Part shown: positions 1 through 64,000 of the stretch, piece by piece
Layout of the letters: every line of letters starts with the position of its first letter
Position numbering within the stretch: position 1 is the first letter of the stretch
Assembly (NCBI GenBank): GCA_043802785.1
Contig: JAZDKR010000024.1
Span: 97 to 64,096 of the forward strand
Direction: 5' to 3'
Origin: Elusimicrobiota bacterium
GTDB lineage: Bacteria; Elusimicrobiota; UBA8919
DNA: 64,000 nucleotides
Program-made: the position numbers and the translations under genes
The notes under the pieces: generated by a model
Seen by the model: the letters and a program-made list of their open reading frames with translations, nothing else
Databases searched by the model: none
Told to the model about the DNA's origin: nothing

Positions 1-35
1 GAAGAAAAGAACACTATCATAGAACGTATCGTTAT

Positions 36-149
36 CTAACAAATATGCTTATATTCAGCGGCATCCATGTTGTTCCGCAGTTTATCTGCTGCTTTCCACA
101 ATTTTTCCTCAAAACCAAGATTTCCACCATTTGAATTATTTTTTTTCAT
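36..149 (-). pseudogene. hsdM: Relic of a type I restriction-modification methyltransferase (HsdM N-terminal region). Translates to [37 protein letters not shown], then a stop.
   Basis: Matches the canonical HsdM N-terminal motif ([21 protein letters not shown]). Only 37 codons remain; the downstream frames do not continue the protein. Confidence 0.5.
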
Positions 150-187
150 AATTTATTGTATCGGGAACTGAATGTTGCCACATTTAT

Positions 188-272
188 GTAGTCGCCTGAT
201 TTATCAGGCGCCTTGGATTTGTAGTTGCCTCATTTATCGGATACAAGGGCGCTCAATAAATTGAGCAACTAC
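188..272. repeat. About 1.5 tandem copies of a miniature element with GTAGTTGC / GCAACTAC terminal inverted repeats. Core: gcctgatttatcaggc hairpin plus gcgctcaataaattgagcaactac.
   Basis: Near-identical copies at 42366-42417, 45794-45884 and 54819-54870. Shorter relatives at 12238-12268, 16118-16142, 24586-24616, 34002-34023 and 44331-44353. Confidence 0.75.
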
Positions 273-327
273 AATAACGAATGAAACCGTGCAAATAAGT
301 CAGTCGCCGAAAGCGACCTAATTTAAA

Positions 328-633
328 TTAACTTATCACTTTTTTGACTTTGAAAAACCTGTCCTCTTTTTCAGGAGCGTTGGCAATTATATCGTCAGCA
401 TTATTGGATTTTCTCATTTCATCTTCGCGAAAAACATTTTTCATAACAATAGCGTGTGATGTTGGCAAAATATTTTCAGTATCTAATTTATTAAGTTCGT
501 CTATATGCTCCAAAACTACATTTAATTGCCCGGCAAATTTATTCTTTTCATCAGCCGTTAAAGAAAGCCGTGCAAGTTTTGCTACATATTCAACATCTTT
601 TATTGTTATTTTCATTGTTCGCTCCGCGAACAC
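328..633 (-). CDS. gatC: Asp-tRNA(Asn)/Glu-tRNA(Gln) amidotransferase subunit C. The likely true start is the internal MKITIKDVEYVAKLARL, near 615.
   Basis: About 95 aa. The N-terminal DVEYVAKLARLSL and the overall pattern fit the GatC family. Confidence 0.8.
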   Translation of the reverse strand: MFAERTMKITIKDVEYVAKLARLSLTADEKNKFAGQLNVVLEHIDELNKLDTENILPTSHAIVMKNVFREDEMRKSNNADDIIANAPEKEDRFFKVKKVIS

Positions 634-726
634 GCGAATAAACGCTAATCTAACGCTAATTATCGCAAATTATTTGCGTGTATTCGCGTTGCCTTCTATT
701 CGTGTCAATTCGCGTTTGTCAATCCA
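611..726. promoter_or_regulatory. Divergent copy of the phased CGCGAA/ACGCTAA direct-repeat array (member A1), lying between gatC and uvrD.
   Basis: TTCGCG / CGCGAA motifs repeated every 10-12 bp. Related to the arrays at 2921-3012, 3361-3441, 9556-9695, 42478-42550 and 50396-50510. Confidence 0.5.
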
Positions 727-2936
727 GCGTATTTTACCAAAAGTTTTTTCCAGAAGCCGGCGTCAAACTGAACAATAACTTTTGATTCGTCGCCGGAACC
801 AATTGCCTCTAAAATTTTCCCCTCTCCAAACTCCGAATGTTTTATTCGCATACCTTTATAAAAATAACCCGCCTCGCCGTGAACAGACCCAGATTGCACT
901 GCTTCCTGTTGAAAATCTGCCATGGCGGGTTGGTGTCCAATCAGAGTTGCATCTCTAAAAATTGGTTCGCGACACTCTTTTTTGAGTCCTGCCTCCTTCA
1001 CAAATCTTGAAGGAATACACCACCTCAATTGTCCATAAACTCTTCGTTGCGAAGCACCTGAAAGATAAAGATGTTCCTTTGCACGAGTCATCCCAACATA
1101 ACAGAGTCGTCTCTCTTCTTCAAGTTCTTCTAATGAATAAGCGGAATCGCCGACAGGAAAAAGTCCTTCCTCAAGCCCGGTGATAAAAACACACGGAAAT
1201 TCAAGTCCTTTGGCAAGATGAAGTGTTATTAATGTAACAAAGTCCTTTTTTTCGTCCCAAACACCAGCATCGGAAACAAGAGCAATATTTTCAATAAATG
1301 TTGCTAATTTTTTGTCCGGAGAATTCTGTTCAAAATCCACAATTGCCGACACAAGTTCCTGGACATTCTCAATCCTAGAACGCGATTCAATATCGTTTTG
1401 TGCCTCTAAAAGTTGAATGTATCCGGTTTCATCAATTACTATTTTTACAATTTCCGAGCAATGCATATTTTCTTTTTCGGCGAGCATTGAATCAATGAGT
1501 TTAATAAATTTTTCAGCCCTCGGGAGTTGTCCGTTTTGATACATTTCTTTTGCCGACTGATAAAGTGTTAAATTTTTGCAATTTGCCACAGCATTATTTT
1601 CTATTGATGAAAGTGTAACTTTGCCTATGCCTCTGGTTGGTGTGTTGATTATTCTTTTGAAACTGATGCTGTCGGAAGGATTATTGATTAACTTCAAATA
1701 GCCGAGGATATCCTTTACTTCCGCCCGCTCATAAAATCGTTGACTTCCGACGACAATAAAAGGCATTCCGAAACGAGTGAGTGTTTCTTCAAAAATACGC
1801 GACTGTGCATTTGTCCTGTAAAAAACTGCAAAATCAGAAAGCGATTTTCCTTCTGCGAAAATTTGGGATTTTATTTTTTCCGCTACACCTGTTGCCTCGG
1901 CAAATTCGTCCCTGAATTCAGTATAAGATACATCCTCGCCCTGTTGTTTATCTGTCCACAAATGTTTCGGCTTTCTGTGATGATTGTAACCTATCAGTTT
2001 TCCCGCTGTCTCAAGTATGTTTTTGGTAGAACGGTAATTTTGTTCAAGATACACGACGGTTGTTTTCTGGTAATCCCTTTCAAACTCCATAATGTTTCGG
2101 ACATCAGCACCACGCCAGGAATAAATCGTCTGGTCATCATCACCAACAACACAGATATTTTTGTATTTCGCCGCCAAAAGTTTCGTCAAAACATACTGTG
2201 CGTAATTTGTATCCTGATATTCGTCAATCATAATATATTTGAATCTTTCCTGATATTTTTCCAGCACACTTCGTGTGTTTTTAAAAAGTTCCACGGTGTA
2301 CCGTAAAAGATCGCCGAAATCAACAGCATTTGCATCTTCTAATTTCTTTTGATAAAGTTCATAGACATCGGCGACAATTTTTTTTATAGAATCCGGTGTG
2401 GTGTTAGCATGAATACTATACGATTCCGCATCCAAAAGTTTGTCCTTCGCGGATGAAATCATTCCCAAAATTAAAGATGGTTTGAATTTTTCAATATCGT
2501 AATTCAACTCTTTAAGGCAGGTCTCAACTATTTTTTTAGAGTCATTACCATCATAAATTGTAAAATCTTTGCCGAAGGGTCCGACCTGCGAGCCGTCAGG
2601 CAAAGTGTGTGCCGCCTCCATCCGTAAAACCCTTGCACAGAAAGAATGATAAGTGGAAATCCAGACATTAGCTGACGACGAACTGACAAGATTATTAATT
2701 CTCTCTCTCATCTGGGCAGCCGCTTTATTCGTAAATGTCATCGCTAAAACATTCCATGGAGCGATGCCTCCGATTTGAAGAATATGGGCGATGCGATAGG
2801 TGATAACACGGGTTTTTCCGGAACCGGCACCGGCAAGAATTAGAAGCGGTCCCTCGGTACATTTCACCGCATCCTGTTGCTTCGGATTCAAATCATCAAA
2901 AAGGTTCTTCATAAAAACAACGCGAATACACGCCAA
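705..2936 (-). CDS. uvrD: ATP-dependent DNA helicase, UvrD/PcrA family. The likely start is MKNLFDDLNPKQ, near 2912.
   Basis: Walker A motif AGAGSGKT. Full-length UvrD/PcrA architecture, about 735 aa. Confidence 0.9.
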   Translation of the reverse strand: MACIRVVFMKNLFDDLNPKQQDAVKCTEGPLLILAGAGSGKTRVITYRIAHILQIGGIAPWNVLAMTFTNKAAAQMRERINNLVSSSSANVWISTYHSFCARVLRMEAAHTLPDGSQVGPFGKDFTIYDGNDSKKIVETCLKELNYDIEKFKPSLILGMISSAKDKLLDAESYSIHANTTPDSIKKIVADVYELYQKKLEDANAVDFGDLLRYTVELFKNTRSVLEKYQERFKYIMIDEYQDTNYAQYVLTKLLAAKYKNICVVGDDDQTIYSWRGADVRNIMEFERDYQKTTVVYLEQNYRSTKNILETAGKLIGYNHHRKPKHLWTDKQQGEDVSYTEFRDEFAEATGVAEKIKSQIFAEGKSLSDFAVFYRTNAQSRIFEETLTRFGMPFIVVGSQRFYERAEVKDILGYLKLINNPSDSISFKRIINTPTRGIGKVTLSSIENNAVANCKNLTLYQSAKEMYQNGQLPRAEKFIKLIDSMLAEKENMHCSEIVKIVIDETGYIQLLEAQNDIESRSRIENVQELVSAIVDFEQNSPDKKLATFIENIALVSDAGVWDEKKDFVTLITLHLAKGLEFPCVFITGLEEGLFPVGDSAYSLEELEEERRLCYVGMTRAKEHLYLSGASQRRVYGQLRWCIPSRFVKEAGLKKECREPIFRDATLIGHQPAMADFQQEAVQSGSVHGEAGYFYKGMRIKHSEFGEGKILEAIGSGDESKVIVQFDAGFWKKLLVKYAGLTNAN

Positions 2937-3012
2937 TCAAACACAAATATTCGCGAATAATTCGCATTACATTCGCGACCATTCGCGTTGTCTCTTATTC
3001 GCGTTTATTCGC
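2921..3012. promoter_or_regulatory. CGCGAA phased repeat array (A2), directly upstream of the uvrD start.
   Basis: Sequence cgcgaata...attcgcgaataattcgcattacattcgcgaccattcgcgttgtctcttattcgcgtttattcgcgtg. It is the same family as the element at 9556-9695. Confidence 0.6.
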
Positions 3013-3418
3013 GTGCATCTTCCGTAACTATCTCTTTAATCTCTTTAATATCTTTAATCTTTACAACATCGGACATTTTCAATTTTGAAAATTTAACCCC
3101 ATACCGATAAATACCGTCTTTCTCTTCGGCACGCATAATTTCACACATTACTTCCATCGGTATACTCATACGCACAAAAAACGGCTTTTTCTCATCAATC
3201 TTAAAATTGGTTTCAAATGCAATCCCGGTTTTTGATAAATCAAAAACGCAACCCTTTCCACTTAATTCAAGAGTTTCTGCATTGTAAATATCCGCCACAA
3301 TCATCATTGGCAACCGTCTGTGTTTTCTTTTTTCTTTTGACATATTTCCACCTCCGTAAAAGCACGCGAATTTACGCGAATCAAACGCAAATATTCGAGA
3401 ATATTCGCGTTCCTTCAT
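3005..3418 (-). CDS. PilZ-domain c-di-GMP-binding protein. The likely start is MSKEKRKHRRL, near 3343; the residues before it are encoded by repeat A3.
   Basis: Has the PilZ signatures: an RxxxR-like stretch (KRKHRRL) and DLSKTGIAFE (a D/NxSxGG-like motif). Confidence 0.65.
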   Translation of the reverse strand: MKEREYSRIFAFDSRKFACFYGGGNMSKEKRKHRRLPMMIVADIYNAETLELSGKGCVFDLSKTGIAFETNFKIDEKKPFFVRMSIPMEVMCEIMRAEEKDGIYRYGVKFSKLKMSDVVKIKDIKEIKEIVTEDARE

Positions 3419-3441
3419 TCGCGTGTATTCGCGTTTTTCAG
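3361..3441. promoter_or_regulatory. CGCGAA phased repeat array (A3), upstream of the PilZ gene.
   Basis: Sequence acgcgaatttacgcgaatcaaacgcaaatattcgagaatattcgcgttccttcattcgcgtgtattcgcg. Confidence 0.55.
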
Positions 3442-4373
3442 AATTTCACAACGAAACTGCCTTTGGGTCTTGCATGGTCTTTTTTTGCTCTTGATTTCAA
3501 CTCTGCCATTTTTTCACCTATAGCCGATAATGGCGGAAACGGATTTTTTTCGTTTGTAAGAACTCCGATTGAGACGGTCATCAATGGAAAGTTTTTCATT
3601 TTGTCATCTTTGTCACGGGAAGTAATATAGCCCTTTTTCGCATCTTCGTCGTCGTAGTATTGGAAAACTAATTTGTCAAATCTTTTCGTCGCAGTGTTCA
3701 CGACATTATCAACTCTGTCAACCGTGGTAATAAAAATAAAATCGTCACCGCCGATGTGTCCTATAAAATCATTCTGATTACCGGCTTCCTCTATTGCTTT
3801 GATAAGAACATCCGCAGTAAACAAAATTGCCTCATCGCCTTTTTTGAAACCGTATACATCGTTGTATATCTTGAAATTATCAATATCCAGATAGCAAAAA
3901 GCAAAAGATCCTTTTTTGATGAGACGGTCTTTGAACTCTTTCTCAATAAAAAAATTGCCGGGAAGTTTTGTCAAAGGATTGTATCCCATACCTTCCGTAC
4001 GTCTTTCTAATAGCCGATCCATGCGGGCTTTTAACTCCTGCACATTAAAAGGTTTTGACAGAAAATCATCGGCGCCAAGTTCAATTCCTTTTGCTTTTTC
4101 CTCGGGACTTATACGGCTTGCGGTGTATAAAATAATCAGTATCGCAGATGTACGCTGGTTGGAACGAAGACGGCGGCAAACCTCATAGCCAGACATTTTC
4201 GGCATTATTAAATCAAGAAAAATAAGGTCGGGTGTGTACGATTCAAGTTTCTTCAACGCTTCTTCGCCAGATGACGCACCTTCCACAATATACCCGTAAA
4301 TTGATAGTAAAAATTCCATATACACAACAACCGATGAATCATCGTCCACAACAAGAATTTTTTTCTTTTCCAT
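3438..4373 (-). CDS. Response regulator with a receiver domain and a GGDEF domain. The motif reads GGDDF and there is no I-site.
   Basis: N-terminal receiver (VVDDD ... FLDLIMP ... SKP). C-terminal GGDEF fold with HIGGDDFIFI. Confidence 0.75.
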   Translation of the reverse strand: MEKKKILVVDDDSSVVVYMEFLLSIYGYIVEGASSGEEALKKLESYTPDLIFLDLIMPKMSGYEVCRRLRSNQRTSAILIILYTASRISPEEKAKGIELGADDFLSKPFNVQELKARMDRLLERRTEGMGYNPLTKLPGNFFIEKEFKDRLIKKGSFAFCYLDIDNFKIYNDVYGFKKGDEAILFTADVLIKAIEEAGNQNDFIGHIGGDDFIFITTVDRVDNVVNTATKRFDKLVFQYYDDEDAKKGYITSRDKDDKMKNFPLMTVSIGVLTNEKNPFPPLSAIGEKMAELKSRAKKDHARPKGSFVVKF

Positions 4374-4443
4374 AAAATACCCCTATACTGACAATTTTAC
4401 CACAAAGTAGCAGAGAAAGATGACAATATGTTCTTCTCACCCT

Positions 4444-5805
4444 TCACGGCCGTATCAGAATACCATGCACTTTTAATATCTGCATCGCCATCTCAAGAAT
4501 CTCATCTTTTACTATATCTTTTTGCCCTCCGGACACCGTCGTAGATGTTTTTACATCATACCTGCCTGACGGCTCGCCTCGCCCTCTTATCGTCGAGGAT
4601 GGCTGCGAAGCGGGCTGCCGAGCAGGTTTTTTGTCCCTGTCTCTGGCATCCGCAATTTCAGTATCAATCTCCTGTTTTTGAAGTGATATCTCTGCTTCTC
4701 GGCTAACCTCAACAACTATGTCTGGTGTAATGCCGCCTGTTTTCTTTTCTTCGTCACGATGAATACATTTTCCCGACGGTGTGTAATACTTCTGTGTCGT
4801 AAGTCGCAAAGATGACTCGCCTTCCAAAGGAAGCAATGACTGCACGGAACCCTTGCCGAATGACTGCATTCCAACAATAATTCCCCTTTTATTATCCTGC
4901 ATACAACCGGCAACTATTTCACTGCCGGATGCGGAACCTTTGTTGACAAGAACGGCAAGCGGAATATCGGAATATGGAGCCGTAGCATCAGCACGATATT
5001 CATATTTTGGAAACTTTCTGCCCTGTGTATAGACGATAAGTTTGTTTTCGCCGATAAATCTTTTACAGATGTCCGCCGCGGTATTGAGCAGCCCACCTGG
5101 GTCGTTTCTTAAATCAACAATTAGTGACTTCATTCCCTTGCTTTTCAAATCTAACAATGCCTTGTCAAGTTCTTCAATTGTCTTGGCAGTCATCTCGGTA
5201 ATTCTAAAGTATCCGATTGACTCGTCCAACATTTTTGTGCAAGTTACAGTAATAATGGGAATATCCTCACGAGTGATTGTTAAATCAAACGGCTCAGTTT
5301 TTTCCCGAAATATCGTAATTGTAACTTTCGTTCCGGGTTTTCCGCGAAGTTTTTCTACTGCTTTATCCGTTGAAATATCTTTTGCACTTTCGCCGTCAAT
5401 TTTTATAATTTTATCCTCGGGCAAAATTCCCATTCTCCATGCGGGCGTTCCGGGGATAGGTGTGACAACCGTAATCCATCCGTCTTTTGAAGATGTAATT
5501 CTGATGCCGAGCCCTCCGAAATGTCCTTCGGTATGAACCTTCATTTCTTTCGCTTCCTGCGGCTCCATAAACTGTGAATACGGGTCAAGAGTTCTTATCA
5601 TACCGTCGGCCGCACCGTAAATAAGTTTTTTCATATCCGGCTCGTCCACATAACTTTCACGGACATAAACTAATATCTGTGACAAAATTTTTATCTGTCC
5701 GTAAATATCGTCACTGGCAGCTTTTATGGTATCAAATTTGGACAGCGACACACTTATTACAAAAAACAAAACAGCGACAAAAACCCAACCTTTTTTCTTT
5801 AACAT
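4444..5805 (-). CDS. ctpA: C-terminal processing peptidase, family S41 (CtpA/Prc-like), with a PDZ domain. Carries an in-frame repeat insertion near the C-terminus, at about 4555-4626.
   Basis: Signal anchor, PDZ domain, GSASGSEIVAG and a conserved S41 core. The insertion encodes PARQPASQPSSTIRGRGEPSGRYD. Confidence 0.8.
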   Translation of the reverse strand: MLKKKGWVFVAVLFFVISVSLSKFDTIKAASDDIYGQIKILSQILVYVRESYVDEPDMKKLIYGAADGMIRTLDPYSQFMEPQEAKEMKVHTEGHFGGLGIRITSSKDGWITVVTPIPGTPAWRMGILPEDKIIKIDGESAKDISTDKAVEKLRGKPGTKVTITIFREKTEPFDLTITREDIPIITVTCTKMLDESIGYFRITEMTAKTIEELDKALLDLKSKGMKSLIVDLRNDPGGLLNTAADICKRFIGENKLIVYTQGRKFPKYEYRADATAPYSDIPLAVLVNKGSASGSEIVAGCMQDNKRGIIVGMQSFGKGSVQSLLPLEGESSLRLTTQKYYTPSGKCIHRDEEKKTGGITPDIVVEVSREAEISLQKQEIDTEIADARDRDKKPARQPASQPSSTIRGRGEPSGRYDVKTSTTVSGGQKDIVKDEILEMAMQILKVHGILIRP

Positions 5806-5811
5806 TTTATT

Positions 5812-5948
5812 TCCCCCAGTTGGAACAGGGTGTAGGGGATAGTGGTTAGGGGATAGTTAAAATCAACGACTTTTCTACACCCTAAATCCTACCCACTATT
5901 CCCTGTCGTTTAACTACTCCCTACTCCCTATTCCCTACTCCCTGCCTT
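5812..5948. repeat. Hairpin made of GGGGATAG-type tandem units plus the inverted copies (ctactccctattccctactccctgcc).
   Basis: Sequence gggtgtaggggatagtggttaggggatag ... ctacaccctaaatcctacccactattccct. Several GGGG runs. Confidence 0.6.
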
Positions 5949-5949
5949 T

Positions 5950-7194
5950 TTATTTCAGCCACACCAGCGGGTCCTGCGGAACACCATTTTTGCGAAATTC
6001 AAAATACAACGACGCATCCTGCGAATAGACGGAAATACCGACGATACCGATATCTTCACCTTTCTGAATATCCTGCTCCTCTTTAACATTTATCTTGTCA
6101 AGATTACCATAAACCGTGTAAAATCCGCCGGAGTGGTCAATAACAACCATTTTTCCGTACGACTTAAAATCGCCCGCAAACACAACTTTTCCTTTGTCAA
6201 CCGCTGCGATATTTTGTCCGAGCGTTGACCTAATCCTGATTCCATTATTTATAATCCATGTATCAAGTTCCGGATGCTTTTGTTTGCCGAAAGTTACAGT
6301 TAAATTATTCCTTAATTCCGACGGTTCACCGTCAATAGGCCATGATATATTACCTTTCTTTTTTGACATTTTTAATCTTTCTAATTGCTCTTCCTCTTTT
6401 TGTCTAACAGTTTTAGTTGCTTTTTTTTCCAAAAGTTTTATTAACTCTGAAAGCATCGTCTCTGAATCCCGCAAATTTGCAACCTCCTGCTCATAAAAGA
6501 CCAGTTTTTTAACTACGGTTGATAATAATTTTTTTTTTTCTTTTTTTTGTCGTGCGTACAATTGTTCAGAGTTTTTTTTCTTTTCTTCAAGTTCTTTTAA
6601 TCCGTTCATCTCCGTTTCAAGTTTTATTTTAATTGTTTCATATTCCTGAACATTTTTTAGCGTCTGCGTGTAAATAAACAATTTTTGCCGTGCTAAAAGT
6701 TGAAGAAACTTATACTGTTTAACCATATCAGCAGACGAATTTGAAGAAAGTATTATTCTTGCAGGATACTGGTCGGTCATGGGTCTCCCTACACCATATT
6801 TATATGCAAATCTTAATTCTTTTTTAAATATATTTTTCCATCTAACCGTTTCAAATTTTGCAGTTTCTAATTTTAATTTCAGTGCATCAATTGATTTTTG
6901 CTGTTTTTTTATTAGTATTTTTGTTCTGTACAATTCGGCTTTTGTGGTTTCAAGTTTCCTTACAGTATTTTCAAGATGCGTTTCAAGAGATGCCTCTTTC
7001 TTCTTTATGGTTTTTATATTATTTTCTTTATGAGAAATTTCCGACTGAACACCGACAAGTTCTTTTCTACTTTCTTTAATTTTCTGTTTATATTCTTTTA
7101 CCTGTTTATCATAATCGGAAGCATAAAGGGCAGGGGTTAGGGTATAGGGTATAGGGTATAGGAAAAGCAAAAACAATAAAATAAATTTTTTCAT
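5950..7194 (-). CDS. envC: Coiled-coil M23 peptidase-domain protein, resembling the murein hydrolase activator EnvC.
   Basis: Signal peptide, a long coiled coil and a C-terminal M23 domain (VVIDHSGGFYTVYGNL). Lies next to ftsX. The N-terminal LYPIPYTLTP stretch is encoded by (GGGTATAG)3. Confidence 0.7.
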   Translation of the reverse strand: MKKFILLFLLFLYPIPYTLTPALYASDYDKQVKEYKQKIKESRKELVGVQSEISHKENNIKTIKKKEASLETHLENTVRKLETTKAELYRTKILIKKQQKSIDALKLKLETAKFETVRWKNIFKKELRFAYKYGVGRPMTDQYPARIILSSNSSADMVKQYKFLQLLARQKLFIYTQTLKNVQEYETIKIKLETEMNGLKELEEKKKNSEQLYARQKKEKKKLLSTVVKKLVFYEQEVANLRDSETMLSELIKLLEKKATKTVRQKEEEQLERLKMSKKKGNISWPIDGEPSELRNNLTVTFGKQKHPELDTWIINNGIRIRSTLGQNIAAVDKGKVVFAGDFKSYGKMVVIDHSGGFYTVYGNLDKINVKEEQDIQKGEDIGIVGISVYSQDASLYFEFRKNGVPQDPLVWLK

Positions 7195-7195
7195 T

Positions 7196-7552
7196 TTATT
7201 TTCTCAATGCTTTCATAAGCGACGATAACATTTTTCCAATTTCTTCTTGTAAACTGCAAACTTTTACAAAACCTTCTTGACTAATATATCCTAAATCTTT
7301 CGCAACCATAACTTGTGTTTCCAATTCTGCTAACGAACCAAATGCTATTGATAAAAACTGTAAATATTCGCCTGTATATTGCCTCCCATATCCTTCCGCT
7401 ATGTTTGATGGAATTGAAACTGACGCCCTTCGCATCTGCGATGTAAGTCCATATATTTCCGTTTTTGGAAAATCCATTGTGGTTTTATATATCAACAATA
7501 CCAACTGATACGATTTTTGCCAAACTATAAGTTCCCGATAACTCTTAAGCAT
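7196..7552 (-). CDS. Four-helix-bundle protein of the family found in 23S rRNA intervening sequences.
   Basis: About 118 aa. The family motifs (IVWQKSYQL ... IPSNIAEGYGR ... FLSIAFGSLAELETQ) are recognisable. Confidence 0.7.
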   Translation of the reverse strand: MLKSYRELIVWQKSYQLVLLIYKTTMDFPKTEIYGLTSQMRRASVSIPSNIAEGYGRQYTGEYLQFLSIAFGSLAELETQVMVAKDLGYISQEGFVKVCSLQEEIGKMLSSLMKALRK

Positions 7553-7566
7553 ACATTCACTATTCC

Positions 7567-8412
7567 CTATCCCCTATCCCCTGCCTTTTTAATTCTTACC
7601 ACAAGGCATATAATCATCAGAACGATAGAACTTATTATAATTTCCGATTTGCTAAAAAAAACAGGTGTTTTGAAGTTTTGAACGAAAATATGTTCATTCA
7701 TCAGATATAAAATATAAAAGCCAATCCCGCCCCCTATAATAGCGTCTATCATGCCAAAAAAGATTTTTTTATCTCGCATAGCAGACACAGCGAGCGATAA
7801 CGAAACAACTGAAATAACAACAAATATAGCAAAAATTAAGTTCAGCCATCCGATCAAAGTATTGAATGTTTTATTTATAGTTAATAGATTTTCCGCTTCA
7901 ATTGAAGTGTAATAGATATCTTCCACACCGCTGAGTATTTTTATTTCTTCCGCAATTTTTTTTACAATTTCCGGATCTTTTCTCTTTAAGTAAATATCAA
8001 CAGTTGCTGGCAACGGATTTTCTCCAAGAATTTCCATCTGTTTGGCAAACTCGGGATTTTTTCTGAATTCATCCATTGCTTCCGTTTTTGAAGTATATTT
8101 TATTTTGTCAATTATTTTTATATTTTCAATTTTTTTGATAAGTTCGTTTTTCTGATGAACATTTAATTTATCGTCAATAAATGCAACTATTTCAACCCGC
8201 TCGGAAAGTTCGGAAAGATAGTAGGAAAGATTTTTCACGATAAGTGAAAAAAAACCGTAAAACACAACCGAAATTGTAACAAATGCTATAACAAGCAGCC
8301 CCTGCAGATTTCTTTGAAATCTAACCACAGGAGCAGGTGATATTTTTTTCATAACGGACTTCATTGTACCATATTTTAACTGCATGTCAACCAACAACCC
8401 TTCACTCTTCAC
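7567..8412 (-). CDS. ftsX: Cell-division permease-like protein FtsX.
   Basis: FtsX-like topology: one TM helix, a periplasmic domain and three C-terminal TM helices. Sits next to the EnvC-like gene. The C-terminal KAGDRG and the TAG stop are encoded by the GGGGATAG repeat. Confidence 0.65.
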   Translation of the reverse strand: MKSEGLLVDMQLKYGTMKSVMKKISPAPVVRFQRNLQGLLVIAFVTISVVFYGFFSLIVKNLSYYLSELSERVEIVAFIDDKLNVHQKNELIKKIENIKIIDKIKYTSKTEAMDEFRKNPEFAKQMEILGENPLPATVDIYLKRKDPEIVKKIAEEIKILSGVEDIYYTSIEAENLLTINKTFNTLIGWLNLIFAIFVVISVVSLSLAVSAMRDKKIFFGMIDAIIGGGIGFYILYLMNEHIFVQNFKTPVFFSKSEIIISSIVLMIICLVVRIKKAGDRG

Positions 8413-9554
8413 TCTTCACGGACTTCTAACCCAGATATGCACAATTCTGCCGTCTTTTTTGACTTATTTTGCAAATCATCTATAACCGCAAACATTTTCT
8501 CCGAATTGTTCTTATCTATTTTATCCAAAATCTGCGAATATATTTTTTCATTGCTATCGTAAATAGGTTCTCCTATCATCTGTAAAAAGTTTTTAATTTT
8601 CGAATATCGTGGTATCGGAACAAAAGGAATTTTATATTTTACAGCCAGAATTAATCCATGCAACCTCATACTTACTATTATGTAAAGTTTAGAAAATAAT
8701 TCCAAAAGTTGCCCTGTATCATTCCATACAAAAATATCAACCGGAACATTTGTATTATTCTTGATTACATTCAGCAATTTTATATCTTTTGACAACTGAA
8801 ACGGTATGAGAACAACTTCGGCTTTCAAGTTTTTTACAATCAAATCGGACAGTTCGGAAAATACTTGGACATCTTTTTTCCAATTTTTTGTTTTTCTTAA
8901 AATTATCCCAACCATTTGTTTTTTAGGTAGAGAACGGTCTTCTTGGAAATCCGCCAAAGTTTTAATGGTGGGCTTGCCCGCCGATGGTTCAGTGGATAGA
9001 GACCGTTCAATTGAGATGACAGGGTCTAAAGACCCTGTTCTACCTCGTACTTTTAAGCCGAAAACAGGGTCAGCCGTAACAGTAATTTCTTTATTTATTC
9101 CAAAAGATACGAGCAACTTCTTATCTTGCTCCGTTCTTACCGTGATAAAATCAACATTGTTGAAACACTTTTTTATCAAAAAAATATTGAATGAATATCT
9201 AATTTCTCCAATTCCGGTGGCATAAATAAAAACGGTTTTTTTGAAAATTTTTGCGGTTAAAATTATCAAAAGATAATACCACAAACTTAATATGCCTGTT
9301 GTATCCTGAAAAAGTCCGCCGCTGCCTGATAACAGCATTTTACATTTTGCAATTTCCTTGACGATAGAAAAAACATTCCATCTGTTGACGGCACACACAT
9401 TATGCTCATTAGAAGTTTCGTTTGGTGTAGCGGATAAAACGGTAATGTTAACATCCGGCTTGTAAAACCGTAGGTCAGTTATCATTGCCTTGAGAATAAG
9501 TTCATCTCCGGCATTTTTGAAACCATAATAACCGGAGATAAGTATATCAGCCAT
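8409..9554 (-). CDS. csaB: Polysaccharide pyruvyl transferase (CsaB-like). Carries an in-frame repeat insertion at about 8966-9062.
   Basis: N-terminal ISGYYGFKNAGDELIL is typical of the pyruvyl transferase family. Confidence 0.7.
   Translation of the reverse strand: MADILISGYYGFKNAGDELILKAMITDLRFYKPDVNITVLSATPNETSNEHNVCAVNRWNVFSIVKEIAKCKMLLSGSGGLFQDTTGILSLWYYLLIILTAKIFKKTVFIYATGIGEIRYSFNIFLIKKCFNNVDFITVRTEQDKKLLVSFGINKEITVTADPVFGLKVRGRTGSLDPVISIERSLSTEPSAGKPTIKTLADFQEDRSLPKKQMVGIILRKTKNWKKDVQVFSELSDLIVKNLKAEVVLIPFQLSKDIKLLNVIKNNTNVPVDIFVWNDTGQLLELFSKLYIIVSMRLHGLILAVKYKIPFVPIPRYSKIKNFLQMIGEPIYDSNEKIYSQILDKIDKNNSEKMFAVIDDLQNKSKKTAELCISGLEVREE
8966..9062. repeat. Palindromic element with core gaccgttcaattgagatgacagggtctaaagacc, sitting in-frame inside csaB.
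   Basis: The same core is found in reverse orientation inside glnN at about 26085-26150. Both copies read through in frame. Confidence 0.7.
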
Positions 9555-9555
9555 A

Positions 9556-9695
9556 TATCGTCGCTTCGCTCCTACGCGAATAATCGCTAATCAAACGCAA
9601 ATATTCGCGAATATCTGCATTCCATTCACGACCATTCGCATTGTTTTTATTCGCGTGTATTCGCGTGCCACTTATTCGCGTCTATTCGCGTTTTA
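9556..9695. promoter_or_regulatory. CGCGAA phased repeat array (A4), the longest copy, upstream of csaB.
   Basis: Sequence cgcgaataatcgctaatcaaacgcaaatattcgcgaatatctgcattccattcacgaccattcgcattgtttttattcgcgtgtattcgcgtgccacttattcgcgtctattcgcg. Nearly identical to 50396-50510. Confidence 0.65.
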
Positions 9696-11161
9696 ATATA
9701 AATCAAAATTATTCCCAAAATCAAACCTAAAAAAATCCCGTTAAAACTTCTCAAAAGCGAAACAAAAAAAGGAGTGTGTATGTGGCAGAATGTATTAATT
9801 ATTGAAATCTGACCTATAATACCGACGATAAAAAACGGTTTCCACAAACTAACCCCACAGGTAAGTGTGGGGTTAGTTTTGTATTTCAGATAAATTGCCA
9901 ATATCATAAAAGGATGACCTATTAGGAATTCCTTAAATCGTGGTCGGACATAAAATATTTTTTCTAAAAACAGACGAAAATTATCTTCTAAAGGTGTAGT
10001 TGAACCATAATTCCCGGTTCTGATGATATAAAAGCCAACTGCAATCAGTAAAAATCCAATAAAAATTGCTTCGCCATACAAAAGCGGTTTTTTCAGAAAA
10101 TTTTTTAAGTTACTTTTATACAGCAAATAAATTAAACATATCACTGGCAACAAAAAGGATATTTTTACTCCTCTAAATGTTTCAACGCCAAGCATAAAAT
10201 CTTTCGTGGATAAAAGTGATGATATTACTGTGCCTGATAAAAGTGAAAAAACTGTTATGACTGAAAAAATCAAAACGGTTTTTATTACCGAAAACTTCCC
10301 GTTAAAATTGTAACAAAAACATAGTGGTAAAAGACAAATTACCGGCGATATCAGTGCTATAAGAAATGAAAATAATTTTGTTAGTCCAACATATCTTGTA
10401 AGTTTGGGATTTACTTTTCCGATTACTTCGGGTTTGCCAATACAAAATCCGGAATTTTCAAGAATTTTCTTTGATTCTTTAATATATTCAAGAGCATTAT
10501 CAAGCGTTGTTTGGGACAAGTCCAGAATTATTATTCTAACATTTCTTTCAAATGCAGCACGATTTATCTTTTCTCCGATGGAGTCCCATTGGACAAGATT
10601 TTTTTTATAATCGGCATCCCATCTCAACTTAAAAACTCTGTAACCGCTGCCGGAATTTTTAAGTATTTTTTTAACTTCTTCCTGTTTGGCAAATTCAACA
10701 ATTCCGAATGTATAATTAAAATTATCTGGTATTTCGCCATAAAAATCGTCAGATAAAATGACTGCCAAAACATTCGGATTTTTTCTTGGGATTATGGAAA
10801 TATCGCCCTGAACCGAAAAAATAATATCAAGATTCAATTTTGAAACGACTGAAATTTTTTCTGATGAAACGCCAAGATATTTTTCCTGTGGAAATTTTTT
10901 GAATTCTGCATCCCCATTACCTTCGGCAAAAAAATCCTTCGCTTTTTCGTCGGAAATGACAACAGTATTTATTCCAGCAATTCTAAAATCTGTTAATTTT
11001 TCTACACCGAAAAAATCCACTATATCGTCATATTTAACGGCAAGTGCAACAGAATTACCGGACTGCTCGCAAATCCTGTTCTTTAACGGAGTAAATAAAA
11101 TTCCTAACAGAATTAAAAGAAAACCCGTGTAAATTAAGACAATTTTTAAAATTTTTTTCAT
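9647..11161 (-). CDS. Polytopic membrane protein of unknown function, with an N-terminal extracytoplasmic domain and a C-terminal block of about 8 TM helices.
   Basis: Hydrophobicity pattern only. I see no recognisable catalytic motif. Confidence 0.4.
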   Translation of the reverse strand: MKKILKIVLIYTGFLLILLGILFTPLKNRICEQSGNSVALAVKYDDIVDFFGVEKLTDFRIAGINTVVISDEKAKDFFAEGNGDAEFKKFPQEKYLGVSSEKISVVSKLNLDIIFSVQGDISIIPRKNPNVLAVILSDDFYGEIPDNFNYTFGIVEFAKQEEVKKILKNSGSGYRVFKLRWDADYKKNLVQWDSIGEKINRAAFERNVRIIILDLSQTTLDNALEYIKESKKILENSGFCIGKPEVIGKVNPKLTRYVGLTKLFSFLIALISPVICLLPLCFCYNFNGKFSVIKTVLIFSVITVFSLLSGTVISSLLSTKDFMLGVETFRGVKISFLLPVICLIYLLYKSNLKNFLKKPLLYGEAIFIGFLLIAVGFYIIRTGNYGSTTPLEDNFRLFLEKIFYVRPRFKEFLIGHPFMILAIYLKYKTNPTLTCGVSLWKPFFIVGIIGQISIINTFCHIHTPFFVSLLRSFNGIFLGLILGIILIYIKTRIDANKWHANTRE

Positions 11162-12219
11162 CCGAATCGTTTTCGCAATTTGTCGCGGTCTTTTTCTAAA
11201 TCTTGCGGGGTTTTTATGGGGAAAAAACGCTCTTCTCTGTTCACTACAACATATTCTGTTTTAAGAGATGAAGAAATATCGCCGGTAAGTTGTTCAAACT
11301 GCACGACTTTTTTATCTTTAATTTTTTTTTCAATATAATAAAACGGAATATCAAATTTTCTGTTTAATAAATCTGCCTTAAAAATATATGTCGCCGTATT
11401 GAAGACAGAAATCAAATCCTGATTAAAATCCAGCGGAAACTTAAACTGTTCTACAATTTCAAGATGACCGTTCACAATAGCAGGTGTTCCACCTTTATCT
11501 CCTGGATATTTTTCTACAAGTTCTATCGTCATTTCGGAATTTCTGTGAATGTGATAACCAAAAATAAGTTCATCAATAGTTGCGCCAAGATTGTCCACAT
11601 TAGAATACCACAAATGCTCCCCGCCGTTTTTAATGAAATCTGCTAAATGTCCGCTTTGAGAAAACGCAAGGACAAAGTTACCATGTCCCGGTCCATAATA
11701 ACTTTCTATTTCCGACTCCACAAAACTTCCGTCGATATTCAACCGTTTTGCAATAAATTGATTAAAACATTTCAGAGCATCCTTAACTCCAAAATAATTA
11801 TTTTTTTCGAGATGTTCAAAAGTCGCATTTTCAGTTGCATAACTGTTCATCAAATATATCGGAATTTTCACACCATGTTTTTGACTTATTTTTTTTATCT
11901 GCTCTAATTTTATTTGAAGAAAACTTTTGCCATCATAGACCTCAATGATGCATTTGACAACTCCACCAAAACGGGTTGCCATTCCGCCATTAACAATCAC
12001 AATACCAAGTTTACCTCTTTTTATTGCATCAGCACCTATAATTTTTAATTTTTCGTTTTGAGAAATATCTTTTTTTGGATTGAAAAATTTTGTTTCATCG
12101 GGTGATTCTACTTTTACTTTTAGTATATTGTTTTTATCGGAAAATTCACCGGCAAGATATTTTTTTCTCAAATCCTCAAATAATTTTTCGTCGTAATTGT
12201 ATTTTTTTAAAATATCCAT
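11158..12219 (-). CDS. Sugar-1-phosphate nucleotidyltransferase, possibly UDPGP-family (putative UTP-glucose-1-phosphate uridylyltransferase).
   Basis: Glycine-rich nucleotide-binding stretch IVIVNGGMATRFGG. Length 353 aa. Confidence 0.4.
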   Translation of the reverse strand: MDILKKYNYDEKLFEDLRKKYLAGEFSDKNNILKVKVESPDETKFFNPKKDISQNEKLKIIGADAIKRGKLGIVIVNGGMATRFGGVVKCIIEVYDGKSFLQIKLEQIKKISQKHGVKIPIYLMNSYATENATFEHLEKNNYFGVKDALKCFNQFIAKRLNIDGSFVESEIESYYGPGHGNFVLAFSQSGHLADFIKNGGEHLWYSNVDNLGATIDELIFGYHIHRNSEMTIELVEKYPGDKGGTPAIVNGHLEIVEQFKFPLDFNQDLISVFNTATYIFKADLLNRKFDIPFYYIEKKIKDKKVVQFEQLTGDISSSLKTEYVVVNREERFFPIKTPQDLEKDRDKLRKRFG

Positions 12220-12237
12220 TCTAATTTTCTATGAGTG

Positions 12238-12268
12238 CAAGTTAATGCCGACCAAGGTCGGCAACTAC
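12238..12268. repeat. Short GCAACTAC-family element, caagttaatgccgaccaaggtcggcaactac.
   Basis: The same 31 bp occurs at 24586-24616. It overlaps the proB stop codon. Confidence 0.7.
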
Positions 12269-13084
12269 ATCAACATTGTATCTGTCACTTTTAATATCGG
12301 TAAGGAATTTTGTGCACCTCACACGGCCAGAAATTATATCGGAAATGCAAACATTTTTTTTGCCGTTTGCTATGAATGTTATAACACCGGCGGCAGTTGC
12401 AATTTTTGCGGCGTCTATTTTTGATAACATTCCACCGACGGAAAATCCGCAGCCGGCATCGGATGTTGCATAATTTTCAATATCACCTGAAATTTTCCGA
12501 ACCAATAAAATTAGTTCCGAATGTTTATTTTTTTTTGGATTTTCTTTATAAAGACCGTCAACATCAGTAAAAATTACCAGATAGTCAGCGTTCACTTTTG
12601 ATGACACCACCGCCGCGAGTGTATCGTTATCACCGAAATTTATTTCTTCCGTTGCAACCGTATCGTTTTCGTTGATGACAGGAATTACTCCCCATGATAA
12701 AAGTTTTAGAATCGTATTTCTTGTGTTAAGGTATCTGTTTCTATCTTCAAAATCATTTTTTGTAAGAAGTACCTGCGCAACAGATATACCGTATTTGGAA
12801 AAAACACTTGCCCATTTATTCATAAGGCCCACCTGCCCAACGGCAGCAGCGGCCTGTTTAGAAGGTAAATCGGATGGCTTTTTTCTGATGTCTAATTTTA
12901 ACATACCTGTTGCAATAGCACCGGAGGAAACAATAATAACCTCGTTTTTCATGTTGCAAAACGAAGCGATTTCTTCGGCGATTTTAGAGATAACATCCTG
13001 CGATGCAACAAGTCCGCTTCCGACTTTTACGACAACCCTATTCTTCATAATTGAACTCATAACTTCCCACCTTAACCATGTCAC
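12242..13084 (-). CDS. proB: Glutamate 5-kinase, short form without a PUA domain. The likely start is MKNRVVVKVGSG, near 13048.
   Basis: Amino-acid kinase motifs (VVVKVGSGLV ... EVIIVSSGAIATG). Sits downstream of obg, as in the conserved obg-proB arrangement. Confidence 0.75.
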   Translation of the reverse strand: MTWLRWEVMSSIMKNRVVVKVGSGLVASQDVISKIAEEIASFCNMKNEVIIVSSGAIATGMLKLDIRKKPSDLPSKQAAAAVGQVGLMNKWASVFSKYGISVAQVLLTKNDFEDRNRYLNTRNTILKLLSWGVIPVINENDTVATEEINFGDNDTLAAVVSSKVNADYLVIFTDVDGLYKENPKKNKHSELILLVRKISGDIENYATSDAGCGFSVGGMLSKIDAAKIATAAGVITFIANGKKNVCISDIISGRVRCTKFLTDIKSDRYNVDVVADLGRH

Positions 13085-14318
13085 CGGGTTTTATACCTTC
13101 TTCTTTTAGCCGATGCTCAATGCCAATTTTTTTCAGTGTATTCTGAAACCTTCTCTCTGATTCTAATTCTTTAAAATTGGTCATCGCAACAAGGTCAAAA
13201 ACTTTTCTGCCTGTAATTTCAAAAACATTTTCTTTTTTATGATTTATGCTACGAACTATAGAAAATTCTGGCTCGTATTTATACTGAACGCTTTTTATTT
13301 CAACAGGTTTTTCCTCTTTTACCTTCTCAATTTTCTTAAAAATTTCTTCCAGTAACGGTCTTAAACCATCACCAGTTATCGCCGAAATCGGAAAAACGGT
13401 TTTTCTATTTTTTTTCCCGAGTTTAGCGAGAAACATTTTTATCGCTTTTTCTGACGAGGGCATGTCAATTTTATTGATTGCTATAACCTGTAATTTTTTG
13501 GCAAGTTTCAAGGAATACTTTTTCAACTCCTTATTTATCGCGATGTAAGTTGAATAAACATTTTTGTTGTCGTATCCGAAAGCATCAACGATATGAAGAA
13601 GAATTTTTGTCCGTTCTATGTGCCTCAAAAAATCATGACCCAAGCCACGGCCGGAAGCAGCACCGTCAATAAGTCCCGGTATATCAGCAAAAACAAGCAT
13701 TTTGCCGTCCCGCCAAGGCGGAATAACCACGCCCAAATTAGGCGATAAAGTAGTAAAAGGATAATCTGCTATTTTTGGTCTTGCCTGTGATACTTTTGCC
13801 AAAAGCGTTGATTTTCCGGCGTTTGGATAACCTATAATCCCAACATCGGCAATCATTTTAAGTTCAAGTTCAGCCGTGCATTCCTCACCCGGCTGACCTA
13901 ATTCCTTAATACGGGGTGCGGTATTTTTTGACGACTTAAACGAGGCATTGCCTCGCCCTCCGCGACCACCAGCGGCAACAATAATTTCCTGCTGATGTTT
14001 TGTTATGTCCGCTATAATAAGACCATTTTTTTTAACAACGGTACCGAGCGGAACTTTTATTACCAGATTTTCTGCCGACTTTCCATAACAATTTTTGCCC
14101 CTTCCATGTTCTCCTTCTTTTGCCCTGTAATTTGAGTGTCTCTGTAAATCCAAAAGTGTTTTGAAATTTTCATCACCGACAATTAGGATATCACCACCAT
14201 TACCACCGTTCCCGCCATTAGGACCACCAAAAGGTTTAAACTTTTCGCGAAGAAAAGAAAGGCATCCATCACCCCCTTTTCCCGCTTTAATAAAAAGTTT
14301 CGCTTTATCTATAAACAT
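13038..14318 (-). CDS. obg: GTPase Obg/CgtA.
   Basis: Obg fold with the GGNGGNGG glycine-rich N-terminus, G-domain motifs (GYPNAGKST) and a C-terminal OCT domain. Confidence 0.9.
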   Translation of the reverse strand: MFIDKAKLFIKAGKGGDGCLSFLREKFKPFGGPNGGNGGNGGDILIVGDENFKTLLDLQRHSNYRAKEGEHGRGKNCYGKSAENLVIKVPLGTVVKKNGLIIADITKHQQEIIVAAGGRGGRGNASFKSSKNTAPRIKELGQPGEECTAELELKMIADVGIIGYPNAGKSTLLAKVSQARPKIADYPFTTLSPNLGVVIPPWRDGKMLVFADIPGLIDGAASGRGLGHDFLRHIERTKILLHIVDAFGYDNKNVYSTYIAINKELKKYSLKLAKKLQVIAINKIDMPSSEKAIKMFLAKLGKKNRKTVFPISAITGDGLRPLLEEIFKKIEKVKEEKPVEIKSVQYKYEPEFSIVRSINHKKENVFEITGRKVFDLVAMTNFKELESERRFQNTLKKIGIEHRLKEEGIKPGDMVKVGSYEFNYEE

Positions 14319-14410
14319 AAAAAAGACAGAGATTAGGAAAATGGAAATTAGGATATTAGGAAAAATCCAAACCCTAATCTCTCAATCTCCCAATCTCTTA
14401 ATCTCTGTAG
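14319..14410. repeat. Hairpin built from GAGATTAG tandem units and their inverted copies (ccctaatctctcaatctcccaatctcttaatctc).
   Basis: Same family as the repeats at 18000-18030, 25640-25700, 36525-36625, 44365-44390 and 53458-53535. Confidence 0.65.
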
Positions 14411-14538
14411 TTAATCTGTGGTTAATTCTTCAAGAAAACTGCATAGCCACGAATTACACGAAAAACTAATTTCTTTTCTTTTTAATTCGTGAAATTCGTG
14501 GCTGATGTTTTATACTTTCATATGCTTTAAAAAATATT

Positions 14539-14823
14539 TTAAGACGGGCTTATCCCACCACATATGGAGGTGATTGGAATTACGCTTATCTTTTTGCGAT
14601 CGTTAGATACCAATTGAAATTCGAGTTTGCCGGTCACTTTTGCAAAAAGCGTGTCATCTTTTCCTACACCAACATTTAACCCCGCATGATATTTTCTTCC
14701 GCGCTGACGAACAATAATACTTCCAGCCGGAATAACTTCTCCTCCAAAACGTTTTACTCCCAGCCGCTGACCAGCTGAATCGCGACCATTACAACTTGAA
14801 CCCTGAGCTTTTGTATGAGCCAT
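14539..14823 (-). CDS. rpmA: 50S ribosomal protein L27.
   Basis: [10 protein letters not shown]...GVKRFGGE, the L27 signature. Confidence 0.9.
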
Positions 14824-14972
14824 GTTAAAATCAGGGTTTAGGGTTTAGGGTTTAGGGTTTAGGGTTTAGGGGTTAGGGTGTAGTTAAAAGTCATTGACTT
14901 TACTATACCCTATCCCCTACACCCTGCCTCTAACTACACCCTATCCCCTACACCCTGCCTCTCTTATTGTCT
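14824..14972. repeat. (GGGTTTA)5-6 telomere-like tract, capable of forming a G-quadruplex, followed by two copies of a roughly 27-bp direct repeat (ctacaccctatcccctacaccctgcctct).
   Basis: Read directly from the sequence. It lies between rpmA and rplU. Confidence 0.8.
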
Positions 14973-14974
14973 CC

Positions 14975-15268
14975 TTATCCGATTTTTGTAATTTCAATTT
15001 CCGTATAATTCTGTCTGTGTCCGATTGTTTTTTTGTAGCCCTTTTTGGGCCTTTTTTTGAATACGATTATTTTTTTGTCTTTTGTGTTGCCGACTACCTT
15101 ACCCGTTACTTTTGCCGACTCAGTACTGATTTTTTTACCTTTGTCTGAAATAAGAATTGACTTAAACTCAACCGTATCACCGATTTTCTTGTCAAGCAAA
15201 TCCATTTTTATCATCTTACCTTCTTCCACTTTGTACTGTTTTCCACTTGCCTCAATTATTGCATACAT
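14975..15268 (-). CDS. rplU: 50S ribosomal protein L21.
   Basis: MYAIIEASGKQYKVEEG, the L21 signature. It precedes rpmA. Confidence 0.9.
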   Translation of the reverse strand: MYAIIEASGKQYKVEEGKMIKMDLLDKKIGDTVEFKSILISDKGKKISTESAKVTGKVVGNTKDKKIIVFKKRPKKGYKKTIGHRQNYTEIEITKIG

Positions 15269-15280
15269 ATGATTACTCCT

Positions 15281-15352
15281 ATTCAGGATTAAGTCGTAAG
15301 GATTAAGAAGTCAGGATTAAGAATTAAGTAAAAACTTAATCCTGCTTTTTTT
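15281..15352. repeat. GGATTAAG tandem repeat with an inverted copy, followed by a T-run. This forms a terminator-like hairpin on the plus strand.
   Basis: Sequence caggattaagaattaagtaaaaacttaatcctgcttttttt. Confidence 0.6.
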
Positions 15353-15353
15353 A

Positions 15354-16052
15354 TTATATCAAATTGTAAAATTTTGTCAAGTGCCACCAAACAAATTTGT
15401 ATATTGATAATGCAATTGTCCAGGATTCAAAAAAATACCTCTTCAAGGCAATTTTATCCGGTGTTATAAATTTAAGCATAACAACCGCTATAATAATATT
15501 CAGAATTGCTATAATGATATACGAAAAAATTTTACCGGTTTTTCGGACATCCGACTGACCAATTAATAACGACTCTAAAGTTAAAAAAATGTGAAAAGAA
15601 TACGAAAAGCCGACGAAAAAAAACAGCCACTCAACATACCTTGTCCAAATGGACTCCTTCGGAGAAACAGGGAAAGCTAGAGATAGAATATAAAAAATAA
15701 AAATTATTAAAAATGTGTAGATGGGAAAAAAATATGGCGCAAGCGATATTAAAAAATTGCTTTTGGTCGTTACGACGCTTCCATTTTTTGAAGAAACATT
15801 AAATTCTTTAACTTTTCCTCGGAATAAAATTGCCCAAAATGCGTGAGTCAGTTCGTGCCCAAAAACATATAATCTGCCCGGAATAGATTTTACTAAAAAA
15901 ATTGCAAAAAAAATTACAAAACCAGAAAGAAACCACCCTTCTGAAGAGCTTAACGGGAAAAGAGAACTAAACAATTTCCCAAACGATTTCAACAATCCAA
16001 GAGCAAACGGGAACAAAACTACAGCCACTGATAATTTTACAAAACCAACCAT
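15354..16052 (-). CDS. Integral membrane protein with an HExxH motif, a putative membrane zinc metalloprotease.
   Basis: GHELTHAFWA sits within multiple TM helices. I cannot assign a family. Confidence 0.35.
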   Translation of the reverse strand: MVGFVKLSVAVVLFPFALGLLKSFGKLFSSLFPLSSSEGWFLSGFVIFFAIFLVKSIPGRLYVFGHELTHAFWAILFRGKVKEFNVSSKNGSVVTTKSNFLISLAPYFFPIYTFLIIFIFYILSLAFPVSPKESIWTRYVEWLFFFVGFSYSFHIFLTLESLLIGQSDVRKTGKIFSYIIIAILNIIIAVVMLKFITPDKIALKRYFFESWTIALSIYKFVWWHLTKFYNLI

Positions 16053-16117
16053 ACTATTAACAGGTCATCCCGATGTGGCTAAAAGCTGGAGACGGTAGAC
16101 GGAAAACCAATCTGCAA

Positions 16118-16142
16118 ACTGCCTGATAAATTGGGCAACTAC
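16118..16142. repeat. GCAACTAC-family short element. Its terminal gTAGttgc supplies the panC TAG stop.
   Basis: Sequence ctgcctgataaattgggcaactac. Confidence 0.6.
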
Positions 16143-17059
16143 AAATCAACAACTACACAATCTATAAGACGGGTTTTGCCCACGATTACAGCAACTGCGA
16201 TTACAACTTTGCTTTTTATGTATTTTACTTCCTTAAGCGTTTCAGCATCACGAATGTCTATGTAGTCAATTTTATCAACATTTGGTAAAATTCCGCCACG
16301 GCGGATTTTTCCGCCAAAGCGGATCTCCGACAATATTTTTTTCATTTCGGAAATGATTTTTTTCGCTAATTTTACATTCTTATGTTTTATTAAATTTTTT
16401 GCCATTTGCAAAGCAAAAGAAATCGCGAGTGATCTTTTTCTTTCTGCCCCAGTTAGATAGGCATTTCTGCTGGACAATGCAAGTCCGTATTTTTCGCGAA
16501 CCGTCGGACAGGTAATAATTTGAACGGGGAAGTTGAGGTCGGAAACCATTTTTCTAATAATGACCGACTGTTGAAAATCTTTTAATCCGAAATATGCTTT
16601 GTCCGGCTGAACGATATTAAAAAGTTTAGCAACAATAGTTGCAACCCCTTTGAAATGTCCGGGGCGAAATTTTCCACACATTATATCCGACAATTTTTCA
16701 ACCATTATGTAAGTCAGATAATTTTCAGGATACATTTCAGACGGTTCTGGAGCAAAAACCAAATCCACACCTTCATTTTTACATATAGCGATATCTTTTT
16801 TAATTGGTCTTGGATATTTGCTGAAATCCTCTTTAGGACAAAATTGCGTCGGATTTACAAAAATGCTGACGACAACTATATCGGTTTCTTTTCTTGCACG
16901 GCGAATTAAGAAAATATGTCCCTGATGTAAGGCACCCATCGTCGGAATAAAACCAATTTTTTTGTTGTGCTGTTTGAATTTGAGCACTAAATTTTGAATT
17001 GATTTGATACTATGAATTATTTTCATTTTTTTGACACAGAGGACAGCTCTCCGTGCCAT
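16139..17059 (-). CDS. panC: Pantoate-beta-alanine ligase. The likely start is MKIIHSIKS, near 17026.
   Basis: GFIPTMGALHQGHIFLI (the HxGH motif) and the overall PanC family pattern. Confidence 0.85.
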   Translation of the reverse strand: MARRAVLCVKKMKIIHSIKSIQNLVLKFKQHNKKIGFIPTMGALHQGHIFLIRRARKETDIVVVSIFVNPTQFCPKEDFSKYPRPIKKDIAICKNEGVDLVFAPEPSEMYPENYLTYIMVEKLSDIMCGKFRPGHFKGVATIVAKLFNIVQPDKAYFGLKDFQQSVIIRKMVSDLNFPVQIITCPTVREKYGLALSSRNAYLTGAERKRSLAISFALQMAKNLIKHKNVKLAKKIISEMKKILSEIRFGGKIRRGGILPNVDKIDYIDIRDAETLKEVKYIKSKVVIAVAVIVGKTRLIDCVVVDL

Positions 17060-17081
17060 TTCTCTGTGATATCAGTGTCTC

Positions 17082-17993
17082 TTATTTTAAGTATTTTCTG
17101 AAAAATTCGCCGACTCTTCTTTCATATTCAATCGGATTTTTGCTGTGTGATTCCATATGATCAGCATCGGCAACTTCCCAAAACTCCTTTGGTGAACCTG
17201 CAATATTATATAATTTTTTTCCTTCTTCAATAGGAATTCTTTCGTCATTTGCACCGTGAATAAAAAATATCGGACGGGGAGAAATTTTAGAGACAAAATA
17301 TATCGCAGAAAATTTTTCTGGGTTAAAGCCAAGTCGCAACCTCGCAAATAGATATGTCACAGGTAACAGCGGATACTTAGGAACTTTATAAAAAAGTTTG
17401 GCATATCTTGAAACAATATAATTGAAACTTGAAAAAGGGGAATCAACAACTATCGCAGATATTCTATCGTCAATTGATGCGGTTAAAATTGAGATAGCAG
17501 CGCCCATAGACACACCGTATACACCAATTTTTTTTGAGAAGTCAGATTTTTCTTTTTTTAGAAAATCCACTGCACCAATCAGGTCAAGCATTTCCAATTT
17601 TCCGATTGATGTAATAAATCCACCGCTGTCGCCATGATTTCTGAAGTCAAAATACAAGAGGTTATATTTGCGCCTTAGTAAATATATCGTTGATGGAAAA
17701 ATGTCCGCTTTGTTGGTACCCCAACCGTGACAAACAATAATTGTTTTATTAGATTTTTCAGAAGAGCGCGAGTGGATGAACCAGCCGGAAATATCTATAT
17801 CATCGGAAGTTTTGAATTTTACTTTTTCGTAATTCAATCCAAAATCTGCCGGATTGATTTCATTCGCAAGTTTCTTAACTTTTAGTATTAGCGATGAGGA
17901 AAACCATCCCCAAATAAAAAAAAGTAAAACAAAAATGATTACAAAATTAAGAAACGCCGGTATTTTAAGAAATAAAATTTCTTTGATATGCAT
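17082..17993 (-). CDS. Membrane-anchored alpha/beta hydrolase.
   Basis: N-terminal TM helix, GVSMGAA nucleophile elbow, and a downstream Asp and His. Confidence 0.6.
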   Translation of the reverse strand: MHIKEILFLKIPAFLNFVIIFVLLFFIWGWFSSSLILKVKKLANEINPADFGLNYEKVKFKTSDDIDISGWFIHSRSSEKSNKTIIVCHGWGTNKADIFPSTIYLLRRKYNLLYFDFRNHGDSGGFITSIGKLEMLDLIGAVDFLKKEKSDFSKKIGVYGVSMGAAISILTASIDDRISAIVVDSPFSSFNYIVSRYAKLFYKVPKYPLLPVTYLFARLRLGFNPEKFSAIYFVSKISPRPIFFIHGANDERIPIEEGKKLYNIAGSPKEFWEVADADHMESHSKNPIEYERRVGEFFRKYLK

Positions 17994-17999
17994 CGGAAG

Positions 18000-18365
18000 G
18001 ATTGTTGGTAATAAAGATTAGGAGATTAGGAAAAAGAGTTAACTCCTCAAAACCAATTACTACTGCTGTGTCCCTAATTTCTTGACATTTGGCTGTTCCC
18101 GACAAATCGGGGCTCGTGGCAATCTCGGTATTAAAGTCGGGATTGCCTGCCCGACAGCTGTCAGGCGGGCTTCGGGCTTTGCCCTCGCAATGAGGCCGTG
18201 TCACAATTACCGTTTTTTTTGGTTTTGTCATTCCCGCATGTCTTTGGCGGGAATCCATTCTTCGACAATGACACAACTTGCTGGATTCCGTGTCAAGCAC
18301 GGAATGACGGACTTTTCAACAATTATGACACAGCCGCAATGACATGTAAAATATTTTATGCCCCC
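18000..18365. repeat. Cluster of nested palindromic elements spanning about 360 bp with no coding capacity.
   Basis: Motifs gtcattcccgc / cgggaatcc, ggattccgtgtcaagcacggaatgacgg and cgcaatgac. The plus-strand ORFs here (17965-18488) are artefacts of the repeats. Confidence 0.7.
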
Positions 18366-18369
18366 CAAT

Positions 18370-19452
18370 TTACAATTTTTCTTCTTTTCCTTCTTTTTTC
18401 GCCACAGACTCGCCTCGCTGCGAAGCGGGCGAACCTACTTGGTCAGCAGCGGGTATGCCGGCGGCTTTTTCGAATATTGCTTTCTTAATCTCGTCACTAA
18501 TCTTCGGGTTTTCCCTTAAAAATAACTTTGAGTTATCCATCCCTTGACCAAGTTTTTCGCCTTTATATACGAACCAACTACCGCTTTTTTCTATCACTGC
18601 GTATTCAACGCCGGTATCAATAATGCTTCCCTCCTGCGAAATTCCTTCGCCAAAAATCATTTCAAACTCCGTCTGTTTGAAAGGCGAGGCAACTTTATTC
18701 TTCACAACTTTAACGCGAACCCTTGTGCCTATTGCGACATCACCATCTTTAATAGTTGTCACTCGTCTGATATCCATTCGGATTGAGGCATAAAATTTTA
18801 AAGCCAAACCACCTGTTGTAGTTTCGGGATTGCCGAACATAACGCCTATTTTCTGTCTGATTTGATTGATGAAAATTATTGTAGTCTTTGATTTTGATAC
18901 GATGGCGGTAAGTTTTCTGATTGACTGGCTCATAAGCCTCGCCTGAAGTCCCATATGTGAATCACCCATTTCACCTTCAATTTCAGCTCGCGGAGTTAAC
19001 GCTGCAACGGAGTCAATAATAATTATGTCAACTGCATTGCTTCGGACAAGTTTTTCCGTAATTTCAAGTGCCTGCTCACCGGAATCCGGCTGAGAGATAA
19101 GAAGTTTGTCAATATCAACGCCGAGTTTTGTTGCATAAACGGGATCCATCGCATGCTCGGCATCAATATATGCGCAGGTCCCACCCAATTTTTGGGCACT
19201 GGAAATTACCTGAAGGCAAAGCGTGGATTTACCCGACGATTCAGGCCCATAAATTTCAACGATTCGCCCTTTCGGAATTCCGCCGACACCAAGTGCCACA
19301 TCAAGTCCGATAATCCCCGTCGGAATTGCTTCAACTTTTTGATGCGGGCTCTCACCGAGACGCATCACGGCACCTTTTCCGTATTCTTTTTCTATCTGTG
19401 AAAGTGCCAACTCCAACGCCTTTTCCTTGTCCGATTTTTCCGCCTTTGACAT
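18370..19452 (-). CDS. recA: Recombinase RecA. The C-terminal tail contains a repeat-derived segment at about 18400-18470.
   Basis: RecA core ([10 protein letters not shown] and so on). The C-terminal [16 protein letters not shown] is encoded by a ctcgcctcgc...gcgaagcgggc element shared with ctpA. Confidence 0.9.
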
Positions 19453-19625
19453 AAAAACCCCTCCTTTTTTCAGTAGTAAGGATTAAGTTATAAGTTATAA
19501 GAATTAAGAAGTCAGGATTAAGAATTAAGTAGTAAGAATTAAGTAAAAACTTAATCCTTAATCCTTAATCCTTATCATTTACCACTTACCACTTACCACT
19601 TAATCCTACCTTGCCTTATTCTACC
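19453..19625. repeat. Arrays of GGATTAAG / CCTTAAT and CCACTTAC tandem units forming inverted repeats.
   Basis: Sequence aggattaag(n) ... cttaatccttaatccttaatcc ... ccacttaccacttaccactt. Confidence 0.7.
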
Positions 19626-19764
19626 AAGTTTTTCTGTAAAAAACAAGGAAAAAACCTTTATCTACAAACAGATCGCCCCTCGCCAGAGTTCGTCGCCTTT
19701 GGCGTGGCGAAGTCTGACGACGAGGGAGATATAAAGGCCGTAAAGCGTGAAGAACTTTCCAACT

Positions 19765-20694
19765 TTATAACTTTCTTTTCTGTATCTTGTACAGTTCTAA
19801 AAGATTTTTCAAAAGCATAACGGTTGTAGTTGCTCCGACTCCGCCGGGAACGGGTGTGATATAACCTGCCACCTCTTTTGCTTGGTCATATACAACATCG
19901 CCAACTATCCTCATTTTCGGCTTACCGGTTTTTTCATCAATCACAAGGTTGCCTTTTTCATCTTTCATCTGTATTCTGTTTATTCCGACATCTATTACGA
20001 TTGCTCCATTTCTCACCATATCACCTTTTATTAAACCGGGAACTCCGACGGCAACAATAAGTATTTCGGCACGCTTTGTATGACTTGCTAAATCCTTTGT
20101 TGCAATGTGGCATACCGTCGGCGTTGCAGATTCCAAAAGTGAAGAAAGAAGCATAAGTATTACCGGTTTTCCCACTATTTCGCTATGACCGACTATTACG
20201 GCTTCTTTGCCTTTGATATTCTCTCCCGTTGATTTTATGCACTCCATAACAGAAAGTGCGGTGCAGGGGGCAACGGTTGGTTGGACGCCAGCATATAAAA
20301 GTTTGCCAAGGTTTGCTGGTGTAACGCCTTCTACATCTAATTCATCCGGAATTGACATCTGAATTTTCCTTGAATTTATATGACCGGGCAATGGCATCTG
20401 TAAAATTATGCCTGTGATTTTTTCGTCCTGTCCCAATTTTCTAATTTCTGAAATTAAATCATCTTCCGAAATGTTGTTATCCAATTGAACAAGATTGTAC
20501 TCAATACCTACTTCTTCGCAAGATAACTTTTGATTTTTTACATAAACTTTACTAGCGGGGTTTTCGCCGACCTGCACGGCAACAAGAACCGGTTTTCTAC
20601 CCGACTGTCTCTTCAATAATTCCGACAACTCCGATTTAACCTCCGTTTTTATTCTCTCCGCAATAATATTGCCATCAATAATTTTCGCACTCAT
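19765..20694 (-). CDS. folD: Bifunctional 5,10-methylene-tetrahydrofolate dehydrogenase / cyclohydrolase.
   Basis: The MSAKIIDGNIIAERIK start and the overall FolD pattern. Confidence 0.85.
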   Translation of the reverse strand: MSAKIIDGNIIAERIKTEVKSELSELLKRQSGRKPVLVAVQVGENPASKVYVKNQKLSCEEVGIEYNLVQLDNNISEDDLISEIRKLGQDEKITGIILQMPLPGHINSRKIQMSIPDELDVEGVTPANLGKLLYAGVQPTVAPCTALSVMECIKSTGENIKGKEAVIVGHSEIVGKPVILMLLSSLLESATPTVCHIATKDLASHTKRAEILIVAVGVPGLIKGDMVRNGAIVIDVGINRIQMKDEKGNLVIDEKTGKPKMRIVGDVVYDQAKEVAGYITPVPGGVGATTTVMLLKNLLELYKIQKRKL

Positions 20695-21278
20695 AGTTTT
20701 ACCTCAATTTTTTTTATTATTTTCTCATATTTTATTTTTGTTTCTTTCACAAATTCAACATCGTCCATACATTTTAGATTAGCATCTATATTGGATTTTG
20801 CCGATTCAATTCCTGCACGCAAAATTGACACACCGCAGGCGACATCGCTTATCAAATTTTTGTTTCCGATTTCTTTTAGTCGTTCCGCCAAAGTTAAAAC
20901 TCCGACGGATATTTCAAAAATTTTACAGGGAACTGATAACGCATTTTTTAATGCTATTTGGATTTTTTCACTTCTTAAAGTATCCTCTTTTGGCAATTTA
21001 TAGGCATCAGAAAGTTTGATATAGGCAGTAACATCTTCGTCTATGAAAGTTGTAAGTTGTAAGTTATAAGTTGTAAGTTTTCCCTGCATTTCTTTAAGTT
21101 CTGTTTGATGTTCTTCGTATCCCTTTTTGCCGATGGTAAAATTAACAACCATCAAAAGACAGGAGACACCCGTAGCAGAAACCAGAGCAGCGGCACTCCC
21201 ACCACCTGGCGCCGGTAATTTTGCGGACAAGTCGTCTAAATATTCTTTGATTGAACAATCTAAATATTTTTTTCTCAT
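20691..21278 (-). CDS. fchA: Methenyltetrahydrofolate cyclohydrolase / cyclodeaminase-domain protein (FchA-like).
   Basis: LPAPGGGSAAALVSATG is the FTCD_C-type signature. Overlaps folD. Confidence 0.65.
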   Translation of the reverse strand: MRKKYLDCSIKEYLDDLSAKLPAPGGGSAAALVSATGVSCLLMVVNFTIGKKGYEEHQTELKEMQGKLTTYNLQLTTFIDEDVTAYIKLSDAYKLPKEDTLRSEKIQIALKNALSVPCKIFEISVGVLTLAERLKEIGNKNLISDVACGVSILRAGIESAKSNIDANLKCMDDVEFVKETKIKYEKIIKKIEVKL

Positions 21279-21322
21279 ATTAAAATTTGCGACTACAGAT
21301 ACAGCAGAGCTTCGCTCTGCAA

Positions 21323-22921
21323 CTACAATTTTATCATCTTTACATCTTTAACTTCTGGTAGGTTTTTAATCTCGGATAGGATATTATCGGTTATCGGATT
21401 ATCCACATTTACAATAGTAATTGCATCGCCGCCGGCGGTTTTTCTGCCAAGTTCCATCGCTGCTATATTTATGGAGTTTTTGCCAAGTATCATACCTATT
21501 TTGCCGACAACACCGGGTTTGTCCACATTGGTAAAAACAAGGATGTTTTCCGAGAGTTCAACATCAACATAATAATCATTGATTTTTACTATCCGAACAT
21601 CCTTTTTTCCGAAAACGGTTCCTGAAATAATGTTCTCGGACTTTTCCGTTTTCAGTTTTAGAACTATGAGATTTGTAAAGTCCGCTGTTTCAGACACTCT
21701 TGATTCCGAAACTTTTATTCCTTTCTCCTGTGCGATAAACGATGCATTTATAAAATTCAAAAACCCAGTGTCACTTACTGGCTCAAGCACCCCTTTTACA
21801 GCGGCAATTGTCATCGGCGACAGGTCGTATTTTGCAACTTCGCCGGAATATTGTATTTCTATTGATAAAATAGCACCAGACATACTGCCTGAAAACTGCG
21901 ACGCATAAGAACCGAGTTTTTCTGCGAGGTTTATATACGGCTGCATTTTTTGGAGTATATCTGACGGAATAAATGGAAAATTGACCGCATTTCTTATTGT
22001 GCCATTTGTAAAAAATTCATCTAATTGTTTTGAGATTTCAACCGAAACATTTGTCTGCGCTTCCTCAGTTGATGCACCCAAATGCGGGGTCATTATCACA
22101 TTGTTCATCTCAAAAAACGGCGACTCTACAAGCGGCTCTTTTTCAAAAACATCCAGAGCGGCACCCTTTACTTTGCCGGATTTCAGTGTTTCGGCAAGCG
22201 CTTTTTCATCAATAAGTCCGCCTCTCGCACAGTTTATTATTCTGACACCATCTTTCATTTTTCCGATTGTTTCCGCATTTATAAGATATTTTGTCTGCTC
22301 GGTTTTGGGAGTGTGAACCGTTATGTAATCGGACCTTTTGAAAACTTCATCCAACGATACGGAGTCAACTCCAAGTTGCACTGCCCGTTCTTTCGAAACA
22401 AACGGGTCATAAACAAGCACTTTCATACCAAACGCCAATAGCCGTTTTGCAACTTCAATACCGATTTTTCCCAACCCGATAATTCCGACGGTCTTTCCGA
22501 AAACCTCAACGCCGACAAACTCCTTTTTCTTCCATTCACATTTTTTAAGCGATGCGTTTGCCTGCGGAATGTTTCTGGACAGGGAGAGAAGCATTGAAAC
22601 GGTATGCTCGGCAGCGGATATTGTATTACCGCCGGGAACATTCATCACAACAATCCCTTTTTTTGACGCCTCTTTGACATCAATGTTGTCCACACCTGTT
22701 CCGGCACGACCGATAATTTTGAGATTCTTCGCTATGTTCAGAACATCTTTTGTAACTTTTGTTTCGCTTCTTACCAAAAGTCCATCGTAATTTCCGATAA
22801 TCTGTAAAAGTTCTTCCGGTTTAAGCCCTGTTTTGACATCAACCGAAAATTCCGGATTTTTAATAAGAATTTCCACACCCTCATTTGCCAATGGATCAGA
22901 AACAAGAATCTTTTTCATCAC
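21323..22921 (-). CDS. serA: D-3-phosphoglycerate dehydrogenase with a C-terminal ACT domain.
   Basis: 2-hydroxyacid dehydrogenase motifs (GRAGTGVDNIDV, GIIGLGKIG) with an ASB/ACT tail. 532 aa. Confidence 0.85.
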   Translation of the reverse strand: MMKKILVSDPLANEGVEILIKNPEFSVDVKTGLKPEELLQIIGNYDGLLVRSETKVTKDVLNIAKNLKIIGRAGTGVDNIDVKEASKKGIVVMNVPGGNTISAAEHTVSMLLSLSRNIPQANASLKKCEWKKKEFVGVEVFGKTVGIIGLGKIGIEVAKRLLAFGMKVLVYDPFVSKERAVQLGVDSVSLDEVFKRSDYITVHTPKTEQTKYLINAETIGKMKDGVRIINCARGGLIDEKALAETLKSGKVKGAALDVFEKEPLVESPFFEMNNVIMTPHLGASTEEAQTNVSVEISKQLDEFFTNGTIRNAVNFPFIPSDILQKMQPYINLAEKLGSYASQFSGSMSGAILSIEIQYSGEVAKYDLSPMTIAAVKGVLEPVSDTGFLNFINASFIAQEKGIKVSESRVSETADFTNLIVLKLKTEKSENIISGTVFGKKDVRIVKINDYYVDVELSENILVFTNVDKPGVVGKIGMILGKNSINIAAMELGRKTAGGDAITIVNVDNPITDNILSEIKNLPEVKDVKMIKL

Positions 22922-22974
22922 GATATCTACCTCCTTAATTTTTATGTTTTGAGACCATTGAAAAATGCTATTAA

Positions 22975-23045
22975 CAGGTCGTTCCTACGGAACTTTTTAA
23001 CTTTATAACTTTATACTATTAACAGGACGCCCCTAACGGGGCTAA
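22975..23045. repeat. ctattaacagg-plus-hairpin (cgcccctaacggggc) dispersed element, 1.5 copies.
   Basis: Relatives at 16055-16090, 25600-25635, 25705-25740, 28540-28570 and 32445-32490. Confidence 0.6.
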
Positions 23046-23103
23046 ATTCTAACTTTCTAACTACAGATTTCATTATACAAAAAATTATGAGAATTTTCAA
23101 ACA

Positions 23104-23142
23104 AAAAAGCGACTCCGATTTATCGGAGCCGCTTTTTTATCA
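23104..23142. terminator. Bidirectional rho-independent terminator candidate downstream of gdhA.
   Basis: Sequence aaaaaagcgactccgatttatcggagccgctttttt: an A-run, a roughly 11-bp stem with one mismatch, then a T-run. Confidence 0.6.
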
Positions 23143-23167
23143 AAGATATGTTTTGATTTTTTGTGTT

Positions 23168-24523
23168 CTACACAATTCCATATGCAACCATTGCTTTGGC
23201 AACTTTTACAAATCCGGCAATGTTTGCACCCGCTAAATAATCACCTTTACAACCATAACTTTCGGCAGCTTCAAGGCAGGATTTATGTATACTTTTCATA
23301 ATCGCTAAAAGCCGACTGTCAACTTCTTCCCTGGTCCATGAAAGCCGCAAACTATTCTGGCTCATTTCTAAACCGGATGTCGCAACTCCTCCGGCATTAG
23401 TCGCTTTTGCAGGTCCGTACAAAGCACCGTGCGACTGAAAAACTTTTATGGCATCAAGATTTGAAGGCATATTGGCACCTTCTGCAACAGCAATGCAGCC
23501 ATTTTTAACAAGTGCTTCTGCATGGGCTTTGCCAATTTCATTTTGCGTGGCACAGGGCAGAGCAAGGTCAACTTTAAGCCCTCCCTCTTTTATCACATCC
23601 CATACACTCTTCCCTTCAAAGTACTTAACCTTAAATTTGTCCGCATATTCTTTTATTCTACCTCTACGGACATTTTTCAACTCCATAATGAAACTGAGTT
23701 TGTCCTTGTTGATACCTGCTTCATCTATAACGGTACCGTTTGAATCAGAAACGCTTATTACTTTCCCGCCCATCTGATTCACTTTTTCAATCGCATACTG
23801 TGCTACATTTCCGGAACCACTAACCGCGACAACCTTGTCTTTAAGGTCTTTCTTTTGTGTGGCAAGCATCTCGGCAACAAAATATACCAAGCCATAGCCC
23901 GTCGCTTCCGGTCGTATCAAACTTCCACCGTATTCAATACCTTTACCCGTCAAAATACCTTCGTGGGCATTAACAATTTTCTTGTAATAACCGTACATAT
24001 ATCCGATTTCTCTTCCGCCAACACCTATATCGCCGGCGGGGACATCTGTATCAGGCCCGATATGACGGTAAAGTTCTCGCATAAATGCTTGACAGAATCT
24101 CATAACCTCATTATCTGACTTGCCTTTTGGGTCAAAATCGGAACCACCTTTCCCGCCGCCCATAGGCAATGTTGTTAGAGAATTTTTGAATATCTGCTCA
24201 AAACCCAAAAATTTTACAATACTGAGATTGACGGATGGATGAAGACGCAGTCCACCTTTATATGGTCCGATTGCGTTATTAAATTGCACCCGAAAACCTC
24301 TGTTAACTTGCACTTCGCTTTTGTCATCAACCCAGGGAACTCTGAAAATTATTGCTCTATCTGGTTCGACAATTCTTTCGTAAATTTTTGCCTTAACAAA
24401 TTCCGGATGCTTTTCTACCGTTGGTTCCAGTGTATCCATAACCTCAGTTACTGCCTGAATGAACTCCGTCTGATTCCCATCTTTCTGCTGCACTTTTGCA
24501 ATTACATCACTGATAACTGACAT
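23168..24523 (-). CDS. gdhA: Glutamate dehydrogenase, NAD(P)-dependent.
   Basis: GGGKGGSDFDPKGKSD and the overall GDH family pattern. 451 aa. Confidence 0.9.
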   Translation of the reverse strand: MSVISDVIAKVQQKDGNQTEFIQAVTEVMDTLEPTVEKHPEFVKAKIYERIVEPDRAIIFRVPWVDDKSEVQVNRGFRVQFNNAIGPYKGGLRLHPSVNLSIVKFLGFEQIFKNSLTTLPMGGGKGGSDFDPKGKSDNEVMRFCQAFMRELYRHIGPDTDVPAGDIGVGGREIGYMYGYYKKIVNAHEGILTGKGIEYGGSLIRPEATGYGLVYFVAEMLATQKKDLKDKVVAVSGSGNVAQYAIEKVNQMGGKVISVSDSNGTVIDEAGINKDKLSFIMELKNVRRGRIKEYADKFKVKYFEGKSVWDVIKEGGLKVDLALPCATQNEIGKAHAEALVKNGCIAVAEGANMPSNLDAIKVFQSHGALYGPAKATNAGGVATSGLEMSQNSLRLSWTREEVDSRLLAIMKSIHKSCLEAAESYGCKGDYLAGANIAGFVKVAKAMVAYGIV

Positions 24524-24585
24524 ATATTCCTCCTGATAATTTAATTAGTTTCTCTGTTAGTTTTTCAACAGAAACTATTTACACA

Positions 24586-24616
24586 CAAGTTAATGCCGAC
24601 CAAGGTCGGCAACTAC
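24586..24616. repeat. GCAACTAC-family short element, an identical copy of 12238-12268.
   Basis: Sequence caagttaatgccgaccaaggtcggcaactac. Confidence 0.7.
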
Positions 24617-24822
24617 TCTGCCTACATCTTTCAAATTCCAATATGATACAATAAAAAAAGCCATCACACTTTACCAACTCTGGTAAAATTGAGGACCACT
24701 TTGTCGCTCTGGCTGGCTATTATAAATAATTTTTAATTTTTGTCAAGTGTTTTTTTGGTTTTTGTCCAACATTTTACAGGATTATTTAATAAGGTTAGTA
24801 TCGCATAGACAACGAATCGGAG

Positions 24823-25515
24823 TTATTTTTCAAAGTCAGCCATTATCAATATTGCTTCAGCAATCTCTTTCATTGATTTTCGTCTATCCATCGCCTGTTT
24901 TTGAATCATATGGTATGCAGAATCCTCCGACAAATTATTTTTTTTCATTAAAAATCCTTTTGCTCGTTCCACAAGTTTCCTGGTTTCAAGTTCTTCAGAA
25001 ATAACTTTTGTTTTCACCAAAAGTTCTGTGTTTTCAATAACAATTGCTGACTGATTTGCAACTGCTGTTAAAACGTTTTCTTCTTTTTTTGTAAATCTAT
25101 GCGGACTTGATGTATAAACATCTATTGCCCCAATCACTTTCCCTTTTACAACAAGTGGAACACACAATAAGGACACAAGTCCTTCTTTTTTGGCAATCTC
25201 TTTGTATTTGTAAAATTTACTTTTTGATATATTCAAAACTACAATTGGTTTTTTTTCCTTTACAACTTTTCCAGCAATTCCTTCACCTGTTTTCAAAGGC
25301 GGTTTTTTCAGATACTCCTCTGAAATTGATTGTGACGCTTTTATCACAAGTTCTTTTTTTTCATTAAGAAGCATCAGTGAACATATTTTTGAACCAAGTG
25401 CCTGGGCAGTAACTGTAACAATGAGTTTTAATATATCGTCACGGTAAAGTTCCGAAGTTATCGCTTGTGAAATTTTTGCAAGTGCTTTAATTATATTGTT
25501 AGAATCTTTTTTCAT
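24823..25515 (-). CDS. GAF-domain protein with a C-terminal ANTAR RNA-binding domain (antiterminator-type regulator).
   Basis: GAF fold in the N-terminal two-thirds. The C-terminal LVERAKGFLMKKNNLSEDSAYHMIQKQAMDRR matches the ANTAR signature. Confidence 0.7.
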   Translation of the reverse strand: MKKDSNNIIKALAKISQAITSELYRDDILKLIVTVTAQALGSKICSLMLLNEKKELVIKASQSISEEYLKKPPLKTGEGIAGKVVKEKKPIVVLNISKSKFYKYKEIAKKEGLVSLLCVPLVVKGKVIGAIDVYTSSPHRFTKKEENVLTAVANQSAIVIENTELLVKTKVISEELETRKLVERAKGFLMKKNNLSEDSAYHMIQKQAMDRRKSMKEIAEAILIMADFEK

Positions 25516-25594
25516 TTTTGTTTGGTTCCGCAGCCGCTACAAACAGAGCCTGCCTGACGGCAGGCGGGACTACGGGCTTCTTATGTTTTTCTAT

Positions 25595-25780
25595 ACATTT
25601 ATTCTATTAATGGGACGCCCCTACGGGGCTAACATCAGAGATTAAGAGATTGGGATATTAGGAGATTAGGGTTTTGACTTTTCCTAATTTTTATTCCATT
25701 TCTACAAACAGGTCAGCCCGATGGGGCTAAAAATCGTATTGCGTATTGCGTAATTCATAATTCATAATTCATAATTGCCC
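25595..25780. repeat. Composite repeat block: a ctattaa-hairpin element, a GAGATTAAG hairpin, a second hairpin element, then (cgtattg)2(ataattc)4.
   Basis: Read directly from the sequence. Confidence 0.6.
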
Positions 25781-25781
25781 T

Positions 25782-28091
25782 TTAATAGACAAAAAGCATT
25801 TCTCTGTATTTCGGAAGAATCCAGTATTCGTCCCCGGTATGTTCTTCAAGGGCGTCAACCGTTTCCCTTAAATTGTACATCAAAGGAATTATTTCCATGC
25901 AATAGAAATTTGCCTTTTCGTCTTCTCGTTCTATTTTTTCCTTTTTGTCAAGCACGGACTGAAGTTTCTCTGTCTTTTCGTAAAGTTCTACGACAAGTTT
26001 TGAATACATTGAGACAATTTCCGATTCTTTTTTCAGCACTTTGGCATCAATTCCATTTATGCAAGGTAGGACAGCCGAGTAGGTTCGCCTGTGGCGAAGG
26101 TCTTTAGACCCTGTCATCTCGGTTGAACGGTCTAAAGACCGTTCACTACCATTCATTGAAATTCCTAAACATGACCTTAAGTTATTTACCGACTCTGCCA
26201 AAACATTCTGATATTTGACTACTGCGGGAAACACAAGTGTTTTAGCCATCATCAAAACGGTCTCAACTTCTATATTTACAACTTTTATGTACTGCTCAAC
26301 CAATATCGTGTAAATTGATTCTATCTCAACTTCGCTCAGAACATTTAATCTTGTGAAGACATCTTTATTTTTTTTGGTTACAAGGTCTTTCAACGATTCG
26401 GGTGTGGTTTTTTTATTCGGCAATCCGCGTTTTTTTGCTTCTTTTTCCCAGGCAGTATCATAGTTGTTACCTTCAAATCTTATTGGCGCTGTTTCAGTTA
26501 TTAAAGGAATAATCGCTTTTAATACAACCCTGTTAATATCTTTCTCTTTTTTCAGATTATCCTCTATTTCTTTATAGAGGTCGTTCAGAACATCGGCGAC
26601 AATAACATTCAGCGTATAATTTGCCATCGCAATAGAATGTGATGAACCCACCGCTCTGAACTCAAACTTGTTGCCGGTAAACGCAAATGGAGAAGTCCTG
26701 TTTCTGTCGCTAGTGTCTCTATTTATCGTCGGTAATTTGCCGATACCCATATCTATAATTGCCTTATCACTATAATCCGCTTTTTTATTTTTTTCCAGAT
26801 TGTTTAGAATTTCTGTGAGTTGTTCTCCCAGAAATATGGAAATTATCGCAGGTGGTGCCTCGTTTGCACCTAATCTATGGTCATTACCGGCTGTCGCAAC
26901 AGTTGCCCGCAACAAATCAGAATACTTATAAACGGCTTTCATTGTAGCGAGCAGGAAAGTTAAAAACTGCAAGTTTGCATGCGGCGTTTTGCCTGGTTCA
27001 AGTAGATTCGTACCGTCGGAATCCGCCATGGACCAGTTATTGTGCTTTCCAGAACCGTTTATGCCCAAAAACGGTTTCTCGTGCAATAAGAGTGCGAGAT
27101 TGTGCCTGTTTGCAATCTTCTTTAATGTTTCCATTATTATCTGGTTATGGTCGGTGGCAACATTGCTGTCCTCAAACAACGGTGCGATTTCAAACTGTGC
27201 AGGAGCAACTTCGTTGTGCCTTGTTTTCACGGGAATTCCAAACTTAAAAAGTTCTAACTCCGAATCATGCATAAACGCAAGAATTCTTTCCCTGATGCTG
27301 CCAAAATAGTGATCCTCCATTTCCTGACCTTTGGGCGGTTTCGCACCGAATAATGTTCTGCCGGTAATGATTAAATCCGGTCTTCTGTTGTAATATGCTT
27401 TGTCAACCAAAAAATATTCTTGTTCGGAACCCACAGTCGCATAAACCCTGTTTATTTTTTTATTTCCGAAAAGGTGCAATATCTTTACGGCAACTTCACT
27501 TAATCTGTCCATTGAACGCAGAAGCGGCGTTTTTTTATCCAATGCCTCACCCGTATATGATAAAAATACACAGGGAATGCAAAGTGTTGTGCCGTTGACG
27601 GCTTCAACCAAAAATGCCGGCGAGGTGGGATCCCACGCAGTATAACCCCTCGCTTCAAAAGTACTTCTCAACCCACCGCTTGGGAAAGAAGAAGCATCTG
27701 GTTCGCCTTGTATAAGATTGCTTCCTGAAAATCTTTCTATGATTTTACCATCTTTGCTGAAACTCAGAAAACTGTCATGCTTTTCCGCCGTCAAACCCGT
27801 CATCGGATGAAACCAGTGAGTAAAATGTGTCGCACCTCTGCCAATTGCCCATTCTTTCATACCTTGTGCAACTTCTTCCGCTAATATCGGTTCAACTCTC
27901 CCGCCTTCCTTGATTATTTTTTTTAACGCTTCATATGTTTTGTAAGGCAGATGTTTTTTCATTGCCTCGTCGTTAAAAGAGTTCATCCCGTATATTTCCG
28001 AGATAGGTTTCCCTTTCATTTTCGTGCTAATCGTCTGGCATAAATTTCTCTGGTTTGTAATTTCTGAAATTATCTGTTCTCTGTATTGCAT
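25782..28091 (-). CDS. glnN: Glutamine synthetase type III. Carries an in-frame repeat insertion at about 26046-26160.
   Basis: 769 aa. The N-terminal HFTHWFHPMTGLTAEKHDSF and the overall length fit GSIII. The insert encodes MNGSERSLDRSTEMTGSKDLRHRR. Confidence 0.8.
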   Translation of the reverse strand: MQYREQIISEITNQRNLCQTISTKMKGKPISEIYGMNSFNDEAMKKHLPYKTYEALKKIIKEGGRVEPILAEEVAQGMKEWAIGRGATHFTHWFHPMTGLTAEKHDSFLSFSKDGKIIERFSGSNLIQGEPDASSFPSGGLRSTFEARGYTAWDPTSPAFLVEAVNGTTLCIPCVFLSYTGEALDKKTPLLRSMDRLSEVAVKILHLFGNKKINRVYATVGSEQEYFLVDKAYYNRRPDLIITGRTLFGAKPPKGQEMEDHYFGSIRERILAFMHDSELELFKFGIPVKTRHNEVAPAQFEIAPLFEDSNVATDHNQIIMETLKKIANRHNLALLLHEKPFLGINGSGKHNNWSMADSDGTNLLEPGKTPHANLQFLTFLLATMKAVYKYSDLLRATVATAGNDHRLGANEAPPAIISIFLGEQLTEILNNLEKNKKADYSDKAIIDMGIGKLPTINRDTSDRNRTSPFAFTGNKFEFRAVGSSHSIAMANYTLNVIVADVLNDLYKEIEDNLKKEKDINRVVLKAIIPLITETAPIRFEGNNYDTAWEKEAKKRGLPNKKTTPESLKDLVTKKNKDVFTRLNVLSEVEIESIYTILVEQYIKVVNIEVETVLMMAKTLVFPAVVKYQNVLAESVNNLRSCLGISMNGSERSLDRSTEMTGSKDLRHRRTYSAVLPCINGIDAKVLKKESEIVSMYSKLVVELYEKTEKLQSVLDKKEKIEREDEKANFYCMEIIPLMYNLRETVDALEEHTGDEYWILPKYREMLFVY

Positions 28092-28109
28092 TGTTTCGCC
28101 TCCTGTTCA

Positions 28110-28160
28110 GGATTAAGGATTAAGTAGTAAGGATTAAGTTTTTTCTTAATCCTGCCTTTG
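28110..28160. repeat. GGATTAAG hairpin (aggattaag tttttt cttaatcct).
   Basis: Lies between glnB and glnN. Confidence 0.65.
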
Positions 28161-28196
28161 TATTTTATTAAATAAATCTTGGAATGTCAAATTTTT

Positions 28197-28538
28197 TTAT
28201 CTGATTGCTTCACATCCTCTTTCGCCTGTTCTTATTCTGATACATTCTGGCAAATCCAGAATGAAAATTTTACCGTCACCGACATTACCTGTATTCGCAC
28301 CTTTTATTATGGCATCAACCGTCGGCTTAACAAAATTTTCGTTGACGGCAATTTCAAGACGAATCTTCCTCAAAAGGTTTCCCGTTTCTTTTACGCCTCT
28401 GTAAAATTCGGTAACACCTTTCTGTCTTCCGTGACCTAAAACCTCACTTACCGTGATAAGATTAACATCGGCAAGGTAAAGTTCCTTTTTTACCTCTTCC
28501 AATTTGTGTGGCTGAATTATCGCAATTATCAATTTCAT
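28197..28538 (-). CDS. glnB: Nitrogen regulatory protein P-II.
   Basis: 113 aa; the canonical P-II sequence and length (MKLIIAIIQPHKLEEVKKEL ...). Confidence 0.9.
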   Translation of the reverse strand: MKLIIAIIQPHKLEEVKKELYLADVNLITVSEVLGHGRQKGVTEFYRGVKETGNLLRKIRLEIAVNENFVKPTVDAIIKGANTGNVGDGKIFILDLPECIRIRTGERGCEAIR

Positions 28539-28727
28539 TTTTCCTCCTATAATAATGTCACCCCTACGGGGTTATTTGCTTGTGAGCGACTATTAACCTT
28601 TCCACCTTTTAATCGTGGAGCGAAGCAAGAAATTTGTAAGGAACCTCGGTTTGCGACTTATTCGTTCCAGGAGCAAACCGCAGAGCGAGTTCTAACGAGC
28701 GTTTCCGACAAATTTACTTGCGAGCGA

Positions 28728-29311
28728 CTATTCAATCAAAGTATATGCACCCTCTTGATGCTGGGTCAAATCAAGTCCAATTATCTCATCTATTTCGCTT
28801 ACCCTGACGCCGATGGTTAAATCAACCAATTTGTAAATGATAAATGTCATCGCAAAAGTATAGACAACGGTAACACAAACTGTAATTAACTGCATTATCA
28901 ATTGTTTCGGGTTTCCGAAAAAAAGACCGTTGTTGCCCGCTGGATTTATCAATTTTGAAGCAAAAAGACCCGTTGCCAAAGTTCCTAATATGCCGCTGAT
29001 ACCATGCACCCCAAAAGCATCAAGGGAATCGTCATAGCCCAATTTTGGTTTGATAAGACCGACCGCAACAAAACAGATAACACTAGCCGAAAAACCTATC
29101 AGTATAGCCGATATAACGGCGAAAAAGCAAGCGAGTATCCGAATAAAACCCATTGCAAACTCAAAACGCAAAGAACAATAAAGCACTGCATTAAAATGCC
29201 AAGAACATTTTTTCTTCTAACTATTCCTCCGTAAAAAAATGCAAGCCCTGTCGTCATCAACATCACAAACCCAGCCGATATCAAAACAAAAGCAGTATCT
29301 CCAGAATTCAT
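28728..29311 (-). pseudogene. amtB: Ammonium transporter relic. Only the N-terminal roughly 65 residues and the C-terminal roughly 140 residues remain, in different frames.
   Basis: The two ORFs 29099-29311 and 28728-29186 match the Amt N-terminus (GDTAFVLISAGFVMLMTTGLAFFYGGIVRRKNVL) and C-terminus (DAFGVHGISGILG ...). The span is 584 bp against about 1.2 kb expected. Confidence 0.75.
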
Positions 29312-29465
29312 ATTTCCCCCTAAACAAAAAAGTCCCTAATTCCACTTTTCCCACTTTGGAATTAAAGACCTCAATGTCTAACGAAAATTTTCTAACCGAC
29401 TCTGGCTACTATGAGGACTACATCGTCCTTTACTTTAATTATATCAAAAGCAATATAATTTTGCT

Positions 29466-29588
29466 AATGACTAACTTTTAGATGTTTTTCTCTCCAATCC
29501 TGATGAAGAACAATCGCCGCCATAATAACTGCAAAAAGTATTAACATCCCAAGACCAATATAAAGACCAATATCTTCCATATTCATTC
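29466..29588 (-). CDS. Small hydrophobic peptide of 40 aa (MNMEDIGLYIGLGMLILFAVIMAAIVLHQDWREKHLKVSH), translationally coupled to the upstream gene.
   Basis: An aaaggagaa ribosome-binding site and an ATGA stop/start overlap. Has a paralog at 30560-30652 with the conserved C-terminus KEKHLKVSH. Confidence 0.5.
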
Positions 29589-29786
29589 TCCTTTATCAAT
29601 AATGGTTCCAATAATTACAAATATTATCCAAAAACTCGCACCTAAAAATATCCTGATAATATTTAACTCTCCTGCTACAAAAGAGCCCAAAATAATTATC
29701 GCAAAAACAAAGTTGGCTGCGTTAAAAAATGCTTTTGCTAAATTTTCTCTTTGTTTTTTTGTAAAATTCATTCTGAGCATAATCAT
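29583..29786 (-). CDS. Small two-TM membrane protein of about 62-67 aa.
   Basis: Has a paralog at 30646-30858 (TKKQ(R/K)ENLAK(A/V)FFN ...). Preceded by a conserved promoter. Confidence 0.55.
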   Translation of the reverse strand: MIMLRMNFTKKQRENLAKAFFNAANFVFAIIILGSFVAGELNIIRIFLGASFWIIFVIIGTIIDKGE

Positions 29787-29815
29787 ACAAAATTATCAAA
29801 TTTTGTCAACCCCGT
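29787..29815 (-). promoter_or_regulatory. Sigma70-type promoter, TTGACA-N16/17-TATGAT. The -10 element overlaps the start codon, so the mRNA may be leaderless.
   Basis: Minus strand reads ttgacaaaatttgataattttgtatgattatgctcagaatg. Conserved in the copy at 30859-30887. Confidence 0.55.
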
Positions 29816-30077
29816 CAGAAAGAATTCCAAAATTTCTAACGTGGTCAAGTGCTTTTTTGGTTTTCCCGAATGAAAAATCTTTAATCCCACTTTGGAATTA
29901 AAGACCTCAATGTCTGACGAACATTTTCTAACCAACTATGGTTTGTAAACTATTTTTTAACTAATACAAACAAAATATATCTTGTTACATATTCTCACTG
30001 TTGTCATTGCTTCGTTGTCCCGACTTGTCGGGACTCCTCGCAATGACGCTTTGCATCAATTTACTCCCGAGCGACCT

Positions 30078-30420
30078 TCATATTTCTGTTGGTATAACCT
30101 CTTTTGAGCGAAACTCTTTTGGGACATAAATATATCCGGAATATGGTTTTTTTTCTTTAACAACCATTCCGGCAAGACCTTCGCCTATTTTAAGTGGTGG
30201 TTTTTTCAAATACTCATTTGAAATTGACTGGGAAGCCCTGATTACAAGTTCATTGTTTTCATTTAAAAGCATTAACGAACATATCTTGAAACCAAATACT
30301 TCAGCAGTAATTGTTACAATCAATTTAAGGATATCGTCAAGATAAAGTTCTGAAGTTATTGCCTGTGATATTTTAGTGAGTGCCTCTATTCACTTACACT
30401 TTTTTCTTTCATATTTTTTT
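30078..30420 (-). pseudogene. Truncated, frameshifted paralog of the GAF-ANTAR gene at 24823-25515. Only the N-terminal third remains.
   Basis: About 70 percent identity to residues 30-120 of the full gene, plus an upstream stretch in another frame. No ANTAR domain. Confidence 0.7.
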
Positions 30421-30559
30421 CCTCCACAAAATAAAAAATCCTCATACCGTCTTTGGCGGATGGCAACATATCATCCGCCTATGGCATGAGGACTACATCG
30501 TCCTTTACTTTAATTATATCAAAAGCAATATAATTTTGCTAATGACTAACTTTTAGATG

Positions 30560-30652
30560 TTTTTCTTTTCTATTCTGGTTAATAACAATTCCACCGATAA
30601 CCAAAGTAAAAGCTAACGCCACAAAAAATAACAAAGTAATCTCATTCATATC
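30560..30652 (-). CDS. Small hydrophobic peptide of 36 aa, the second copy.
   Basis: MNEITLLFFVALAFTLVIGGIVINQNRKEKHLKVSH. Same coupling arrangement as the first copy. Confidence 0.5.
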
Positions 30653-30858
30653 CCGTCTCCTGTATCAAGTATCACACCAATAATTAAAAACGCAAGAAAC
30701 AATATTACACCAACAATAAATGTAAATAGCGAAAATTTATCTGGCGTGGCGATTTTTCCTATAATAAGGGAAGCAAAAACAATTTGACTTAAATTAAAGA
30801 AAACTTTTGCTAAATTTTCTTTTTGCTTTTTTGTTAATTTCATTTCTGACATAATCAT
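30646..30858 (-). CDS. Small two-TM membrane protein, the second copy.
   Basis: Paralog of 29583-29786. The promoter TTGACA-N17-TATGAT is conserved at 30859-30887. Confidence 0.55.
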   Translation of the reverse strand: MIMSEMKLTKKQKENLAKVFFNLSQIVFASLIIGKIATPDKFSLFTFIVGVILFLAFLIIGVILDTGDGI

Positions 30859-31081
30859 ACAAAATTAAAAAAATTTGTCAAGTACTTTTTTTGAGAGTTA
30901 TTCAGGTTTGTGGCAAAAATATGAAGTTATTAAATTGTCAAGCCAGAAATTTATTGTATCATTTCCGTATCATCATTGTGAGATTGGTATTGTCAAAAAT
31001 AAAATGAAAAAAAAGACTACCACGAAAACACGTCTGACTGCCATGCCTGTCGTCAGCAGGCGTGGCTATGCTTCTATATTT

Positions 31082-31945
31082 TCATATACTTTTTACCAAC
31101 CAAACAGCGTAGCCATCTTTCTTCATCTTGTTTTTTATTTTTTCGCCTGTGAGTTTATTTTTTACAAGTCCGAAAACACAACTTCCACTGCCTGACATCA
31201 ACGAAAATTCCGCACCACTTTCAATCAGTAAGTCCTTAATTTTTTTTATTTCAGGATATAAAGGAAGGACAACATCCTCCAATCTATTAAAATGCTTATT
31301 AAGTATATCACTTTTTTTTGTTTCTGCCAAGCGTGAGTAGACGAATTTTGTTGATATTTGATATGGTGGGATGACGAGCACATACCATTCTGTTTTTCTA
31401 ACTTTAAGCGGTGTAAGTTTATCACCTATTCCTTCTCCAAGACATCTTCCGCCACCGTAGGTAAAAAATGGCACATCGGCACCAATTTTTTTACCGATTT
31501 TTGCAAGTTGATTTTTGTGAAGTTTGAGATTCCACAGTTTATTGAGTCCTATTAGAACTGCAGCAGCATCTGAAGACCCTCCGCCCAGACCCGCACCGAC
31601 GGGAATCTTTTTTTTGATTTTTATTTCAACGGCTTTTTTTATACCACAATGTTTTTCTAATAACTCAACCGCTTTATAAACAAGGTTTTTTTTGTCAGTC
31701 GGTACACCCGGCATATCGCAAAGAATTTTTATTCCGTTGGGGAACAGTCCGTTCGGGACAGTCCCCATTATAAAAATGTCGTCCGACAGCGAGACCTCTT
31801 GAAAAATGGTCTTTATGTTGTGATAGCCGTCTTTCCTTTTGCCCAGAACATCCAAAAAAAGATTTATTTTTGCGTTTGCTTTGATTTTCATTTTTCTACT
31901 ACCATTATTTTTTCTGCGTAATGTCAAAATCAACCAAGAAAACAC
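31082..31945 (-). CDS. ispE: 4-diphosphocytidyl-2-C-methyl-D-erythritol kinase. The likely start is MKIKANAKINLF, near 31891.
   Basis: GHMP kinase motif PVGAGLGGGSSDAAAVL and the N-terminal KINLFL. Confidence 0.85.
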   Translation of the reverse strand: MFSWLILTLRRKNNGSRKMKIKANAKINLFLDVLGKRKDGYHNIKTIFQEVSLSDDIFIMGTVPNGLFPNGIKILCDMPGVPTDKKNLVYKAVELLEKHCGIKKAVEIKIKKKIPVGAGLGGGSSDAAAVLIGLNKLWNLKLHKNQLAKIGKKIGADVPFFTYGGGRCLGEGIGDKLTPLKVRKTEWYVLVIPPYQISTKFVYSRLAETKKSDILNKHFNRLEDVVLPLYPEIKKIKDLLIESGAEFSLMSGSGSCVFGLVKNKLTGEKIKNKMKKDGYAVWLVKSI

Positions 31946-32056
31946 TGAATTATTGAAGCACGAAAAATAATTTATTGCTTTTCTTTCCGTGTCTCTGTTA
32001 TGGAGTTTATCCCGATGTAATATCGAGAGGCCTCTGTGGTAATCTTTTTTTCCATT

Positions 32057-32437
32057 TTATTTTATTTTTTCTATTTCTAACTTATGTTTTTTGGCAAAAA
32101 TTCTAACCGACGGAATTGAAAAAATTAAAAACAAAACACCCGTAAAAAATCCAAAAATTTCCGAATCTTCGGATAAAAAGTACCCACCAAAAATACCGAC
32201 GATAAACATAGCGGAAGGTATTCCGTAAAGTATTGCTGAGATTTTTAAGTTTGAGGGTTCAATTTTAAGAAGAACTTTATCACCAACCTCTGCACCGATG
32301 GTATTTTCAACTTCAAGATACATTTGACCGTCGGAAGATTTTTGACAAACACCGCATTTATGACAAAGTAACTGGCGGGTAAAAGACAATTTCAATTTGT
32401 CGCCTGATATATCAACAACCGTTGCAATTTCTTCCAT
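32057..32437 (-). CDS. rseC: RseC/MucC-family protein (SoxR-reducing-system component).
   Basis: N-terminal cysteine pair, a C-terminal two-TM segment, and a position next to an RnfB-like gene. Confidence 0.6.
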   Translation of the reverse strand: MEEIATVVDISGDKLKLSFTRQLLCHKCGVCQKSSDGQMYLEVENTIGAEVGDKVLLKIEPSNLKISAILYGIPSAMFIVGIFGGYFLSEDSEIFGFFTGVLFLIFSIPSVRIFAKKHKLEIEKIK

Positions 32438-32488
32438 GAAAGGATACTATTAATCCGCCGTGGCGGATTCCTACGGAACTTTACAACT

Positions 32489-33292
32489 TTACAATCCCTT
32501 CTGCTGAATGCACTTTGTCGGGCAAACACTAAAACATTCTCCGAGGTTTTTACATTTTGTGTAATCAAATTTGGCAAGATTGTTTTCTATTGAAATTGCC
32601 TTTTCCGGACATTTTTTCATACATAAAATGCAGGCGATACAACCGACATCACAAACTTGACGAACAGTTTTTCCTTTATCGCGCGATGAGCAGGCAACAA
32701 AAAATCTTTTTTCTCTATGAACAGGTTTTATTAAATTTCTCGGGCATGTTCGAACACATGCACCACAAGCAGTGCATTTTTCCTTATCAACCTCTGGTGG
32801 CAGATTTTCTCTCAATTTTATAGCATCAAAAGAACAGGCACGGACACAATCGCCGAAACCCAAACATCCATAACTACACATCACCGTCCCACCGGAAACT
32901 AGCGCTGCCGACAAACATGTTTGGACGCCATCGTAATTTCCTTTTTGTCTTTTGGAGGAAGTATCTCCACCGCAGTGAATACGGGCAACAATTTTTTGTT
33001 GCGAAATACTTTCAACACCAAAAACTTCTGATATTTTTTTTGATGCATCTTCGCCACCAATGGGGCAAAGTCCTATTTTTGCTCCACCTTCCACAATCCC
33101 TTTTGCATAACTGAGACAACCGGCAAAGCCACACGCACCGCAGTTAGAACCCGGAAGCATCCCGAAAATAATTTCAACCATCGGGTCTGCTTTAACGGCA
33201 AATTTTTTAGATGCAATGGCAAGCCCCACCCCAAGCACAAGCCCGAGCGAACCAAGAACAATAACCGGAATAATTATGAAATTCATTTCCAA
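32489..33292 (-). CDS. rnfB: RnfB-like Fe-S protein (electron-transport complex subunit B family).
   Basis: N-terminal TM helix, CGACGFAGC and multiple CxxCxxC ferredoxin motifs. Confidence 0.7.
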   Translation of the reverse strand: MEMNFIIIPVIVLGSLGLVLGVGLAIASKKFAVKADPMVEIIFGMLPGSNCGACGFAGCLSYAKGIVEGGAKIGLCPIGGEDASKKISEVFGVESISQQKIVARIHCGGDTSSKRQKGNYDGVQTCLSAALVSGGTVMCSYGCLGFGDCVRACSFDAIKLRENLPPEVDKEKCTACGACVRTCPRNLIKPVHREKRFFVACSSRDKGKTVRQVCDVGCIACILCMKKCPEKAISIENNLAKFDYTKCKNLGECFSVCPTKCIQQKGL

Positions 33293-33295
33293 ACT

Positions 33296-33970
33296 TCACC
33301 TCCAAATGAACCAAACAAATAGATAGGATGTGAAAACGGCAACTAATGTGAATGGCAGTCCGATTTTTACGAAATCAAAAAATTTTACGGTATAGCCCTC
33401 TTTTTTTAAGATGCCGCAGGCAACGATATTTGCCGATGCACCTATTGGCGTAATATTCCCTCCGATAGATGCACCTATCAAAAGCCCGAACAAGAATAAC
33501 GACGGACTGACACCAAGATTTGTCGAGACGGACATCGCAACAGGCAACATCGCAGCAAGGTACGGAACATTGTCTATAAACGCCGACAAAAATACAGACA
33601 GAAAAACAATCGCCGTAAAGCCGAGAAATATATTTTGTCCTATCAAACCAGACAGAAATACCTATATTTTTAAAATCCAGCCGTTTAATGTAAGTCCGCC
33701 AACCAAAATAAAAATTGCCATCACATTCCAGTTGATAGCCCAGAAAGCATTTTTTTGTGAAACTGCACCAACCAAAATTAAAATAATTACACTAAGAATT
33801 GAGACCTTTGTTCTTCGGTGGGGAAGTATTACAAAAAGTATGTATGCGAGCAAAAACACAGCAAGAGAAATAAACTCTTTGTTCATAGTAAATCTGATCC
33901 TTTGCGTTTTATCGTCCCATATTTCGTATCTCGTGTAGGGCAAACCTTCAGGTTTGCTTATTGTTCGCAA
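33296..33970 (-). pseudogene. ArsB/NhaD-superfamily permease relic. The N-terminal and C-terminal roughly 100 aa remain; the middle is deleted.
   Basis: Two ORFs (33662-33970 and 33296-33646) match the N-terminus and the C-terminus (IDNVPYLAAMLP ...) of anion-permease-type transporters. About 0.67 kb remain of an expected 1.2 kb. Confidence 0.6.
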
Positions 33971-34022
33971 TGCTGAAGCATTGCCCTACAAACGACACGA
34001 CGCCGAGCAATCTCGGCAACTA

Positions 34023-34583
34023 CTACCGTTTATTGAATAGATTCATTGTCTTCTGAATACCGCTCTCAATAAAAACGGAAACGGCATCAGAAGCCCTCAA
34101 AATCGCCGACTTCATTTTTAACGCTTCTTCTTTCGTAAAATCTGAAAGGACAAAATCAACAGCATCAATATCAGTCCCGGGGCGACCAATGCCTATTTTG
34201 ATACGGCAGAACTCATTTGTGCCGAGCGTTTCAATTATTGATTCCACACCGTTATGCCCGCCGGAAGAACCGCTTTTTCTTATCCTCATCCGCCCAGATT
34301 CAATATCCATATCATCGTGGACGACAATAATATCGCTAAAATCAGGACTACCTGCATGGTATTTTTTTACTAATTGTTTTATCGCCAAACCGCTCCTATT
34401 CATAAACAAGGTCGGTTTTACAATAAGGAAATCATCACACAAGGATATAACCGCGCAATCCTTATATTCCTTCCATTTCAGTGATTTATATTCGGCAAAA
34501 TTATCAAGCACCGCAAAACCTATATTGTGCCTCGTATCTGAATACTTTTTTCCGGGATTCCCCAAACCGACTATAATCTTCAT
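34023..34583 (-). CDS. pth: Peptidyl-tRNA hydrolase.
   Basis: MKIIVGLGNPGKKYSDTRHNIGF. The stop TAG is supplied by a GCAACTAC-family element (34002-34023). Confidence 0.9.
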   Translation of the reverse strand: MKIIVGLGNPGKKYSDTRHNIGFAVLDNFAEYKSLKWKEYKDCAVISLCDDFLIVKPTLFMNRSGLAIKQLVKKYHAGSPDFSDIIVVHDDMDIESGRMRIRKSGSSGGHNGVESIIETLGTNEFCRIKIGIGRPGTDIDAVDFVLSDFTKEEALKMKSAILRASDAVSVFIESGIQKTMNLFNKR

Positions 34584-34609
34584 AATTTATCACACAGAGA
34601 ACACAGAGA

Positions 34610-34735
34610 ACTTCTTAAATCAGAATTAAGACATCAGTAATAAGGATTAAGCCGCTCACCCCGACAAGTCGGGGTTCGCTTTAAGTATTAAGTTTTTTCT
34701 TAATCCTTACAACTTAATCCTTAATCCTGCTTCTG
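34610..34735. repeat. GGATTAAG hairpin element with an embedded ccccgacaagtcgggg hairpin.
   Basis: Read directly from the sequence. Confidence 0.6.
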
Positions 34736-35467
34736 TTATTTCTTTTCTTCTTTCTTGGCAGCAGGAGCAGCAGCTTCTTTTTTCGAGACGGTAGCAGGTT
34801 TTGCTTCCTCGCCTTCCTCGCCTTCCTCGGAGAGTTCCTTCTTACCCTTACTTATTACCTCAGGCTCGGCAGCCGCTTCGCCAACTACGGCACTCGGCGT
34901 AACTTCTTCAAGGATCGTCGGTGATGCAATGTTAACAATTATCTGGTCTGGCGCAATTAGAACTTCAACATCTTTTGACAGAACCAAATCCTTTACAAGG
35001 ACCACATTGCCTATCTCAAGATTTGAAATATCAACTATGATTTTCTCGGGAATATCCAAAGGCAGACACTTCACTTTCAGTTCTCGGACGATGTGTGAAA
35101 GAACACCACCGGACCGAAGGACTCCGGGCGCGGAACCTTCAAGTACGACCGGAATAGAAATCTCAATTTTCTTTTTCATACTGATCTGATAAAAATCAAT
35201 ATGGGAAATCGCTCTGGTTATGATATTTTTTTGAATATCCTTTATCAGAACTGTTTTTGAGGTCTTGTCCGGTATGTTAAGCGAGATTATAACATTATGT
35301 CCCGCCCTTTTAAGCAGTGTTCCAAATTTGGCAGCATCAACGGTAAGAGACATACTTGCCATGTCACCGTAAAGAATCGCCGGAATTTTTCCAGACGCTC
35401 TCAACTTCTTCATTTCACCTTTTGAAACCAATTCCCTTGCCTCTGAATCCAATGTGAATTTTTCCAT
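34736..35467 (-). CDS. rplY: 50S ribosomal protein L25 / general stress protein Ctc, with a low-complexity acidic and lysine-rich tail.
   Basis: Two-domain L25/Ctc pattern. C-terminal EEGEEGEEAKPA...KKEEKK. Confidence 0.85.
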   Translation of the reverse strand: MEKFTLDSEARELVSKGEMKKLRASGKIPAILYGDMASMSLTVDAAKFGTLLKRAGHNVIISLNIPDKTSKTVLIKDIQKNIITRAISHIDFYQISMKKKIEISIPVVLEGSAPGVLRSGGVLSHIVRELKVKCLPLDIPEKIIVDISNLEIGNVVLVKDLVLSKDVEVLIAPDQIIVNIASPTILEEVTPSAVVGEAAAEPEVISKGKKELSEEGEEGEEAKPATVSKKEAAAPAAKKEEKK

Positions 35468-35570
35468 AAAATACCGCTAACCCGACGCAAAACTTACACG
35501 CTAAACCGACGCTAAAATGTTTTGCGTCTGTTCTGCGTTCTTGTTCCGCGTCTGTTTTGCGCTCCTTTTA
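35468..35570. promoter_or_regulatory. ACGCTAAA / GCGTCTGTTTTGCG phased repeat array (B1), upstream of rplY.
   Basis: Related to the arrays at 47156-47232 and 49262-49350. Confidence 0.55.
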
Positions 35571-36509
35571 TCACACAAACAATTCCGACACTGATTTTTC
35601 GTCGTGAATTCTTAATATCGCATCAGCCAGAAGTTTTCCAACGGACAAAACCTTTATCTTTTTTGATTTTGATTTACCGTCTGATATAGAATTGGTAACA
35701 ACCACTTCTTTTACCGACGATTTTTCTATTTTTTCGTAGGCACTACCGGCAAAAATTCCGTGAGCGGCTGTTGCATAAATATCATTTGCACCAGCTTTTT
35801 TCAGTGCTTCAACGGCTTTAGTTAGTGTTCCAGCAGTATCAATCATATCGTCAACTATTATAATGTTTTTGTTTTTTATATCCCCAATAATGTGAATTAC
35901 AGCTGCCTCGTCAGGTGAAAGACGCCTCTTATCTATTATGGCAAGCCCGACTTTCAGTCGCTTGGCAAATGAACGGGCACGCTCAACACCGCCGGCATCA
36001 GGAGATACAACAATAACATCGGACAGTTTTTTCTTTTTGAAATAGTCAACAAGCACAGGACGGACAAACAGATGGTCAACAGGTATATCAAAAAATCCTT
36101 GAATTTGTCCCGCATGTAAATCAAGTGTAAGAATCCTGTTGGCACCGGCAACAGTTATCAAATTGGCAACAAGTTTTGCTGTTATCGGAACTCGCGGCTC
36201 AACTTTTCTGTCCTGACGGGAATATCCGTAATAAGGCATCACAGCCGTAATTCTTCCGGCAGATGCACGACGAAGAGCATCAATGATTATGAGAAGTTCC
36301 ATAAGGTTTTCGTTTGCAGGACTGGAGGTTGGCTGAACTACAAAAGTATCGCAGCCGCGTATGTTTTCCATTATTTTTACACTAACTTCTCCGTCAGGAA
36401 AACGACCTGTTTCCAAAGCACCTGCCGGAACTTTAAGAAAACCACAGACCTCTTTTGTTAAATTGCGATTTGCCGAACCGCTGAAAATTTTTAATTTACC
36501 GTAACTCAT
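35571..36509 (-). CDS. prs: Ribose-phosphate pyrophosphokinase.
   Basis: MSYGKLKIFSGSAN and the overall Prs family pattern. Confidence 0.9.
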   Translation of the reverse strand: MSYGKLKIFSGSANRNLTKEVCGFLKVPAGALETGRFPDGEVSVKIMENIRGCDTFVVQPTSSPANENLMELLIIIDALRRASAGRITAVMPYYGYSRQDRKVEPRVPITAKLVANLITVAGANRILTLDLHAGQIQGFFDIPVDHLFVRPVLVDYFKKKKLSDVIVVSPDAGGVERARSFAKRLKVGLAIIDKRRLSPDEAAVIHIIGDIKNKNIIIVDDMIDTAGTLTKAVEALKKAGANDIYATAAHGIFAGSAYEKIEKSSVKEVVVTNSISDGKSKSKKIKVLSVGKLLADAILRIHDEKSVSELFV

Positions 36510-36524
36510 TGAAACCCTCCGTTA

Positions 36525-36625
36525 ACACCAGAGATTAGGAGATTAAGAAATTATGAGATTAGGGATGAGGCAAAATCTCAATATCCTAATCTCCTAATCT
36601 CCCAATCTCCTAATCTCTCTTTTTT
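36525..36625. repeat. GAGATTAG tandem and inverted hairpin element.
   Basis: Sequence cagagattaggagattaagaaattatgagattaggg ... ctcaatatcctaatctcctaatctcccaatctcctaatctctc. Confidence 0.7.
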
Positions 36626-38172
36626 ATCACCTGTCTCCCTCTCGCAATTGCCAGTTTATTGTCAGGAACATTCTCAGTAATGGTTGAGCCGGCAGCAATC
36701 AAAACCCCTTTTCCTATTTTAATAGGCGCAATGAAATTAGTATTGCTTCCGACGAATGTGGAATCGCCAATTTCCGTTTTATGTTTATTTTTACCGTCGT
36801 AATTACAGGTAATCGTGCCGGCACCTATATTTATATTTTTTCCGAGTGTAGAATCACCGATATATGAAAGATGTGAGACCTTTGTATTTTCACCAATAAT
36901 TGATTTTTTAATCTCCGAGAAATTACCGATGAGAGCGTGCCTTGCTATTTTTGTTTCCTTTCTTATATGAGAAAACGGACCTACTCGGACATCGTCGGCA
37001 ATTTCGGCTCCGCAAACAAAAGATGCCTTTATTTCAACATTTTTTCCGACGATGCAATCCTCAATATAACTAAAAGGTCCAATCGTGCTGCCCGTTTTTA
37101 TTTTCGTTTTGCCTTTGATAATTGTTGAAGGTAAAATAGTGACATCTTTTTCAATCTCAACCGTTTCCTCTATGTGAACTGTCCCGGGATTGACAATCGT
37201 AACGCCGGCGAGCATTAGATTTTTAAGAACCTTTTCTCTGATGTAATTCTCCGCTTGGGCAAGTTCGCATCTGTTATTTATTCCCATAATTTCCTTGAAA
37301 TCCTTAATTTTATAGGCGATAACTTTTTTGCGGGAACCGCTTCGACTTAAAATTGACACAACATCCGTCAGATAATACTCGCCTTTTGAATTATCGTTTT
37401 TTATCTCGCGCAGTGCAGAAAAAAGTTCTTTCGACGAAAAGACATAAATACCTGAGTTGATTTCCTTTATTTTTTTGATTTCATATGAGGCATCTTTTGC
37501 CTCAACAATTGACTTAACCGTTCCATCGATATTTCGGACAATTCTTCCGTAATGCGAAGGATTTTCTATCTCGCAAGTAAGCACTGTCGCAACAGCTTTT
37601 TCTTTTTTGTGAACTGATAGCAATTTGTCAACAGTTTCTTTCGTAAGAAGCGGAACATCACCGGAAAGTATAACCAAATCGCCTGTTCCCTCACAACGGG
37701 ACTCCGCACATTTAACAGCATCACCGGAACCAAGTTGTTTTTCCTGTTCAACAAAAACCACCTGACTAAGAGGTTGTCCGACAACCCCTGTTTTTTGGTT
37801 TTGACCGTCATTCCGTGCTTGACACGGAATCCATTCTCCGACGGTAACACAATTTTCTGAGAGCCTGCCCCGCGCTTTGACACGGGGGACCTTTTGACCA
37901 TTGTCGGACAACCTCCCAAGAGCCGTCATGCTTGCCATTCTATCGCTTATCGCTTTTTTGACAAGTTCTGCTTTGTGCCCTACAACGACAATTTTTTTAT
38001 CAAAACCGTTGTCTATAATTTCAATGACCCTTTCAATAATTGTTTTGCCCAAAATTTTATGAAGAACTTTCGGCGTTTCCGACTTAAACCTTGTTCCTTC
38101 ACCTGCAGCAAGAATAATACAAACAATACTTCCCATAGCAATTGAAATACAATGGAACCACGATGGAGACAC
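36610..38172 (-). CDS. glmU: Bifunctional GlmU (UDP-GlcNAc pyrophosphorylase / GlcN-1-P acetyltransferase). Carries an in-frame insertion of about 60 aa, at about 37764-37947.
   Basis: N-terminal LAAGEGTRFKSETPKVLH, a C-terminal left-handed beta-helix (hexapeptide) domain, and the glmU-prs-rplY-pth synteny. The insert encodes WIPCQARNDG, which is also present in a spurious ORF in the 18000-18365 repeat block. Confidence 0.85.
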   Translation of the reverse strand: MSPSWFHCISIAMGSIVCIILAAGEGTRFKSETPKVLHKILGKTIIERVIEIIDNGFDKKIVVVGHKAELVKKAISDRMASMTALGRLSDNGQKVPRVKARGRLSENCVTVGEWIPCQARNDGQNQKTGVVGQPLSQVVFVEQEKQLGSGDAVKCAESRCEGTGDLVILSGDVPLLTKETVDKLLSVHKKEKAVATVLTCEIENPSHYGRIVRNIDGTVKSIVEAKDASYEIKKIKEINSGIYVFSSKELFSALREIKNDNSKGEYYLTDVVSILSRSGSRKKVIAYKIKDFKEIMGINNRCELAQAENYIREKVLKNLMLAGVTIVNPGTVHIEETVEIEKDVTILPSTIIKGKTKIKTGSTIGPFSYIEDCIVGKNVEIKASFVCGAEIADDVRVGPFSHIRKETKIARHALIGNFSEIKKSIIGENTKVSHLSYIGDSTLGKNINIGAGTITCNYDGKNKHKTEIGDSTFVGSNTNFIAPIKIGKGVLIAAGSTITENVPDNKLAIARGRQVIKKRD

Positions 38173-38190
38173 AATTGAAACGCAATTGTA

Positions 38191-38225
38191 TTTCTACTGT
38201 ATTTCTACTGTATTTCTACAAATTT
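38191..38225. repeat. Tandem repeat (tgtatttctac)3.
   Basis: Direct reading. Confidence 0.8.
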
Positions 38226-38236
38226 CTGACGGTTCT

Positions 38237-38309
38237 CTGGGGAGGATGGATTCGAACCATCGTAATGACGGCTCCAAAGGCCGTTGCCTTACCGCTTGGC
38301 TACTCCCCA
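38237..38309 (-). tRNA. tRNA-Gln (anticodon UUG).
   Basis: Cloverleaf folded by hand. Sequence is TGGGGAGTAGCCAAGCGGTAAGGCAACGGCCTTTGGAGCCGTC...GGTTCGAATCC...CTCCCCA. It resembles the E. coli tRNA-Gln 5' half. Confidence 0.7.
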
Positions 38310-38360
38310 ATTACGCTCCCTCGCCAAAGACGAGTCCGCCTCTGGCAGAAAAGGCCGTTG

Positions 38361-38391
38361 CCTTATCCGCATAAGTGTACTACTCCACAAT
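38361..38391 (-). pseudogene. Degenerate partial copy of the 5' half of tRNA-Gln.
   Basis: aaaggccgttgccttatccgc ... ctactccacaatta compared with the tRNA sequence aaaggccgttgccttaccgcttggctactccccaatta. Confidence 0.5.
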
Positions 38392-38659
38392 TACACCCAT
38401 GTTTCCAATTCCCGTAAAAATCGTTATCTCAACTTATATTCTTCTACCTTTTTCAGACGGTAAAAATCAATTTTCGGCATTTAGTATTTAATAGTATTTG
38501 CTGGTATTTAAAAGTATCTTTTTATCAATTTGTAAGGGCAATCGCAGAATCTATAAAAACAGCCACTTTTTAGAGAACAATTAATACCACTTTATCAACC
38601 TTCTTTATTTTACCCAATTAATTCTCTTTTGTCAATGTTTTTTCAGATTATGCATTATC

Positions 38660-38880
38660 ACAAAATAAGCGATTTCGTCGCAATGATTACAGCGATTTAG
38701 AAAGAACGATTACGGCGATGTTTTGTATCGCTGGTATCGTTGACTTTATCGCTGTAATCAGTATCTCCGCCTTTGGCGGAAGTTTCCGATACAACAAGAT
38801 TACACGGATTTCATGCCTAATGCAGATCCGCCTTCGGCGGAAAGTCCCGACGGTGTTATCCCCGCATAGGCGGATTGATG
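38660..38880. repeat. Noncoding block with three GATTACRGCGAT boxes (two direct, one inverted) and two CCGCC(TTT/TTC)GGCGG hairpins.
   Basis: Direct reading. Iteron- or operator-like arrangement in a 500-bp stretch with no ORF. Confidence 0.5.
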
Positions 38881-38914
38881 ACTTTTTCAACGGTCTGATA
38901 ATAAAAAGAGTAAA

Positions 38915-40438
38915 TCAAATATATCCATTAGATTTTTGCAGTAAAAATAAAAATAAATGCGCTGGTATAATTGCAACATTTTCAAAAAGTACTGTATCTT
39001 TGCTTATTAAGAAATATTTTTTTATTCTATCAAGAGAGGCAATATCTCTTTTTGTAACATTGTTTTGATATTTTACTTCAATAGCTGTAAATTCATCATT
39101 TGTATTTTTATAGAGATAATCGATTTCCCGCGAATCATCATAATATAACCATAAAAATGTTATCATTTCCTTCATAGGAAGCGATTCTTTTGTCATAGAT
39201 ATATGATTCCCAACTATTCCCTCAATCATATTACCTGTAATTGTATCATCTAACAGCATTTCTGAACTTACTTCGTATCCGTCTTTACCTTTCAACCAAC
39301 TGTTCATTGAATAACACAAAAAAGGATCAAAGAAGAATATTTTTTTATCTGCTTTAAGTTTATATGTATTTTTATTTAGGTCATACGCATAGAACATTCT
39401 TACAAGTAATGATTCTCTTAATATCTCTGTATACGATATTACTGTTTTATGGTCGGTACTATTGTTTATTTCATGAGCAACATCATTGAAACTATATCTG
39501 CTTCCTTGTCTCCTTAATACACCACCAATTAATTCTCTCATAGTGTCTTCATTTTTTACCATCCTTGATAAATCTCCTTTTAAAACATCTACATACCGTT
39601 CATATATCTCATTGTTAATTTTTTCTTCTTTTTTCTCGCCAAAATACTTATTTGAAATATATGAATTTATGGATTCCGGATAGCCACCTGTAATAAGGTA
39701 CATTCTAAATAGCATATACAACTCTTTTTGATACGGAAGCAATTTTCTCACTGCATTATTGAATTCTTCATATTTTTCAATATCAGCCGAATTCATACTA
39801 TCTATTTCGCTATAAAATTGTCTTAAAGATGCAATTAAATTGGTATCCTGATTACCGTGCCACTCGTGAATATGGTTAATCTGTAATACAAATTCTCTAA
39901 ATGATAGTGGGAAGAACATTTTTTCATTCCCTTCAATATCTCTACCGGGAAGTCTTTCCTTTTTGCTTTTTATATCCCACGGATTTGAACCAGTGGCGAT
40001 TATTGAGCAGTTTTCAGTTACACCGCTATCAGCAAGAGTTTTAAGTTCTAAATTCCAACTATCAACAGCTGATATTTCATCCAGAAAAATATAGAGTGGC
40101 TTTTTGTCCATTCCAATGTTACTTAAGAAAAACTTAATAGCGTCGCCTAATTCCTTTCTTGTTTTACCTGTTAAATTATCGCATGAAAGATAAAATATGG
40201 ATTTTGGGTCAACATTTTTTTTGTCGATTAATTCCTTTATTGTTTGTTTTATCCAAACAGTTTTCCCTACCTGACGCGGTCCTCTTACAACATAAATATT
40301 TTGAGGTTGAGGATCCATCCAAACTCTGTTAAATGTAATTGGTTTAGAAGCCAATTTCTTTAAATGTGGATCATATAAAGAAAAGTTTTTACCAAATTTC
40401 CACCATAAGTTTGCTTCAGCAATTTCTTGTGTTTTCAT
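38915..40438 (-). CDS. AAA+ ATPase, which I recall as the COG1373-like AAA_14/DUF4143 family.
   Basis: P-loop VVRGPRQVGKT, Walker B FLDEISAV, a TGS motif and a C-terminal ...AIEVK... region. 507 aa. Confidence 0.55.
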   Translation of the reverse strand: MKTQEIAEANLWWKFGKNFSLYDPHLKKLASKPITFNRVWMDPQPQNIYVVRGPRQVGKTVWIKQTIKELIDKKNVDPKSIFYLSCDNLTGKTRKELGDAIKFFLSNIGMDKKPLYIFLDEISAVDSWNLELKTLADSGVTENCSIIATGSNPWDIKSKKERLPGRDIEGNEKMFFPLSFREFVLQINHIHEWHGNQDTNLIASLRQFYSEIDSMNSADIEKYEEFNNAVRKLLPYQKELYMLFRMYLITGGYPESINSYISNKYFGEKKEEKINNEIYERYVDVLKGDLSRMVKNEDTMRELIGGVLRRQGSRYSFNDVAHEINNSTDHKTVISYTEILRESLLVRMFYAYDLNKNTYKLKADKKIFFFDPFLCYSMNSWLKGKDGYEVSSEMLLDDTITGNMIEGIVGNHISMTKESLPMKEMITFLWLYYDDSREIDYLYKNTNDEFTAIEVKYQNNVTKRDIASLDRIKKYFLISKDTVLFENVAIIPAHLFLFLLQKSNGYI

Positions 40439-40591
40439 TGTTTTTTCCTTATTCTAGCGTTATTTAGGTATTGTATTCCCCAAATTCGGCTTATTTTAGG
40501 GAATGCGTTCCCCAAACTATCATTTATTTCTTATTCTATTAAAATAATACTATATTTCAATAAAAAAGTCAATACCTAAAATAGTAATTCA

Positions 40592-40786
40592 GTGAAACAA
40601 CTGGATCATGCAAAATTACAAACTTTATCACTAAAGTTGTCTCGGTATTCAAAATTCGCTCACTCGGAACGCTTAACAAAATTTAACAAAGTTCTGTTAA
40701 CTGATGATAAAATGATTACACAGATTAAAAGCCAAATTACATTCACCCCGTTAGATAAGATTCTCTATCTAACGGGGCAGGAATAA
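40592..40786 (+). CDS. Hypothetical small protein of 64 aa. It is the only non-overlapping plus-strand ORF.
   Basis: ORF only; I see no recognisable motif. Confidence 0.2.
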   Translation: MKQLDHAKLQTLSLKLSRYSKFAHSERLTKFNKVLLTDDKMITQIKSQITFTPLDKILYLTGQE

Positions 40787-40824
40787 ACCCATTTTTTAAC
40801 CTGTGTAATCAGACATCCTTCTCT

Positions 40825-41310
40825 TTATATGATGTCTATAATCTTTTTGATTTTTTCATTTGTTACATGTCCGTAAATATGCCCATCAATCGCTACCACC
40901 GGAGATAGTGCACATTGACCGAAACAAGCAACTGACTTCACGGTAAATTTGTTGTCAGAACTTGTGAAAGATTCACTTTCTTGTGAACTCGTGATTTTTA
41001 ATATAGATTTTATTGAATCTAATAGATTTTTTGCCCCTCTGGTATGACAGGCGGTACCACGACAGACAATAATAGTGTGTTTGCCTTGTGGTTGAGTGTT
41101 AAAAAAAGCATAAAACTTAACTATGCTGTAAAGGAGAGAAAGCGGAATCTTTGAATTTTTTTTTGCTATGTATTCCAGTGTTTCTTTCGGTAAATATTTG
41201 TGCGGGTTAAGTTTTTGAATTTCTTCTAATATCCCTAAAATTTCTCCAGGCTTGCCACGATACTTCAAAATAATTCTATCAATTAATTTTTCGTCTGATG
41301 TTTTATTCAT
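40825..41310 (-). CDS. nuoE: NuoE-like thioredoxin-fold [2Fe-2S] ferredoxin (complex I 24 kDa subunit family).
   Basis: Cysteine quartet CRGTACH ... CFGQCALSPV. Confidence 0.65.
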   Translation of the reverse strand: MNKTSDEKLIDRIILKYRGKPGEILGILEEIQKLNPHKYLPKETLEYIAKKNSKIPLSLLYSIVKFYAFFNTQPQGKHTIIVCRGTACHTRGAKNLLDSIKSILKITSSQESESFTSSDNKFTVKSVACFGQCALSPVVAIDGHIYGHVTNEKIKKIIDII

Positions 41311-41329
41311 TTTATCGTAAAGCGAGGGA

Positions 41330-41548
41330 ATCTTGCTGTGCGTGACTGCGGAGCATCAATTTATAAGGTCATTGCGAGCGTTAGCGCTTTGTGACAGAAG
41401 TTCCCGATAGTACTTGTCATTGCGAGGTGAAACCGCCCGCCAAACTGTTACCGAAATTGTGAAGTATTACACATAGGCGGGTGGCAATCCCATAGCGAGA
41501 TTGCTTCGTCGGTCGCCCGAGGCGACCTCCTCGCAATGACACTTCACC
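41330..41548. repeat. Cluster of CATTGCGAGG / CCTCGCAATGAC palindromic elements.
   Basis: gtcattgcgagcg..., gtcattgcgaggtgaaaccgcccgcc ... cctcgcaatgacac. Relatives at 29990-30075, 44150-44290 and 48270-48312. Confidence 0.7.
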
Positions 41549-42348
41549 CTACTTCTTTCTGTATGCCTCTAAATATGAGTCGCAATAAAGTTGTTTGCCG
41601 AGGAGCAGTTCTGTTGTTATCATTGAATTCATCAATTCTTTATCAAGTGGATTTAAAATTGCAGCGTCAAGTCCTGCCTCCAAAGCCATAACAAGAAATG
41701 TTCTGTCAACGAGCATTCTGTCAAGTGTTCCCTGTGACACATTTGACAAACCCAAAATTGTTTTCGGAGGTGGGTCGCAAATAATTTTACATTGTTTGAT
41801 TGTTTCCAAGACAGCACGGGAATGATCCTGGGCAACATTTACAGGAAGAATAACCGCATCAATATAAAGATTTTCCATCTCAATTCCATACTCCATTGAT
41901 GAGCAACTATATTCGCCGCAATCTCTAACCGTGCTTCTGCATTCGCAGGAACTCCTGACTTAGTCATTGTCAAAGCGATAACTTTTGAGTTGTATTTTTT
42001 TGCAAGAGGAAGAAGAACATCAAGTTTTTCTTTCTGCCCTGAAGTAGAATTCAAAAATGAGCCGGGACCTGCCAATGAAAGCCCTCTTTCCATAACAACT
42101 AATTTTGTCGTGTCAACAGCGAGTGGTTTATCAGTCACTTCACGAATTACCGTAATTAACCATTCCATATCTTTCAATGGATCTATTGATGCTGGTCCCA
42201 CATTTACATCAAGGACATCAGCACCTGCTTCTAATTGTTTTTTCGCAAGTTCCTGAATTATCAGTTTGTTTTTTGTCTGAATTGCTTCACTGACATTTTT
42301 AAACATCCCGTTAATCTTTTCACCGATAATAAGCATAAACACCCCCAT
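41549..42348 (-). pseudogene. Pterin-binding methyltransferase (MeTr/AcsE-like, methyltetrahydrofolate:corrinoid methyltransferase family), split by a frameshift near 41839-41896.
   Basis: N-terminal MLIIGEKINGMFKNVSEAIQ ... LDVNVG and a C-terminal half in the second ORF. The frames overlap by about 58 nt, with no homopolymer at the junction. Confidence 0.6.
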
Positions 42349-42365
42349 TAAAATCCGTGAATCGT

Positions 42366-42417
42366 GTAGTTGCCCGATTTATCGGGCATAAAGGCGCTCA
42401 ATAAATTGAGCAACTAC
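42366..42417. repeat. Complete 52-bp element bounded by terminal inverted repeats, gtagttgcccgatttatcgggcataaaggcgctcaataaattgagcaactac.
   Basis: The two ends, gtagttgc and gcaactac, are inverted repeats of each other. Confidence 0.8.
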
Positions 42418-42477
42418 AAAACTGCGACTACACAAACCATGCAACATTGAAATTCTTCACCTGCGGTGAACCTACTC

Positions 42478-42550
42478 GGCGATACAACAATCTAACGCTG
42501 ATATTCGCAAATATTCGCGTTGTCTCTTATTCGCGTCCATTCGCGTTTTT
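42478..42550. promoter_or_regulatory. CGCGAA phased array (A5), upstream of the MeTr gene.
   Basis: Sequence ctaacgctgatattcgcaaatattcgcgttgtctcttattcgcgtccattcgcg. Confidence 0.55.
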
Positions 42551-44137
42551 TTAGAAGTCAAATGAAATTGTTAAGGCGGCGGCGCCGGCGGAAGGAACTT
42601 TTGTGCTATTAGTGATTTCAACCGTGTCAGATGACATAGCAGCACCTAAATCAATAACAAAGTGGGCGAGCGTTAAACCAAATCCGCCGGTATAGGCAAG
42701 TTTTGAAGATGACTCTGCAAGGTTTTTCATCAAACCACAACGCAGAGCAAGATTAAACCATTTGCTGTTAACCAGATTAAACTCGTTGCCAAGACCCCAC
42801 AGACGGGAATCGTAGCATGGAAGTGGTGTTGAGTTTTTCGTCAAATCAATATCTGAAGCAATCGTCCACCAGTTAAATGGCCACACGGCAACGCCGCCTC
42901 TTACCTGCGGCGATATTTTATATTTTGAACTTTCGCCGTCGGCAATCGCTTCCGCCGGCTGATCAAATTTTGGTGAGTTTATATTTCTCAACAAAAGCCC
43001 AAAATTTGTTTTCTTTCCAAAAAACTTTTTTTGAAGTAAAAACCCCAAATCCAAACCAACGGCATTTGAAGTTTTATAGTTATTTTGCAAATCATCAAAC
43101 GGGTCTACCTCATCATCGGAAAGCACTTTTACTTTGGCATAGCCAACATATCCATTCATATATTTCAGGTTGCCACCGACATAAAGCCCTTTGAAAAATC
43201 CGCTCAGTGTAGTTGTTGATTGAACATAAGGTGCAGAATTACCATAGCCTAACGACGCCTCAAAAACGGATGTGCCGCGAACTGTAAGGTTAGATGTGTT
43301 GTTTTTGTACGAACCAGCAGATGAATCGGTTATCAGTGGTTCTATGTATTCAGTATTGTATTTGTTTATTATTGAGACAGCATCTTTAATTTCATCAGGA
43401 GATAACCCCTCTTCAACAGCGGCGTTAATTAAAGCGTTTGCAATATCCTGTGAATTATACACATCACCAAGTTCAATTCCAAAAACAGTACTTGCCGCAT
43501 TTCCTAAATCACCAATCGTACTTGCTAAATCATCTGCTGATTGCTGTAAATCTGGGTCAGAAAGTGGTGAGCCAAGTCCTACAATCCCTGAAAGGTCAAT
43601 GCCTCCTGTCTCACCAAACGATTTTCCAAGCCCTATATTTTTTATATCAATTTCCGGGTCGCAGCCAAAAGATGTAAAATTATTTACTGAAAATGCAAAA
43701 TGGCTAACACGGATGTTCGCACCCGCAGAAATATCTGATAAAATACCTTTTCCTCCTTTGTTCAATTCGTCAAGTATTTTTACAGAATCAAAAAATGTTT
43801 TTAGTTGACTTAACTCTATTGCTGTCCCGTTTTTTTGTGCTTCTGAAATCTTGGCAAACTGGTCGGCAATTTTAGAAAGACGGTCGGCGGAACCAAGAAT
43901 ATCACCGGTTGCTTCCAACTGAACACCGACGGGCATCTGAACATCTACATCTTTGCCAACACCAAGTCCGGCTGGATTATAATACTGCGTCAGTGCATCT
44001 TCGGCGATTGCAATATATGCCCCGCCCATAGACAGAGGCCGAGTACCGAGAATTTTGAAAGAATCAGCGTAAAGACAGTGAGTGAGAGAGTAAGAAAGTA
44101 AGAGAGTAAGAAAAATTAAACCTAAAATCTTTTTCAT
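42551..44137 (-). CDS. Outer-membrane beta-barrel protein with a FadL/TraF-like N-terminal motif.
   Basis: Signal peptide, LSMGGAYIAIAEDALTQYYNPAGLG, and a C-terminal aromatic residue (...ISFDF). Confidence 0.5.
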   Translation of the reverse strand: MKKILGLIFLTLLLSYSLTHCLYADSFKILGTRPLSMGGAYIAIAEDALTQYYNPAGLGVGKDVDVQMPVGVQLEATGDILGSADRLSKIADQFAKISEAQKNGTAIELSQLKTFFDSVKILDELNKGGKGILSDISAGANIRVSHFAFSVNNFTSFGCDPEIDIKNIGLGKSFGETGGIDLSGIVGLGSPLSDPDLQQSADDLASTIGDLGNAASTVFGIELGDVYNSQDIANALINAAVEEGLSPDEIKDAVSIINKYNTEYIEPLITDSSAGSYKNNTSNLTVRGTSVFEASLGYGNSAPYVQSTTTLSGFFKGLYVGGNLKYMNGYVGYAKVKVLSDDEVDPFDDLQNNYKTSNAVGLDLGFLLQKKFFGKKTNFGLLLRNINSPKFDQPAEAIADGESSKYKISPQVRGGVAVWPFNWWTIASDIDLTKNSTPLPCYDSRLWGLGNEFNLVNSKWFNLALRCGLMKNLAESSSKLAYTGGFGLTLAHFVIDLGAAMSSDTVEITNSTKVPSAGAAALTISFDF

Positions 44138-44149
44138 AAAAACCCCCGT

Positions 44150-44290
44150 TTTTGTTTGTCATTGCGAGGTGAAACCACCCGCCCCAAAGGGGCGAGGCCT
44201 CGCCATATGCGGGTGGCAATCCCAAAAAATAGATTGCTTCGTCCTCCGACTTCGTCGGAGTCCTCGCAATGACAACCAAATTAAAATTTG
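44150..44290. repeat. CATTGCGAGG-family palindromic element pair.
   Basis: gtcattgcgaggtgaaaccacccgcc ... cctcgcaatgacaac. Confidence 0.7.
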
Positions 44291-44390
44291 TGATTACAGC
44301 AGAGAAACCATGCCACTAACACAACGCACGGCGCCCGATAAATCGGGCAACTACATCTGTCTTTCTCTCCTAATCTCCTAATCTCTGCTT

Positions 44391-45884
<1,494 letters not shown>

Positions 45885-45936
45885 AACATAGCCGTTGTCG
45901 TGTAGTTCAAATTCCCTATTCCATATTCCCTACCTA

Positions 45937-47139
45937 CTATCTACTACTTATTGCTTCTTTTAACATTGCCGCTTTATCTGTTTTTTCCCAACTAAACTCG
46001 CTTCTTCCGAAATGCCCGTAAGCAGCCGTCTTCTGATAAATCGGTTTATGAAGTTCAAGCGTTTCTATTATCCCTCTCGGTGTTAATAAAAATATTTCCC
46101 TTACCGCTTTTTCAAGTTTGTCATCGGCAACACCTGTTCCGAGTGAATCAACCATTATTGAAACCGGCTCAGCAATACCAATTGCATATGCTAATTGAAT
46201 TATGCATTTCTCTGCTAAACCTGCGGCAACGATATTTTTTGCGATGTACCTTGACATATAACACGCAGAACGGTCAACTTTCGTCGGATCCTTTCCTGAA
46301 AATGCTCCGCCACCGTGAGGTGCCATACCACCGTAAGTATCAACAATGATTTTTCTGCCGGTCATTCCCGTATCCGACTGCGGACCACCTATTACAAATC
46401 TGCCCGTAGGATTTATGTAACAGTCATTTTTGAAACTGAACTTTTCTAAAAGATTTTTTGGAATTGTAGGAACGATTACCGTCTCAATTATTTCCTCTTT
46501 TGCCCAGTTGGCAAGATTTCCAGTTTTCTTGTCCACGGAATCCTCGGTGTGCTGTGTTGAAATAACTATTTTCTCAACGGAAACTGGTCTGCCATCAACA
46601 TATCTTACTGTAACCTGTGATTTACCGTCGGGACCGATGTATTTCAAAATATTTTTTTTCCTTACTTCCGCAAGCCGCATTGTAAGTTTTTGTGCAAGCA
46701 TTATCGGTAGCGGCATCAATTCTTTCGTCTCGTTACAGGCATAACCAATCATAAGTCCCTGGTCGCCTGCACCTATTTCTTTCCCTTTTCTTCCAACACC
46801 CTGCGAAATATCCGGCGACTGGCGGCCGATTGCATTAAGTATCCCGCAGGTCTGGTAATTAAAACCATATTTCATGTCCGTATAGCCGATGTCTTTGATA
46901 ACGCCGCGCGCTAAATTCTGGACATCAATATAGGCATTAGTGGTTATTTCACCACCGACAATTAAAAGACCGACGGTAATGTATGTCTCACAGGCAACCC
47001 GACACCGAAAATTATTTTTCAACGGCGGGTCATGTCTATAGACCTCATCCAATACTGCATCCGAAATTTGGTCGCAGACCTTATCAGGATGCCCTTCCGT
47101 CACCGACTCCGAAGTGAACACATAATTTCCACTAAACAT
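45937..47139 (-). CDS. metK: S-adenosylmethionine synthetase.
   Basis: [23 protein letters not shown] and the overall MetK pattern. Confidence 0.9.
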
Positions 47140-47155
47140 TTTCTCCCCCTTAAAG

Positions 47156-47232
47156 ACCGCTAAACTGACGCTAAACTTTGAAAACCCGCGAAACTAACGC
47201 GAAATGTTTTGCGTCTGTTTTGCGGTTGTTAG
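47156..47232. promoter_or_regulatory. ACGCTAAA / ACGCGAAA phased array (B2), upstream of metK.
   Basis: Sequence ccgctaaactgacgctaaactttgaaaacccgcgaaactaacgcgaaatgttttgcgtctgttttgcg. Confidence 0.55.
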
Positions 47233-48882
47233 ATTATCACAAATTTTTTCGGCAAAATCAAGTAATTTTTTTGTTTTGCCGAGTGAATCTGTTTCAGAGT
47301 ATGTCCTTAAAATCGGCTCTGTTCCCGACGGACGAAGCAATAGCCAACCTGTCCCGCCAAGGCGGGACGGATCAAAAATTATTTTTATTCCGTCATAGGT
47401 TCTGATTTCCTTGATCCCGCCGAGGCGAGACGCGAATTGCCACGAATTTCCGCCAAAGGCGGACGAATTGGGACGAATTTTTTGTTCAATCTGTTTAACA
47501 AATTCTTGCTTATCAACGGGCTTTGAAAGTTTTATATCTCTTCTTAAATAATATGATTTCCCGAATCTTTTTTGCAAATCATCAACTAACTGTGAAAGTT
47601 TTTTCTTTGTTTGCGAAAGCATCTCGGTAATTAAAAGTGCATTTAAGATACCGTCTCGTTCCGGTATGCTGCCTTTCCATCCGTAACCGCCGGATTCTTC
47701 ACCACCGAGCAAAACATTTTCAGCGAGCATTTTTTCACAAACATACTTGAAACCGACAGGAACCTCTTCAAAAGGGAGACAAAATTTTTTCGCAATTCTT
47801 TCGGAAAGATACCCAAGTGAAATCGCCTGAACAACTTTTCCTTTTATTTTTCTTCCTTCTACAAGATACAACAAAATCAGAGGAAAAACAATATGCGGTG
47901 AAAGATATCTGCCTTTGTCGTCTATAACACCCAAGCGGTCAGCGTCGCCGTCAAAAGCAAAACCTACGGCTGCCCCATTTTTCAATACCACTTTTTTTAG
48001 TTCTGTGAGATTTTTTTCTATCGGCTCGGGATTTACTCCGGCAAATAATGGGTCATGAGAATTATGTATTGAATAAATCTTTGAGATTCTTCGTCCCGTT
48101 ATGCGGGACTCAGAATGACTTTGCGAGTCATTTTTGAATCCGCCACAGACGGACTCAAAAATACCAACGCCGCTTCCATGCATATAATCAAGGACAATTT
48201 TGGATTTTGATGATGGATTCAATCTAACAAGTGATTTCAGATATTTTTTGTAATCGCTGATAATATCCACTCTTCGCGTCATTGCGAGGTCGTCACTGCG
48301 ACCTCGCAATGACAATTGTTGGATATCCTCATTATTAGTTTTGACAGCACTCTTATACAGATGTTTTGAAATTGTATTTATGATTTTTTCCGAAACAGAA
48401 CCTCCGTATTGAAGTTTTATTTTTAGACCGTTCCAGTCGGGCGGATTATGACTTGCCGTTATCATCACCCCAAGACAATTGTTTTTTTTACAAAAAAATG
48501 AGACCGATGGCGAAGTTGCTGCCGTCTGCGAAACCGCCGAATGTATCCCATTCGCAGAAATAACTCTTGCAACATGGAGTGCAAATTTCTCCGAAAGAAA
48601 CCTGTTGTCATACCCGACGATAACGACAGGGGATAGGGGGTAGGGGATAGGGTGTAGCGGCGAATGTAAATTCGCTAAATTTGTCCGCCTAGGCGGACCG
48701 CTACACCCTACTCCCTCCACACTACACTCTGCCTTTATATAATCCGCAATCGCCTGAGCAACTATTCCAACATTCTCAAAGGTAAAGTCCCTTGCAATTA
48801 TCCCGCGCCACCCGTCAGTACCAAACTTAATGGCAGGGGATAGGGGATAGGGGATAGGGGATAGTAGTTTTTGTTTTTCCAT
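47194..48882 (-). CDS. Phosphomannomutase / phosphoglucomutase family enzyme carrying about five in-frame repeat insertions.
   Basis: FGTDGWRG, TASHNP, RPSGTEP. Inserts at about 48834-48870, 48627-48729, 48270-48312, 48069-48132 and 47415-47472. Confidence 0.8.
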   Translation of the reverse strand: MEKQKLLSPIPYPLSPAIKFGTDGWRGIIARDFTFENVGIVAQAIADYIKAECSVEGVGCSGPPRRTNLANLHSPLHPIPYPLSPVVIVGYDNRFLSEKFALHVARVISANGIHSAVSQTAATSPSVSFFCKKNNCLGVMITASHNPPDWNGLKIKLQYGGSVSEKIINTISKHLYKSAVKTNNEDIQQLSLRGRSDDLAMTRRVDIISDYKKYLKSLVRLNPSSKSKIVLDYMHGSGVGIFESVCGGFKNDSQSHSESRITGRRISKIYSIHNSHDPLFAGVNPEPIEKNLTELKKVVLKNGAAVGFAFDGDADRLGVIDDKGRYLSPHIVFPLILLYLVEGRKIKGKVVQAISLGYLSERIAKKFCLPFEEVPVGFKYVCEKMLAENVLLGGEESGGYGWKGSIPERDGILNALLITEMLSQTKKKLSQLVDDLQKRFGKSYYLRRDIKLSKPVDKQEFVKQIEQKIRPNSSAFGGNSWQFASRLGGIKEIRTYDGIKIIFDPSRLGGTGWLLLRPSGTEPILRTYSETDSLGKTKKLLDFAEKICDNLTTAKQTQNISR

Positions 48883-48884
48883 TT

Positions 48885-49256
48885 TTATTGTCCGTGTTTA
48901 TCAGTGTCCCTGCCATAATCGTCTTCCAGACGGACAACATCCCAGACCTCCGGAGTTGAAACCTCCAAAAGTGTTACATCACAAAATTTAGAATGCATCC
49001 TGTGAATTTTTTTCGGCGGGATGACGATAACTGAACCTTCTTTCATTATTTTTTTCTCGGAGCGAAGCGAAGATCCCGCAAAGCGGGATAACTCCATAAT
49101 GTATCTACCCTTTAGCGTGTAAATCGTCTCGTGTTTTATTTTATGATACTGTTTGCTTAAGCGATGACCTTTTTTAATAAAAAGGATTTTGCCCACATAT
49201 TTTTTCGTCTGAGCGAACCACTTTTCATATCCCCACGGTTTTTTGACAATTTTCAT
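48885..49256 (-). CDS. Stand-alone cupin, similar to the mannose-6-phosphate-isomerase type II C-terminal domain. Carries an in-frame repeat insertion at about 49049-49094.
   Basis: KPWGYEKW ... LSKQYH. The insert ELSRFAGSSLRSEKK is encoded by ggagcgaagcgaagatcccgcaaagcgggat. Confidence 0.55.
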   Translation of the reverse strand: MKIVKKPWGYEKWFAQTKKYVGKILFIKKGHRLSKQYHKIKHETIYTLKGRYIMELSRFAGSSLRSEKKIMKEGSVIVIPPKKIHRMHSKFCDVTLLEVSTPEVWDVVRLEDDYGRDTDKHGQ

Positions 49257-49261
49257 AAAGA

Positions 49262-49350
49262 ACCGCTAAACTGACGCTAAACTTTGAAAACCCGCGAAAC
49301 CAACGCTAAATGTTTCGCGTCTGTTTCGCGTTCTTTTTCGCGTCTGTTTT
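49262..49350. promoter_or_regulatory. ACGCTAAA / GCGTCTGTTT phased array (B3), upstream of the cupin gene.
   Basis: Nearly identical to 47156-47232, plus extra gcgtctgtt units. Confidence 0.55.
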
Positions 49351-49356
49351 GCGTTC

Positions 49357-50475
49357 CTATAGTTTGCTGTAACTTTTTATAACTGTTTTGTCGGCAATGG
49401 TGCATCCATCGGTTAAATAAGAATGTTCTTCAATTGTGCAATTTTTGCCAATAACTGATTTTTCAATTTTGCTATTTTTCTGTATTCTTGTGCCGTCTAA
49501 AACTATGCAATCGGATAGAAAACAATTTTCCCCAATTTTAACATTATTTCCTAAACATACATTGCCGGAAATTGTGGTTTTTTCAGATAGTTGGGTATTA
49601 TCACCCACGACAAGATGACCGAAAACTCTTACACTTTTTGCTATTTTTGATTCTTTGCCAATAACATTTTTTTTCATCTGGTTCATCAAATCATTGTGAA
49701 TCTGCAAATATTTTTCCGTAGTCCCAATATCAATCCAGTAAGCAGAATAAATGTAACCATAAAAAGGAATTTTTTTGTTAAGTAATGTAGGGAACAGTTC
49801 CCGCTCGACGGAATAAATAACATCAAGCGGCATTTCCTTGAAAATTTCCGGTTCAAAAATATATGTGCCGGCATTGACAGTATCTACGGTAATCTGGCTA
49901 ATAGATGGCTTTTCCAGAAATTGCAATATCTTTCCGTCTTTTGCCGTCTCAACAAGACCAAAACTTGTGGGGTCTGGAACTCTGATGAGGGAAACAGTCA
50001 CCTTTGATTTTTTTTTCTTGTGGAATTGTACAAGTTTTGCCAGATTAATTTCCGTCAGAACATCCCCGTTGAAAATAATAACGGAATCGTCCACAAATTT
50101 TTCGGCATTTTTAATTGCGCCACCAGTCCCAAGAGGCGTTTTCTCAACAGCATATGATATTTTGACACCGAATTTTTTACCATCACCGAAATATTTTTTA
50201 AACTCCGACGGTAAATAAGCCATGCAAAGAATAATGTCTTTTATTCCGTACTTTTTGAGAAGTTCTATCTGATACAAAGAAAACGGTTTGTTGAGCACGG
50301 GCAACAACGGTTTTGGAGTGTTGCAAGTCAATGGTCTAAGCCGCGTGCCAAATCCGCCAATAAGAATTATTGCTTTCATAGTTCGCTCACTCCGTTCACT
50401 CACACGCGAATTTACGCTAATTCCCGCTTCGGCGGGACTAATATTCGCGAATATCTGCGTTCCATTCGCGACCAT
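49357..50475 (-). CDS. Mannose-1-phosphate guanylyltransferase (GDP-mannose pyrophosphorylase) with a left-handed-helix C-terminus. The likely start is MKAIILIGGFG, near 50379.
   Basis: MKAIILIGGFGTRLRPLT...PKPLLP, the nucleotidyltransferase signature. Confidence 0.75.
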   Translation of the reverse strand: MVANGTQIFANISPAEAGISVNSRVSERSERTMKAIILIGGFGTRLRPLTCNTPKPLLPVLNKPFSLYQIELLKKYGIKDIILCMAYLPSEFKKYFGDGKKFGVKISYAVEKTPLGTGGAIKNAEKFVDDSVIIFNGDVLTEINLAKLVQFHKKKKSKVTVSLIRVPDPTSFGLVETAKDGKILQFLEKPSISQITVDTVNAGTYIFEPEIFKEMPLDVIYSVERELFPTLLNKKIPFYGYIYSAYWIDIGTTEKYLQIHNDLMNQMKKNVIGKESKIAKSVRVFGHLVVGDNTQLSEKTTISGNVCLGNNVKIGENCFLSDCIVLDGTRIQKNSKIEKSVIGKNCTIEEHSYLTDGCTIADKTVIKSYSKL

Positions 50476-50510
50476 TCGCGTTGTTTTTATTCGCGTTTAT
50501 TCGCATTTTC
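50396..50510. promoter_or_regulatory. CGCGAA phased array (A6). The core is almost identical to 9556-9695.
   Basis: Sequence atattcgcgaatatctgcgttccattcgcgaccattcgcgttgtttttattcgcgtttattcgc. Confidence 0.65.
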
Positions 50511-51534
50511 TAAAATAGTCAACTGTTTTCTTCAAGCCGTCGCTGAATTTAATTTTTGCCGACCAGCCGAGAATTTTTTTCGCTTTTCTCACATCAAGCG
50601 AACTTTTGAATAACTCGCCAGTCCTCTGATATTCATATACTGGTTTTTGAGAATATCCTGTTATTTTTGAAAGTTCGTAAAAAAGTTGGTTTACCGACTC
50701 TGTCTTTCCGGTTCCTATATTAAAAATTTCGTTTTCGCCTTTGATAAGTGCAATCAAATTCGCATTGACGATATCTGAAACAAAAACATAGTCACGCATC
50801 TGCTCGCCGTCGCCAAAAATATTTACACAGCCCTTCCTTAAGGTCTTTTGAGGAAGGGCTGGGTTTACCTGCTCATTCGCCAGAATTCTGTTGATGAAAA
50901 TCGTCACAACACCCGCTTCGCCGCGAGGGTCCTGACGGGGTCCGTAGACATTGCCATACCTTAAAGCAGTGTATTTTAATCCAGATATTTTTGCGTAATA
51001 ATTAAGATAATACTCAACTGACCGTTTTGCAATTCCATATGGCGAAAGTGGTTCGGGGGTTTTGTTTTCCGTCGGTGACTCTCCACGACGAGTTCCACAT
51101 TCACCATACATCACACCACCACTGGATGCAAAAATGAATTTTTTCACACCGTACCGGACAGAGTTTTCCAAAAGATTTATTGTTCCCAGAATGTTTGTCG
51201 TCGCATCAAATATCGGGTCGGCAACTGATTTTCTCACATCTATCTGTGCAGCGTGATGATTTACAATATCCGGCTTTTCCGTCTCAAATATCTGCATAAT
51301 CCGTTTTTTATTCGTGATGTCTGTGTTGTAAAATTTTGCTTTCGGATTTAAGTTTTCTTTTCTGCCAGTAATTAAATTATCAACAACAATCACACTATGC
51401 CCCTGTTGAATATAAGCATCTACAATATTTGAACCAATAAACCCCGCCCCACCTGCTACTAAAATTTTTAATCCCATTATTGAGGTTGAATCTCCATAAA
51501 TTTTAATTTCCATACTAAAAAAATTGCTTCCCAA
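50497..51534 (-). CDS. NAD-dependent epimerase/dehydratase (SDR family). The likely start is MGLKILVAGGAGFIGS, at 51477.
   Basis: Rossmann GxxGxxG and the YxxxK catalytic pair. Confidence 0.7.
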   Translation of the reverse strand: MGSNFFSMEIKIYGDSTSIMGLKILVAGGAGFIGSNIVDAYIQQGHSVIVVDNLITGRKENLNPKAKFYNTDITNKKRIMQIFETEKPDIVNHHAAQIDVRKSVADPIFDATTNILGTINLLENSVRYGVKKFIFASSGGVMYGECGTRRGESPTENKTPEPLSPYGIAKRSVEYYLNYYAKISGLKYTALRYGNVYGPRQDPRGEAGVVTIFINRILANEQVNPALPQKTLRKGCVNIFGDGEQMRDYVFVSDIVNANLIALIKGENEIFNIGTGKTESVNQLFYELSKITGYSQKPVYEYQRTGELFKSSLDVRKAKKILGWSAKIKFSDGLKKTVDYFRKCE

Positions 51535-52307
51535 ATAATATTTTTCGAAATCTTGGATTTGCCAATCGATCTATCGGCAAAAAATATAGGGTACTCAAAA
51601 ATTTTATATCCGAGTTTGTGTGCCCTGTATTTCATTTCTATCAAAAATCCATAACCCTCTGACTTCACTTCGTCAAGATTTATATTTTCCAGCACTTTAC
51701 GACGGAAACCCATAAAACCAGATGTGCAGTCATTAACAGGCATACATAAAACTGTTTTCGCATACAAATTCCCCAGACGGGATATTATTTTTCTATGGAC
51801 GGGCATTGAATTACAACCGCCTTTTACATAACGAGAACCGACTACTAAATCATAACTTTTGAGTTTTTTTAGGAACCCCAAAAAACATTCCGGGTTATGG
51901 GAAAAATCTGCATCCATAGTAAAAATAAAATCAAAATCTCTTACCAAAGCCCACTTAAATCCTTGAATGTATGCTGTCCCAAGTCCAAGTTTTTTTTCAC
52001 GATGAATAATTTCTAATTGAGATTGCGAAGATTGTTCCAATTCTGTCATATGAGATTGCTTCGTCGTCCCGATCTTATCGGGACTCCTCGCAATGACACT
52101 TTGTGCCGCTTTTAACCCTTCCGATATCTCTCCCGTTCCGTCGGGCGAATTATCGTCAATGATTAAGAGATTGAGATCGCCCGCCACACGGATCGGCGAG
52201 TCCGCCTTTGGCGGAAGATTGAGAACTTGGTCAACAATCTTTTCTATATTTTCTCTCTCGTTATATGTCGGGATTATAATCAAAACTTTACTTTTTTTTA
52301 GTGACAT
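51477..52307 (-). CDS. GT2 glycosyltransferase, polyprenol-phosphate mannosyltransferase-like. Carries two in-frame repeat insertions at about 52175-52214 and 52040-52105.
   Basis: IIIPTYNEREN ... DDNSPDGT. The inserts encode PPKADSPIRVAGD and ...ARSPDKIGTTKQSHMTEL... Confidence 0.7.
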   Translation of the reverse strand: MSLKKSKVLIIIPTYNERENIEKIVDQVLNLPPKADSPIRVAGDLNLLIIDDNSPDGTGEISEGLKAAQSVIARSPDKIGTTKQSHMTELEQSSQSQLEIIHREKKLGLGTAYIQGFKWALVRDFDFIFTMDADFSHNPECFLGFLKKLKSYDLVVGSRYVKGGCNSMPVHRKIISRLGNLYAKTVLCMPVNDCTSGFMGFRRKVLENINLDEVKSEGYGFLIEMKYRAHKLGYKIFEYPIFFADRSIGKSKISKNIIWEAIFLVWKLKFMEIQPQ

Positions 52308-53436
52308 ATTTTAATGTTTTCTTTGAATAATTGTAATAAGAAATATGCGGGCGACCTTGTTTATCAAGCATTATGGATGTATCAAATCCGACAATACCTT
52401 CGGCATCAATCGTCTGAATTTTCCATTCAGAACCCGTCCAGTAAGCATATTTAAGGTCAGAGTTGCCATAATACGAAACGTGCGGAGTCACATCAGGCAA
52501 CTTTGCATCCAGAGTTATTGATGTATATTCACCAACATAACCTTCACTGTCAACCGTCTGGATAGCCCATGCAGAACCAGTCCAGTGAGCATATTTTAAA
52601 TCCCTATTGGTAGCATCATAATATGCTATATGCGGAAAATTATTGCTATCAACCACTATGGAACTATCTTCACCAACTTCACCTGTTGAATCAACCGTCT
52701 GAATATCCCACGAAGAACCAGTCCAACGAGCATATTTTAAATCACCGTTGGTAGAATCATAATATGCTATATGCGGAAAATTATTGCTATCAATCGCGAT
52801 GGAGGTGAACTTGCCTACCGCACCGGCTGAATCAACCATCTGAATATTCCACGAAGAACCAGTCCAATGAGCATACTTTAAGTCGCCGTTGGTAGAATCA
52901 TAATATGCTATATGTTTGAAATCGTTACTAACCGCTATGGAACTATCTTCACCGACTTCGCCTATTGAATCAACCGTCTGAACATCCCACGATAAACCAT
53001 CCCAACGAGCATACTTTAAATCCTTGTTGGTAGAATCATAATACGCTATATGTGAAAAATTGCTACTGACTGCTATAGATGTGAACTTGTATGTTTCACC
53101 GTTAGACGGAGTATATTGTTTTTCCCAAGAATTGCCTGTCCATTTAAGATACCCTACACCTTTTTTGCTACAAAACGAAAGATTAGGAAAATCATTACTA
53201 TCAAGGCACATTGAAGCATACTCTCCTTCTTCATCACTTTCTGAAGTAAGCGTTTGGATATCCCAGCCGTCAACTGGCAAAGATACCACCACTTTTTCGT
53301 CTGTTAGATTTACATTTAATCTTCTTTCCGACTCACAATAAAGGCAGGAAGTGGTAAGTAGTAAGTGGTAAGTGGTAAGGATTAAGAAGGCAGAATTAAG
53401 TAACTTGTTCATCTGTACAATCTGTAATTTTCTCAT
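52288..53436 (-). CDS. Secreted protein made of about 6 tandem repeats of roughly 46 aa (YYDSTNGDLKYA[HR]WTGSSW.IQTVDS.G.VG..SSI ... PHIA).
   Basis: Signal peptide. At the DNA level this is a tandem unit of about 138 bp with high identity. Confidence 0.6.
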   Translation of the reverse strand: MRKLQIVQMNKLLNSAFLILTTYHLLLTTSCLYCESERRLNVNLTDEKVVVSLPVDGWDIQTLTSESDEEGEYASMCLDSNDFPNLSFCSKKGVGYLKWTGNSWEKQYTPSNGETYKFTSIAVSSNFSHIAYYDSTNKDLKYARWDGLSWDVQTVDSIGEVGEDSSIAVSNDFKHIAYYDSTNGDLKYAHWTGSSWNIQMVDSAGAVGKFTSIAIDSNNFPHIAYYDSTNGDLKYARWTGSSWDIQTVDSTGEVGEDSSIVVDSNNFPHIAYYDATNRDLKYAHWTGSAWAIQTVDSEGYVGEYTSITLDAKLPDVTPHVSYYGNSDLKYAYWTGSEWKIQTIDAEGIVGFDTSIMLDKQGRPHISYYNYSKKTLKYVTKKK

Positions 53437-53535
53437 TTTTTTTCCTCCTCCATTAACGACAGAGATTAGAGATTAGAGAATTAGAAAAATCCTTAATCAC
53501 TTAATCACTCAATCTCTTAATCTCCAATCTCTGCC
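53340..53535. repeat. GGTAAGT/GGATTAAG and GAGATTAG hairpin elements flanking the start of the repeat protein.
   Basis: Direct reading. Confidence 0.65.
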
Positions 53536-53537
53536 TT

Positions 53538-54866
53538 TTATTCTCCATCCTCTACATACGACAGTCCAATAAAAAAAGTAATCGGTAATAATATACGCGC
53601 GGTCGTTAAATTATTCTCAAAAAAACCGGCAATCATCAGCATTATGATAGAATACCCAACAGCAAGGTTTAGTGTGCATCTAACACTTCCTTTTTCAGCC
53701 ATCCGTGCACGCTTAAACGCCATTATGGAATTGCCAAACCAAAACAGGACAAAAAGAATTAAACCAATTAAACCCTCGCTAACACCGACATTCAGATATG
53801 TATTATGCGGATGTCCCTTGAGTACATTTAATATATCTTTTTCACTACTTCCCCCTTTATAACACCTGGAAACAATCCATAATAACGGATATTGCTCCTT
53901 TTCCTTTTCAAAATATACTTCTACCTCTTTCCCCCAATTTTCATAGCCGACACCAATTATAGGATGGTTTTTCATTATTTTCAATGCTGTTCCCCACATC
54001 CATAATCGCTCAACATTACTTAAATTTTCTTTCGTATCAAATATACTTATAATTCTACTTTTTATGCTGAAAGAATACTTAAATATACCAATAAACAAAA
54101 GGAAAATCAATCCGGTTCCTAATATGAACCATTTTATTTTTTTTCTCAATAGTATCAATAGTACCGTCAATAAAGTTGCTACATAATATGTTCTTGATCC
54201 ATTCAAAAGAACCGCAATAAAATTAAGCAACGTCAAAACAAATAAACCAACTTTTATTTTCACATTTTCATTAGAATAACAAAAAAATATAAAAGATACT
54301 ATTGCTATTATACTGTAATACCCTCCGGTGTGTAAAAAATTCCTGAAATTCAAACCGATAAATCTGCCGTTTATAAACGGTTGGTTTTTCAAAAATGGAT
54401 AATCAAAATGAAAAATATGCTGTAAAATCCCCAGCAATACAACAAAAGAAGCAACAACCAAAGTAGAATAAACGATTACTTTTATTTTCTTGATATGTAA
54501 CTGCGGAATAACAAAATACGGAAGATGATCCCAAAATTTCCCTCCGTATTTAATCCAATTTGAAGGATTAAAAAAAACTCTCATTGCACGCCAAAAATAA
54601 AGAAAAAGCAGCGGCAACCCTTCCCAACTGGAAAAAAACTTCTTTCCCAACACGAGATTTATTAAAACAATTAAAAGCAGCAAGCCCAGAATAATATTAG
54701 TAACAGCAATTGAGATTGATGTACTTACACCATAAATAACAAGAAGTATAAATATCGTATCGGTAAATATTTTTTTGTCAGTCAGAATGTTTTTCATATC
54801 TATTTTGTCAACTAAATTGTAGTTGCCTGATTTATCAGGCATAACATCGCCCAATAAATTGGGCAA
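53538..54866 (-). CDS. O-antigen ligase/polymerase family membrane protein. The likely start is MKNILTDKK, near 54797.
   Basis: About 10 TM helices and a periplasmic loop with HPHNTYLNVGVSEGLIG. The reported N-terminal 23 residues are encoded by a miniature element. Confidence 0.65.
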   Translation of the reverse strand: MPNLLGDVMPDKSGNYNLVDKIDMKNILTDKKIFTDTIFILLVIYGVSTSISIAVTNIILGLLLLIVLINLVLGKKFFSSWEGLPLLFLYFWRAMRVFFNPSNWIKYGGKFWDHLPYFVIPQLHIKKIKVIVYSTLVVASFVVLLGILQHIFHFDYPFLKNQPFINGRFIGLNFRNFLHTGGYYSIIAIVSFIFFCYSNENVKIKVGLFVLTLLNFIAVLLNGSRTYYVATLLTVLLILLRKKIKWFILGTGLIFLLFIGIFKYSFSIKSRIISIFDTKENLSNVERLWMWGTALKIMKNHPIIGVGYENWGKEVEVYFEKEKEQYPLLWIVSRCYKGGSSEKDILNVLKGHPHNTYLNVGVSEGLIGLILFVLFWFGNSIMAFKRARMAEKGSVRCTLNLAVGYSIIMLMIAGFFENNLTTARILLPITFFIGLSYVEDGE

Positions 54867-54870
54867 CTAC
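54819..54870. repeat. GTAGTTGC/GCAACTAC miniature element. It supplies the TAG stop of the capD-like gene.
   Basis: Sequence gtagttgcctgatttatcaggcataacatcgcccaataaattgggcaactac. Confidence 0.8.
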
Positions 54871-56721
54871 TTGTCTATATTCGCGGGGGCATAATTGGGA
54901 ACCATTTCTTTTAATTTAAGAATGATTTTTTCCTCGTCCATTATAACAGCAAAATGCTCCAGTTCCCTTATATCTTTCCTGATTTTAGATGGGTCAAGAT
55001 TTTCAGGAGTGGTTACATATATTTTTCTATGCTTTGTAATTTTATCTTTTTCTTTGTCCAAAAGTATTTCTTCGTAAAGTTTTTCGCCGGGACGAAGTCC
55101 AACATATTTAATTGAAATATCTTTGTCTAATTTAAGCCCCGAAAGAGCAATAAGGTTTTTTGCCAAATCAACAATTTTTATCTGCTCACCCATATCCAAA
55201 ATAAAAATTTCGCCGACGCCAGAACCCATCGCACCCGCCTGTAGGACAAGTTGCGCCGCCTCGGGAATACTCATAAAATATCTTCGAACATCCGGGTGAG
55301 TTACCGTTACAGGTCCGCCATCCTCAATCTGTTTTTTGAACAATGGAATTACGCTGCCTGTTGAACCGAGAACATTTCCGAAACGAACCGCTATAAACTT
55401 TGTTTTGCTGAACCCTGCTTTTGCCTGCAAAATTTTCTCCGCAACCCTCTTTGTTGCACCCATAACATTTGCTGGATTGACTGCTTTATCGGTAGAAATA
55501 AGAACAAACCGTTCAACTTTGTAATGATGTGAGGCATAAATTAAATTTCTGGAACCAATAATATTATTTTTTATCGCCGAGACCGGATTTTCTTCCATCA
55601 GAGGAACATGCTTATGCGCTGCAGCGTGAAAAACGACATCCGGCCTGTAAGTAAAAAATATGTGCCTCAATAACCCGACATCCTTTATATCTCCAATTAT
55701 TGTCTTATATTTCAATTGGGGATAGAGGGTGGAAAATTCAACTCCGAGATAATAAACATAATTTTCGTGGTTATCCAAAAGAATCAAAAGTTCAGGCGAA
55801 AATTTCACTATTTGCCGACACAACTCCGCACCAATTGAACCACCGGCACCGGTGACCAAAACCCGTTTGTTTCTGATGTAGGAACTTATTTCCGTTTCGT
55901 CTATTTTTACCGATTCCCTGCCCAACAAATCATCCGGCTGAACTTTGCGCGGCTTCACTTCAAGATGCCCGGATATTATTTTATCAAACCCTGGAACGAT
56001 TTTTATATTTGCATCCGTCATCTCGCAATACGAAAGAATGTCTCTTATTGCTTCGCCTTTCACAGACGGTATTGCCAAAATTATTTCTTCAACATCGTAT
56101 TTTGAAACCACATCAGGAATAATTTTTCTGCCACCGAAGATTTTCAAACCGAATATAGAATGCCTTTTTTTGGCAGTGTCGTCGTCAATAAAACCGACTA
56201 TATTCAAGCCAGCGAGCAAATTATTCTGACACTCCCTCAAAACCGCTATTCCCGCCTGACCCGCACCGACAATCAGAACATTCTTTTTTTTTTGTTGTCA
56301 GTGATTCCTTGAATCTTTCTCTTATTAAACGGGTAAAAAACCTGACACCCGATACAAAAACAGTGCACAAAATAAAGTCAATTATGAAAACGGAACGAGG
56401 AAATCCGAAAAAAGTATGATAAAAAAATACGGTTGCAGCGAAAACGACATTAGCAAGAAAATTAGCGAGTATTATATCCCATAAATCGCCAATACTTACA
56501 TATCTCCACAAACCTGTGAACAGTCCGAAAAAATAAAAGAAAAGAAGTTTTATGATAATCAAAAACGGAAGAGTTCTTAAAATAACTTGCCAGTTTTCAG
56601 GAAAAAATGTAAATTCAAACCGAAGATAAAACGCCGAGATATATGCAATAATGATCAGGCACAAATGAAGCAGCACAATCAGAGGCCTTCGTAAATTAAC
56701 TATTATTTTTTTTATGTTCAT
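54867..56721 (-). pseudogene. CapD/WbpM/PglF-like membrane-anchored polysaccharide dehydratase, split by a +1 frameshift at an A10 tract (56284-56293).
   Basis: The N-terminal ORF (56221-56721) has 4 TM helices. The C-terminal ORF has the SDR dehydratase domain. The alternative frame across the tract reads KNVLIVGAGQAGIAVLRECQ. A9 would restore the reading frame. Confidence 0.75.
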
Positions 56722-56745
56722 ATTGAAATTATTTGATAAGATTTT

Positions 56746-57336
56746 TTAATGCTGAACACCTTCTTTTCTAATAACCTTCAGAACAGTCAAAAGAATGATG
56801 TAAATATCAAAAACAAAAGAGCGGTGATTGAAGTAATACTCTTCAAAAGAAACTTTTACGGGAATTGGTAAGTCATCTCTTCCATTTATCTGTGCCCAAC
56901 CGGTAACTCCAGGAATCAGGTTATGAATATTTTTTTTAGTTCGTAATGCCACCAGATCATCCTGATTAAATAACGCAGGACGAGGACCAACAAAACTCAT
57001 ATCGCCCTTAAGGACATTAAATATCTGAGGAATTTCATCAATGCTGTATGCACGCAAGAACTTTCCGATTGAGGTCAAGTAAATTTCTGGATCCTTCATT
57101 AAGTGAGTTGCCAATTGAGGAGTATCAATTTTCATAGTCCTGAATTTAGCCATTTTGAAAATACAATTGTTCCTGCCAATACGATTTGTCCAGAATATAA
57201 CCGGTCCTTTGGAAGATAATTTAATTGCCGCGGCAATAACCAGCATAGGGATACTAAATAAAACTATCAAAACCAAAACCAATATTAAATCAAAAATGCG
57301 CTTTATCATCACATGCAGCTTCAGAAATTGCATCAA
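56746..57336 (-). CDS. Bacterial sugar transferase (initiating phosphoglycosyl transferase, PglC/WbaP C-terminal type). The likely start is MIKRIFDL, near 57309.
   Basis: SIDEIPQIFNVLKGDMSFVGPRP. Confidence 0.8.
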   Translation of the reverse strand: MMQFLKLHVMIKRIFDLILVLVLIVLFSIPMLVIAAAIKLSSKGPVIFWTNRIGRNNCIFKMAKFRTMKIDTPQLATHLMKDPEIYLTSIGKFLRAYSIDEIPQIFNVLKGDMSFVGPRPALFNQDDLVALRTKKNIHNLIPGVTGWAQINGRDDLPIPVKVSFEEYYFNHRSFVFDIYIILLTVLKVIRKEGVQH

Positions 57337-57385
57337 AGATAAGTGGTTACAAAAGAAATATTATTTTTCAGAATGCCAAGAATAT

Positions 57386-58522
57386 CTAAGACAAAAGTTC
57401 GGGTAGTCGCCTTAGCGCATCTTCTATGGGAAGAATTGAAATTTTGCCATCTCTCATTTCACGACTACCTCCATATACAAAATATGCCTTTGACATATGG
57501 TAATCTGCAAGAAAAGACTTTAACCCTTTTAACATGCCCCCTGAAATCCTATTAGTTCGTTTAATCTCAAAAACACAAATCCCTTTATCCCCGTATAACA
57601 CAAAATCCACTTCCGCATTGTCAGCCGTCCTCCAATAGTATATTTTATATCCTAGCCCGTAATCGGTATTTGCGGCATTGAGTTCTTGGAAAAGAAGCGT
57701 CTCGAGACTGATGCCTTCTATTTCTTCGGGCATATCCAAAGGGCCCGCAGGCCTTAAAGTGCGGTAAACTCCCGCGTCAAAAAAATAGAATTTAGGATGA
57801 CCAATCATACGTCTCTTTGCTTTTTTGACAAAAACAGGCACCCTGTAAGCCATAAGCAACTCTTCTAATATTAAAAAGTAACTTTCCACAACCTTGCGAT
57901 CAACGGAACACTCCCTGGCAACCGACGAGATATTAAGGATTGATCCTTGCGAAAAACTTGCTGCTTCAAGGAAACGGGCAAATCCCGCTAAATTTCTGGT
58001 TAAGCCCTCCTGTTGTATTTCCTCTTCCAGATAGGTCTTTACATAACTCTCAAGATATGCCTTTGGATCTTTTTCCATATAAACACTGGGCAACTGTCCA
58101 TATTTAAGCGAATGCCCTAAATTAAAATCTTTACCTAATTCCGATACAGTGAGCGAATGCATATAATAGGTAAGGGCGCGGCCGGCCAGTAAATTTTGTC
58201 CTTTTCTCTTTATCTTTCGCGCATTTGAGCCGGTTAAAATAAATTTATATTTATATTTCTCTATCAAGCGGTGAACCTCATTCAATAGTTCGGGCACTCT
58301 TTGTACTTCATCTATAATAATCCAGTCCTTAAAACCTTCAGGGATTAAGTTTTCTAGCCGTTGCGGATTAGCCAGAAGGTTATTAAAAAGCTCCGCCTCT
58401 AATAAATCCACATATACAGCTTTGGGAAAAGCAGACTTTACCCACGTGGTCTTACCTGTGCCTCGCGGACCAAATAAGAAGAAACTTTTACCTTCAGGCG
58501 AGTGAATTAATCTGGAATACAT
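57386..58522 (-). CDS. AAA+ ATPase (COG1373-like, AAA_14/DUF4143), the second copy in the window.
   Basis: GPRGTGKTT ... IIDEVQRVP ... TGSNA. Confidence 0.55.
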   Translation of the reverse strand: MYSRLIHSPEGKSFFLFGPRGTGKTTWVKSAFPKAVYVDLLEAELFNNLLANPQRLENLIPEGFKDWIIIDEVQRVPELLNEVHRLIEKYKYKFILTGSNARKIKRKGQNLLAGRALTYYMHSLTVSELGKDFNLGHSLKYGQLPSVYMEKDPKAYLESYVKTYLEEEIQQEGLTRNLAGFARFLEAASFSQGSILNISSVARECSVDRKVVESYFLILEELLMAYRVPVFVKKAKRRMIGHPKFYFFDAGVYRTLRPAGPLDMPEEIEGISLETLLFQELNAANTDYGLGYKIYYWRTADNAEVDFVLYGDKGICVFEIKRTNRISGGMLKGLKSFLADYHMSKAYFVYGGSREMRDGKISILPIEDALRRLPELLS

Positions 58523-58568
58523 AGTTCCATTTTACACATATTTTTGGAGTTGTCAAGAGTAAAATTAT

Positions 58569-59534
58569 TCATGTCAATGTCATTCCTCTAACCGTCGCCT
58601 TAATCCCCTCTTCAATGGTAAAAGGTGGTTCCCAGCCAAGCATATTTCTAATTTTACTGCTGTCAACAAGAAGAGTTCCTGTTAATTTCTCCAGCTCTTC
58701 TGCCTTTCCCGCAATCCTACACAGCGCCTTCAAAATACACGAATGCAAAGAAAATAAAACTGCCTTTTTATTCATCGCAAAAGCGAGCATCTTTATTAAA
58801 TCCGGAGTAGAAATATCCTGCCCATCGCTTACCAAAAAAGTCTCGCCTGCTGCCAGCGGATGAGTAACGCAAGTAATAATAGCATCCACCAAATTGCCGA
58901 GGTAAAGAAAACTATGTAAATTCTTTATTTTGCCCAAAGGAAGCGGAATCCTCTTTTTAATTAGATGCATAAGACGGGAAAAATTCCCCGGAGCGTTTGG
59001 GCCATAAACTAATGGCGGTCGTAAAATTACAACTTCCATCCCGGTATTTTTTGCCGCCTTACGCAAGGTTTGTTCAGCCTCCCATTTTGAAACAGCATAC
59101 GCGCCAACCGGATTAGGAATATTATTTTCGGTAAAAGGTTTTCTATCGGTAAATTCCCCATTTACGCCGATTGAGCTAATATAAATGAACTTATGCACAC
59201 CTGCCCGAGCACATGCTATAGCAAGACATTCAGTTCCCAAAACATTAACCCGATGATATACAGAAGCTGGATCACTTTCTTGTTCATCCATTACATGTGC
59301 CCGGCCAGCTAAATGAATAACAAAATCAATATTTTTAAGTGCATTTGTCCAATCGGTTGACTCATTTATATCTCCCACCTGAATATAATCATCAGCCCCA
59401 GTGACATCATGTGCATTATTACGTACAGCCCCTCGGACAATATATCCTTTTTCTTTTAAAGTAGCACACAGATTACGGCCAATAAATCCATTTGCTCCCG
59501 TTACAAGCACTTTTTTACGCTTATCTATTTCCAT
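58569..59534 (-). CDS. NAD-dependent epimerase/dehydratase (SDR).
   Basis: VLVTGANGFIGRNL, YAVSK. Confidence 0.7.
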   Translation of the reverse strand: MEIDKRKKVLVTGANGFIGRNLCATLKEKGYIVRGAVRNNAHDVTGADDYIQVGDINESTDWTNALKNIDFVIHLAGRAHVMDEQESDPASVYHRVNVLGTECLAIACARAGVHKFIYISSIGVNGEFTDRKPFTENNIPNPVGAYAVSKWEAEQTLRKAAKNTGMEVVILRPPLVYGPNAPGNFSRLMHLIKKRIPLPLGKIKNLHSFLYLGNLVDAIITCVTHPLAAGETFLVSDGQDISTPDLIKMLAFAMNKKAVLFSLHSCILKALCRIAGKAEELEKLTGTLLVDSSKIRNMLGWEPPFTIEEGIKATVRGMTLT

Positions 59535-59564
59535 TAAGCAACCTATTCTTCTGTCTTCTACCCT

Positions 59565-60824
59565 CTACCCCTGCCTGACATCTTCACGAGCACTCTCACA
59601 ATTCTTTCGGCAACCTTTCCCAATCCACTTCTCAAATTGTGCCAATAAAACATCCCGCGTAAAATGCTTCTCAAAATACGCCCGTCCCCGTAAACCCATT
59701 TCTTTTCGTTCTGCACCAGTAAGATTAAACATCTTTAAAACACACTCTGAGAGCGCCACATAGTCATCAGCAGGACACGAAAATCCCGCTCCCGATTCCT
59801 GGATCACCTTTGCCCCGTCTCCGTCAAGACACGCCAGAATCGGACGGCCGCATGCCATATACGACTGGATCTTCGCCGGAAGCGTAAGGGCAAATATAGG
59901 ATCTCTTTTTAGGCTAACCAACAACACATCAGCCAAGGCAAAATAACCCGACATTGTCTCTACAGGACGCTTCCCTAGAAGATGCACAGTATTCTCTAAT
60001 TTACGCAGCCGGACCTGCTCTTCTACCCAAGGCTTCATCCGGCCATCTCCGATAATAATCCAATGGATATCTGAAAATTTCTTTAATTTTTCTGCGGCTT
60101 CGATAATTGTTTTAAAGCCCTGCGCGGCGCCGATATTTCCCGCAAACATAATACGAAAACCAGAAAACATTTCTCGACTTTCCGCTGAGTTTTCATTAAC
60201 AGCAACAATTTTATAATTATCCTCTGCCCATTGCGGCCAATAATTAATCTTCGATTCATCAATACCCATTTCCTTAATCCGCCCTACAAAACCGGGGGAG
60301 GAAACAAGAATCTGATCACAACGTTTATAGATAAAATATACAATTTTTTTTACTACGCTCAAAAATAAAGATGACTTAATAGCACCTACGGCAGAAATAG
60401 ATTCAGGCCATAAATCTAAGACATATAAGACTAACTGGACTTTACGAATTTTCCTTAAGACGATAGAGGGTATAGCCATGAGAATCGGCGATATACCATA
60501 TACAAATATAACATCATATTTTTGACTACAAACAAATGGAACAAGCAATGATCCAAATATAACAAAAGACAAATAATTAAGAACTAGATTAAAATTTCCA
60601 CCTTTTCCTCGTGGAATAAGCGGAACACGAATTACCTGAGCTCCGCAATAGTTTTGACGTGTATTTTTGAAAAAATTATAACCGGAGTAAAATTTGCCGT
60701 CCGGATAATTTGGTATTCCGGTTAGGACAGTAACTTGATGCCCTTTTTGTACTAACCCTGTACTTATATCATTAACCCGAAAGTTTTCCGGCCAAAAATA
60801 TTGAGAAACTATTAAAATCCTCAT
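59565..60824 (-). CDS. GT4 glycosyltransferase (WbuB-like).
   Basis: MRILIVSQYFWPENFRVNDIS ... GT4 C-terminal domain. Confidence 0.7.
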   Translation of the reverse strand: MRILIVSQYFWPENFRVNDISTGLVQKGHQVTVLTGIPNYPDGKFYSGYNFFKNTRQNYCGAQVIRVPLIPRGKGGNFNLVLNYLSFVIFGSLLVPFVCSQKYDVIFVYGISPILMAIPSIVLRKIRKVQLVLYVLDLWPESISAVGAIKSSLFLSVVKKIVYFIYKRCDQILVSSPGFVGRIKEMGIDESKINYWPQWAEDNYKIVAVNENSAESREMFSGFRIMFAGNIGAAQGFKTIIEAAEKLKKFSDIHWIIIGDGRMKPWVEEQVRLRKLENTVHLLGKRPVETMSGYFALADVLLVSLKRDPIFALTLPAKIQSYMACGRPILACLDGDGAKVIQESGAGFSCPADDYVALSECVLKMFNLTGAERKEMGLRGRAYFEKHFTRDVLLAQFEKWIGKGCRKNCESAREDVRQG

Positions 60825-60838
60825 AAAAGTAAAATATC

Positions 60839-61879
60839 CTATTTTATGACATCTATATTGGCGCTACTAATGCCCGGGCCAAATTTTGCTGAACGTTTAA
60901 TGTTTTCCAAGTTACTTTTCATCCAGTTTATAGTAATCTTTAATCCTTCATCAAAATCCATGCTTGATTTATAACCAATAATCTTGTTGGCCTTATCTGT
61001 ACTTGCCAATAACCGATCTTTGGTATCCCATTTTCTTTTTGAACCAATTATAATTTCGGATTTACTTCCGGAATATTCTACTATTTTCTCTGCCAAATAA
61101 CCAATCTCAATTTCCCTGCCCCCAGAAAGATTATATGCTTCGCCGATTGCTTCTTTACAATACCCAGAACGCAATAGAGCATCAACCAAATCTAAAACCC
61201 AAGCAAAATCACGAGTAGCATGAGGATTACCGGTTATAACCAAAGGTTTTCCTAACAAAGCCCAGTAAATAAAATTAGGAATTACGTTACGATACTGACC
61301 GGGTACTTCTCCCGGCCCGTAACTATTGAAAAATCTTGTCTTAACTACGGGTAAATCATAATGATGATAAAAAAAGTTACAGTAAAGTTCGCCTAACATT
61401 TTAGTAATCTGATAAGGAGTAGTATGAAATAGAGACATCTGATCCTCTGTAAGCGGTAATTTGCCATGACTACCATAAATTGAACAACCTGAACTGGCGT
61501 ATACAAAACGTTCGACTTTTTCTGACATACTTGCAAATTGAAGTGTACGTAAAATGCCAAGACCATTTACTTCCAAATCTTTTTCCGGATAATCAAGAGA
61601 GTTTTGATTGGCAAAAAGAGCAGCCAAATGAAAAACAATTGTCGGCTTTAAATTGAACACCCTCTTAAGTTCATTTTGATCAACCACACTTCCTTTAATA
61701 AACTGGATATTCCTTTCATTAGGAATACTCCATAATTCAGCGCTAGATAAATCATCTAAAACTATAATTCTCTCTGCTTCCAACGCGCTTAACGCCCTAA
61801 TAAGATTGCATCCGATTGCTCCGGCACCACCGGTTACCAAAACAGTTCTCCCTTTATAGTAAGATTTATACTTATCCAT
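60839..61879 (-). CDS. NAD-dependent epimerase/dehydratase (SDR).
   Basis: VLVTGGAGAIGCNL ... YQITK. Confidence 0.65.
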   Translation of the reverse strand: MDKYKSYYKGRTVLVTGGAGAIGCNLIRALSALEAERIIVLDDLSSAELWSIPNERNIQFIKGSVVDQNELKRVFNLKPTIVFHLAALFANQNSLDYPEKDLEVNGLGILRTLQFASMSEKVERFVYASSGCSIYGSHGKLPLTEDQMSLFHTTPYQITKMLGELYCNFFYHHYDLPVVKTRFFNSYGPGEVPGQYRNVIPNFIYWALLGKPLVITGNPHATRDFAWVLDLVDALLRSGYCKEAIGEAYNLSGGREIEIGYLAEKIVEYSGSKSEIIIGSKRKWDTKDRLLASTDKANKIIGYKSSMDFDEGLKITINWMKSNLENIKRSAKFGPGISSANIDVIK

Positions 61880-61906
61880 TATTTTCTCCTTTTATATTCC
61901 CGACTT

Positions 61907-62926
61907 TTATTTTCCATGCACCTTCCGCATCCACGCTACATACCTCCGAACGCCTTCTTTGATATCAATTTGAGGATTATGCCGTAAATCTCTGCGGCTT
62001 TTACTAAAGTCAACCAATTTCACACGAGTAGTAAAATTCTCCTCTCCTTTATATAGAGCGAGCGACTTATCGGCTTTAGTTTCTTTCAAAATAATTTCAG
62101 CAAGCTCTTCAACGCTGATTCCCCAATCTTCCTTTCCTCCTATATTATAAACTTCTCCGGGAATAAAGTTGTCTACGATGTTTGCAAAAGTTCGACAGGT
62201 ATCTTCTACATAATCAAAAATACGCATATGTCCACGATAAACGGTAAATTTTAACCCATGCAAACAACTATATACTATAATGGGAATCACACCCCGATAA
62301 CGGCTATAATATTCATGCGGCCCATAACAGCCAACCGGCCTAACCCGCACAGTCTCAGTATTAAACATTATCTCGGAGTTTAAACACTGCAATTCTCCTG
62401 CCCACTTTGATATCGCGTAGTCATTCATCTGTTTTATTGCAACTTTCTCCATTACATCTTCGGTCATCAATTTATCATAATCACCATAAACTTCAGCGCT
62501 ACTGAAAAAAATCATGCGAAAATGATGGATTTCCTGAAGACGAAGCATGTTTTTAGTGCCGATGACATTAGTCCGCCAAAGATTCTCATAGTGATCTTCG
62601 CCATTCCAACGGCCATACTCAGCCGCTAAATGGTACACATAATCAAATTTATGATTGCGAAAAATCCAATCCATCTGCTGATAAATTCCTGTATCAGCCT
62701 TGAAGTGTTTAGGGTCTGCTCCCTGAAGTATGTCGCAGGTCCAGACATCATGCCCGCGTGTGCGTAATTCAGAGACCAGATTTGTCCCGATAAAACCTAA
62801 CCCGCCGGTAACTAAAATTTTTAACATGGCTTCATTTCTCCTTTGCTTAAATTTCTTCTGCCGCGCGCATATATTGAACAGTTCGCTTAATTCCGGTTTT
62901 AAAATCATACGGTAAAGGTGCCGCAA
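61907..62926 (-). CDS. NAD-dependent epimerase/dehydratase (SDR). The likely start is MLKILVTGGLGFIGTN, near 62827.
   Basis: Rossmann motif, YAISK. Confidence 0.65.
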   Translation of the reverse strand: MRHLYRMILKPELSELFNICARQKKFKQRRNEAMLKILVTGGLGFIGTNLVSELRTRGHDVWTCDILQGADPKHFKADTGIYQQMDWIFRNHKFDYVYHLAAEYGRWNGEDHYENLWRTNVIGTKNMLRLQEIHHFRMIFFSSAEVYGDYDKLMTEDVMEKVAIKQMNDYAISKWAGELQCLNSEIMFNTETVRVRPVGCYGPHEYYSRYRGVIPIIVYSCLHGLKFTVYRGHMRIFDYVEDTCRTFANIVDNFIPGEVYNIGGKEDWGISVEELAEIILKETKADKSLALYKGEENFTTRVKLVDFSKSRRDLRHNPQIDIKEGVRRYVAWMRKVHGK

Positions 62927-63825
62927 TATCCATAATCGGCTGAAGATTAAACATATATTCCGTGCGGATGTTATTAAGCCTGAAGCTGGTTAAGGGAAAC
63001 TTTTTCCATCCCAAAGATTTAACTACATCCCCGCTTTTTGCTACTAATTTAACGGACCAAAGCGGTAAATGGCGGATTTTTCTTACCCCTAACACCGATT
63101 GGACTTCATTGGCAAATTCGTACAAGTCTACCGGAGGGCTATCCCCTAAATAAAAAACTTTTCTGTCTACCTTCTCAACCGAAGCCAAAAGTAATTGCTG
63201 AATTTGATAAACCATATTTTCCACATACCCCATTGACCTTTTATAATGCCCTGAGCCGATATGAAAATACCAATTACGAGATACTGACTGAAAAAAGTTT
63301 TTGTAAGGTTCTTGTGCATACGGCCCCCAGACTGAAATCGGCCGGATGATTGTCCATGTATAAGGTAAATCCTTCGCCGAACGGACAATCTGTTCTCCAC
63401 GAACCTTGCTTTGTCCGTACAATGTAGTAGGATTATATTCACTATCATCTTTAGGAATATACCCCATTTTGCAGACAAGCAGTGATGAAGTAAATATAGC
63501 ACGCTCAACAGACGGCACTTCCCGCAAAATCCGCACAATACTCTCCACCCCATTTATATTTGCCGCAAAATCACTTAATAGTTTCTCATCCAATACAGTT
63601 TAAAATAACTTCCGGTTTAGTTTTACCAAAAACCTTTTCAAGATTAGGAAAATTCAATACGTCAATATTTTCTATCACCTGATTCGCGTTTTTAAGCAAA
63701 TTAAAATTCTCATAATCATCACGGCAACCTCGGATTGTAGCATATGTCTTGGGAAAACGAACAGACAAATATTGCCACAATTGATGACCAAGCATTCCGC
63801 TTGCGCCTAAAATTATTATGCGCAT
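62847..63825 (-). pseudogene. SDR-type sugar nucleotide reductase/epimerase, split by a frameshift at about 63586-63593.
   Basis: The N-terminal ORF MRIIILGASGMLG (Rossmann fold) and the C-terminal ORF with YGQSK overlap by 8 nt in different frames. Confidence 0.55.
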
Positions 63826-64000
63826 TATCTGTCCTTCCTACGAAAATCCTCTACCCAATTATTTAGGGTCTACTGAAAAATTGTTTTACTCTTAAGTTTG
63901 CGTTAGTATATCAGTAAAGATTCTGTCATTTTCCATCTTTTCTGTTGATAACTCGCTTCGCTTTTGTTAGATTCTTGTCATAGCTGTTGATAAGTTCATC

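Follow-up and report, generated by a model that had tools for sequence, protein, structure and literature searches.

In-frame copies of a probable dispersed GC-rich palindromic repeat in recA and ctpA of an Elusimicrobiota bacterium

The recA and ctpA genes of an Elusimicrobiota bacterium have a short sequence in common, although they encode unrelated proteins and lie 14 kb apart in the 64,000-nt stretch of contig JAZDKR010000024.1 that we analysed (the window). The question is where this sequence came from and how both genes came to have it within an open reading frame. Our best reading is that it belongs to a dispersed family of palindromic repeats, GC-rich and non-coding, and that the segments in recA and ctpA are insertions of this repeat family that have been tolerated in-frame, for which we put the probability at about 0.8.

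The sequence consists of two half-motifs, CTCGCCTCGC and TGCGAAGCGGGC, each with two exact copies in the window, one in ctpA (Table 1) and one in recA (18409-18418 and 18419-18430 respectively). The halves adjoin in recA and have 21 nt between them in ctpA, and both copies are in the same orientation and the same reading frame (PASQ / RGE) in genes on the minus strand, the CtpA translation including PARQPASQPSSTIRGRGEPSGRYD. With up to one mismatch allowed, the 12-mer has 2 matches in the window against 0.13 expected, and two or more matches were found in none of 100 shuffles. The half-motifs and peptides had been reported for both genes in the initial annotation, and we recovered both exact matches and obtained the same translations. 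A further candidate at 50912-50928 matches the core at 16 of 17 positions, yet is probably native, as it encodes GPRQDPRGEAGVV, which we take to be a conserved epimerase motif. Exact core copies that can be counted in this host are two, for the 64 kb covered.

In recA, DNA alignment with a syntenic Elusimicrobiota relative (L118, encoding the 352-aa RecA P0006) gives a clean gap of 21 nt, the window having GGTTC followed by GCCCGCTTCGCAGCGAGGCGA and then GTCTGTGGCGAAAAAAG, where L118 has GGTTC joined directly to GTCTGTGGCAAAAAAAG. The position is ambiguous by one base, 18409-18429 being equally possible. There is no target-site duplication relative to L118, and PASQRGE is missing from all 40 RecA tails among the closest matches listed. 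The recA core folds as a hairpin, the loop being GCGA, at -10.7 kcal/mol (z = -2.5). The tail had been described as rebuilt from repeat sequence, but the change is confined to the addition of 7 codons, with the remaining tail aligning base for base with relatives, and the native tail in the Elusimicrobiota clade is Lys/Glu-rich (for example AEKEGSSVAKKEEKEKK), not the short acidic tail that had been assumed. In another relative, L122, a 30-nt in-frame insertion at the N-terminus of recA carries the core in reversed orientation and with 2 substitutions, an independent second hit on the same gene.

The ctpA element had been placed at 4555-4626; the site is right, and the full element is the 66 nt at 4561-4626, which fold with outer, middle and inner stems. 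In the syntenic relatives L123 and L124 the DNA alignment has GA(C/T)AAAAAA joined directly to TA(T/C)GATG with a 66-nt gap and no duplication of the flanks, and at the protein level there is a gap of 22 aa against all 10 of the closest proteins. Both motifs had been assigned to C-terminal tails, which holds for RecA, but the CtpA copy lies inside the protein, in a variable linker that leads up to a conserved terminal helix, and is 39 residues short of the C-terminus. It occupies residues 394-415, and the region alignable to solved CtpA stops at residue 366; the solved sequences were used for position as an AlphaFold model of CtpA, made with an 11-sequence alignment, had a mean pLDDT of 47 and was unusable. 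The left outer arm has exact matches of 13-15 nt at 25549-25561 and 2588-2602, and arms of the CCTGCC...GGCAGG type flank the core in many other genomes too. The insertions in recA and ctpA are thus precise, in-frame and without target-site duplication. The nested hairpin, and the further hairpin formed by the 21 nt between the ctpA halves, go beyond the initial annotation, as do similar insertions in several other genes of the window.

Table 1. Coordinates of the host genes, the elements and their parts, and other hairpin sequences in the window
Feature	Position	Strand	Remarks
ctpA (S41 C-terminal processing protease), host gene	4444-5805	-	otherwise intact
66-nt three-tier palindromic element, in-frame in ctpA	4561-4626	+	encodes PARQPASQPSSTIRGRGEPSGR on minus strand
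left outer arm CCTGCCTGACGG	4561-4572	+	imperfect pairing with 4616-4626 (fold)
core left half CTCGCCTCGC, ctpA copy	4573-4582	+	
21-nt inner hairpin CCTCTTATCGTCGAGGATGGC between core halves	4583-4603	+	inner stem CCTC/GAGG (fold)
core right half TGCGAAGCGGGC, ctpA copy	4604-4615	+	
right outer arm TGCCGAGCAGG	4616-4626	+	fold
recA, host gene	18370-19452	-	otherwise intact; 94-95% identical to Elusimicrobiota RecA
21-nt core, in-frame in recA 3' tail	18410-18430	+	adds 7 residues
42-nt in-frame double hairpin (CCGC-TTTG-GCGG / CCGCC-GTG-GCGG) in panC	16293-16334	-	missing in L118; -20.6 kcal/mol
21-nt in-frame hairpin GTCCAATGGGACTCCATCGGA in DUF5693-family ORF 9647-11161	10574-10594	-	missing in L123 and L124
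174-nt (58-aa) composite hairpin in glmU	37765-37938	-	NTS-like module GGATTCCGTGTCAAGCACGGAATGACGG plus terminal inverted repeats; -70 kcal/mol
24-aa in-frame insertion GTCATTGCGAGG...CGACGAAGCAATCTC, nested hairpin, in GT2 / dolichol-phosphate-mannose-synthase-like gene	52038-52109	-	without counterpart in 5mlz
probable in-frame hairpin (LPDGSQVGPFG) in uvrD/pcrA	2570-2602	-	about 8 extra residues vs PcrA 1pjr/2pjr
NTS/SRM-type hairpin TGTCATTCCCGC...GCGGGAATCCAT in expanded recA-hydrolase spacer	18226-18258	+	strict SRM match

The insertion in panC is the same phenomenon as those in recA and ctpA, with a different module. That in glmU corresponds to query residues 67-124, which have no counterpart in S. 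pneumoniae GlmU 4aaw, and includes a 29-nt perfect inverted copy of 18282-18310. The uvrD/pcrA segment shares TGCCTGACGGCTCGC with the ctpA element (15/15) and is probably also a hairpin insertion, an assignment that is provisional as the reference is a distant one. The five cleanly mapped intragenic insertions are 21, 66, 42, 21 and 30 nt long, all five multiples of three, and no shared target sequence emerges from them. The GC content is 76% for the insert, against 38% for the window. The hairpin at 18226-18258 is the sole strict match in the window to the published SRM pattern, HGTCWY N0-2 YYVSBRH N0-5 WNVSBRG N0-2 RNCYNB (PMC11893778), with 0.07 expected, and it shows that this Elusimicrobiota genome also carries the NTS/SRM class of repeat; NTS-like variants are present in the window as well.

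Outside the window, a pattern scan of a set of species-representative genomes found the exact core 22-mer in at least 117 loci, most of them in low-GC metagenome-assembled genomes (MAGs) labelled Patescibacteria, Omnitrophota, Bacteroidota or Planctomycetota. The low-GC loci, 773 kb in all, hold at least 73 exact contiguous 22-mers and few variants, where rough arithmetic on composition gives a chance expectation of about 0.001 across the low-GC genomes; several MAGs have 4-10 core loci each among the matches listed. The comparison with the RecA and CtpA C-termini of relatives and the search for copies elsewhere had been proposed as checks on an origin of the shared sequence in a repeat foreign to both genes, and both bear it out: the segments are missing from relatives of both genes, and there are the 117 or more other loci. 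Long-gap matches in GC-rich genomes (Nocardioides, P. fluorescens, Actinophytocola and others) and a single contiguous match in a 69%-GC Phycisphaerae contig are probably due to chance. No true core copy was found in viral contigs, phage records, plasmid records or E. coli genomes, the plasmid matches being weak and in GC-rich organisms.

The consensus of about 23 nt, GCTCGCCTCGCTGCGAAGCGGGC, forms a short hairpin, which is present either bare or at the apex of larger hairpins. The core flanks fall into recurring palindromic classes, which we describe only, as controls shared the same classes across loci and statistics on flank complementarity were uninformative. Nesting goes in both directions, with the core inside CCTGCC hairpins and, in L111, CCTGCCTGCCGGCAGGCAGG inside the core, and in an Omnitrophota copy (L040) the core halves are separated by a central hairpin insert of 21 nt, as in ctpA. 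About 40% of 119 copies, among the matches listed, are inside ORFs of at least 150 aa. The core is often in-frame within TatD, CarA, YchF, TrxB and RsmH, with Pfam matches that span or flank the element, and the proteins in which it is found are unrelated, with both orientations and all six frames represented; it has no stop trinucleotide on either strand. Other housekeeping genes, both here and elsewhere, are interrupted by similar hairpin modules through which the reading frame stays open. Rfam gave no match to the elements at gathering or permissive thresholds (E up to 10), and terminator and promoter scans of the recA and ctpA sites called nothing at the elements, so that we have set aside an intrinsic terminator or described structured RNA. 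Literature searches on the core sequence strings returned unrelated papers only, and those by concept returned comparator systems only; the strings of the companion hairpins led to the work on Ssn (PMC11893778).

We have considered several other explanations. Chance or convergence, with the segments being native low-complexity Pro/Ser/Gly/Arg linkers written in GC-rich codons, is effectively refuted: such codons in conserved Gly/Pro/Arg/Ala motifs can mimic the core, as at 50912-50928, but no close relative has the segments, the sequence to either side of them aligning base for base, recA and ctpA agree at 22 specified bases that come in the same order, and the identical 22-mer recurs in the low-GC loci elsewhere. 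A local origin, by quasi-palindrome template switching or slippage in replication and not by copying from elsewhere, is just as improbable. Replication errors are known to include small palindromic indels, and there is a tandem-like pair, CCTGCTCGGCAG / CCCGCTTCGCAG, within the ctpA element, but this process cannot account for one 22-mer being present at two loci 14 kb from each other and again in dozens of other genomes, and the donor sequence is missing from the flanks. Very little probability also attaches to an assembly or library artefact, in which the contigs would have taken up technical or chimeric sequence. It is the case that all core-bearing low-GC genomes among the matches listed are metagenome-assembled, that no isolate genome has the core, any more than the plasmid, phage or E. 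coli records, and that the insertion-bearing recA and ctpA alleles are absent from every independent assembly searched: exact-protein look-ups found no protein identical to the RecA or CtpA of the window, and a scan of metagenomes for the 3' end of recA, both as it stands here and lacking the insert, found only an insertion-free contig. However the gene resumes at the very next codon after 21 or 66 nt, unlike at a chimeric join, and the copies, which are slightly diverged and have differing palindromic contexts, originate in many independent projects, two of the records (CP181398.1 and OY970292.1) having been submitted as whole chromosomes.

An adaptive role is also unlikely, though less so. 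The hairpin would in this case be a signal in mRNA or DNA (for stability, pausing, termination, or control of recombination or transformation, as for NTS in Neisseria), or the peptide would tune autoregulation by the RecA tail or the length of the CtpA linker. The C-terminal tail of RecA is a known regulatory element in E. coli, recA has been hit independently in two lineages, and NTS hairpins modulate transformation through Ssn (PMC11893778). Against this we have the lack of any terminator-like call or Rfam match noted above, the presence of the same core in unrelated proteins regardless of orientation or frame, and close relatives that manage without the element, while repeated hits at RecA termini are equally explained by these being permissive regions. 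The remaining alternative, to which we give a low but not negligible probability, is that this is a standard REP/REPIN, moved by a RAYT (HUH Y1 transposase), that merely happens to be intragenic here. REPs are normally species-specific, whereas the core is identical across phyla. The core does have the REP palindrome, a GC-rich stem-loop within 20-40 nt (-10.7 kcal/mol, 4-nt loop), and like REPs it is imperfect, multi-copy and without target-site duplication; REPs also form nested or mosaic clusters (BIMEs) (PMC11893778). However the GTAG / CGTC head, by the rule given in PMC3733652, is missing from both the core and the ctpA outer arms, the consensus being G-CTCGCC...GCGGGC. REPs are extragenic, but both copies in the window and the 40% of copies given above are intragenic, and no transposase-like family recurs near the copies among ORFs of at least 100 aa, a comparison of low power.

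Returning to insertion of a dispersed repeat, on our reading a bare 21-nt core has landed in the disordered C-terminal tail of RecA in an AT-rich (38% GC) host, and a 66-nt nested version, comprising an outer CCTGCC-type hairpin, the core and a small inner hairpin, in the variable linker of CtpA. The element would be a selfish passenger, non-autonomous and dependent for its copying on a trans-acting enzyme that works on single-stranded DNA hairpins, and the nesting would come from modules inserting into each other's loops. Selection would leave those insertions with a length that is a multiple of three, an open frame and a site in a permissive surface loop or tail, and the Pro/Ser/Gly/Arg/Gln-rich peptides would be translated as neutral extra loops without a designed function. 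To judge from their position, the insertions would be neutral for the host proteins. Identity of the 22-mer across phyla implies a sequence-specific partner.

The obvious candidates for the enzyme would be an Ssn-type nuclease, with GIY-YIG as its single domain, or a HUH transposase of the RAYT/IS200 type, and naming either must be tentative. Ssn nucleases cut beside hairpin repeats that occur across phyla, and have a repeat-gene-repeat arrangement (PMC11893778). In Moranbacteria L036 and L025 a 93-aa GIY-YIG gene (Pfam GIY-YIG) lies between inverted hairpin repeats, one with the core and the other empty, and in L064 there is a GIY-YIG gene 2.7 kb from the core. By tblastn with the GIY-YIG protein, such genes are in 3-4 of the 117 core loci, among the matches listed. 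The Moranbacteria protein has no NCBIfam match and only weak PDB matches (SLX1, UPF0213). Neither the window nor the loci of relatives (about 80 kb) yielded a mobilising gene, and the same tblastn found no Ssn-like gene in either; the Pfam scan covered part of the window ORFs, and coverage of the genome is 64 kb. Clustering of ORFs around the 117 or more copies found housekeeping families alone to recur, with no transposase-like family, but at low power, as ORFs were of at least 100 aa and small nucleases fall outside this range.

More broadly, and only as a speculative possibility, the core may be one module of an undescribed pan-phylum superfamily of GC-rich hairpins of about 20-70 nt, horizontally spread and copied by an enzyme that acts on ssDNA hairpins, for example an Ssn-type GIY-YIG nuclease, with modules entering one another's loops and, with the frame kept, the essential genes of uncultured bacteria that are AT-rich (Patescibacteria, Elusimicrobiota, Omnitrophota, Bacteroidota and others). 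If so, Ssn/SRM systems would have a repeat-propagating role, and conserved proteins would go on acquiring new loops from them; a relation of the core to Ssn-type ssDNA nucleases would bear on the role of these widespread nucleases and repeats outside Neisseria. If the segments are indeed such repeats, RecA, GlmU, PanC, CtpA and other core proteins of little-studied phyla are being reshaped by small hairpins, with at least 7 or 8 of about 60 window genes affected, a density comparable to that in the case of the Rickettsia RPEs but with units several-fold smaller and common to several phyla. Such inserts inflate apparent divergence, yield spurious "hypothetical" ORFs in MAG annotation and can seed misassembly, and they are also easily scored markers of recent insertion events.

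With regard to known systems, the closest analogues of the core are Rickettsia RPEs, yeast mitochondrial GC clusters, REPs and NTS/SRM hairpins, and to judge from its sequence it lies outside REPs, MITEs and SRMs as these are defined. The likeness to REP/REPIN extends to the formation of mosaics; the absence of the tag, the intragenic sites and the cross-phylum identity set the elements apart, and no RAYT association was found among ORFs of at least 100 aa, again at low power. Among bacterial MITEs, those overlapping genes, such as Coxiella QMITE1 and QMITE2, are like our elements in being non-autonomous and in extending or interrupting ORFs, preferentially at 3' ends (PMC5896051). However MITEs measure 150-400 bp and have both terminal inverted repeats and direct repeats of 2-11 bp, whereas the elements here are each one continuous palindrome of 21-66 nt with unduplicated flanks. 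PARCEL repeats (PMC2996958) were considered and rejected, being tandem coding repeats of 25 residues, in proteins without a known function, and not dispersed hairpin inserts.

NTS/SRM repeats with Ssn are 20-50-nt hairpins, multi-copy and found across phyla, with an IS-like repeat-gene-repeat arrangement around a small GIY-YIG gene (PMC11893778), and the Moranbacteria core nested in a hairpin repeat that flanks a GIY-YIG gene is similar. Unlike them the core has no oriented GTCWY head; neither the ctpA nor the recA element matches the SRM pattern, and with the loop relaxed to 60 nt there was 1 doubtful SRM-enclosed core in 107 loci. In-frame intragenic SRM copies are not described in PMC11893778, and for Ssn it is DNA cutting that has been shown, not insertion.

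The yeast mitochondrial GC clusters are, like the elements here, short GC-rich palindromes in an AT-rich genome, mostly intergenic but also in-frame in var1, and they merge and shuffle into composites by a mobilisation mechanism that is unknown (PMC8811140); merging or nesting is seen here too. They have AG/TAG terminal repeats as target-site duplications, of which there are none at the recA and ctpA elements, and the host here is bacterial (an Elusimicrobiota chromosome) and not an organelle. In contrast to the 'byp' elements derived from GC clusters, our inserts keep an open frame in multiples of three and are presumably translated, not bypassed. RPEs are palindromic repeats found in-frame in unrelated housekeeping genes and translated, with several families per genome (PMC10969869), and the in-frame trait is seen here also. 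RPEs are about 150 bp and described from Rickettsia, whereas the units in the window are 21-66 nt (composites to 174 nt), strongly GC-rich in an AT-rich host, modular and nested, with a core that is identical across several phyla.

The motif common to recA and ctpA is a GC-rich palindromic core of two halves, CTCGCCTCGC and TGCGAAGCGGGC, which are contiguous in recA to give a 22-mer and separated by 21 nt in ctpA. recA and ctpA both lie on the minus strand, and the motif is read in the same frame in each, encoding PASQ...RGE, as had been proposed in the initial annotation, which had also placed both halves exactly. The 12-mer half TGCGAAGCGGGC is expected 0.13 times in the window, and two copies were reached in none of 100 shuffles. 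The window has 38% GC and the core is a sharp GC island in it, with a predicted hairpin in the recA context of TCGCC-(T)-CGCT [GCGA] AGCG-GGCGA (-10.7 kcal/mol, z = -2.5). Neither of its strands contains TAA, TAG or TGA, which leaves all six frames open; in the ctpA element four of six are open. The three tiers of that element are, from outside to inside, the arms CCTGCCTGACGG / TGCCGAGCAGG, the core halves, and a CCTC...GAGG hairpin occupying the 21-nt spacer. The 9-mer TTATCGTCG of this inner hairpin is present six times in the window (4587, 7220, 9823, 26723, 32197 and 48615), where our own rough estimate is about 0.5 copies, and is followed by GGTA in 4 of the 5 copies outside the ctpA element.

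The host is an Elusimicrobiota bacterium, going by its RecA, which has 94-95% identity to proteins from MAGs with that label. In the syntenic recA of a relative (L118) GGTTC is joined directly to GTCTGTGGC, whereas in the window GCCCGCTTCGCAGCGAGGCGA lies between them, a clean 21-nt gap with its position ambiguous by one base. In ctpA, GA(C/T)AAAAAA is joined straight to TA(T/C)GATG in two further relatives (L123 and L124), and 66 nt lie between them in the window. Among the matches listed, the 40 closest RecA tails all lack PASQRGE, and the 22 inserted CtpA residues are missing from all ten of the closest CtpA proteins. No target-site duplication was found at either site when the flanks were compared with those of relatives. 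Alignment with relatives thus shows that a multi-copy palindrome has inserted precisely, in frame and without duplication at recA and ctpA. With these clean gaps, and the core present at 117 or more loci elsewhere, the suggestion that the shared sequence is repeat-derived was right. However the comparison of C-termini did not uphold the further claim that the RecA tail had been rebuilt from repeat, as only seven codons have been added and the remainder is native, relatives ending in ...SVAKKEEKEKK. Nor is the ctpA site a C-terminal tail: the insert (residues 394-415) is in a linker ahead of a conserved C-terminal helix, and alignment to solved CtpA structures stops at residue 366.

The loci elsewhere (at least 117) come from a scan of one representative genome per species for the two core halves 0-30 nt apart. 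Among those listed, the low-GC loci (773 kb) hold 73 exact contiguous copies of the 22-mer and only ten variants, which differ by 1-4 substitutions; long-gap matches in GC-rich genomes are probably due to chance and were rejected. There is a G directly 5' of the core in 67 of 72 copies at the loci listed, and the conserved unit is therefore really a 23-mer. Records labelled Patescibacteria represent many classes (Levy-, Davies-, Curtiss-, Roizman-, Gottesman-, Moran-, Falkow-, Kerfeld- and Saccharibacteria), and the others are Omnitrophota, Bacteroidota (Lentimicrobiaceae, Sphingobacteriales and others) and Planctomycetota (Pirellulales), with 4-10 core loci apiece in several MAGs among the loci listed. 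One "Gammaproteobacteria" locus has flanks nearly identical to those of a Microgenomates locus, so some labels are suspect and we rely on the well-curated groups. The family evidence leans on MAGs, and the host genome is known from 64 kb. No copies were found in viral contig, phage, plasmid or E. coli collections.

The core is found either bare, flanked by AT-rich DNA, or as the tip of larger hairpins whose arms fall into a few recurrent types (CCTGCCTG...CGGCAGGCAGG; CTGCCTCGCCGG...AGGCAGG; CCCGCCTTG...CGAGGCAGG; GGATTCCCGC...GGGAATGACA). Some copies are interrupted at the centre by 6-9 or 21-22 nt, in an Omnitrophota locus (L040) by a 21-nt hairpin resembling that in ctpA, and at another locus (L111) the palindrome CCTGCCTGCCGGCAGGCAGG is nested within the core. 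Nesting thus occurs in both directions, which argues for independent modules inserting into one another.

Of the core copies at the loci listed, about 40% are within ORFs of 150 aa or more (stop to stop), in both orientations and all six reading frames. Pfam matches confirm that real proteins are involved: a domain match spans the element in TatD, TrxB and RsmH, the element is in the linker separating two matched domains in CarA and YchF, and a DUF255 protein and a GalT-like protein carry it outside the matched stretch. On these gene models, in-frame residence in genes is a trait of the core family. In a relative with RecA 78% identical (L122), a core copy bearing two substitutions lies in frame at the N-terminal end of recA as an insertion of 30 nt, and the C-terminal tail of this RecA carries a different GC hairpin, CCTGCCTCGCAAGGCGGG; as judged from the two genomes, hairpin insertions have struck both RecA termini more than once in the clade of L122 and the window host. 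The five insertions mapped at the DNA level (21, 66, 42, 21 and 30 nt) are all multiples of three, for which we calculate a chance of about 0.004 without frame selection. No target consensus was found from the five sites; A-runs adjoin four of them, although Lys-rich linkers are A-rich in any case. At L123:8001-8250 the CtpA as called (P0121, 512 aa) is extended N-terminally by 80 residues, …GLPAVALRRS…LPGGRQV…, as if GC-rich repeats ahead of the true start had been read through; this illustrates the way in which stop-free GC-rich repeats inflate gene calls.

Comparison with syntenic relatives or solved homologues revealed further in-frame hairpin inserts in the window, which are included in the table.

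Coordinates of core copies, inserts and associated repeats (window positions unless a locus is named)
Feature	Position	Gene or ORF	Strand	Description
Core left half CTCGCCTCGC	4573-4582	ctpA
Core left half CTCGCCTCGC	18409-18418	recA
Core right half TGCGAAGCGGGC	4604-4615	ctpA
Core right half TGCGAAGCGGGC	18419-18430	recA
ctpA element	4561-4626	ctpA		66-nt three-tier palindrome
panC insert	16293-16334	panC		42 nt, in-frame hairpin, absent from syntenic relatives
DUF5693-family gene insert	10574-10594	9647-11161		21 nt, in-frame hairpin, absent from syntenic relatives
glmU insert	37765-37938	36610-38172	-	174 nt / 58 aa, -70 kcal/mol
GT2 inserts	52038-52109 and 52170-52217	51477-52307	-	in-frame, GC-rich, relative to dolichol-phosphate mannose synthase 5mlz
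uvrD/pcrA GC island	2570-2602	705-2936		encodes LPDGSQVGPFG
L122 recA core	L122:3019-3049	recA		opposite orientation, encodes TDRLASLRNG
Heptamer-type arrays (examples)	15285-15343, 19469-19607, 28095-28167, 34612-34729, 5820-5956, 7125-7161, 14826-14969, 48620-48864, 2911-3014, 9574-9707, 42474-42562, 50414-50522
Diverged tandem copies	29411-29536 / 30486-30611 and 29722-29809 / 30794-30881

The panC and DUF5693-gene inserts belong to sequence families distinct from the core. Solved GlmU has nothing that corresponds to the GlmU block MASMTALGRLSDNGQKVPRVKARGRLSENCVTVGEWIPCQARNDGQNQKTGVVGQPLS, the DNA of which is a composite of GC hairpins bounded by terminal inverted repeats GAGGTTGTCCGACAA / TTGTCGGACAACCTC; it contains an NTS-like module (NTS, a hairpin repeat of Neisseria) and a 29-nt perfect inverted copy of intergenic 18282-18310. 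The GT2 inserts add 24 and about 8 aa, the larger being GTCATTGCGAGGAGTCCCGATAAGATCGGGACGACGAAGCAATCTC (VIARSPDKIGTTKQSH), in which the loop of one hairpin contains another. The uvrD/pcrA island has 15/15 nt in common with the ctpA outer arm and about 8 residues extra relative to PcrA structures, and is probably another insertion, the reference being a distant homologue only. The L25/Ctc ORF (34736-35467) has, at 34861-34899 in its C-terminal tail past the Pfam domains, a stretch agreeing in 18 of 19 nt with the right part of the ctpA element, which may be a decayed copy. An epimerase ORF (50497-51534) matches the core 16/17 at 50912-50928 (CCTCGCGGCGAAGCGGG), identical to a core variant in Sphingobacteriales loci. 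This segment encodes part of what we take to be a conserved epimerase motif, GPRQDPRGEAGVV, and we reject it as a copy, as probably native; it warns that conserved motifs rich in GC can be mistaken for the repeat.

The recA-hydrolase spacer (17994-18369) is 376 nt in the window, as against 58 nt in L118 and 177 nt in another relative (L120), and is dense in hairpin repeats of the GCAATCTC...CCTCGCAATGA type, GCCTGCCCGACAGCTGTCAGGCGGGC, ATTCCGTG...CACGGAAT and the NTS/SRM-type TGTCATTCCCGC...GCGGGAATCCAT (SRM, Ssn-related motif). Many intergenic regions share long palindromic arrays of tandem heptamer-like units (GGATTAA, AGGGTAT/AGGGGAT, ATTCGCG, TAATCTC), which look like long hairpins at gene ends. 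An ammonium-transporter ORF (28728-29186) matches the last third of its Pfam model only and is thus truncated; the ORF-poor region after it (within 28728-31082) has two diverged copies in tandem, offset by about 1.07 kb, and then a 247-nt repeat that it shares with 25246-25492.

Chenal et al. showed 28-nt NTS hairpins and related SRMs to be conserved across phyla; these repeats lie on either side of small single-domain GIY-YIG genes (ssnA), an IS-like layout, and are cut as ssDNA by the encoded enzyme (PMC11893778). The window has one strict SRM (18226-18258; 0.07 expected), with NTS-like variants in the recA-hydrolase spacer and glmU, and SRMs are about 12-fold enriched in core-bearing loci (12 vs 1). 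In two Moranbacteria MAGs (L036:5260-5710 and L025) a 93-aa single-domain GIY-YIG gene lies between inverted hairpin repeats starting TGTCAT; the upstream repeat contains the core in a 31-nt form and the downstream repeat does not, a layout that matches the published NTS-ssnA-NTS arrangement. The best mechanistic lead is in hairpin/ssDNA enzymes, and from it we infer the copying route: these three observations favour a trans-acting ssDNA-hairpin enzyme, Ssn-like or RAYT-like, that would copy the core, with selection retaining only frame-preserving copies in permissive loops. Several points count against it: we know of no insertion activity for Ssn, the mapped sites gave no target consensus, no Ssn-like or RAYT-like mobilising gene was found in the window, and the GIY-YIG association is seen at few core loci only.

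With regard to known systems, no Rfam family matched, even with E allowed up to 10, terminator scans gave no site at either element, and the core lacks the REP tag GTAG/CGTC and MITE direct repeats and fails the published SRM search pattern (PMC11893778). A literature search with the core sequence found no relevant context, and we found no description of the core or of its in-frame spread. By behaviour the closest are the Rickettsia RPEs, likewise in-frame palindromes in housekeeping genes (PMC10969869), and the yeast mitochondrial GC clusters, which are short GC palindromes of an AT-rich genome that also occur in frame in var1 and merge with one another (PMC8811140). By likely machinery the closest are REP/RAYT and NTS/SRM/Ssn. 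The core differs from each in a defining feature, be it size, tags, direct repeats or host.

Follow-up and report, generated by a model that had tools for sequence, protein, structure and literature searches.

Two copies of one palindromic repeat lie in frame in csaB and a type III glutamine synthetase gene of an Elusimicrobiota bacterium

Among the palindromic repeats described so far, GTAG REPs form head-to-head dimers with their tags outside, may possess structured or enlarged loops, and include intragenic dimers that encode 20-30 residues (PMC3733652). Mobilisation of these REPs and of their dimers (REPINs/BIMEs) is believed to depend on RAYT transposases (Di Nocera et al. 2013, PMC3733652; Bertels and Rainey 2011, PMC3337134). 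Rickettsia palindromic elements (RPEs; Ogata et al. 2000 Science; 2002 Genome Res), in the accounts relayed by PMC10969869 and PMC3733652, are palindromic repeats within unrelated housekeeping genes, whose reading frame they keep. MITEs such as Correia, ERIC, BOX and RUP are defined by target duplications and by terminal inverted repeats, 15-30 bp long, that they share with a parent IS (PMC10969869).

Here, we analysed a 64-kb stretch of DNA from an environmental Elusimicrobiota MAG, referred to as the window. An initial annotation had proposed that one palindromic element of roughly 40 bp sits in frame, in opposite orientations, in csaB (polysaccharide pyruvyl transferase) and in the type III glutamine synthetase (GSIII) gene glnN, and the strings quoted from both genes were located where it had placed them. 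A 35-nt core is common to positions 9000-9034 (plus strand) and 26099-26133 (minus strand), with 33 of 35 nucleotides identical (94%; 0 expected by chance) and an E-value of 8e-10 by blastn-short. The 34-mer GACCGTTCAATTGAGATGACAGGGTCTAAAGACC occurs exactly at 9001-9034 (plus) and with two mismatches (TT vs CC) at 26099-26132 (minus), and gave no match in 100 dinucleotide-preserving shuffles; the similarity claimed for the two loci is thus above chance. The string GGTCTAAAGACC was found three times in the whole window, every time within the csaB or glnN locus. The core is flanked by two further shared pieces, GGTAG[A/T]GAACGGTCTT (8926-8941, plus, and 26150-26135, minus) and CTGT[T/C]CTACCT (9035-9045 and 26074-26064), both of which keep the same order and orientation in the two copies. 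Without their private nested segments, the csaB and glnN copies are identical at 58 of 62 positions. The two repeats are copies of one element, and both are insertions with respect to all orthologues compared. The proposal of a single palindromic element, in frame and oppositely oriented, therefore stands, but its size was underestimated, as the insert measures 111 bp in glnN and ~120 bp in csaB.

The insertion in glnN is well delimited. GSIII is 769 aa long, compared to 732 aa in the closest orthologues and ~730 aa in most homologues. The protein alignment shows an exact gap of 37 residues in 11 of 11 orthologues (66-92% identity), which answers the question raised by the initial annotation whether they lack the segment; those at 82-92% identity to GSIII are short of exactly these 37 aa (111 bp). 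Alignment of three empty-site DNAs (L001, L016 and L017) confirmed the 111-bp insertion. The alignment of PDB 3o6x to GSIII also breaks at the insertion point, and a low-confidence AlphaFold prediction presents the insertion as a coil between two helices; this GSIII model is poor overall (mean pLDDT 47) and was taken only for the local helix-coil-helix picture. Besides the palindrome, the insertion contains 25 nt that lie outside it. A 21-nt stretch among the inserted DNA contains GGAATT, which is found again just 3' of the insertion. The empty GSIII sites read TGTYAARGGAATTGATGCC, and GGAATT, perhaps extended to TGYWTA-GGAATT, is present on both sides of the insert and as one copy at the three empty sites. 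Judging from these motifs, the recurrence of GGAATT may be the trace of a target duplication, 6-13 nt long and since diverged. CsaB comprises 381 aa, compared to 351-359 aa in most orthologues, and 11 of 11 orthologues lack ~29 residues at the insert. At this site, ~27 nt of the ancestral linker have seemingly been lost, and no target duplication was seen. Neither insertion is therefore clean, because the csaB site is ~27 nt short and the glnN insert carries the 25 non-palindromic nucleotides.

Both copies lie in variable linker regions. The element is open in one of the three frames per orientation, and csaB and glnN each use this only open frame. The peptides given for both genes in the initial annotation were correct and their frames are without stop codons; the plus-strand ORF 8806-9225 likewise shows the EMTGSKDPV peptide attributed to it. 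The features of both loci are collected in Table 1.

Table 1 Features of the two element copies and their host genes in the window.
Feature	Position	Strand	Details
csaB, host of copy 1	8409..9554	-	PF04230, E = 7.7e-37
Copy 1, GTAG-tagged hairpin dimer	8925..9045	+ (antisense to csaB)	encodes GRTGSLDPVISIERSLSTEPSAGKPTIKTLADFQEDRSLP
Unit a, copy 1	8927..9008	+	GTAG 8927-8930; 5' arm GAACGGTC 8932-8939; 3' arm GACCGTTC 9001-9008
Extra 58-nt segment enlarging the unit a loop	8942..8999	+	palindromic, GGTGGGC-TTGC-CCGCC core
Spacer between units, copy 1	9009..9018	+	AATTGAGATG
Unit b, copy 1	9019..9044	+	ACAGGGTC-TAAA-GACCCTGT then T-CTAC-C (= GTAG on other strand); perfect 8-bp stem
glnN, host of copy 2	25782..28091	-	Pfam PF12437, PF00120, PF18318
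In-frame 111-bp insertion in glnN	26061..26171	-	encodes CLGISMNGSERSLDRSTEMTGSKDLRHRRTYSAVLPC, residues 641-677
Copy 2, element proper, 86 nt	26065..26150	- (sense to glnN)	from GGTAGTGAACGGTC to CTGTCCTACC
Unit a, copy 2	26125..26149	-	GTAG (26149-26146), T, GAACGGTC-TTTA-GACCGTTC; perfect 8-9-bp stem
Unit b, copy 2	26065..26114	-	ACAGGGTC-TAAA-GACC, 24 inserted nt, then CTGTCCTACC
Nested 24-nt segment in 3' arm of unit b, copy 2	26075..26098	+	GTAG-G-TTCGCC-TGT-GGCGAA
21 nt 5' of copy 2	26151..26171	-	TGTTTAGGAATTTCAATGAAT; inside the 111-bp insertion, outside the palindrome

The element is built from two inverted hairpin units whose outer sides each bear a GTAG tag. Its length is ~62 nt in the bare form, 121 nt as present in csaB and 86 nt as present in glnN. 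Unit a reads GTAG-W-GAACGGTC-TTTA-GACCGTTC and unit b GTAG-R-ACAGGGTC-TTTA-GACCCTGT; the two are separated by a 10-nt spacer (AATTGAGATG in csaB, AACCGAGATG in glnN). Each copy in the window is an a/b heterodimer, the stems of both units are perfect over 8-9 bp, and the outward tags can pair as GGTAG/CTACC. The ends of copy 1, AGGTAGAGAACGGTC and GACCCTGTTCTACCT, are inverted repeats. A single nucleotide separates GTAG from the stem, both in the four window units and in three units found elsewhere (L006, L007 and L010; see below). As judged from its sequence, the element is built like a REPIN, in which two GTAG-tagged REP elements are joined head to head. The stem-loop nature recognised earlier was retained, but not as one 40-bp stem-loop: each GGTCTWWAGACC forms the tip of its own 8-9-bp hairpin, and the long hairpin in which the two 12-mers pair together is an alternative fold obtained by RNAfold. 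The fold of the csaB copy has an outer stem and two hairpins (z = -6.2 for the RNA of the minus strand, -4.8 for the plus strand), as does that of an idealised 62-mer (z = -6.2), and the glnN copy yields z = -3.2 (minus strand) and -3.3 (plus strand). With values down to -52 kcal/mol, fold stability is far above that of shuffled sequence.

Each copy was hit later by another small hairpin; the nested extra hairpin lies inside one unit and differs between the copies. In csaB, this is the 58-nt segment in the loop of unit a, through which the fold runs the unit a stem on; it is missing from the glnN copy, where only TTTA separates the arms, and has no second copy anywhere in the window. The 24-nt segment in glnN, which the csaB copy lacks, is shaped like a GTAG-tagged hairpin of small size, again with GGTAG 1 nt from the stem. 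A search with the pattern GTAGNTTCGCC..GGCGAA returned one match (26079-26098; 0 expected), and neither the rest of the window nor the retrieved loci contained another copy of this hairpin.

Units of the element also occur outside the window. Unit b was found with 28 of 28 nucleotides identical at L006 4581-4608 in the cold-seep MAG CSMAG_2763, as a single, extragenic unit that sits 7 nt past a stop codon. In the same MAG, a unit at L007 3054-3076 lies between divergent genes and is followed by a T-run; one strict pattern gave two extragenic units in CSMAG_2763. A JGI metagenome contains the L006 locus a second time (L010). The dimers known from the window and the scanned collections number two, the monomers two or three. 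Comparison of shared-domain proteins of CSMAG_2763 with those of a relative of the window's genome revealed no orthology. The exact 22-mer GAGATGACAGGGTCTAAAGACC had no match in the genome contig or metagenome contig collections; therefore, neither collection includes the source genome or a relative with many copies. Exact and degenerate scans of these two large collections returned no high-copy genome, and two-hairpin and core patterns found only unrelated tandem repeats in viral contigs. High-GC metagenome matches (L009, L011-L015) consist of the hairpin and 9-mer that the pattern demanded and were not counted as evidence of homology. At the protein level, a phmmer search of the 37-residue insert against 1.84 billion representative proteins gave a HEAT-repeat protein (GSERALDRLIELT) as its sole match, which we regard as a chance resemblance. 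The concatenated open-frame peptides had no match in a word-indexed protein database, but since even the two window proteins that contain them were not returned, this search carries no weight. An Rfam scan of the window detected one tRNA and nothing else.

Probably, the csaB and glnN repeats are two copies of one small, non-autonomous, REPIN-like mobile repeat that has spread as selfish DNA. Such an element would spread as single-stranded hairpin DNA, acted on in trans by a transposase; the analogy to GTAG REPs suggests that this enzyme might be a RAYT, an HUH tyrosine transposase. Copies in essential genes would survive where their length is a multiple of three, where they contain no stop codons and where they meet tolerant loops. 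The element would then be read as a hydrophilic loop of 29-40 residues, as predicted from translation, and would have no host function, because only frame-keeping insertions in tolerant loops survive. No transposase, including Y1_Tnp/RAYT, was detected among 58 ORFs of the window scanned against Pfam, nor in the eight ORFs flanking the L006 and L007 copies; however, the missing RAYT in 64 kb tells little, because RAYTs are usually single-copy. RAYT genes typically have the same REPs at their flanks. High copy number is a defining trait of REPs; the 64 kb analysed hold two dimers. Counter to the usual distribution of REPs, both window copies are intragenic and none is intergenic (n = 2). IS200/RAYT-type enzymes are not known to make target duplications, and the possible 6-13-nt duplication at glnN speaks against a REPIN, as do the 25 non-palindromic nucleotides of the glnN insert and the ~27 nt seemingly lost at csaB.

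Such a duplication would fit a classical MITE. In that case, the DDE transposase of a full-length IS elsewhere in the genome would recognise the outer AGGTAGA...TCTACCT ends as terminal inverted repeats and would duplicate the target upon insertion. The outer inverted repeats of ~15 nt, AGGTAGAGAACGGTC and AGGTAGAACAGGGTC (element ends also given as GGTAGAGAAC and AGGTAGAGAAC), the GGAATT, perhaps TGYWTA-GGAATT, that flanks the glnN insert and is single at the empty site, and a size of 62-121 nt within the range given in PMC3733652 are all consistent with this. Nevertheless, we consider a MITE unlikely. The lone half-elements in CSMAG_2763, each a hairpin with its tag, are expected of REP monomers and not of MITEs, and the inverted repeats are mostly hairpin arms with GTAG directly at their foot. 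Furthermore, csaB shows no duplication, the putative duplicate copies at glnN diverge far more than the element copies themselves, and an IS with these ends was not found in the window.

It is very improbable that the hairpins are kept for a function, be it as mRNA stabiliser, pause site, terminator-like RNA element or useful surface loop. The extragenic copies in CSMAG_2763, just downstream of an ORF (L006) or before a T-run (L007), would suit such a role, since REPs in such positions are thought to act on transcripts (PMC3733652), as would the very stable structures of down to -52 kcal/mol. However, the copies are oppositely oriented relative to csaB and glnN, and therefore both the encoded peptides and the RNA hairpin loops differ. 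Moreover, close relatives do without the inserts, the nested segments differ between them, and the many unrelated palindromes in other genes of the window argue for a general invasion instead of a specific role.

Still less probable is a one-off event, in which a non-mobile loop, specific to this lineage, originated in one of the two genes and was partly duplicated, a single time, into the other by illegitimate recombination or by template switching during replication. Although just two copies are known in this genome, and non-palindromic filler and signs of local rearrangement are present at both sites, a unit identical at 28 of 28 positions in an unrelated context of another genome argues against it. 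Tag-plus-hairpin units are the form of a known mobile class, and the nested hairpins together with palindromic inserts in neighbouring genes point to recurrent activity. An assembly or binning artefact, or an ancestral segment deleted in the relatives, is extremely improbable. In its favour are the MAG source, a GSIII protein that exact-match look-up located on no other contig, and a 90%-identity cluster of GSIII with one member, but both inserts are frame-keeping and stop-free, their substitutions, distinct nested segments and unique flanks are unlike a repeat-induced chimera, and with all orthologues of 66-92% identity lacking the segment, many losses would be needed. We also rejected an intein, since the insert is too small and its two orientations yield different peptides; a DGR template/variable pair, since the differences are not confined to adenines; and a sequencing adapter, given that both inserts keep the frame and have diverged from each other.

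The REPIN-like repeat is not the only palindrome inside genes of the window. At least six further genes carry in-frame palindromic insertions that belong to other repeat families. In comparison with a relative, in-frame insertions of at least six residues were found in 5 of 11 orthologous genes, with only two deletions of 4-5 residues. Every inserted DNA tested folds as a hairpin, and repeats of GTAG type and CGTC type lie side by side inside genes of this genome. At least nine of the ~58 window genes are affected, about one per 7 kb, and the close relative has no insert at any of the five affected genes that could be compared. This density would be above that of Rickettsia conorii. Tentatively, the data might reflect a current or recent genome-wide burst, in which unrelated GTAG-type and CGTC-type palindromes have entered a large fraction of the housekeeping genes in frame; we regard this as possible but short of likely. 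With the same density across the whole genome, recently acquired loops encoded by repeats would be present in hundreds of proteins, and if the burst is true, the possible glnN target duplication would hint at an insertion route unlike that assumed for RAYTs.

These observations extend protein-coding palindromes, frame-keeping selfish hairpin DNA in essential genes, to Elusimicrobiota. Such inserts make proteins longer, interfere with alignments and the assignment of orthologues, and give rise to spurious antisense ORFs (for example, 8806-9225); metagenome assemblies can also be broken by them. Close relatives that differ by a filled and an empty site are seldom available in nature and lend themselves to studying how REP-type elements insert, and to gauging how much extra loop is tolerated by enzymes such as GSIII.

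In comparison with known systems, the element is closest in form to GTAG REPs: its units of ~25 nt have 8-9-bp stems, 4-nt loops and an unpaired GTAG at one end. As in GTAG REPs, the units are inverted relative to each other around a short spacer, have outward tags, fold as two hairpins or one long one, carry loops enlarged by structured DNA and occur as extragenic monomers just downstream of ORFs. In contrast, Elusimicrobiota is not among the eight phyla surveyed in PMC3733652, and the stem GGTC-TWWA-GACC had no match among the families that were compared. The element is also perhaps low in copy number, with no RAYT seen in the window, and differs from REPs in that both window copies are intragenic and in the possible target duplication at glnN. 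With MITEs, it shares small size, non-coding nature, inverted ends, strong secondary structure and occasional in-frame ORF fusions (PMC10969869). Unlike in MITEs, its units also stand alone as monomers, and a duplication is uncertain at glnN and absent at csaB.

Byps are reportedly GC-rich palindromic inserts in yeast mitochondrial genes that are translationally bypassed, and thus also represent mobile palindromic inserts within protein-coding sequence. They break the frame or carry stops and are skipped by the ribosome. The csaB and glnN inserts, however, are in frame and open, and therefore need no bypass. RPEs, as far as portrayed in the accounts named above, come nearest in what the insert does to its host gene: they are in-frame palindromic inserts, absent from orthologues, whose extra peptide is compatible with the fold, and several families exist per genome. 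By the same accounts, RPE-4 and RPE-6 carry the tag CGTC instead of GTAG, and RPE-1 spans ~100-150 bp with a conserved peptide of ~45 residues, whereas the present element yields two peptides from two orientations. The hosts differ as well, an environmental Elusimicrobiota MAG versus an obligate intracellular alphaproteobacterium. The likeness to RPEs is thus one of behaviour and not of sequence family. Taken together, selfish palindromes inside genes were already known from Rickettsia and other bacteria, and what is new here is an example in the phylum Elusimicrobiota.

The initial annotation had placed one palindromic element of roughly 40 bp in csaB and, inverted, in the type III glutamine synthetase (GSIII) gene glnN, and this core observation was confirmed. 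A 34-mer of csaB was found exactly at 9001-9034 (+) and, with two mismatches (TT vs CC), at 26099-26132 (-), and had zero matches in 100 dinucleotide-preserving shuffles. A repeat search of the window returned a core repeat of 35 nt at 94% identity (33/35; blastn-short E = 8e-10), and all three occurrences of the 12-mer GGTCTAAAGACC in the window fall inside these two loci. The same element is present in both genes in opposite orientations. Both sequences lie exactly where they had been placed, translation reproduced the peptides given in the initial annotation as well as the antisense ORF at 8806-9225, and the assigned gene names agree with the Pfam domains. The NCBI names of identical proteins assign the contig to a MAG of the Elusimicrobiota.

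As judged from sequence comparisons, both copies are insertions. The GSIII of the window comprises 769 residues and most of the eleven aligned orthologues 732 (66-92% identity). That orthologues might lack some 35 residues, as suggested by the initial annotation, was borne out in all eleven, which miss exactly residues 641-677 (CLGISMNGSERSLDRSTEMTGSKDLRHRRTYSAVLPC) in the protein alignment. In the DNA alignment, three relatives (L001, L016, L017) show a 111-bp gap corresponding to 26061-26171, and their empty site reads TTAAGTTC joined directly to TGTYAARGGAATTGATGCC. Aligned with 3o6x, the solved structure of the Bacteroides enzyme, the protein shows a break at the insert (from chain residue 634 to 658). 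In an AlphaFold model that is poor overall (mean pLDDT 47), the insert forms coil (pLDDT 25-38) between helices 587-641 and 683-719 (pLDDT 70-90). CsaB has 381 residues vs 351-359 in most orthologues; its surplus of ~29 residues sits in a linker that varies among them.

What stood of the single ~40-bp palindrome is one shared in-frame insert; its size, architecture and classification had to be revised to a larger dimer of two units. GGTAG[A/T]GAACGGTCTT lies at 8926-8941 (+) and 26150-26135 (-), and CTGT[T/C]CTACCT at 9035-9045 and 26074-26064, with order and orientation relative to the core alike in the two copies. Private segments excluded, the copies are identical at 58 of 62 positions. Unit b, read on the opposite strand, is GTAG-R-ACAGGGTC-TTTA-GACCCTGT and is therefore built like unit a. 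Both GTAG tags face outward, and GGTAG pairs with CTACC. In the idealised 62-mer, two hairpins sit on an outer stem (-33 kcal/mol, z = -6.2); z was -6.2 and -4.8 for the copy in csaB and ~ -3.2 for that in glnN. For the latter, RNAfold favours an alternative fold pairing unit a with unit b, which is the stem-loop of the initial annotation. The glnN insertion carries a further 21 + 4 nt outside the palindrome, and no further copies of its 24-nt private segment were found in the window or the other loci analysed.

Features of the element, its host genes, and other inserts and repeats (window coordinates)
Feature	Position	Strand	Description
csaB	8409-9554	-	PF04230
glnN	25782-28091	-	GSIII_N, Gln-synt_C and Gln-synt_C-ter domains
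Unit a			GTAG-W-GAACGGTC-TTTA-GACCGTTC
Spacer between units			10 nt, AAYYGAGATG
Unit b			ACAGGGTC-TAAA-GACCCTGT-Y-CTAC
csaB private segment	8942-8999		58 nt, in unit a loop; lengthens unit a stem
glnN private segment	26075-26098		24 nt, in unit b 3' arm; contains GTAG-G-TTCGCC-TGT-GGCGAA (tag and hairpin)
S41 peptidase gene insert	4561-4626		vs relative's gene (contig L002)
ftsX insert	8296-8334		vs relative's gene (L002)
DUF5693 gene inserts	9851-9868, 10574-10594		vs relative's gene (L002); 9851-9868 folds as hairpin
Epimerase gene insert site	50828-50861		candidate insert; folds as hairpin
glmU	36610-38172	-	insert at 37768-37938
ahcY insert	44538-44606		22 residues
Phosphoglucomutase-like gene	47194-48882		palindrome at 48278-48313
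Inverted heptamer arrays around central hairpin (examples)	15285-15343, 19469-19572, 28095-28167, 34681-34729, 7125-7161, 48621-48864		heptamers include AGGATTA, GGGATAG, ATTCGCG, AATCTCC
amtB fragments	28728-29186, 29099-29311		C-terminal, N-terminal; region 28728-31000
Truncated GAF-domain paralogue	30078-30323		neighbour of amtB
Duplicated segments by amtB	29411-29536/30486-30611, 29722-29809/30794-30881		each with small membrane-protein ORF
23S rRNA intervening-sequence protein gene	7196-7552		bAvd-like four-helix bundle

Six-frame translation revealed that, across the element, one frame of three is stop-free in each orientation; glnN is read in that of the forward orientation, csaB in that of the reverse. 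Such a pattern would be expected if, in needed genes, only insertions that do not disrupt them survive. It also accounts for the open antisense ORF.

At glnN, GGAATT and a TG-rich stretch before it are found on both sides of the insert and once in the three empty sites. This repeat may represent a target duplication of 6-13 nt that has since diverged; HUH transposases are not expected to make one, and it would favour a classical MITE mechanism. Against it, no duplication was seen at csaB in comparison with relatives, where ~27 nt of the relative's linker are missing. As neither insertion is a clean textbook event, we keep the MITE mechanism as the main rival to a dimer of repetitive extragenic palindromes (REPs).

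No exact match to a 22-mer of the core turned up in the JGI metagenomes or among 185,579 species genomes. The degenerate pattern GGGTCTWWAGACC N0-30 CTGTYCTACC, satisfied by both window copies, matched two places in the genome contig collection, both in the cold-seep MAG CSMAG_2763. One (L006, 4581-4608) is identical to 9019-9046 (unit b with its tag) at 28/28 positions and lies 7 nt past the stop codon of an ORF; the other (L007, 3054-3076) is a variant unit between divergent genes, followed by a T-run. The L006 locus is also present in a JGI metagenome (L010), and beyond the unit none of these loci resembles the window in DNA or protein. Unit b stands alone and outside genes in L006 and L007; thus, in another genome, a single unit exists as an extragenic palindrome of the ordinary kind. 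Six more metagenome matches on 68%-GC contigs, in which tandem arrays of the 9-mer TGTCCTACC lie inverted on either side of a hairpin GCGGGTCTWWAGACCCGC, serve as a lead rather than evidence, because the search pattern itself imposed the shared parts. A second hairpin family, CCCCGTTAGAT...ATCTAACGGGGTGAATGT, occurs at 40746-40790 and at ~2975-3030 of L007, where it is GTAG-tagged, so that the two genomes have more than one palindrome family in common. On an IMG/VR phage contig (L005, 3420-3540), a 21-nt repeat containing ACGGTCTAAAGACC, the palindrome of the hairpin tip, occurs in tandem at least six times; this array resembles an iteron or operator array and probably has nothing to do with the element.

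Comparison of the window with a relative's contigs over eleven orthologous genes revealed in-frame insertions of 6 residues or more in five (csaB, glnN, ftsX, the S41 peptidase gene and, twice, the DUF5693 gene), and only two deletions, of 4-5 residues each. The inserts in the S41, ftsX and DUF5693 genes and the candidate insert in the epimerase gene span 6-22 residues, and all sites folded were hairpins; all inserted DNAs folded were palindromic (z from -2.0 to -7.7), several being of CGTC type. Comparison with solved structures added two clear cases and one probable case. GlmU contains a 57-residue in-frame insert (residues 79-135) with no counterpart in any solved GlmU, whose DNA has two inner hairpins within a perfect outer stem of 15 bp (GAGGTTGTCCGACAA...TTGTCGGACAACCTC). 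The CGTC-tagged one, CCGTCATTCCGTGCTTGACACGGAATCCA (29 nt), encodes EWIPCQARNDG and recurs perfectly inverted just downstream of recA (18282-18310 vs 37805-37833); this repeat resembles those of the dRS3/CGTC-1 type. Next to the recA-downstream copy, at 18225-18256, lies a related unit, TGTCATTCCCGC...GCGGGAATCC. The ahcY insert, missing from PDB 7o5l, contains the hairpin GTCCCGAT-TGT-ATCGGGAC; the 8-bp stem of this hairpin also occurs in a glycosyltransferase family 2 gene (52066-52084). The phosphoglucomutase-like gene holds an in-frame palindrome with a perfect 12-bp stem (GTCATTGCGAGG...CCTCGCAATGAC, DNA fold z = -7.7) encoding SLRGRSDDLAMT; here the best-matching structure aligns with gaps, and the palindrome is a probable insert. 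The element is thus one of several families of tagged palindromes to have entered coding sequence in this genome after it split from a relative to whose GSIII that of the window, without its insert, is 92% identical.

Nearly every intergenic region of the window shows an array-hairpin-array layout, in several families, and the 9-mer TGTCCTACC forms such arrays around a GGGTCTWWAGACCC hairpin on 68%-GC soil metagenome contigs (L009, L011-L015). amtB, present as two fragments, appears degraded (408-412 residues in relatives). The intervening-sequence protein gene separates the M23 peptidase gene from ftsX; these two overlap directly in L002, and the gene is therefore a lineage-specific insertion.

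In the definition of Di Nocera et al. (PMC3733652), REPs are stem-loops of 20-40 bp that bear an unpaired GTAG or CGTC on one side, and they often form head-to-head dimers whose tags lie outside; their loops may be large and structured, and DNA is sometimes inserted between or within partners. Intragenic REPs are known from several species, more than half being dimers or groups encoding 20-30 residues, and RAYT transposases are thought to mobilise GTAG REPs (PMC3733652). No transposase domain, RAYT included, was found in the 58 window ORFs, and none beside the CSMAG_2763 copies. RAYT-type mobilisation is inferred by analogy with GTAG REPs. The phylum (Elusimicrobiota) and the sequence family look new for a phenomenon that is itself already published; of greater interest, this genome as a whole may be unusually rich in palindromic inserts that keep the frame. 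The reading of a shared in-frame palindromic insert is supported, and we consider it likely that the element is a head-to-head dimer of GTAG-tagged REP units lying in frame within genes, a selfish element like REPINs and Rickettsia palindromic elements (RPEs). Structurally, it corresponds to head-to-head dimers of GTAG REPs, here as a heterodimer; in behaviour, it resembles the Rickettsia elements, of which RPE-4 and RPE-6 belong to the CGTC class (PMC3733652) and which likewise insert in frame into genes (summarised in PMC10969869).

Follow-up and report, generated by a model that had tools for sequence, protein, structure and literature searches.

A probable amtB pseudogene with an out-of-frame internal deletion in front of an intact P-II gene in an uncultured Elusimicrobiota contig

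An ammonium transporter gene that is reduced to 584 nt, yet stands in front of a complete P-II gene, raises the question of whether the locus is a genuine pseudogene, a product of assembly, or a gene that still makes a protein of some other kind. The locus in question occupies positions 28728-29311 (minus strand) of the window, by which we mean the whole 64-kb stretch of DNA that was analysed. We consider it probable that this amtB relic is a genuine and recent pseudogene that arose by a microhomology-mediated internal deletion, a reading based on one MAG contig.

Two remnants of an ammonium transporter in different reading frames

The peptides quoted in the preliminary description of this locus are encoded where it had placed them, and the minus strand between 29311 and 28728 contains two overlapping ORFs in different frames. 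The first ORF (29311..29099, 70 aa) reads MNSGDTAFVLISAGF...QWVLFGYSLAFSP followed by LYRLY and a stop codon, and the second (29186..28728, 152 aa) ends with ...GYDDSLDAFGVHG...LTQHQEGAYTLIE. The Pfam model PF00909 (Ammonium_transp) matches the 70-aa ORF over model positions 1-59 of 399 (E 1.6e-14) and the 152-aa ORF over positions 271-399 of 399 (E 3.1e-37). Similarly, the NCBIfam model TIGR00836 matches the N-terminal piece over positions 1-60 of 406 (65.3 bits, E 4.8e-18) and the C-terminal piece over positions 276-406 of 406 (134.2 bits, E 5.5e-39). A full-length Amt domain of 11 helices, encoded within one ORF and scoring above the TIGR00836 family cut-off of 343.3 bits, is not found in the relic. 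In the NCBI annotation the two pieces are separate 'hypothetical protein' entries (V1833_02465 and V1833_02460), perhaps because the TIGR00836 scores of the two together (65 + 134 bits) fall well short of the 343-bit cut-off. On the reading preferred here both belong to a single defunct amtB, one half each, and their annotation should be changed to pseudogene.

When two 408-aa Amt proteins from Omnitrophota were searched against the window with tblastn, residues 1-65 were placed at 29311..29117 and residues 274/275-408 at 29132..28731, in different frames, with the N-terminal remnant 74-78% identical to residues 1-65 of the two homologs L003/L004. Adding the remnants to an alignment of 152 intact homologs gave coverage of residues 1-65 and 277-408. 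The N-terminal remnant (29117..29311, minus strand, codons 1-65) is identified by Pfam, TIGR00836, tblastn and hydropathy, and is followed at 29099..29116 by the out-of-frame tail LYRLY and a TGA stop, as seen in the translation and the ORF list. The C-terminal remnant (28728..29126, minus strand), identified by Pfam, TIGR00836 and alignment to E. coli AmtB, corresponds to reference residues 277-408 plus the stop codon. Hydropathy analysis of the N-terminal remnant gives two hydrophobic segments, taken as TM1 and TM2, and the C-terminal remnant comprises the last three helices, as expected from its hydropathy profile, together with the FGVHG histidine motif and the cytoplasmic tail. This leaves 197 of about 408 Amt residues, split between two reading frames, and about 211 codons (roughly 643 nt by our estimate) are missing. 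In the intact relatives, which were drawn from GTDB genomes and JGI metagenomes and are about 408 aa long and mostly from Omnitrophota and other uncultured lineages, the segments that match the two remnants lie 639 nt apart within a single frame. Both ends of the window gene are homologous to intact orthologs, its middle is absent and its frame is disrupted.

These results bear on several claims of the preliminary description. That amtB has been cut to 584 bp before an intact glnB is borne out by Pfam, TIGR00836 and tblastn alike. Of the proposed out-of-frame joining of residues 1-65 to about 265-406, the first 65 residues and the change of frame stand, and the start of the second part moves to nearer 277 in the numbering of the nearest relatives, 265 being the numbering of A. 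fulgidus Amt-1. The loss in the middle of the gene is large, as claimed, and its size is nearer 211 than 200 codons. In the 64-kb window tblastn at E up to 10 found neither Amt residues 66-274 nor the second amt copy for which the preliminary description had suggested a search.

The alignment to AmtB that it had proposed for defining the breakpoints leaves only residues 7-68 and 276-405 of the E. coli protein represented, and the deleted stretch corresponds to residues 69-275. Because nothing else of AmtB is represented, the relic is predicted to be unable to form a channel or to conduct ammonium. In the published AmtB structures the lost stretch carries the periplasmic binding site, Phe gate and first pore histidine, with W148, F107, F215, D160, S219 and H168 all lying within it; the equivalent of H318 (in FGVHG) is the one such residue kept. 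Inspection of the pore and recruitment residues W148, F107, F215, D160, S219 and H168/H318 in the relic accordingly finds the H318 equivalent and none of the others.

The junction and the probable origin of the deletion

The two remnants meet at the sequence TTTTTCGCCG (29126..29117, minus strand), on which the homology of both reading frames overlaps, as judged from the sequence itself, from column conservation at reference positions 63-65 and 276-280, and from the overlapping tblastn matches. On the minus strand the N frame reads ...GGA TAC TCG CTT GCT TTT TCG CCG TTA TAT CGG CTA TAC TGA, and the C frame, which is -1 relative to it, reads ...GCT TGC TTT TTC GCC GTT ATA TCG GCT ATA CTG ATA GGT.... 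Homology in the N frame reaches F63, which is invariant, and P65, which is found in 131/152 homologs. Homology in the C frame begins at F277, where F-F-A-V-I-S-A-I-L-I-G is read against the consensus F-V-x-x-x-x-A-I-I-I-G, with the substitution V278F in a column that is V in 149/152 homologs. The retained hexamer TCGCCG (29122..29117, minus strand) encodes S64-P65 when read in the N frame and contributes to codons 278-280 when read in the C frame. The frame is set by a run of five T at 29126..29122, and one extra T would give an in-frame ORF of 195 codons. Neither a mobile element nor an inverted repeat was detected at the junction in a repeat search.

The ancestor would have been an amt gene of about 408 codons in the usual amt-glnB(-GSIII) order, from which about 643 nt (codons 66-277) would have been lost. 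The likeliest cause would be illegitimate recombination or replication slippage between two short direct repeat copies of TCGCCG, one of which was kept; the reconstructed breakpoints, ...GCT TTT TCG CCG... on the N side and ...TTY GTC GCC GTT... on the C side, would both contain this hexamer. A deletion between these 6-nt microhomology copies is thus the most likely origin of the junction, with the ancestral DNA reconstructed from protein homology rather than observed, since the nearest Amt relatives are only about 70% identical (no closer relative over the C-terminal part was found in GTDB species genomes and JGI metagenomes). The joining of ...TTT/TCGCCG to G/TCGCCG/TT would explain V278F. 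As 643 is not divisible by three, translation from the original start would enter the -1 frame and stop after five foreign codons. The expected product from this start would be a 70-aa peptide with two membrane helices, and the last 132 codons would be left without start signals of their own.

Apart from the junction, both remnants are free of stops and frameshifts. In columns kept in at least 95% of the 152 homologs, deviations outside the junction are seen at two of 43 positions (P21T and G320S), and 11% of the intact homologs are equally bad. The Amt remnants are 0.019 less identical than intact pairs at a given glnB divergence, which corresponds to 0.7 sd, and 19.5% of intact sequences lie lower. 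Nothing significant that would indicate long-term decay was found in either the conserved-column test or the Amt-versus-glnB divergence test. Since the remnants are undamaged and their divergence is no more than expected, the deletion looks recent on the scale that such comparisons can measure; alternatively, it may be not fixed, or not real.

The nitrogen gene cluster and the zone upstream of the relic

In 152 of 162 related loci amt is followed by glnB, and the order amt-glnB-GSIII is found in L006, L009, L013 and L085. In the window, a full-length P-II gene of the glnB/glnK type (28197..28538, minus strand, 113 aa; Pfam P-II 1-102 of 102, E 3.4e-26; NCBIfam 1-112 of 112) lies directly downstream of the relic on the same strand, and its product is 75-86% identical to those of the P-II genes beside intact amt in relatives. 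The gene for glutamine synthetase type III (25782..28091, minus strand, 769 aa; Pfam GSIII_N, Gln-synt_C and Gln-synt_C-ter) is an intact ORF and aligns over residues 28-768 with the GSIII downstream of amt-glnB in the four loci named above. The cluster also includes a GAF-ANTAR regulator (24823..25515, minus strand, 230 aa; Pfam GAF_2 and ANTAR), genes for which are found upstream of amt in several other related loci, and gdhA (24523..23168, minus strand). The preliminary description had called P-II, GSIII, gdhA and the GAF-ANTAR regulator intact, and all are indeed full-length ORFs with complete domain matches, in the last case for one GAF-ANTAR copy. The relic occupies the place expected of amt in a conserved amt-glnB-GSIII cluster.

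The spacer between amt and glnB (28539..28727, minus strand) is 189 nt long against a median of 21 nt in 115 relatives, which places it in the top 4%. A 21-nt direct repeat is found at its ends (two matches vs 0 expected), with one copy at 28574-28594, 35 nt before the glnB start, and the other at 28712-28732, overlapping the amt stop codon. The spacer looks like the result of a 138-nt insertion or duplication. It has no Rfam match, and its folding is no better than that of shuffled sequence (z -0.35).

Upstream of the relic, positions 29187-31081 form the largest non-coding gap in the window, the rest of which is about 88% coding. This zone contains a fragment of a GAF-ANTAR paralog that the preliminary description had overlooked, 0.8 kb upstream of the amt relic. 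The fragment (30144..30389 and on to a stop at 30078, minus strand; 82 codons, residues 9-90, found by tblastn) is identical to the intact copy at 25515..24823 in 81.7% of amino acids (tblastn E 1e-38) and 77.5% of nucleotides. It has lost its start codon, a stop lies just upstream, and the sequence past residue 90-110 or so is gone, and with it the remainder of the GAF domain and all of the ANTAR domain. The dN/dS ratio between the fragment and the intact copy is about 0.08, which suggests that the fragment was a working paralog for most of its history and lost its function only recently. A single slip in assembly explains the two separate truncations within 1.3 kb less well than real decay does, and together the relic and the truncated paralog would represent recent local decay of a nitrogen-uptake module.

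A module of about 400 nt occurs twice in the same zone, at 29411-29809 and 30486-30881, in copies that have diverged to 73% nt identity. It encodes a two-helix protein of 67/70 aa and a single-helix peptide of 40/36 aa; the two-helix protein of one copy has a weak match to DUF6722 (E 0.007). The GAF-ANTAR fragment, which sits between the two copies, has one of them in front of it, and the other stands in front of the amt relic. After each copy come a promoter-like TTAGCA-18-TATAAT and a small hairpin. The instance of this promoter-like element that lies before the amt relic (29438..29467, minus strand; duplicate at 30513-30542) was recognised by consensus scan only. A 16-bp hairpin with a U run (29329..29372, minus strand; RNA fold z -4.9) ends some 10 nt short of the ribosome-binding site and ATG of amt, and lies partly inside a 57-nt direct repeat (93% identity; 29349-29405 / 29885-29941) that flanks the 29411-29809 module. 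This hairpin is a putative terminator or attenuator, the latter of which may suit an ANTAR antiterminator. By eye, the amt leader gave no convincing match to an ANTAR dual-hairpin target, and the Rfam search covering the amt leader and the amt-glnB spacer returned only a tRNA at 38237-38309 and matches at chance level.

Some further features of the window were recorded. It takes up nearly all of a 64,096-nt MAG contig. Its G+C content is 38%, and all substantial ORFs across the 64 kb are on the minus strand. Outside the minus-strand genes, the plus strand has only two ORFs of at least 90 aa: one of 99 aa in the relic zone, which overlaps a small ORF on the minus strand, and one of 91 aa at 38142-38417, where the tRNA gene lies. 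Short intergenic repeats of about 40-65 nt fall into two families (76-97% identical), one at 30000-30053, 44233-44273, 44542-44590 and 52055-52103, and the other, which is palindromic and terminator-like, at 28107-28173, 15281-15364, 19512-19574 and 34682-34729. One member of each family lies in the nitrogen gene cluster.

Alternative explanations and comparison with known systems

Other amt genes with internal deletions were found among the matches listed, as in-frame Amt ORFs of 273 aa (P0002), 237 aa (P0003 and P0005) and 190 aa (P0004), and in P0006 and P0008. Like the window relic, these short forms have lost a large internal part of an amt gene that stands before a P-II gene. Unlike it, they have kept their reading frame; they are 45-67% identical to the window gene and differ in their breakpoints, indicating separate events. 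P0002 (L001 6001-6822; GCA_964555545.1, contig CAZKSS010000014.1), the closest to the relic among the short proteins listed, with 67% identity over the C-terminal part, carries an in-frame deletion of about 135 codons and adjoins an intact P-II gene, glnA and gltB. At a shared F-G-W motif its sequence passes from ...FWGG to FGWFGFNAG, which again suggests microhomology. P0004 (L002 43-983; ENA ERZ23880214, a 1.4-kb contig covered 4x) retains nearly the same portions of the gene as the relic, and the P-II gene after it is split into ORFs of 60 and 48 aa; this locus represents either an amt-glnB pair in decay or an error due to low coverage.

The idea that the short forms constitute a family was rejected, given the differing breakpoints and the fact that none of the matches listed exceeds 331 aa though intact relatives of about 408 aa exist. 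This absence of proteins above 331 aa among the matches listed indicates that the search itself favoured short forms. Retrieval by DNA pattern gave 160 loci, none of which had a large internal amt deletion, and a few of which had frameshifts or stops. The relatives L090, L014, L015, L023, L061 and L077 have a full-length amt with its N- and C-terminal parts in different frames or with a stop, and sequencing errors are likely in such frame-broken relatives, some of which come from Microflora Danica 'MFD' bins, probably long-read assemblies. L133 and L077 were also considered as deletion variants and rejected, as they contain tandem amt genes.

The deletion could instead be an assembly or scaffolding artefact, a chimeric library molecule, or a minority allele in a population most of whose cells keep an intact amtB, and we regard this as unlikely, if well above negligible. 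The contig comes from a MAG seen once. Clustered at 90% identity, glnB, GSIII and the two fragments are all singletons; a 24-mer adjoining the junction had 0 exact matches in JGI metagenomes, and exact look-ups of P0001 and glnB returned no gene record. An artefact or a very young minority allele would likewise leave the remnants without further decay, and the upstream zone, with its duplicated 400-nt modules and short repeats of a kind that can trouble assemblers, is not trivial to assemble. However, the sequence shared at the junction amounts to at most 6-10 nt, with no longer repeat at or near it, and 6-10 nt is far below the k-mer sizes of common short-read assemblers. The collapse of the assembly at a repeat, which the preliminary description had named as the outcome that would overturn its reading, finds no repeat long enough at the junction in our repeat search. 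A collapse of tandem amt paralogs is excluded because the join links non-homologous positions (residue 65 to residue 277). The second, unrelated truncation in the adjacent GAF-ANTAR fragment likewise argues against an artefact and for a deletion that would be present in the cells themselves.

Two further readings carry far less weight than a recent pseudogene. In one of them the locus would still make a mini-Amt of about 195 aa and five helices (TM1-2 and TM9-11 with the cytoplasmic tail), either through a sixth T in the run at 29122-29126 or through -1 slippage on C-UUU-UUC. One added T would indeed read ...GYSLAFFAVISAILIG... in frame, and as the join, mapped onto E. coli AmtB, falls between helix two and the third-from-last helix, the established N-out/C-in topology of AmtB would be preserved. 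In-frame internally deleted Amt ORFs also exist elsewhere, namely P0004, with nearly the same architecture, and P0002. Nevertheless, the sequence as given is out of frame, and U-UUU-UCG is not a canonical X-XXY-YYZ slippery heptamer. The other short forms differ in breakpoints and are no closer to the window gene than intact homologs are, which argues for independent accidents, and P0004 comes from a 1.4-kb contig at 4x coverage beside a broken P-II gene. GlnK docks on the cytoplasmic face of the intact AmtB trimer, a surface that five helices are unlikely to recreate. We therefore find such a product very improbable, and we would be equally surprised if a mini-Amt without ammonium transport still tethered or titrated the adjacent P-II protein at the membrane; if this were true, the short forms P0004 and P0002 could hint that mini-Amt products are tolerated or useful. 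In the other reading amt has been split or rearranged and its middle 211 codons survive elsewhere in the genome. We give this almost no credence: the part of the genome examined is 64 kb, but residues 66-274 are unmatched there at E up to 10, the remnants abut with overlapping homology, and the junction carries neither a mobile element nor an inverted repeat.

If the relic is the recent pseudogene that we consider probable, its consequences for the organism are narrower than previously proposed. The preliminary description took the organism to have lost this ammonium importer; a loss of ammonium import by the organism as a whole is unsupported, as 27 of the 75 relative loci that span 8 kb or more have another amt no more than a few kb away, which makes an amt paralog elsewhere in the genome quite possible. 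When ammonium is plentiful, unprotonated NH3 passes through membranes with no need of a channel, and GSIII and gdhA are still present to assimilate it. A metabolic reconstruction of this MAG should treat the glnB/GSIII-linked amt as non-functional, and ammonium uptake at low concentration would need another amt copy, if present. The suggestion of a host-associated niche also lacks support, as the window outside the relic zone shows no general erosion at its coding density of about 88%, and no other large non-coding stretch is present in it. The relic would be an ordinary amt pseudogene, and amt pseudogenes are already known, including in this phylum.

In comparison with the AmtB-GlnK system of E. 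coli and other prokaryotes, the window remnants align to E. coli AmtB residues 7-68 and 276-405, and a P-II gene comes next, as it does in 152 of 162 related loci. In A. fulgidus Amt-1 the corresponding residues are 1-63 and 265-392. With respect to the Amt/MEP/Rh family (PF00909/TIGR00836), the relic is a significant match, but one that is distributed over two frames and scores far under the cut-off. It also differs in its amt-glnB spacer, at 189 nt against a median of 21 nt in relatives.

A known parallel is Candidatus Endomicrobium trichonymphae, a member of the Elusimicrobia that lives as an endosymbiont of termite-gut protists. According to PMC5322295, which cites Hongoh et al. 2008, its ammonium transporter gene has been pseudogenised, and the same paper reads this loss as a sign that amino acids serve as its nitrogen source. 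The Endomicrobium case concerns a complete and visibly eroding endosymbiont genome, whereas the window is one densely coding contig of an uncultured MAG. What the two cases share is the phylum and the gene affected.

Follow-up and report, generated by a model that had tools for sequence, protein, structure and literature searches.

A dispersed class of IVS-like hairpins built from inverted arrays of 7-8-nucleotide units in an uncultured Elusimicrobiota bacterium

Tandem repeats of heptameric units have been reported in bacteria since 1990, and intervening sequences (IVSs) of 23S rRNA that carry an S23p gene have been known for equally long. To our knowledge, neither has an accepted origin or function. 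The STRRs of cyanobacteria are described as direct arrays. REP/BIME elements and RPEs are dispersed short palindromes at gene boundaries in operons; REPs, which stabilise the upstream mRNA, go together with RAYT transposases, while RPEs are known as in-frame insertions in genes for proteins. Both REPs and RPEs have a conserved sequence and no tandem sub-units, the REP/BIME sequence being an imperfect palindrome of 20-40 nt with a GTAG-type head.

The IVS of Coxiella, which RNase III excises, has a terminal stem of 28 bp and, before the start of S23p, three GACAGAT heptamers in tandem, the copy number of which varies between strains (PMC4990558). RNase III excision is also known for the IVSs of Leptospira and Salmonella, and the small Salmonella-type IVSs are ORF-less (PMC4990558). 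In Xanthomonas, 70-75 convergent pairs of GGGAATC arrays form inverted repeats, and array length varies between species while the single or paired type is kept (Rehm et al. 2015, PMC4692102). That study does not mention S23p, RNase III or copies in coding sequence. G-quadruplexes (G4) have been proposed for these arrays and for the GGGGAYT repeats of Nostoc, and few paired inverted arrays have been reported in Nostoc PCC 7120. In the Beggiatoaceae, TAACTGA repeats form 169 direct sets versus one indirect set, lie mostly just upstream of start codons and, in one orientation, contain stop codons in all three frames (MacGregor 2015, PMC4679880).

The window analysed here, a stretch of 64,000 nucleotides from an uncultured Elusimicrobiota bacterium (contig JAZDKR010000024.1), contains hairpins in which tandem 7-8-nt G-rich units are followed by the same units inverted. 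They appear to add a new case to a type of repeat that is known but little understood. We consider them to be, probably, ORF-less copies of the palindromic element type known from the IVSs of 23S rRNA; the copy at 7133-7590 has kept an ORF. Slippage, together with homogenisation of the arms, would drive their evolution. Since the window copies are not in a 23S rRNA gene, they are called IVS-like here rather than IVSs. In an Rfam search at gathering thresholds, no family matched the hairpins and the sole match in the window was a tRNA; the window is free of rRNA, and its elements lie between or inside protein-coding genes.

The element from which the analysis started is the following.

36527..36620 (-): hairpin of the GAGATTAG family, between glmU (36610-38172) and prs (35571-36509)

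Its units, GAGATTAG x4.1 and AATCTCCT x4.8, form two arms of 34 nt each (36530-36563 and 36585-36618) that are 88% complementary, so that the original prediction of complementary arms at 36525-36625 holds for this site. As sense (-) RNA, the element folds into a 37-bp stem with a minimum free energy (MFE) of -51.7 kcal/mol and a z of -8.19, and none of 200 shuffles folded as well. The first unit contains the glmU stop codon TAG; the ftsX stop codon is likewise in the first unit of an array.

The class of hairpins is real and well beyond chance. Ten full hairpins were found in the window, together with an eleventh that is degenerate (25636-25700). Arm complementarity among them is 74-92%, and the eight long hairpins have 29-50 predicted pairs and z values from -3.1 to -8.2 (-6.0 or lower in seven). 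An earlier approach, in which TRF arrays were paired by reverse-complement consensus, was too strict: units of 7 and 8 nt are mixed within the arrays, and no more than 4 pairs were returned. A register-degeneracy scan, which detects inverted repeats with several pairing registers that are shifted against each other by multiples of 7 or 8, found 16 such loci in the window versus 0-4 (mean 1.6) in 20 first-order Markov simulations. Per 100 kb, this gives 14 in the window, compared with 1.3 in unrelated bacterial loci that total 1.35 Mb. The remaining ORF-less hairpins and arrays are listed below.

5822..5946 (-): hairpin of GGGAGTAG/GGGAATAG units, between the M23 peptidase gene (5950-7194) and the S41 peptidase gene (4444-5805); z -3.06; 5' flank TAAAAAGGCAG
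14324..14410 (-): hairpin of the GAGATTAG family, between rpmA (L27) and obg (13038-14318); -40.4 kcal/mol, z -7.23
14830..14960 (-): hairpin of GGGTGTAG/GGGGATAG versus CCCTAAA x7, between rplU (L21) and rpmA (L27); 8-12 pairing registers; -70.3 kcal/mol, z -7.56
15281..15346 (-): asymmetric hairpin of the GGATTAAG family, one G-rich unit versus three to four C-rich units, in the rplU (L21) 5' UTR; z -3.37
18010..18032 (strand not assigned): single array of two GAGATTAG units, without partner
19470..19612 (-): compound hairpin of GGATTAAG and GTGGTAAG units, upstream of recA (18370-19452); pairs in nine registers, shifted by multiples of 7; -50.5 kcal/mol, z -7.61
25636..25700 (-): degenerate hairpin of the GAGATTAG family, one arm decayed
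28108..28156 (-): asymmetric hairpin of the GGATTAAG family, between the P-II gene (28197-28538) and the type III glutamine synthetase gene (25782-28091); z -3.29
34615..34733 (-): hairpin of the GGATTAAG family, between the L25 gene (34736-35467) and ORF 34023-34583; nested GC-rich hairpin in the loop; -44.8 kcal/mol, z -7.58
44363..44388 (-): single GAGATTAG array (GCAG + 2.5 units), directly past the AdoHcy hydrolase stop codon, without inverted partner
48620..48740 (-): in-frame hairpin of the GGGGATAG family, residues 48-88 of the PGM/PMM gene (47194-48882); two nested GC hairpins in the loop; z -7.37
48833..48868 (-): single array (CTATCCCC)x4, translated as PGM/PMM residues 5-17 (LLSPIPYPLSPA), without partner
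53345..53395 (-): single array of CTTACCAC/CTTAATCC units with a CCTGCC end, translated as residues 14-31 of ORF 52288-53436, without partner
53455..53536 (-): hairpin of GAGATTAG/GTGATTAAG units, between the Wzy-like gene (53538-54866) and ORF 52288-53436; -33.4 kcal/mol, z -6.04; 5' flank TAAAAGGCAG

The stems are long and AT-rich with a period of 7-8, and the stem base CAG...CTG is nearly always there, often as AAAGGCAG (24 of 27 array ends). Unit families repeat at several window loci and in sister genomes, with three to four families coexisting, and the loops of 5822-5946 and 14830-14960 are homologous. The proposal that one architecture is shared by differing unit sequences is therefore borne out across the sites, and the list of sites behind it was right in part. 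Full hairpins stand at ten sites, one of which (14830-14960) it had lacked, and about six of its entries are single arrays instead of hairpins, including those placed at 18000-18030, 44365-44390, 48833-48868 and 53345-53395. The entry 19585-19610 belongs to the 19470-19612 hairpin, and the entries 7133-7171 and 7556-7590 are not two elements but the arms of one palindrome. Some of the listed sites are not intergenic: 48620-48740 and 48833-48868 lie within the phosphomutase gene and are translated in its frame.

Aligned with 1tuo_A, residues 14-47 of the PGM/PMM protein match 8-41 and residues 86-548 match 50-462, with some 30 extra residues between them; by this comparison, the 48620-48740 hairpin is apparently a 41-codon in-frame insertion in a conserved enzyme. 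The ORF at 34023-34583 is, judging by synteny, pth, and its orthologue in relatives matches PF01195. An exact look-up of the RecA encoded in the window gave no record. The element at 15281-15346 lies just downstream of a promoter-like site (15380-15353, 12/12 sigma-70-like) and therefore in a 5' UTR.

The ORF-bearing copy is comprised of two arms that enclose ORF 7196-7552 and pair across it in both the MFE and the centroid structures.

7556..7590 (-): 5' arm, AAAAAGGCAG(GGGATAG)x2 GGAATAG, which provides the ftsX stop codon in its first unit
7196..7552 (-): S23p gene in the palindrome loop, 118 aa; PF05635 (E 1.7e-40) and TIGR02436 (E 1.4e-38)
7133..7171 (-): 3' arm, (CCTATAC)x3 CCTAACCCCTGCC, translated as LYPIPYTLTPA within the hydrophobic N-terminal region of the M23 peptidase

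The arrays that flank the ORF share units and the AAAGGCAG terminus with the ORF-less hairpins 5822-5946, 14830-14960 and 48620-48740. The encoded protein belongs to the 23S rRNA intervening-sequence protein family, an Avd-like four-helix bundle and homologue of Avd; Avd-family proteins bind nucleic acid. An assignment as the accessory protein Avd of a diversity-generating retroelement (DGR) was rejected, with NF033474 scoring 38.2 bits against a cut-off of 80 and with ftsX and the M23 peptidase gene as neighbours. PADLOC returned no match for the protein. By tblastn of the window and the comparison loci L001-L090, no S23p copy was found besides 7196-7552. None was present in 13 loci (190 kb) of close relatives, namely L081-L090 by tblastn and L179-L181 by their called genes, and no ORF-bearing copy with GAGATTAG or GGATTAAG arms was seen in the DNA examined.

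Elsewhere, S23p genes are almost always found between inverted arrays of 7-8-nt G-rich units. An inverted repeat between the flanks was detected for 48 of 62 metagenomic S23p genes, and the flank inverted-repeat score of S23p loci had a median of 16.8 versus 8.2 for mismatched loci and 8.0 for the direct orientation. When periods of 5-12 were tried on the 48 cassettes, the best arm period was 8 in 31 and 7 in 17, and no other period came first; the upstream arm was richer in G than in C in 47 of the 48. S23p genes of cultured genomes lie between the same type of arms: (GGGAGTA)n in Nostoc edaphicum, (CAGGAGT)n in N. punctiforme, (CAGGTGA)n in Anabaena 90, (GGCAGGAG)n in Gemmatirosa and (GGTTCAA)n in Riemerella. 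The GGGAGTA of N. edaphicum is also a unit of the window hairpin 5822-5946. In addition, a true 23S IVS of Azospirillum lipoferum (L176; LSU rRNA match of 511.8 bits) has its S23p ORF between (GGACAGA/GGACGGA)n arms, and ORF-less hairpins made of cassette units adjoin S23p cassettes in L135, L143, L164 and L169. In the literature, no paper stating a general link between S23p and such arrays was found, only the description of the Coxiella IVS heptamers.

Several orthologous sites are empty in some relatives and filled in others. The glmU-prs junction measures 0-16 nt in L081, L082 and L085, which lack the focal hairpin, and is filled by GAGATTAG units in the window, by GGATTAAG in L083 and L084 and by GTTGATAA in L087. 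At the L21-L27 junction, L090 has a hairpin of units different from those of the window's 14830-14960. In L179-L181, ftsX overlaps the M23 gene and there is no S23p gene. At the M23 start, the window, L180 and L181 have a common right boundary, ...CTGCC followed by (C/G)TTTATGCTTCCGA, and a T-rich loop remnant. The units there are GGGTATAG in the window, and GGAAGTC and GTGGTTAT in the hairpins of L180 and L181, which lie in the M23 signal-peptide region and hence inside coding sequence. The proposed drift of unit sequences is thus seen here at a fixed site. A comparison of unit number in relatives, which had been put forward as a check, gave differing units at orthologous sites but no difference between the near-identical L088 and L089, whose prs-L25 arrays are identical, an apparent difference being due to gene calling; this is the sole near-identical pair available.

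A mobile element with target-site duplication was rejected, since no duplication was visible in two comparisons of filled with empty sites. With regard to MITEs, inverted termini (AAAGGCAG...CTG) are seen, duplications are not, no transposase was seen, and S23p, the product of the only ORF-bearing relative, is not known as a transposase. On the other hand, the original prediction that the hairpins do not represent a single mobile element is not supported. The CAG...CTG ends, homologous loops, recurring unit families, empty sites, in-frame copy and ORF-bearing copy indicate dispersed related copies, not independent local inventions.

Like the 23S IVSs of Coxiella, Leptospira, Salmonella and Alphaproteobacteria, the window elements have terminal inverted repeats, a long stem and an optional PF05635 loop ORF, which is present in one copy and absent from the others. 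The stem is of the tandem-heptamer type, as in Coxiella (GACAGAT x3; PMC4990558) and Azospirillum (GGACAGA/GGACGGA), and the elements share with IVSs both the coexistence of ORF-less and ORF-bearing forms and a sporadic occurrence among close relatives. They differ in that they lie in mRNA operons, a 5' UTR and coding sequence instead of helix 25 or 45 of 23S rRNA, and in that several unit families, many with 8-nt units, occur in one genome. Furthermore, RNase III excision has been demonstrated for IVSs, whereas for the window elements we infer it by analogy.

The hairpins also belong with the paired tandem-heptamer repeats of the Xanthomonas GGGAATC type, with units here of 7 or 8 nt. Both are G-rich, mostly intergenic and near the end of the upstream gene, although the Xanthomonas arrays have one unit per genome, occur in a high-GC host and are read as G4 formers (PMC4692102). 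The cyanobacterial STRRs (Calothrix, Anabaena, Nostoc) and the Nostoc GGGGAYT repeats resemble them as intergenic tandem heptamers of which one genome has several unit families. In Nostoc and Anabaena, S23p genes also lie between inverted heptamer arrays, with GGGAGTA common to the window, but these repeats occur in a different phylum. The TAACTGA repeats of Beggiatoaceae are likewise intergenic tandem heptamers that may overlap the upstream stop codon and have a patchy phyletic spread, but lack hairpin architecture (PMC4679880). The in-frame copy at 48620-48740 recalls RPEs; unlike REPs and RPEs, the window elements are made of tandem sub-repeats and have no sequence similarity to them, and a scan of about 30 ORFs of the window gave no RAYT.

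Briefly, the proposed element is a pair of inverted arrays of 7-8-nt G-rich units with the G-rich array 5' on either strand, closed by CAG...CTG, and its autonomous-looking form holds an Avd-like four-helix-bundle S23p (PF05635) gene in the loop. Copies are found at gene boundaries in same-strand operons, in a 5' UTR, and in coding sequence where the frame permits, and unit families would also spread between sites within the genome. Arrays may gain or lose units by replication slippage, as had been proposed; slippage is a natural source of unit-number change, and Coxiella strains differ in IVS heptamer copy number (PMC4990558). Template switching within the hairpin (quasi-palindrome correction), together with selection for pairing, may keep the arms complementary, and the combination of these processes would turn over the unit sequence while architecture and site persist.

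An element transcribed in a - strand operon would form a 25-50-bp imperfect duplex of the type that RNase III excises from 23S rRNA. Most likely, it would be cut between cistrons, and the half-stem left behind could protect the upstream 3' end and uncouple neighbouring genes; a structural role at the RNA level, as envisaged in the original prediction, is plausible in this respect. Cleavage could not be universal, since efficient cutting of the copies in coding sequence (PGM/PMM, and the M23 signal-peptide region of L180 and L181) would be harmful, and many copies may bring the cell no benefit and simply be tolerated as passengers. S23p genes might also home into the loops of existing hairpins, instead of the hairpins being remnants of S23p elements; in the hairpins 34615-34733 and 48620-48740, the loops already hold other nested hairpins.

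It has also been proposed that each hairpin arose in place by slippage and was kept as a terminator or 3'-end stabiliser, with neither common origin nor mobility. Constant architecture with units that differ between loci, the turnover of units at one orthologous site (the M23 start), and the over-representation of bacterial heptamer repeats, which has been ascribed to polymerase slippage (PMC4692102, PMC4679880), would all fit. Separate origins are difficult to reconcile with the same unit families, AAAGGCAG...CTG termini and homologous loops at separate loci, with the 41-codon insertion, or with the general association with S23p genes. The terminator part was based on T-runs, for example at 15281-15352, and such runs do follow the stem in about 6 of 10 elements, but on the + strand, whereas the genes of the window all lie on the - strand. 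Read in the sense direction, the runs consist of A and precede the stem, and a U-tract is missing in nine of the ten full hairpins, 14324-14410 having the sole T-run after its stem. With stems that are also long and AT-rich, the elements are not intrinsic (Rho-independent) terminators. In the region 5000-24900, to which a simple consensus terminator scan was applied, none of the eight listed sites was flagged, the element at 15281-15346 is in a 5' UTR, and most elements are internal to operons, where the next ribosome-binding site follows after a few nucleotides. This model as a whole is regarded as quite improbable. The same T-runs could instead mark antisense terminators or insulators, stopping antisense or read-in transcription across the 64-kb same-strand gene block: on the + strand, about 6 of 10 elements have an A-run before the stem and CCTTTTTAT, CTTTTTTTAT, CTCTTTTTTAT, CCTTTTAT or similar after it. 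The T-run is, however, largely the complement of the upstream gene's TAA stop and of the AAAGG of the element terminus, and several elements lack it. The stems and the scan result are as unfavourable here as for sense terminators, and neither the S23p link nor the coding-sequence copies would be explained, so that this function has only a slim chance of being correct.

The elements might also be purely selfish or neutral DNA palindromes, like RPEs or MITEs, that persist where harmless and whose folding as RNA is of no consequence. The elements are dispensable, as the orthologous sites of relatives that are equally close can be empty; copies in coding sequence are tolerated as peptide insertions, and single arrays and decayed copies are present. 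Nor was there a clear sign of selection on the sense RNA when wobble pairs and MFE were compared on both strands: the - strand folds better for five elements and the + strand for four, with two within 0.3 kcal/mol, and G.U counts are 28 versus 21. Against this reading, glmU-prs, L21-L27 and the M23 start are occupied in several relatives despite complete unit turnover, which suggests maintenance or a very strong preference for these sites. In bacteria, palindromes that are long and perfect are as a rule unstable, yet the arms are still 74-92% complementary, and the strict G-first polarity (47 of 48 cassettes) needs a cause. Overall, we regard neutrality as unlikely. Finally, the arrays could act as G4 units or as tandem sites for a pentameric S23p. 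The (GGGGATAG)x4 at 48835-48864 and the (AGGGTTT)x7 at 14833-14883 fit the G4 motif, and the Avd homology of S23p would be in line with nucleic acid binding. Similar heptamers, with 70-75 inverted pairs, have been shown to form G4 (PMC4692102). However, G4 cannot explain the class because the GAGATTAG, GGATTAAG and GTGGTAAG families have no G-runs, and the G-rich arm is paired within the hairpin; such roles seem very unlikely. A CsrA-type GGA sponge or a Shine-Dalgarno decoy was set aside as well: many units contain GGA or AGGAG, but neither idea applies to all unit families.

Beyond the preferred reading of the hairpins as IVS-like elements, STRRs, the paired arrays of Xanthomonas, the Elusimicrobiota hairpins and 23S IVSs could all be one pan-bacterial family, whose complete form would carry the S23p gene and in which S23p would create or maintain the arrays, although we consider so broad a unification rather doubtful. 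By analogy with Avd in diversity-generating retroelements, S23p would perhaps work with a reverse transcriptase. A G-rich array 5' on both strands (47 of 48 cassettes) fits an addition of G-rich 7-8-nt repeats to both 3' ends of a DNA break, followed by joining. Within such a family, arrays may sometimes be domesticated, as where the hydrophobic core of a signal peptide is encoded by a C-rich arm.

Taken together, the window and the loci compared with it connect two puzzles, tandem heptamers and S23p-bearing IVSs, through the S23p cassettes and through the same arms without the gene across operons and even in coding sequence. If this pattern is genome-wide, it would offer a testable handle on a possible action of S23p on the arrays and on a possible segmentation of operon transcripts by RNase III. 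For annotation, the elements add stop codons, N-terminal extensions and in-frame insertions, and gene callers will misread all three. A genome-wide distribution would also explain frequent breaks of metagenome contigs; the contigs of L083 and L084 both stop inside such a hairpin.

The hairpin at 36527-36620, between glmU (36610-38172) and prs (35571-36509), is built as the original prediction described: its arms (36530-36563 and 36585-36618; 34 nt, 88% complementary) consist of GAGATTAG-type octamers in 4.1 and 4.8 copies, and the sense-strand RNA folds into a 37-bp stem (-51.7 kcal/mol, z -8.19). Inspection and folding of all the predicted sites gave ten full hairpins and one degenerate hairpin, whereas about six are single arrays, two of which (7133-7171 and 7556-7590) are the arms of a larger structure around the ORF 7196-7552. 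Three unit families, each present at four to six loci in the window, were distinguished:

Family 1: GAGATTAG
Family 2: GGATTAAG, with GTGGTAAG
Family 3: GGG[GTA][AGT]TAG

Tandem units allow pairing in more than one register, so the scan sought inverted repeats in which at least two good diagonals are offset from each other by a multiple of 7 or 8. This register scan returned 16 loci in the window versus 0-4 (mean 1.6) in 20 Markov simulations; the density per 100 kb is 14 in the window and 1.3 in unrelated loci totalling 1.35 Mb. The hairpin class is therefore real. No Rfam family matched the hairpins.

The window (G+C ~38%) is a bacterial chromosome segment with housekeeping genes including uvrD, ftsX, recA, folD, serA, obg, type III glutamine synthetase, P-II, glmU, prs, and the L25 gene. 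All credible genes lie on the - strand, GC skew is negative throughout, and the closest GTDB species representative is only 65% identical. A tRNA gene (38237-38309, - strand, Rfam 63.7 bits) occupies the 742-nt spacer from the AAA_14/DUF4143 ATPase gene (38915-40438) to glmU. The typical sense layout of an element is a stop codon, an A-run, GGCAG, G-rich units, a loop, C-rich units, CTG, 4-10 nt, a ribosome-binding site, and ATG. The first repeat unit contains the stop codon of glmU at the focal hairpin and of ftsX at the 7556-7590 arm, and the site sequences show closure by CAG at 24 of 27 array ends. T-runs had been taken as a terminator feature; however, they follow the stem on the + strand, antisense to every gene, and a sense-strand T-run follows only one element. 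A terminator scan of 5000-24900 flagged none of the predicted sites there, and it placed a 12/12 promoter-like site directly upstream of 15281-15346. The hairpins are not terminators of the window genes. MFE and wobble counts were mixed between the two strands and do not demonstrate selection on the sense RNA.

The ORF 7196-7552 is enclosed by the two 'half' sites, 7133-7171 and 7556-7590, which pair across it in the MFE and centroid structures alike. The 118-aa product belongs to the '23S rRNA-intervening sequence protein' family (S23p, PF05635, E 1.7e-40), with a further match to TIGR02436 (four helix bundle protein). Avd, an accessory protein of retroelements, is a homologue, but the product scores below the cut-off of the Avd model. 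The surrounding arrays have the units and the AAAGGCAG terminus of the ORF-less hairpins, and the palindrome is organised like a large intervening sequence (IVS) of 23S rRNA. In Coxiella, the IVS combines a 28-bp terminal stem with an S23p ORF in the loop, is excised by RNase III, and carries three tandem GACAGAT heptamers ahead of the ORF, in copy numbers that differ among strains (PMC4990558).

The same arrangement was found around other S23p genes. Among 80 metagenomic loci encoding S23p relatives (52-64% identity), 62 had enough flank, and in 48 of these the two 160-nt flanks of the gene share an inverted repeat (median score 16.8, versus 8.2 for mismatched loci and 8.0 for the direct orientation). 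The repeat usually starts 0-50 nt from the ORF, whose stop codon often lies within the first C-rich unit. Over periods of 5-12, the best one for the arms is always 8 (31 loci) or 7 (17 loci). G exceeds C in the upstream arm in 47/48, and the G-rich arm is 5' on both strands because the arms are inverted. S23p arms in cultured organisms are as follows:

Nostoc edaphicum: (GGGAGTA)n, the unit of the window hairpin 5822-5946
N. punctiforme: (CAGGAGT)n
Anabaena 90: (CAGGTGA)n
Gemmatirosa: (GGCAGGAG)n
Riemerella: (GGTTCAA)n

In Azospirillum lipoferum the arrangement occurs in a true IVS: LSU rRNA (511.8 bits) is split there by an S23p ORF, whose flanking arms are (GGACAGA/GGACGGA)n. At four loci (L135, L143, L164, L169), S23p cassettes have ORF-less hairpins with matching units as neighbours. 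Further ORF-less hairpins of this build, tandem plus inverted heptamers with unrelated units, occur near prs in Acidobacteriota, Planctomycetia/Planctomycetota, and deltaproteobacterial MAGs (L013, L029, L031, L033, L037, L043, L047, L021); the GACAGAN units of the Planctomycetia locus L031 resemble the Coxiella IVS. One ORF-less heptamer hairpin in L037 immediately follows a tRNA-like sequence. The Anabaena gene lies between cas6 and cas4 on plasmid pANA02 (L178, Anabaena sp. 90), and '23S rRNA IVP' is named among CRISPR-associated domains in one published paper.

Orthologous junctions in close relatives (L081-L090, L179-L181) compare as follows:

glmU-prs, L081, L082, L085: 0-16 nt, without hairpin
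glmU-prs, window: GAGATTAG hairpin
glmU-prs, L083/L084: GGATTAAG hairpin; contigs break within it
glmU-prs, L087: GTTGATAA/CGTATCA hairpin
L21-L27, window: GGCAG + GGGTGTAG...
L21-L27, L090: GGCAG + GTGG(A/T)TA...

L083 and L084 are two independent Logan assemblies with position 1 inside the hairpin upstream of prs, and these repeats seem to break short-read assemblies. At the ftsX/M23 junction of three relatives (M23 peptidase 85-88% identical), ftsX overlaps the M23 start and the S23p gene is absent; an S23p gene in the loop at this site is thus confined to one lineage, that of the window. Just inside the M23 gene, L180 has a (GGAAGTC)n...(ACTTCTC)n hairpin and L181 a (GTGGTTAT)n...(ACTTATCC)n hairpin, which share the end boundary ...CTGCC|(C/G)TTTATGCTTCCGA with the window C-rich arm. 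From these three junctions it follows that site and architecture persist while units are replaced. The predicted shared architecture with differing units is supported. Elements 5822-5946 and 14830-14960 have the loop sequence AAAGTC..TGA.TTTTAAC in common; this and the recurrence of each family indicate that families have also spread between sites.

Some copies are translated. Element 48620-48740 lies inside the phosphomutase gene (47194-48882), whose residues 14-47 align to 1tuo_A 8-41 and 86-548 to 50-462; the ~30 extra residues coincide with the hairpin, and residues 5-17 are encoded by a C-rich array (48833-48868). In the window M23 peptidase (5950-7194), the C-rich arm encodes LYPIPYTLTPA in an N-terminal hydrophobic, signal-peptide-like region. 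The whole hairpin is translated in frame as such a region in L180 (10020-10120) and L181 (10020-10110), with the charged start from the G-rich arm and the hydrophobic core, ending ...VYA|SD, from the C-rich arm. Residues 14-31 of ORF 52288-53436 (53345-53395), which follow closely on an ATG with a strong ribosome-binding site, include LLNSAFLILTTYHLLLTTSC encoded by a C-rich array, which looks like a signal or lipoprotein leader; this ORF also holds a 141-nt tandem repeat (3.7 copies, 52550-53061). In L087, a related Elusimicrobiota MAG, a C-rich array (CTACCCT x3, ending CCTGCC; 19480-19520) lies inside the YchF GTPase coding region.

On the best-supported reading, the window hairpins are IVS-like palindromic elements of one family. 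The number of units would change by slippage, arm complementarity would be kept by hairpin-templated correction and selection, and copies would spread within genomes. Once transcribed, an element would form a 25-50-bp duplex of the kind cut out of rRNA by RNase III. At the molecular level, the most likely outcome would therefore be that RNase III cuts between cistrons and leaves behind a 3' half-stem with a protective effect. Given the copies in coding sequence, we argue that cleavage cannot be efficient everywhere. As to the S23p link, the hairpins may descend from cassettes, or else hairpin loops may serve as homing sites for S23p genes. Paired inverted heptamer arrays in Xanthomonas, 70-75 per genome, were read as G-quadruplex formers (PMC4692102, in which S23p and RNase III are unmentioned). 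Heptamer repeats in Beggiatoaceae give stop codons in all frames (PMC4679880). Full-text searches returned no general statement of S23p genes between tandem 7-8-mer inverted arrays, and the window hairpins are therefore a fresh case of a known repeat kind; the S23p-array link in general is a lead that merits a genome-wide test.

Several other repeats were observed in the window. A second intergenic set of the same plan, with 10-11-nt units (ACGCGAAT-type then ATTCGCG-type; ACGCGAAACAG-type then TTTAGCGT/TTTCGCG-type), occurs at 2937-3004, 9555-9646, 42349-42550, and 50400-50510, also at 35468-35570, 47140-47193, and 49257-49356, with relatives in L083 (3780-3881) and L087 (12475-12585). On the + strand, one arm of the L21-L27 hairpin (14833-14883) reads (AGGGTTT)x7.3, the exact sequence of the plant-type telomere repeat. 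Short GC-cored hairpins headed TGTAG (TGTAGTTGCCCGATTTATCGGGC...) form a separate family (42365-42418, 44335-44360, 45786-45900, 16053-16138, 23103-23138) that resembles REP sequences, and the loops of 34615-34733 and 48620-48740 contain small nested hairpins akin to them. A longer repeat, starting GTCATTGCGAGG...CGAAGCAATC and ending ...CACCTCGCAATGAC (41311-41548, 44138-44300, about 30080-30140), is another dispersed palindromic element. The 1.9 kb at 29187-31081, without an ORF of at least 100 aa, holds a module in two tandem copies, each with a promoter of the TTGACA type, a pair of small membrane-like ORFs, and a hairpin; the ammonium transporter gene appears to have its 5' part here, the listed ORF (28728-29186) covering the C-terminal 152 aa only.
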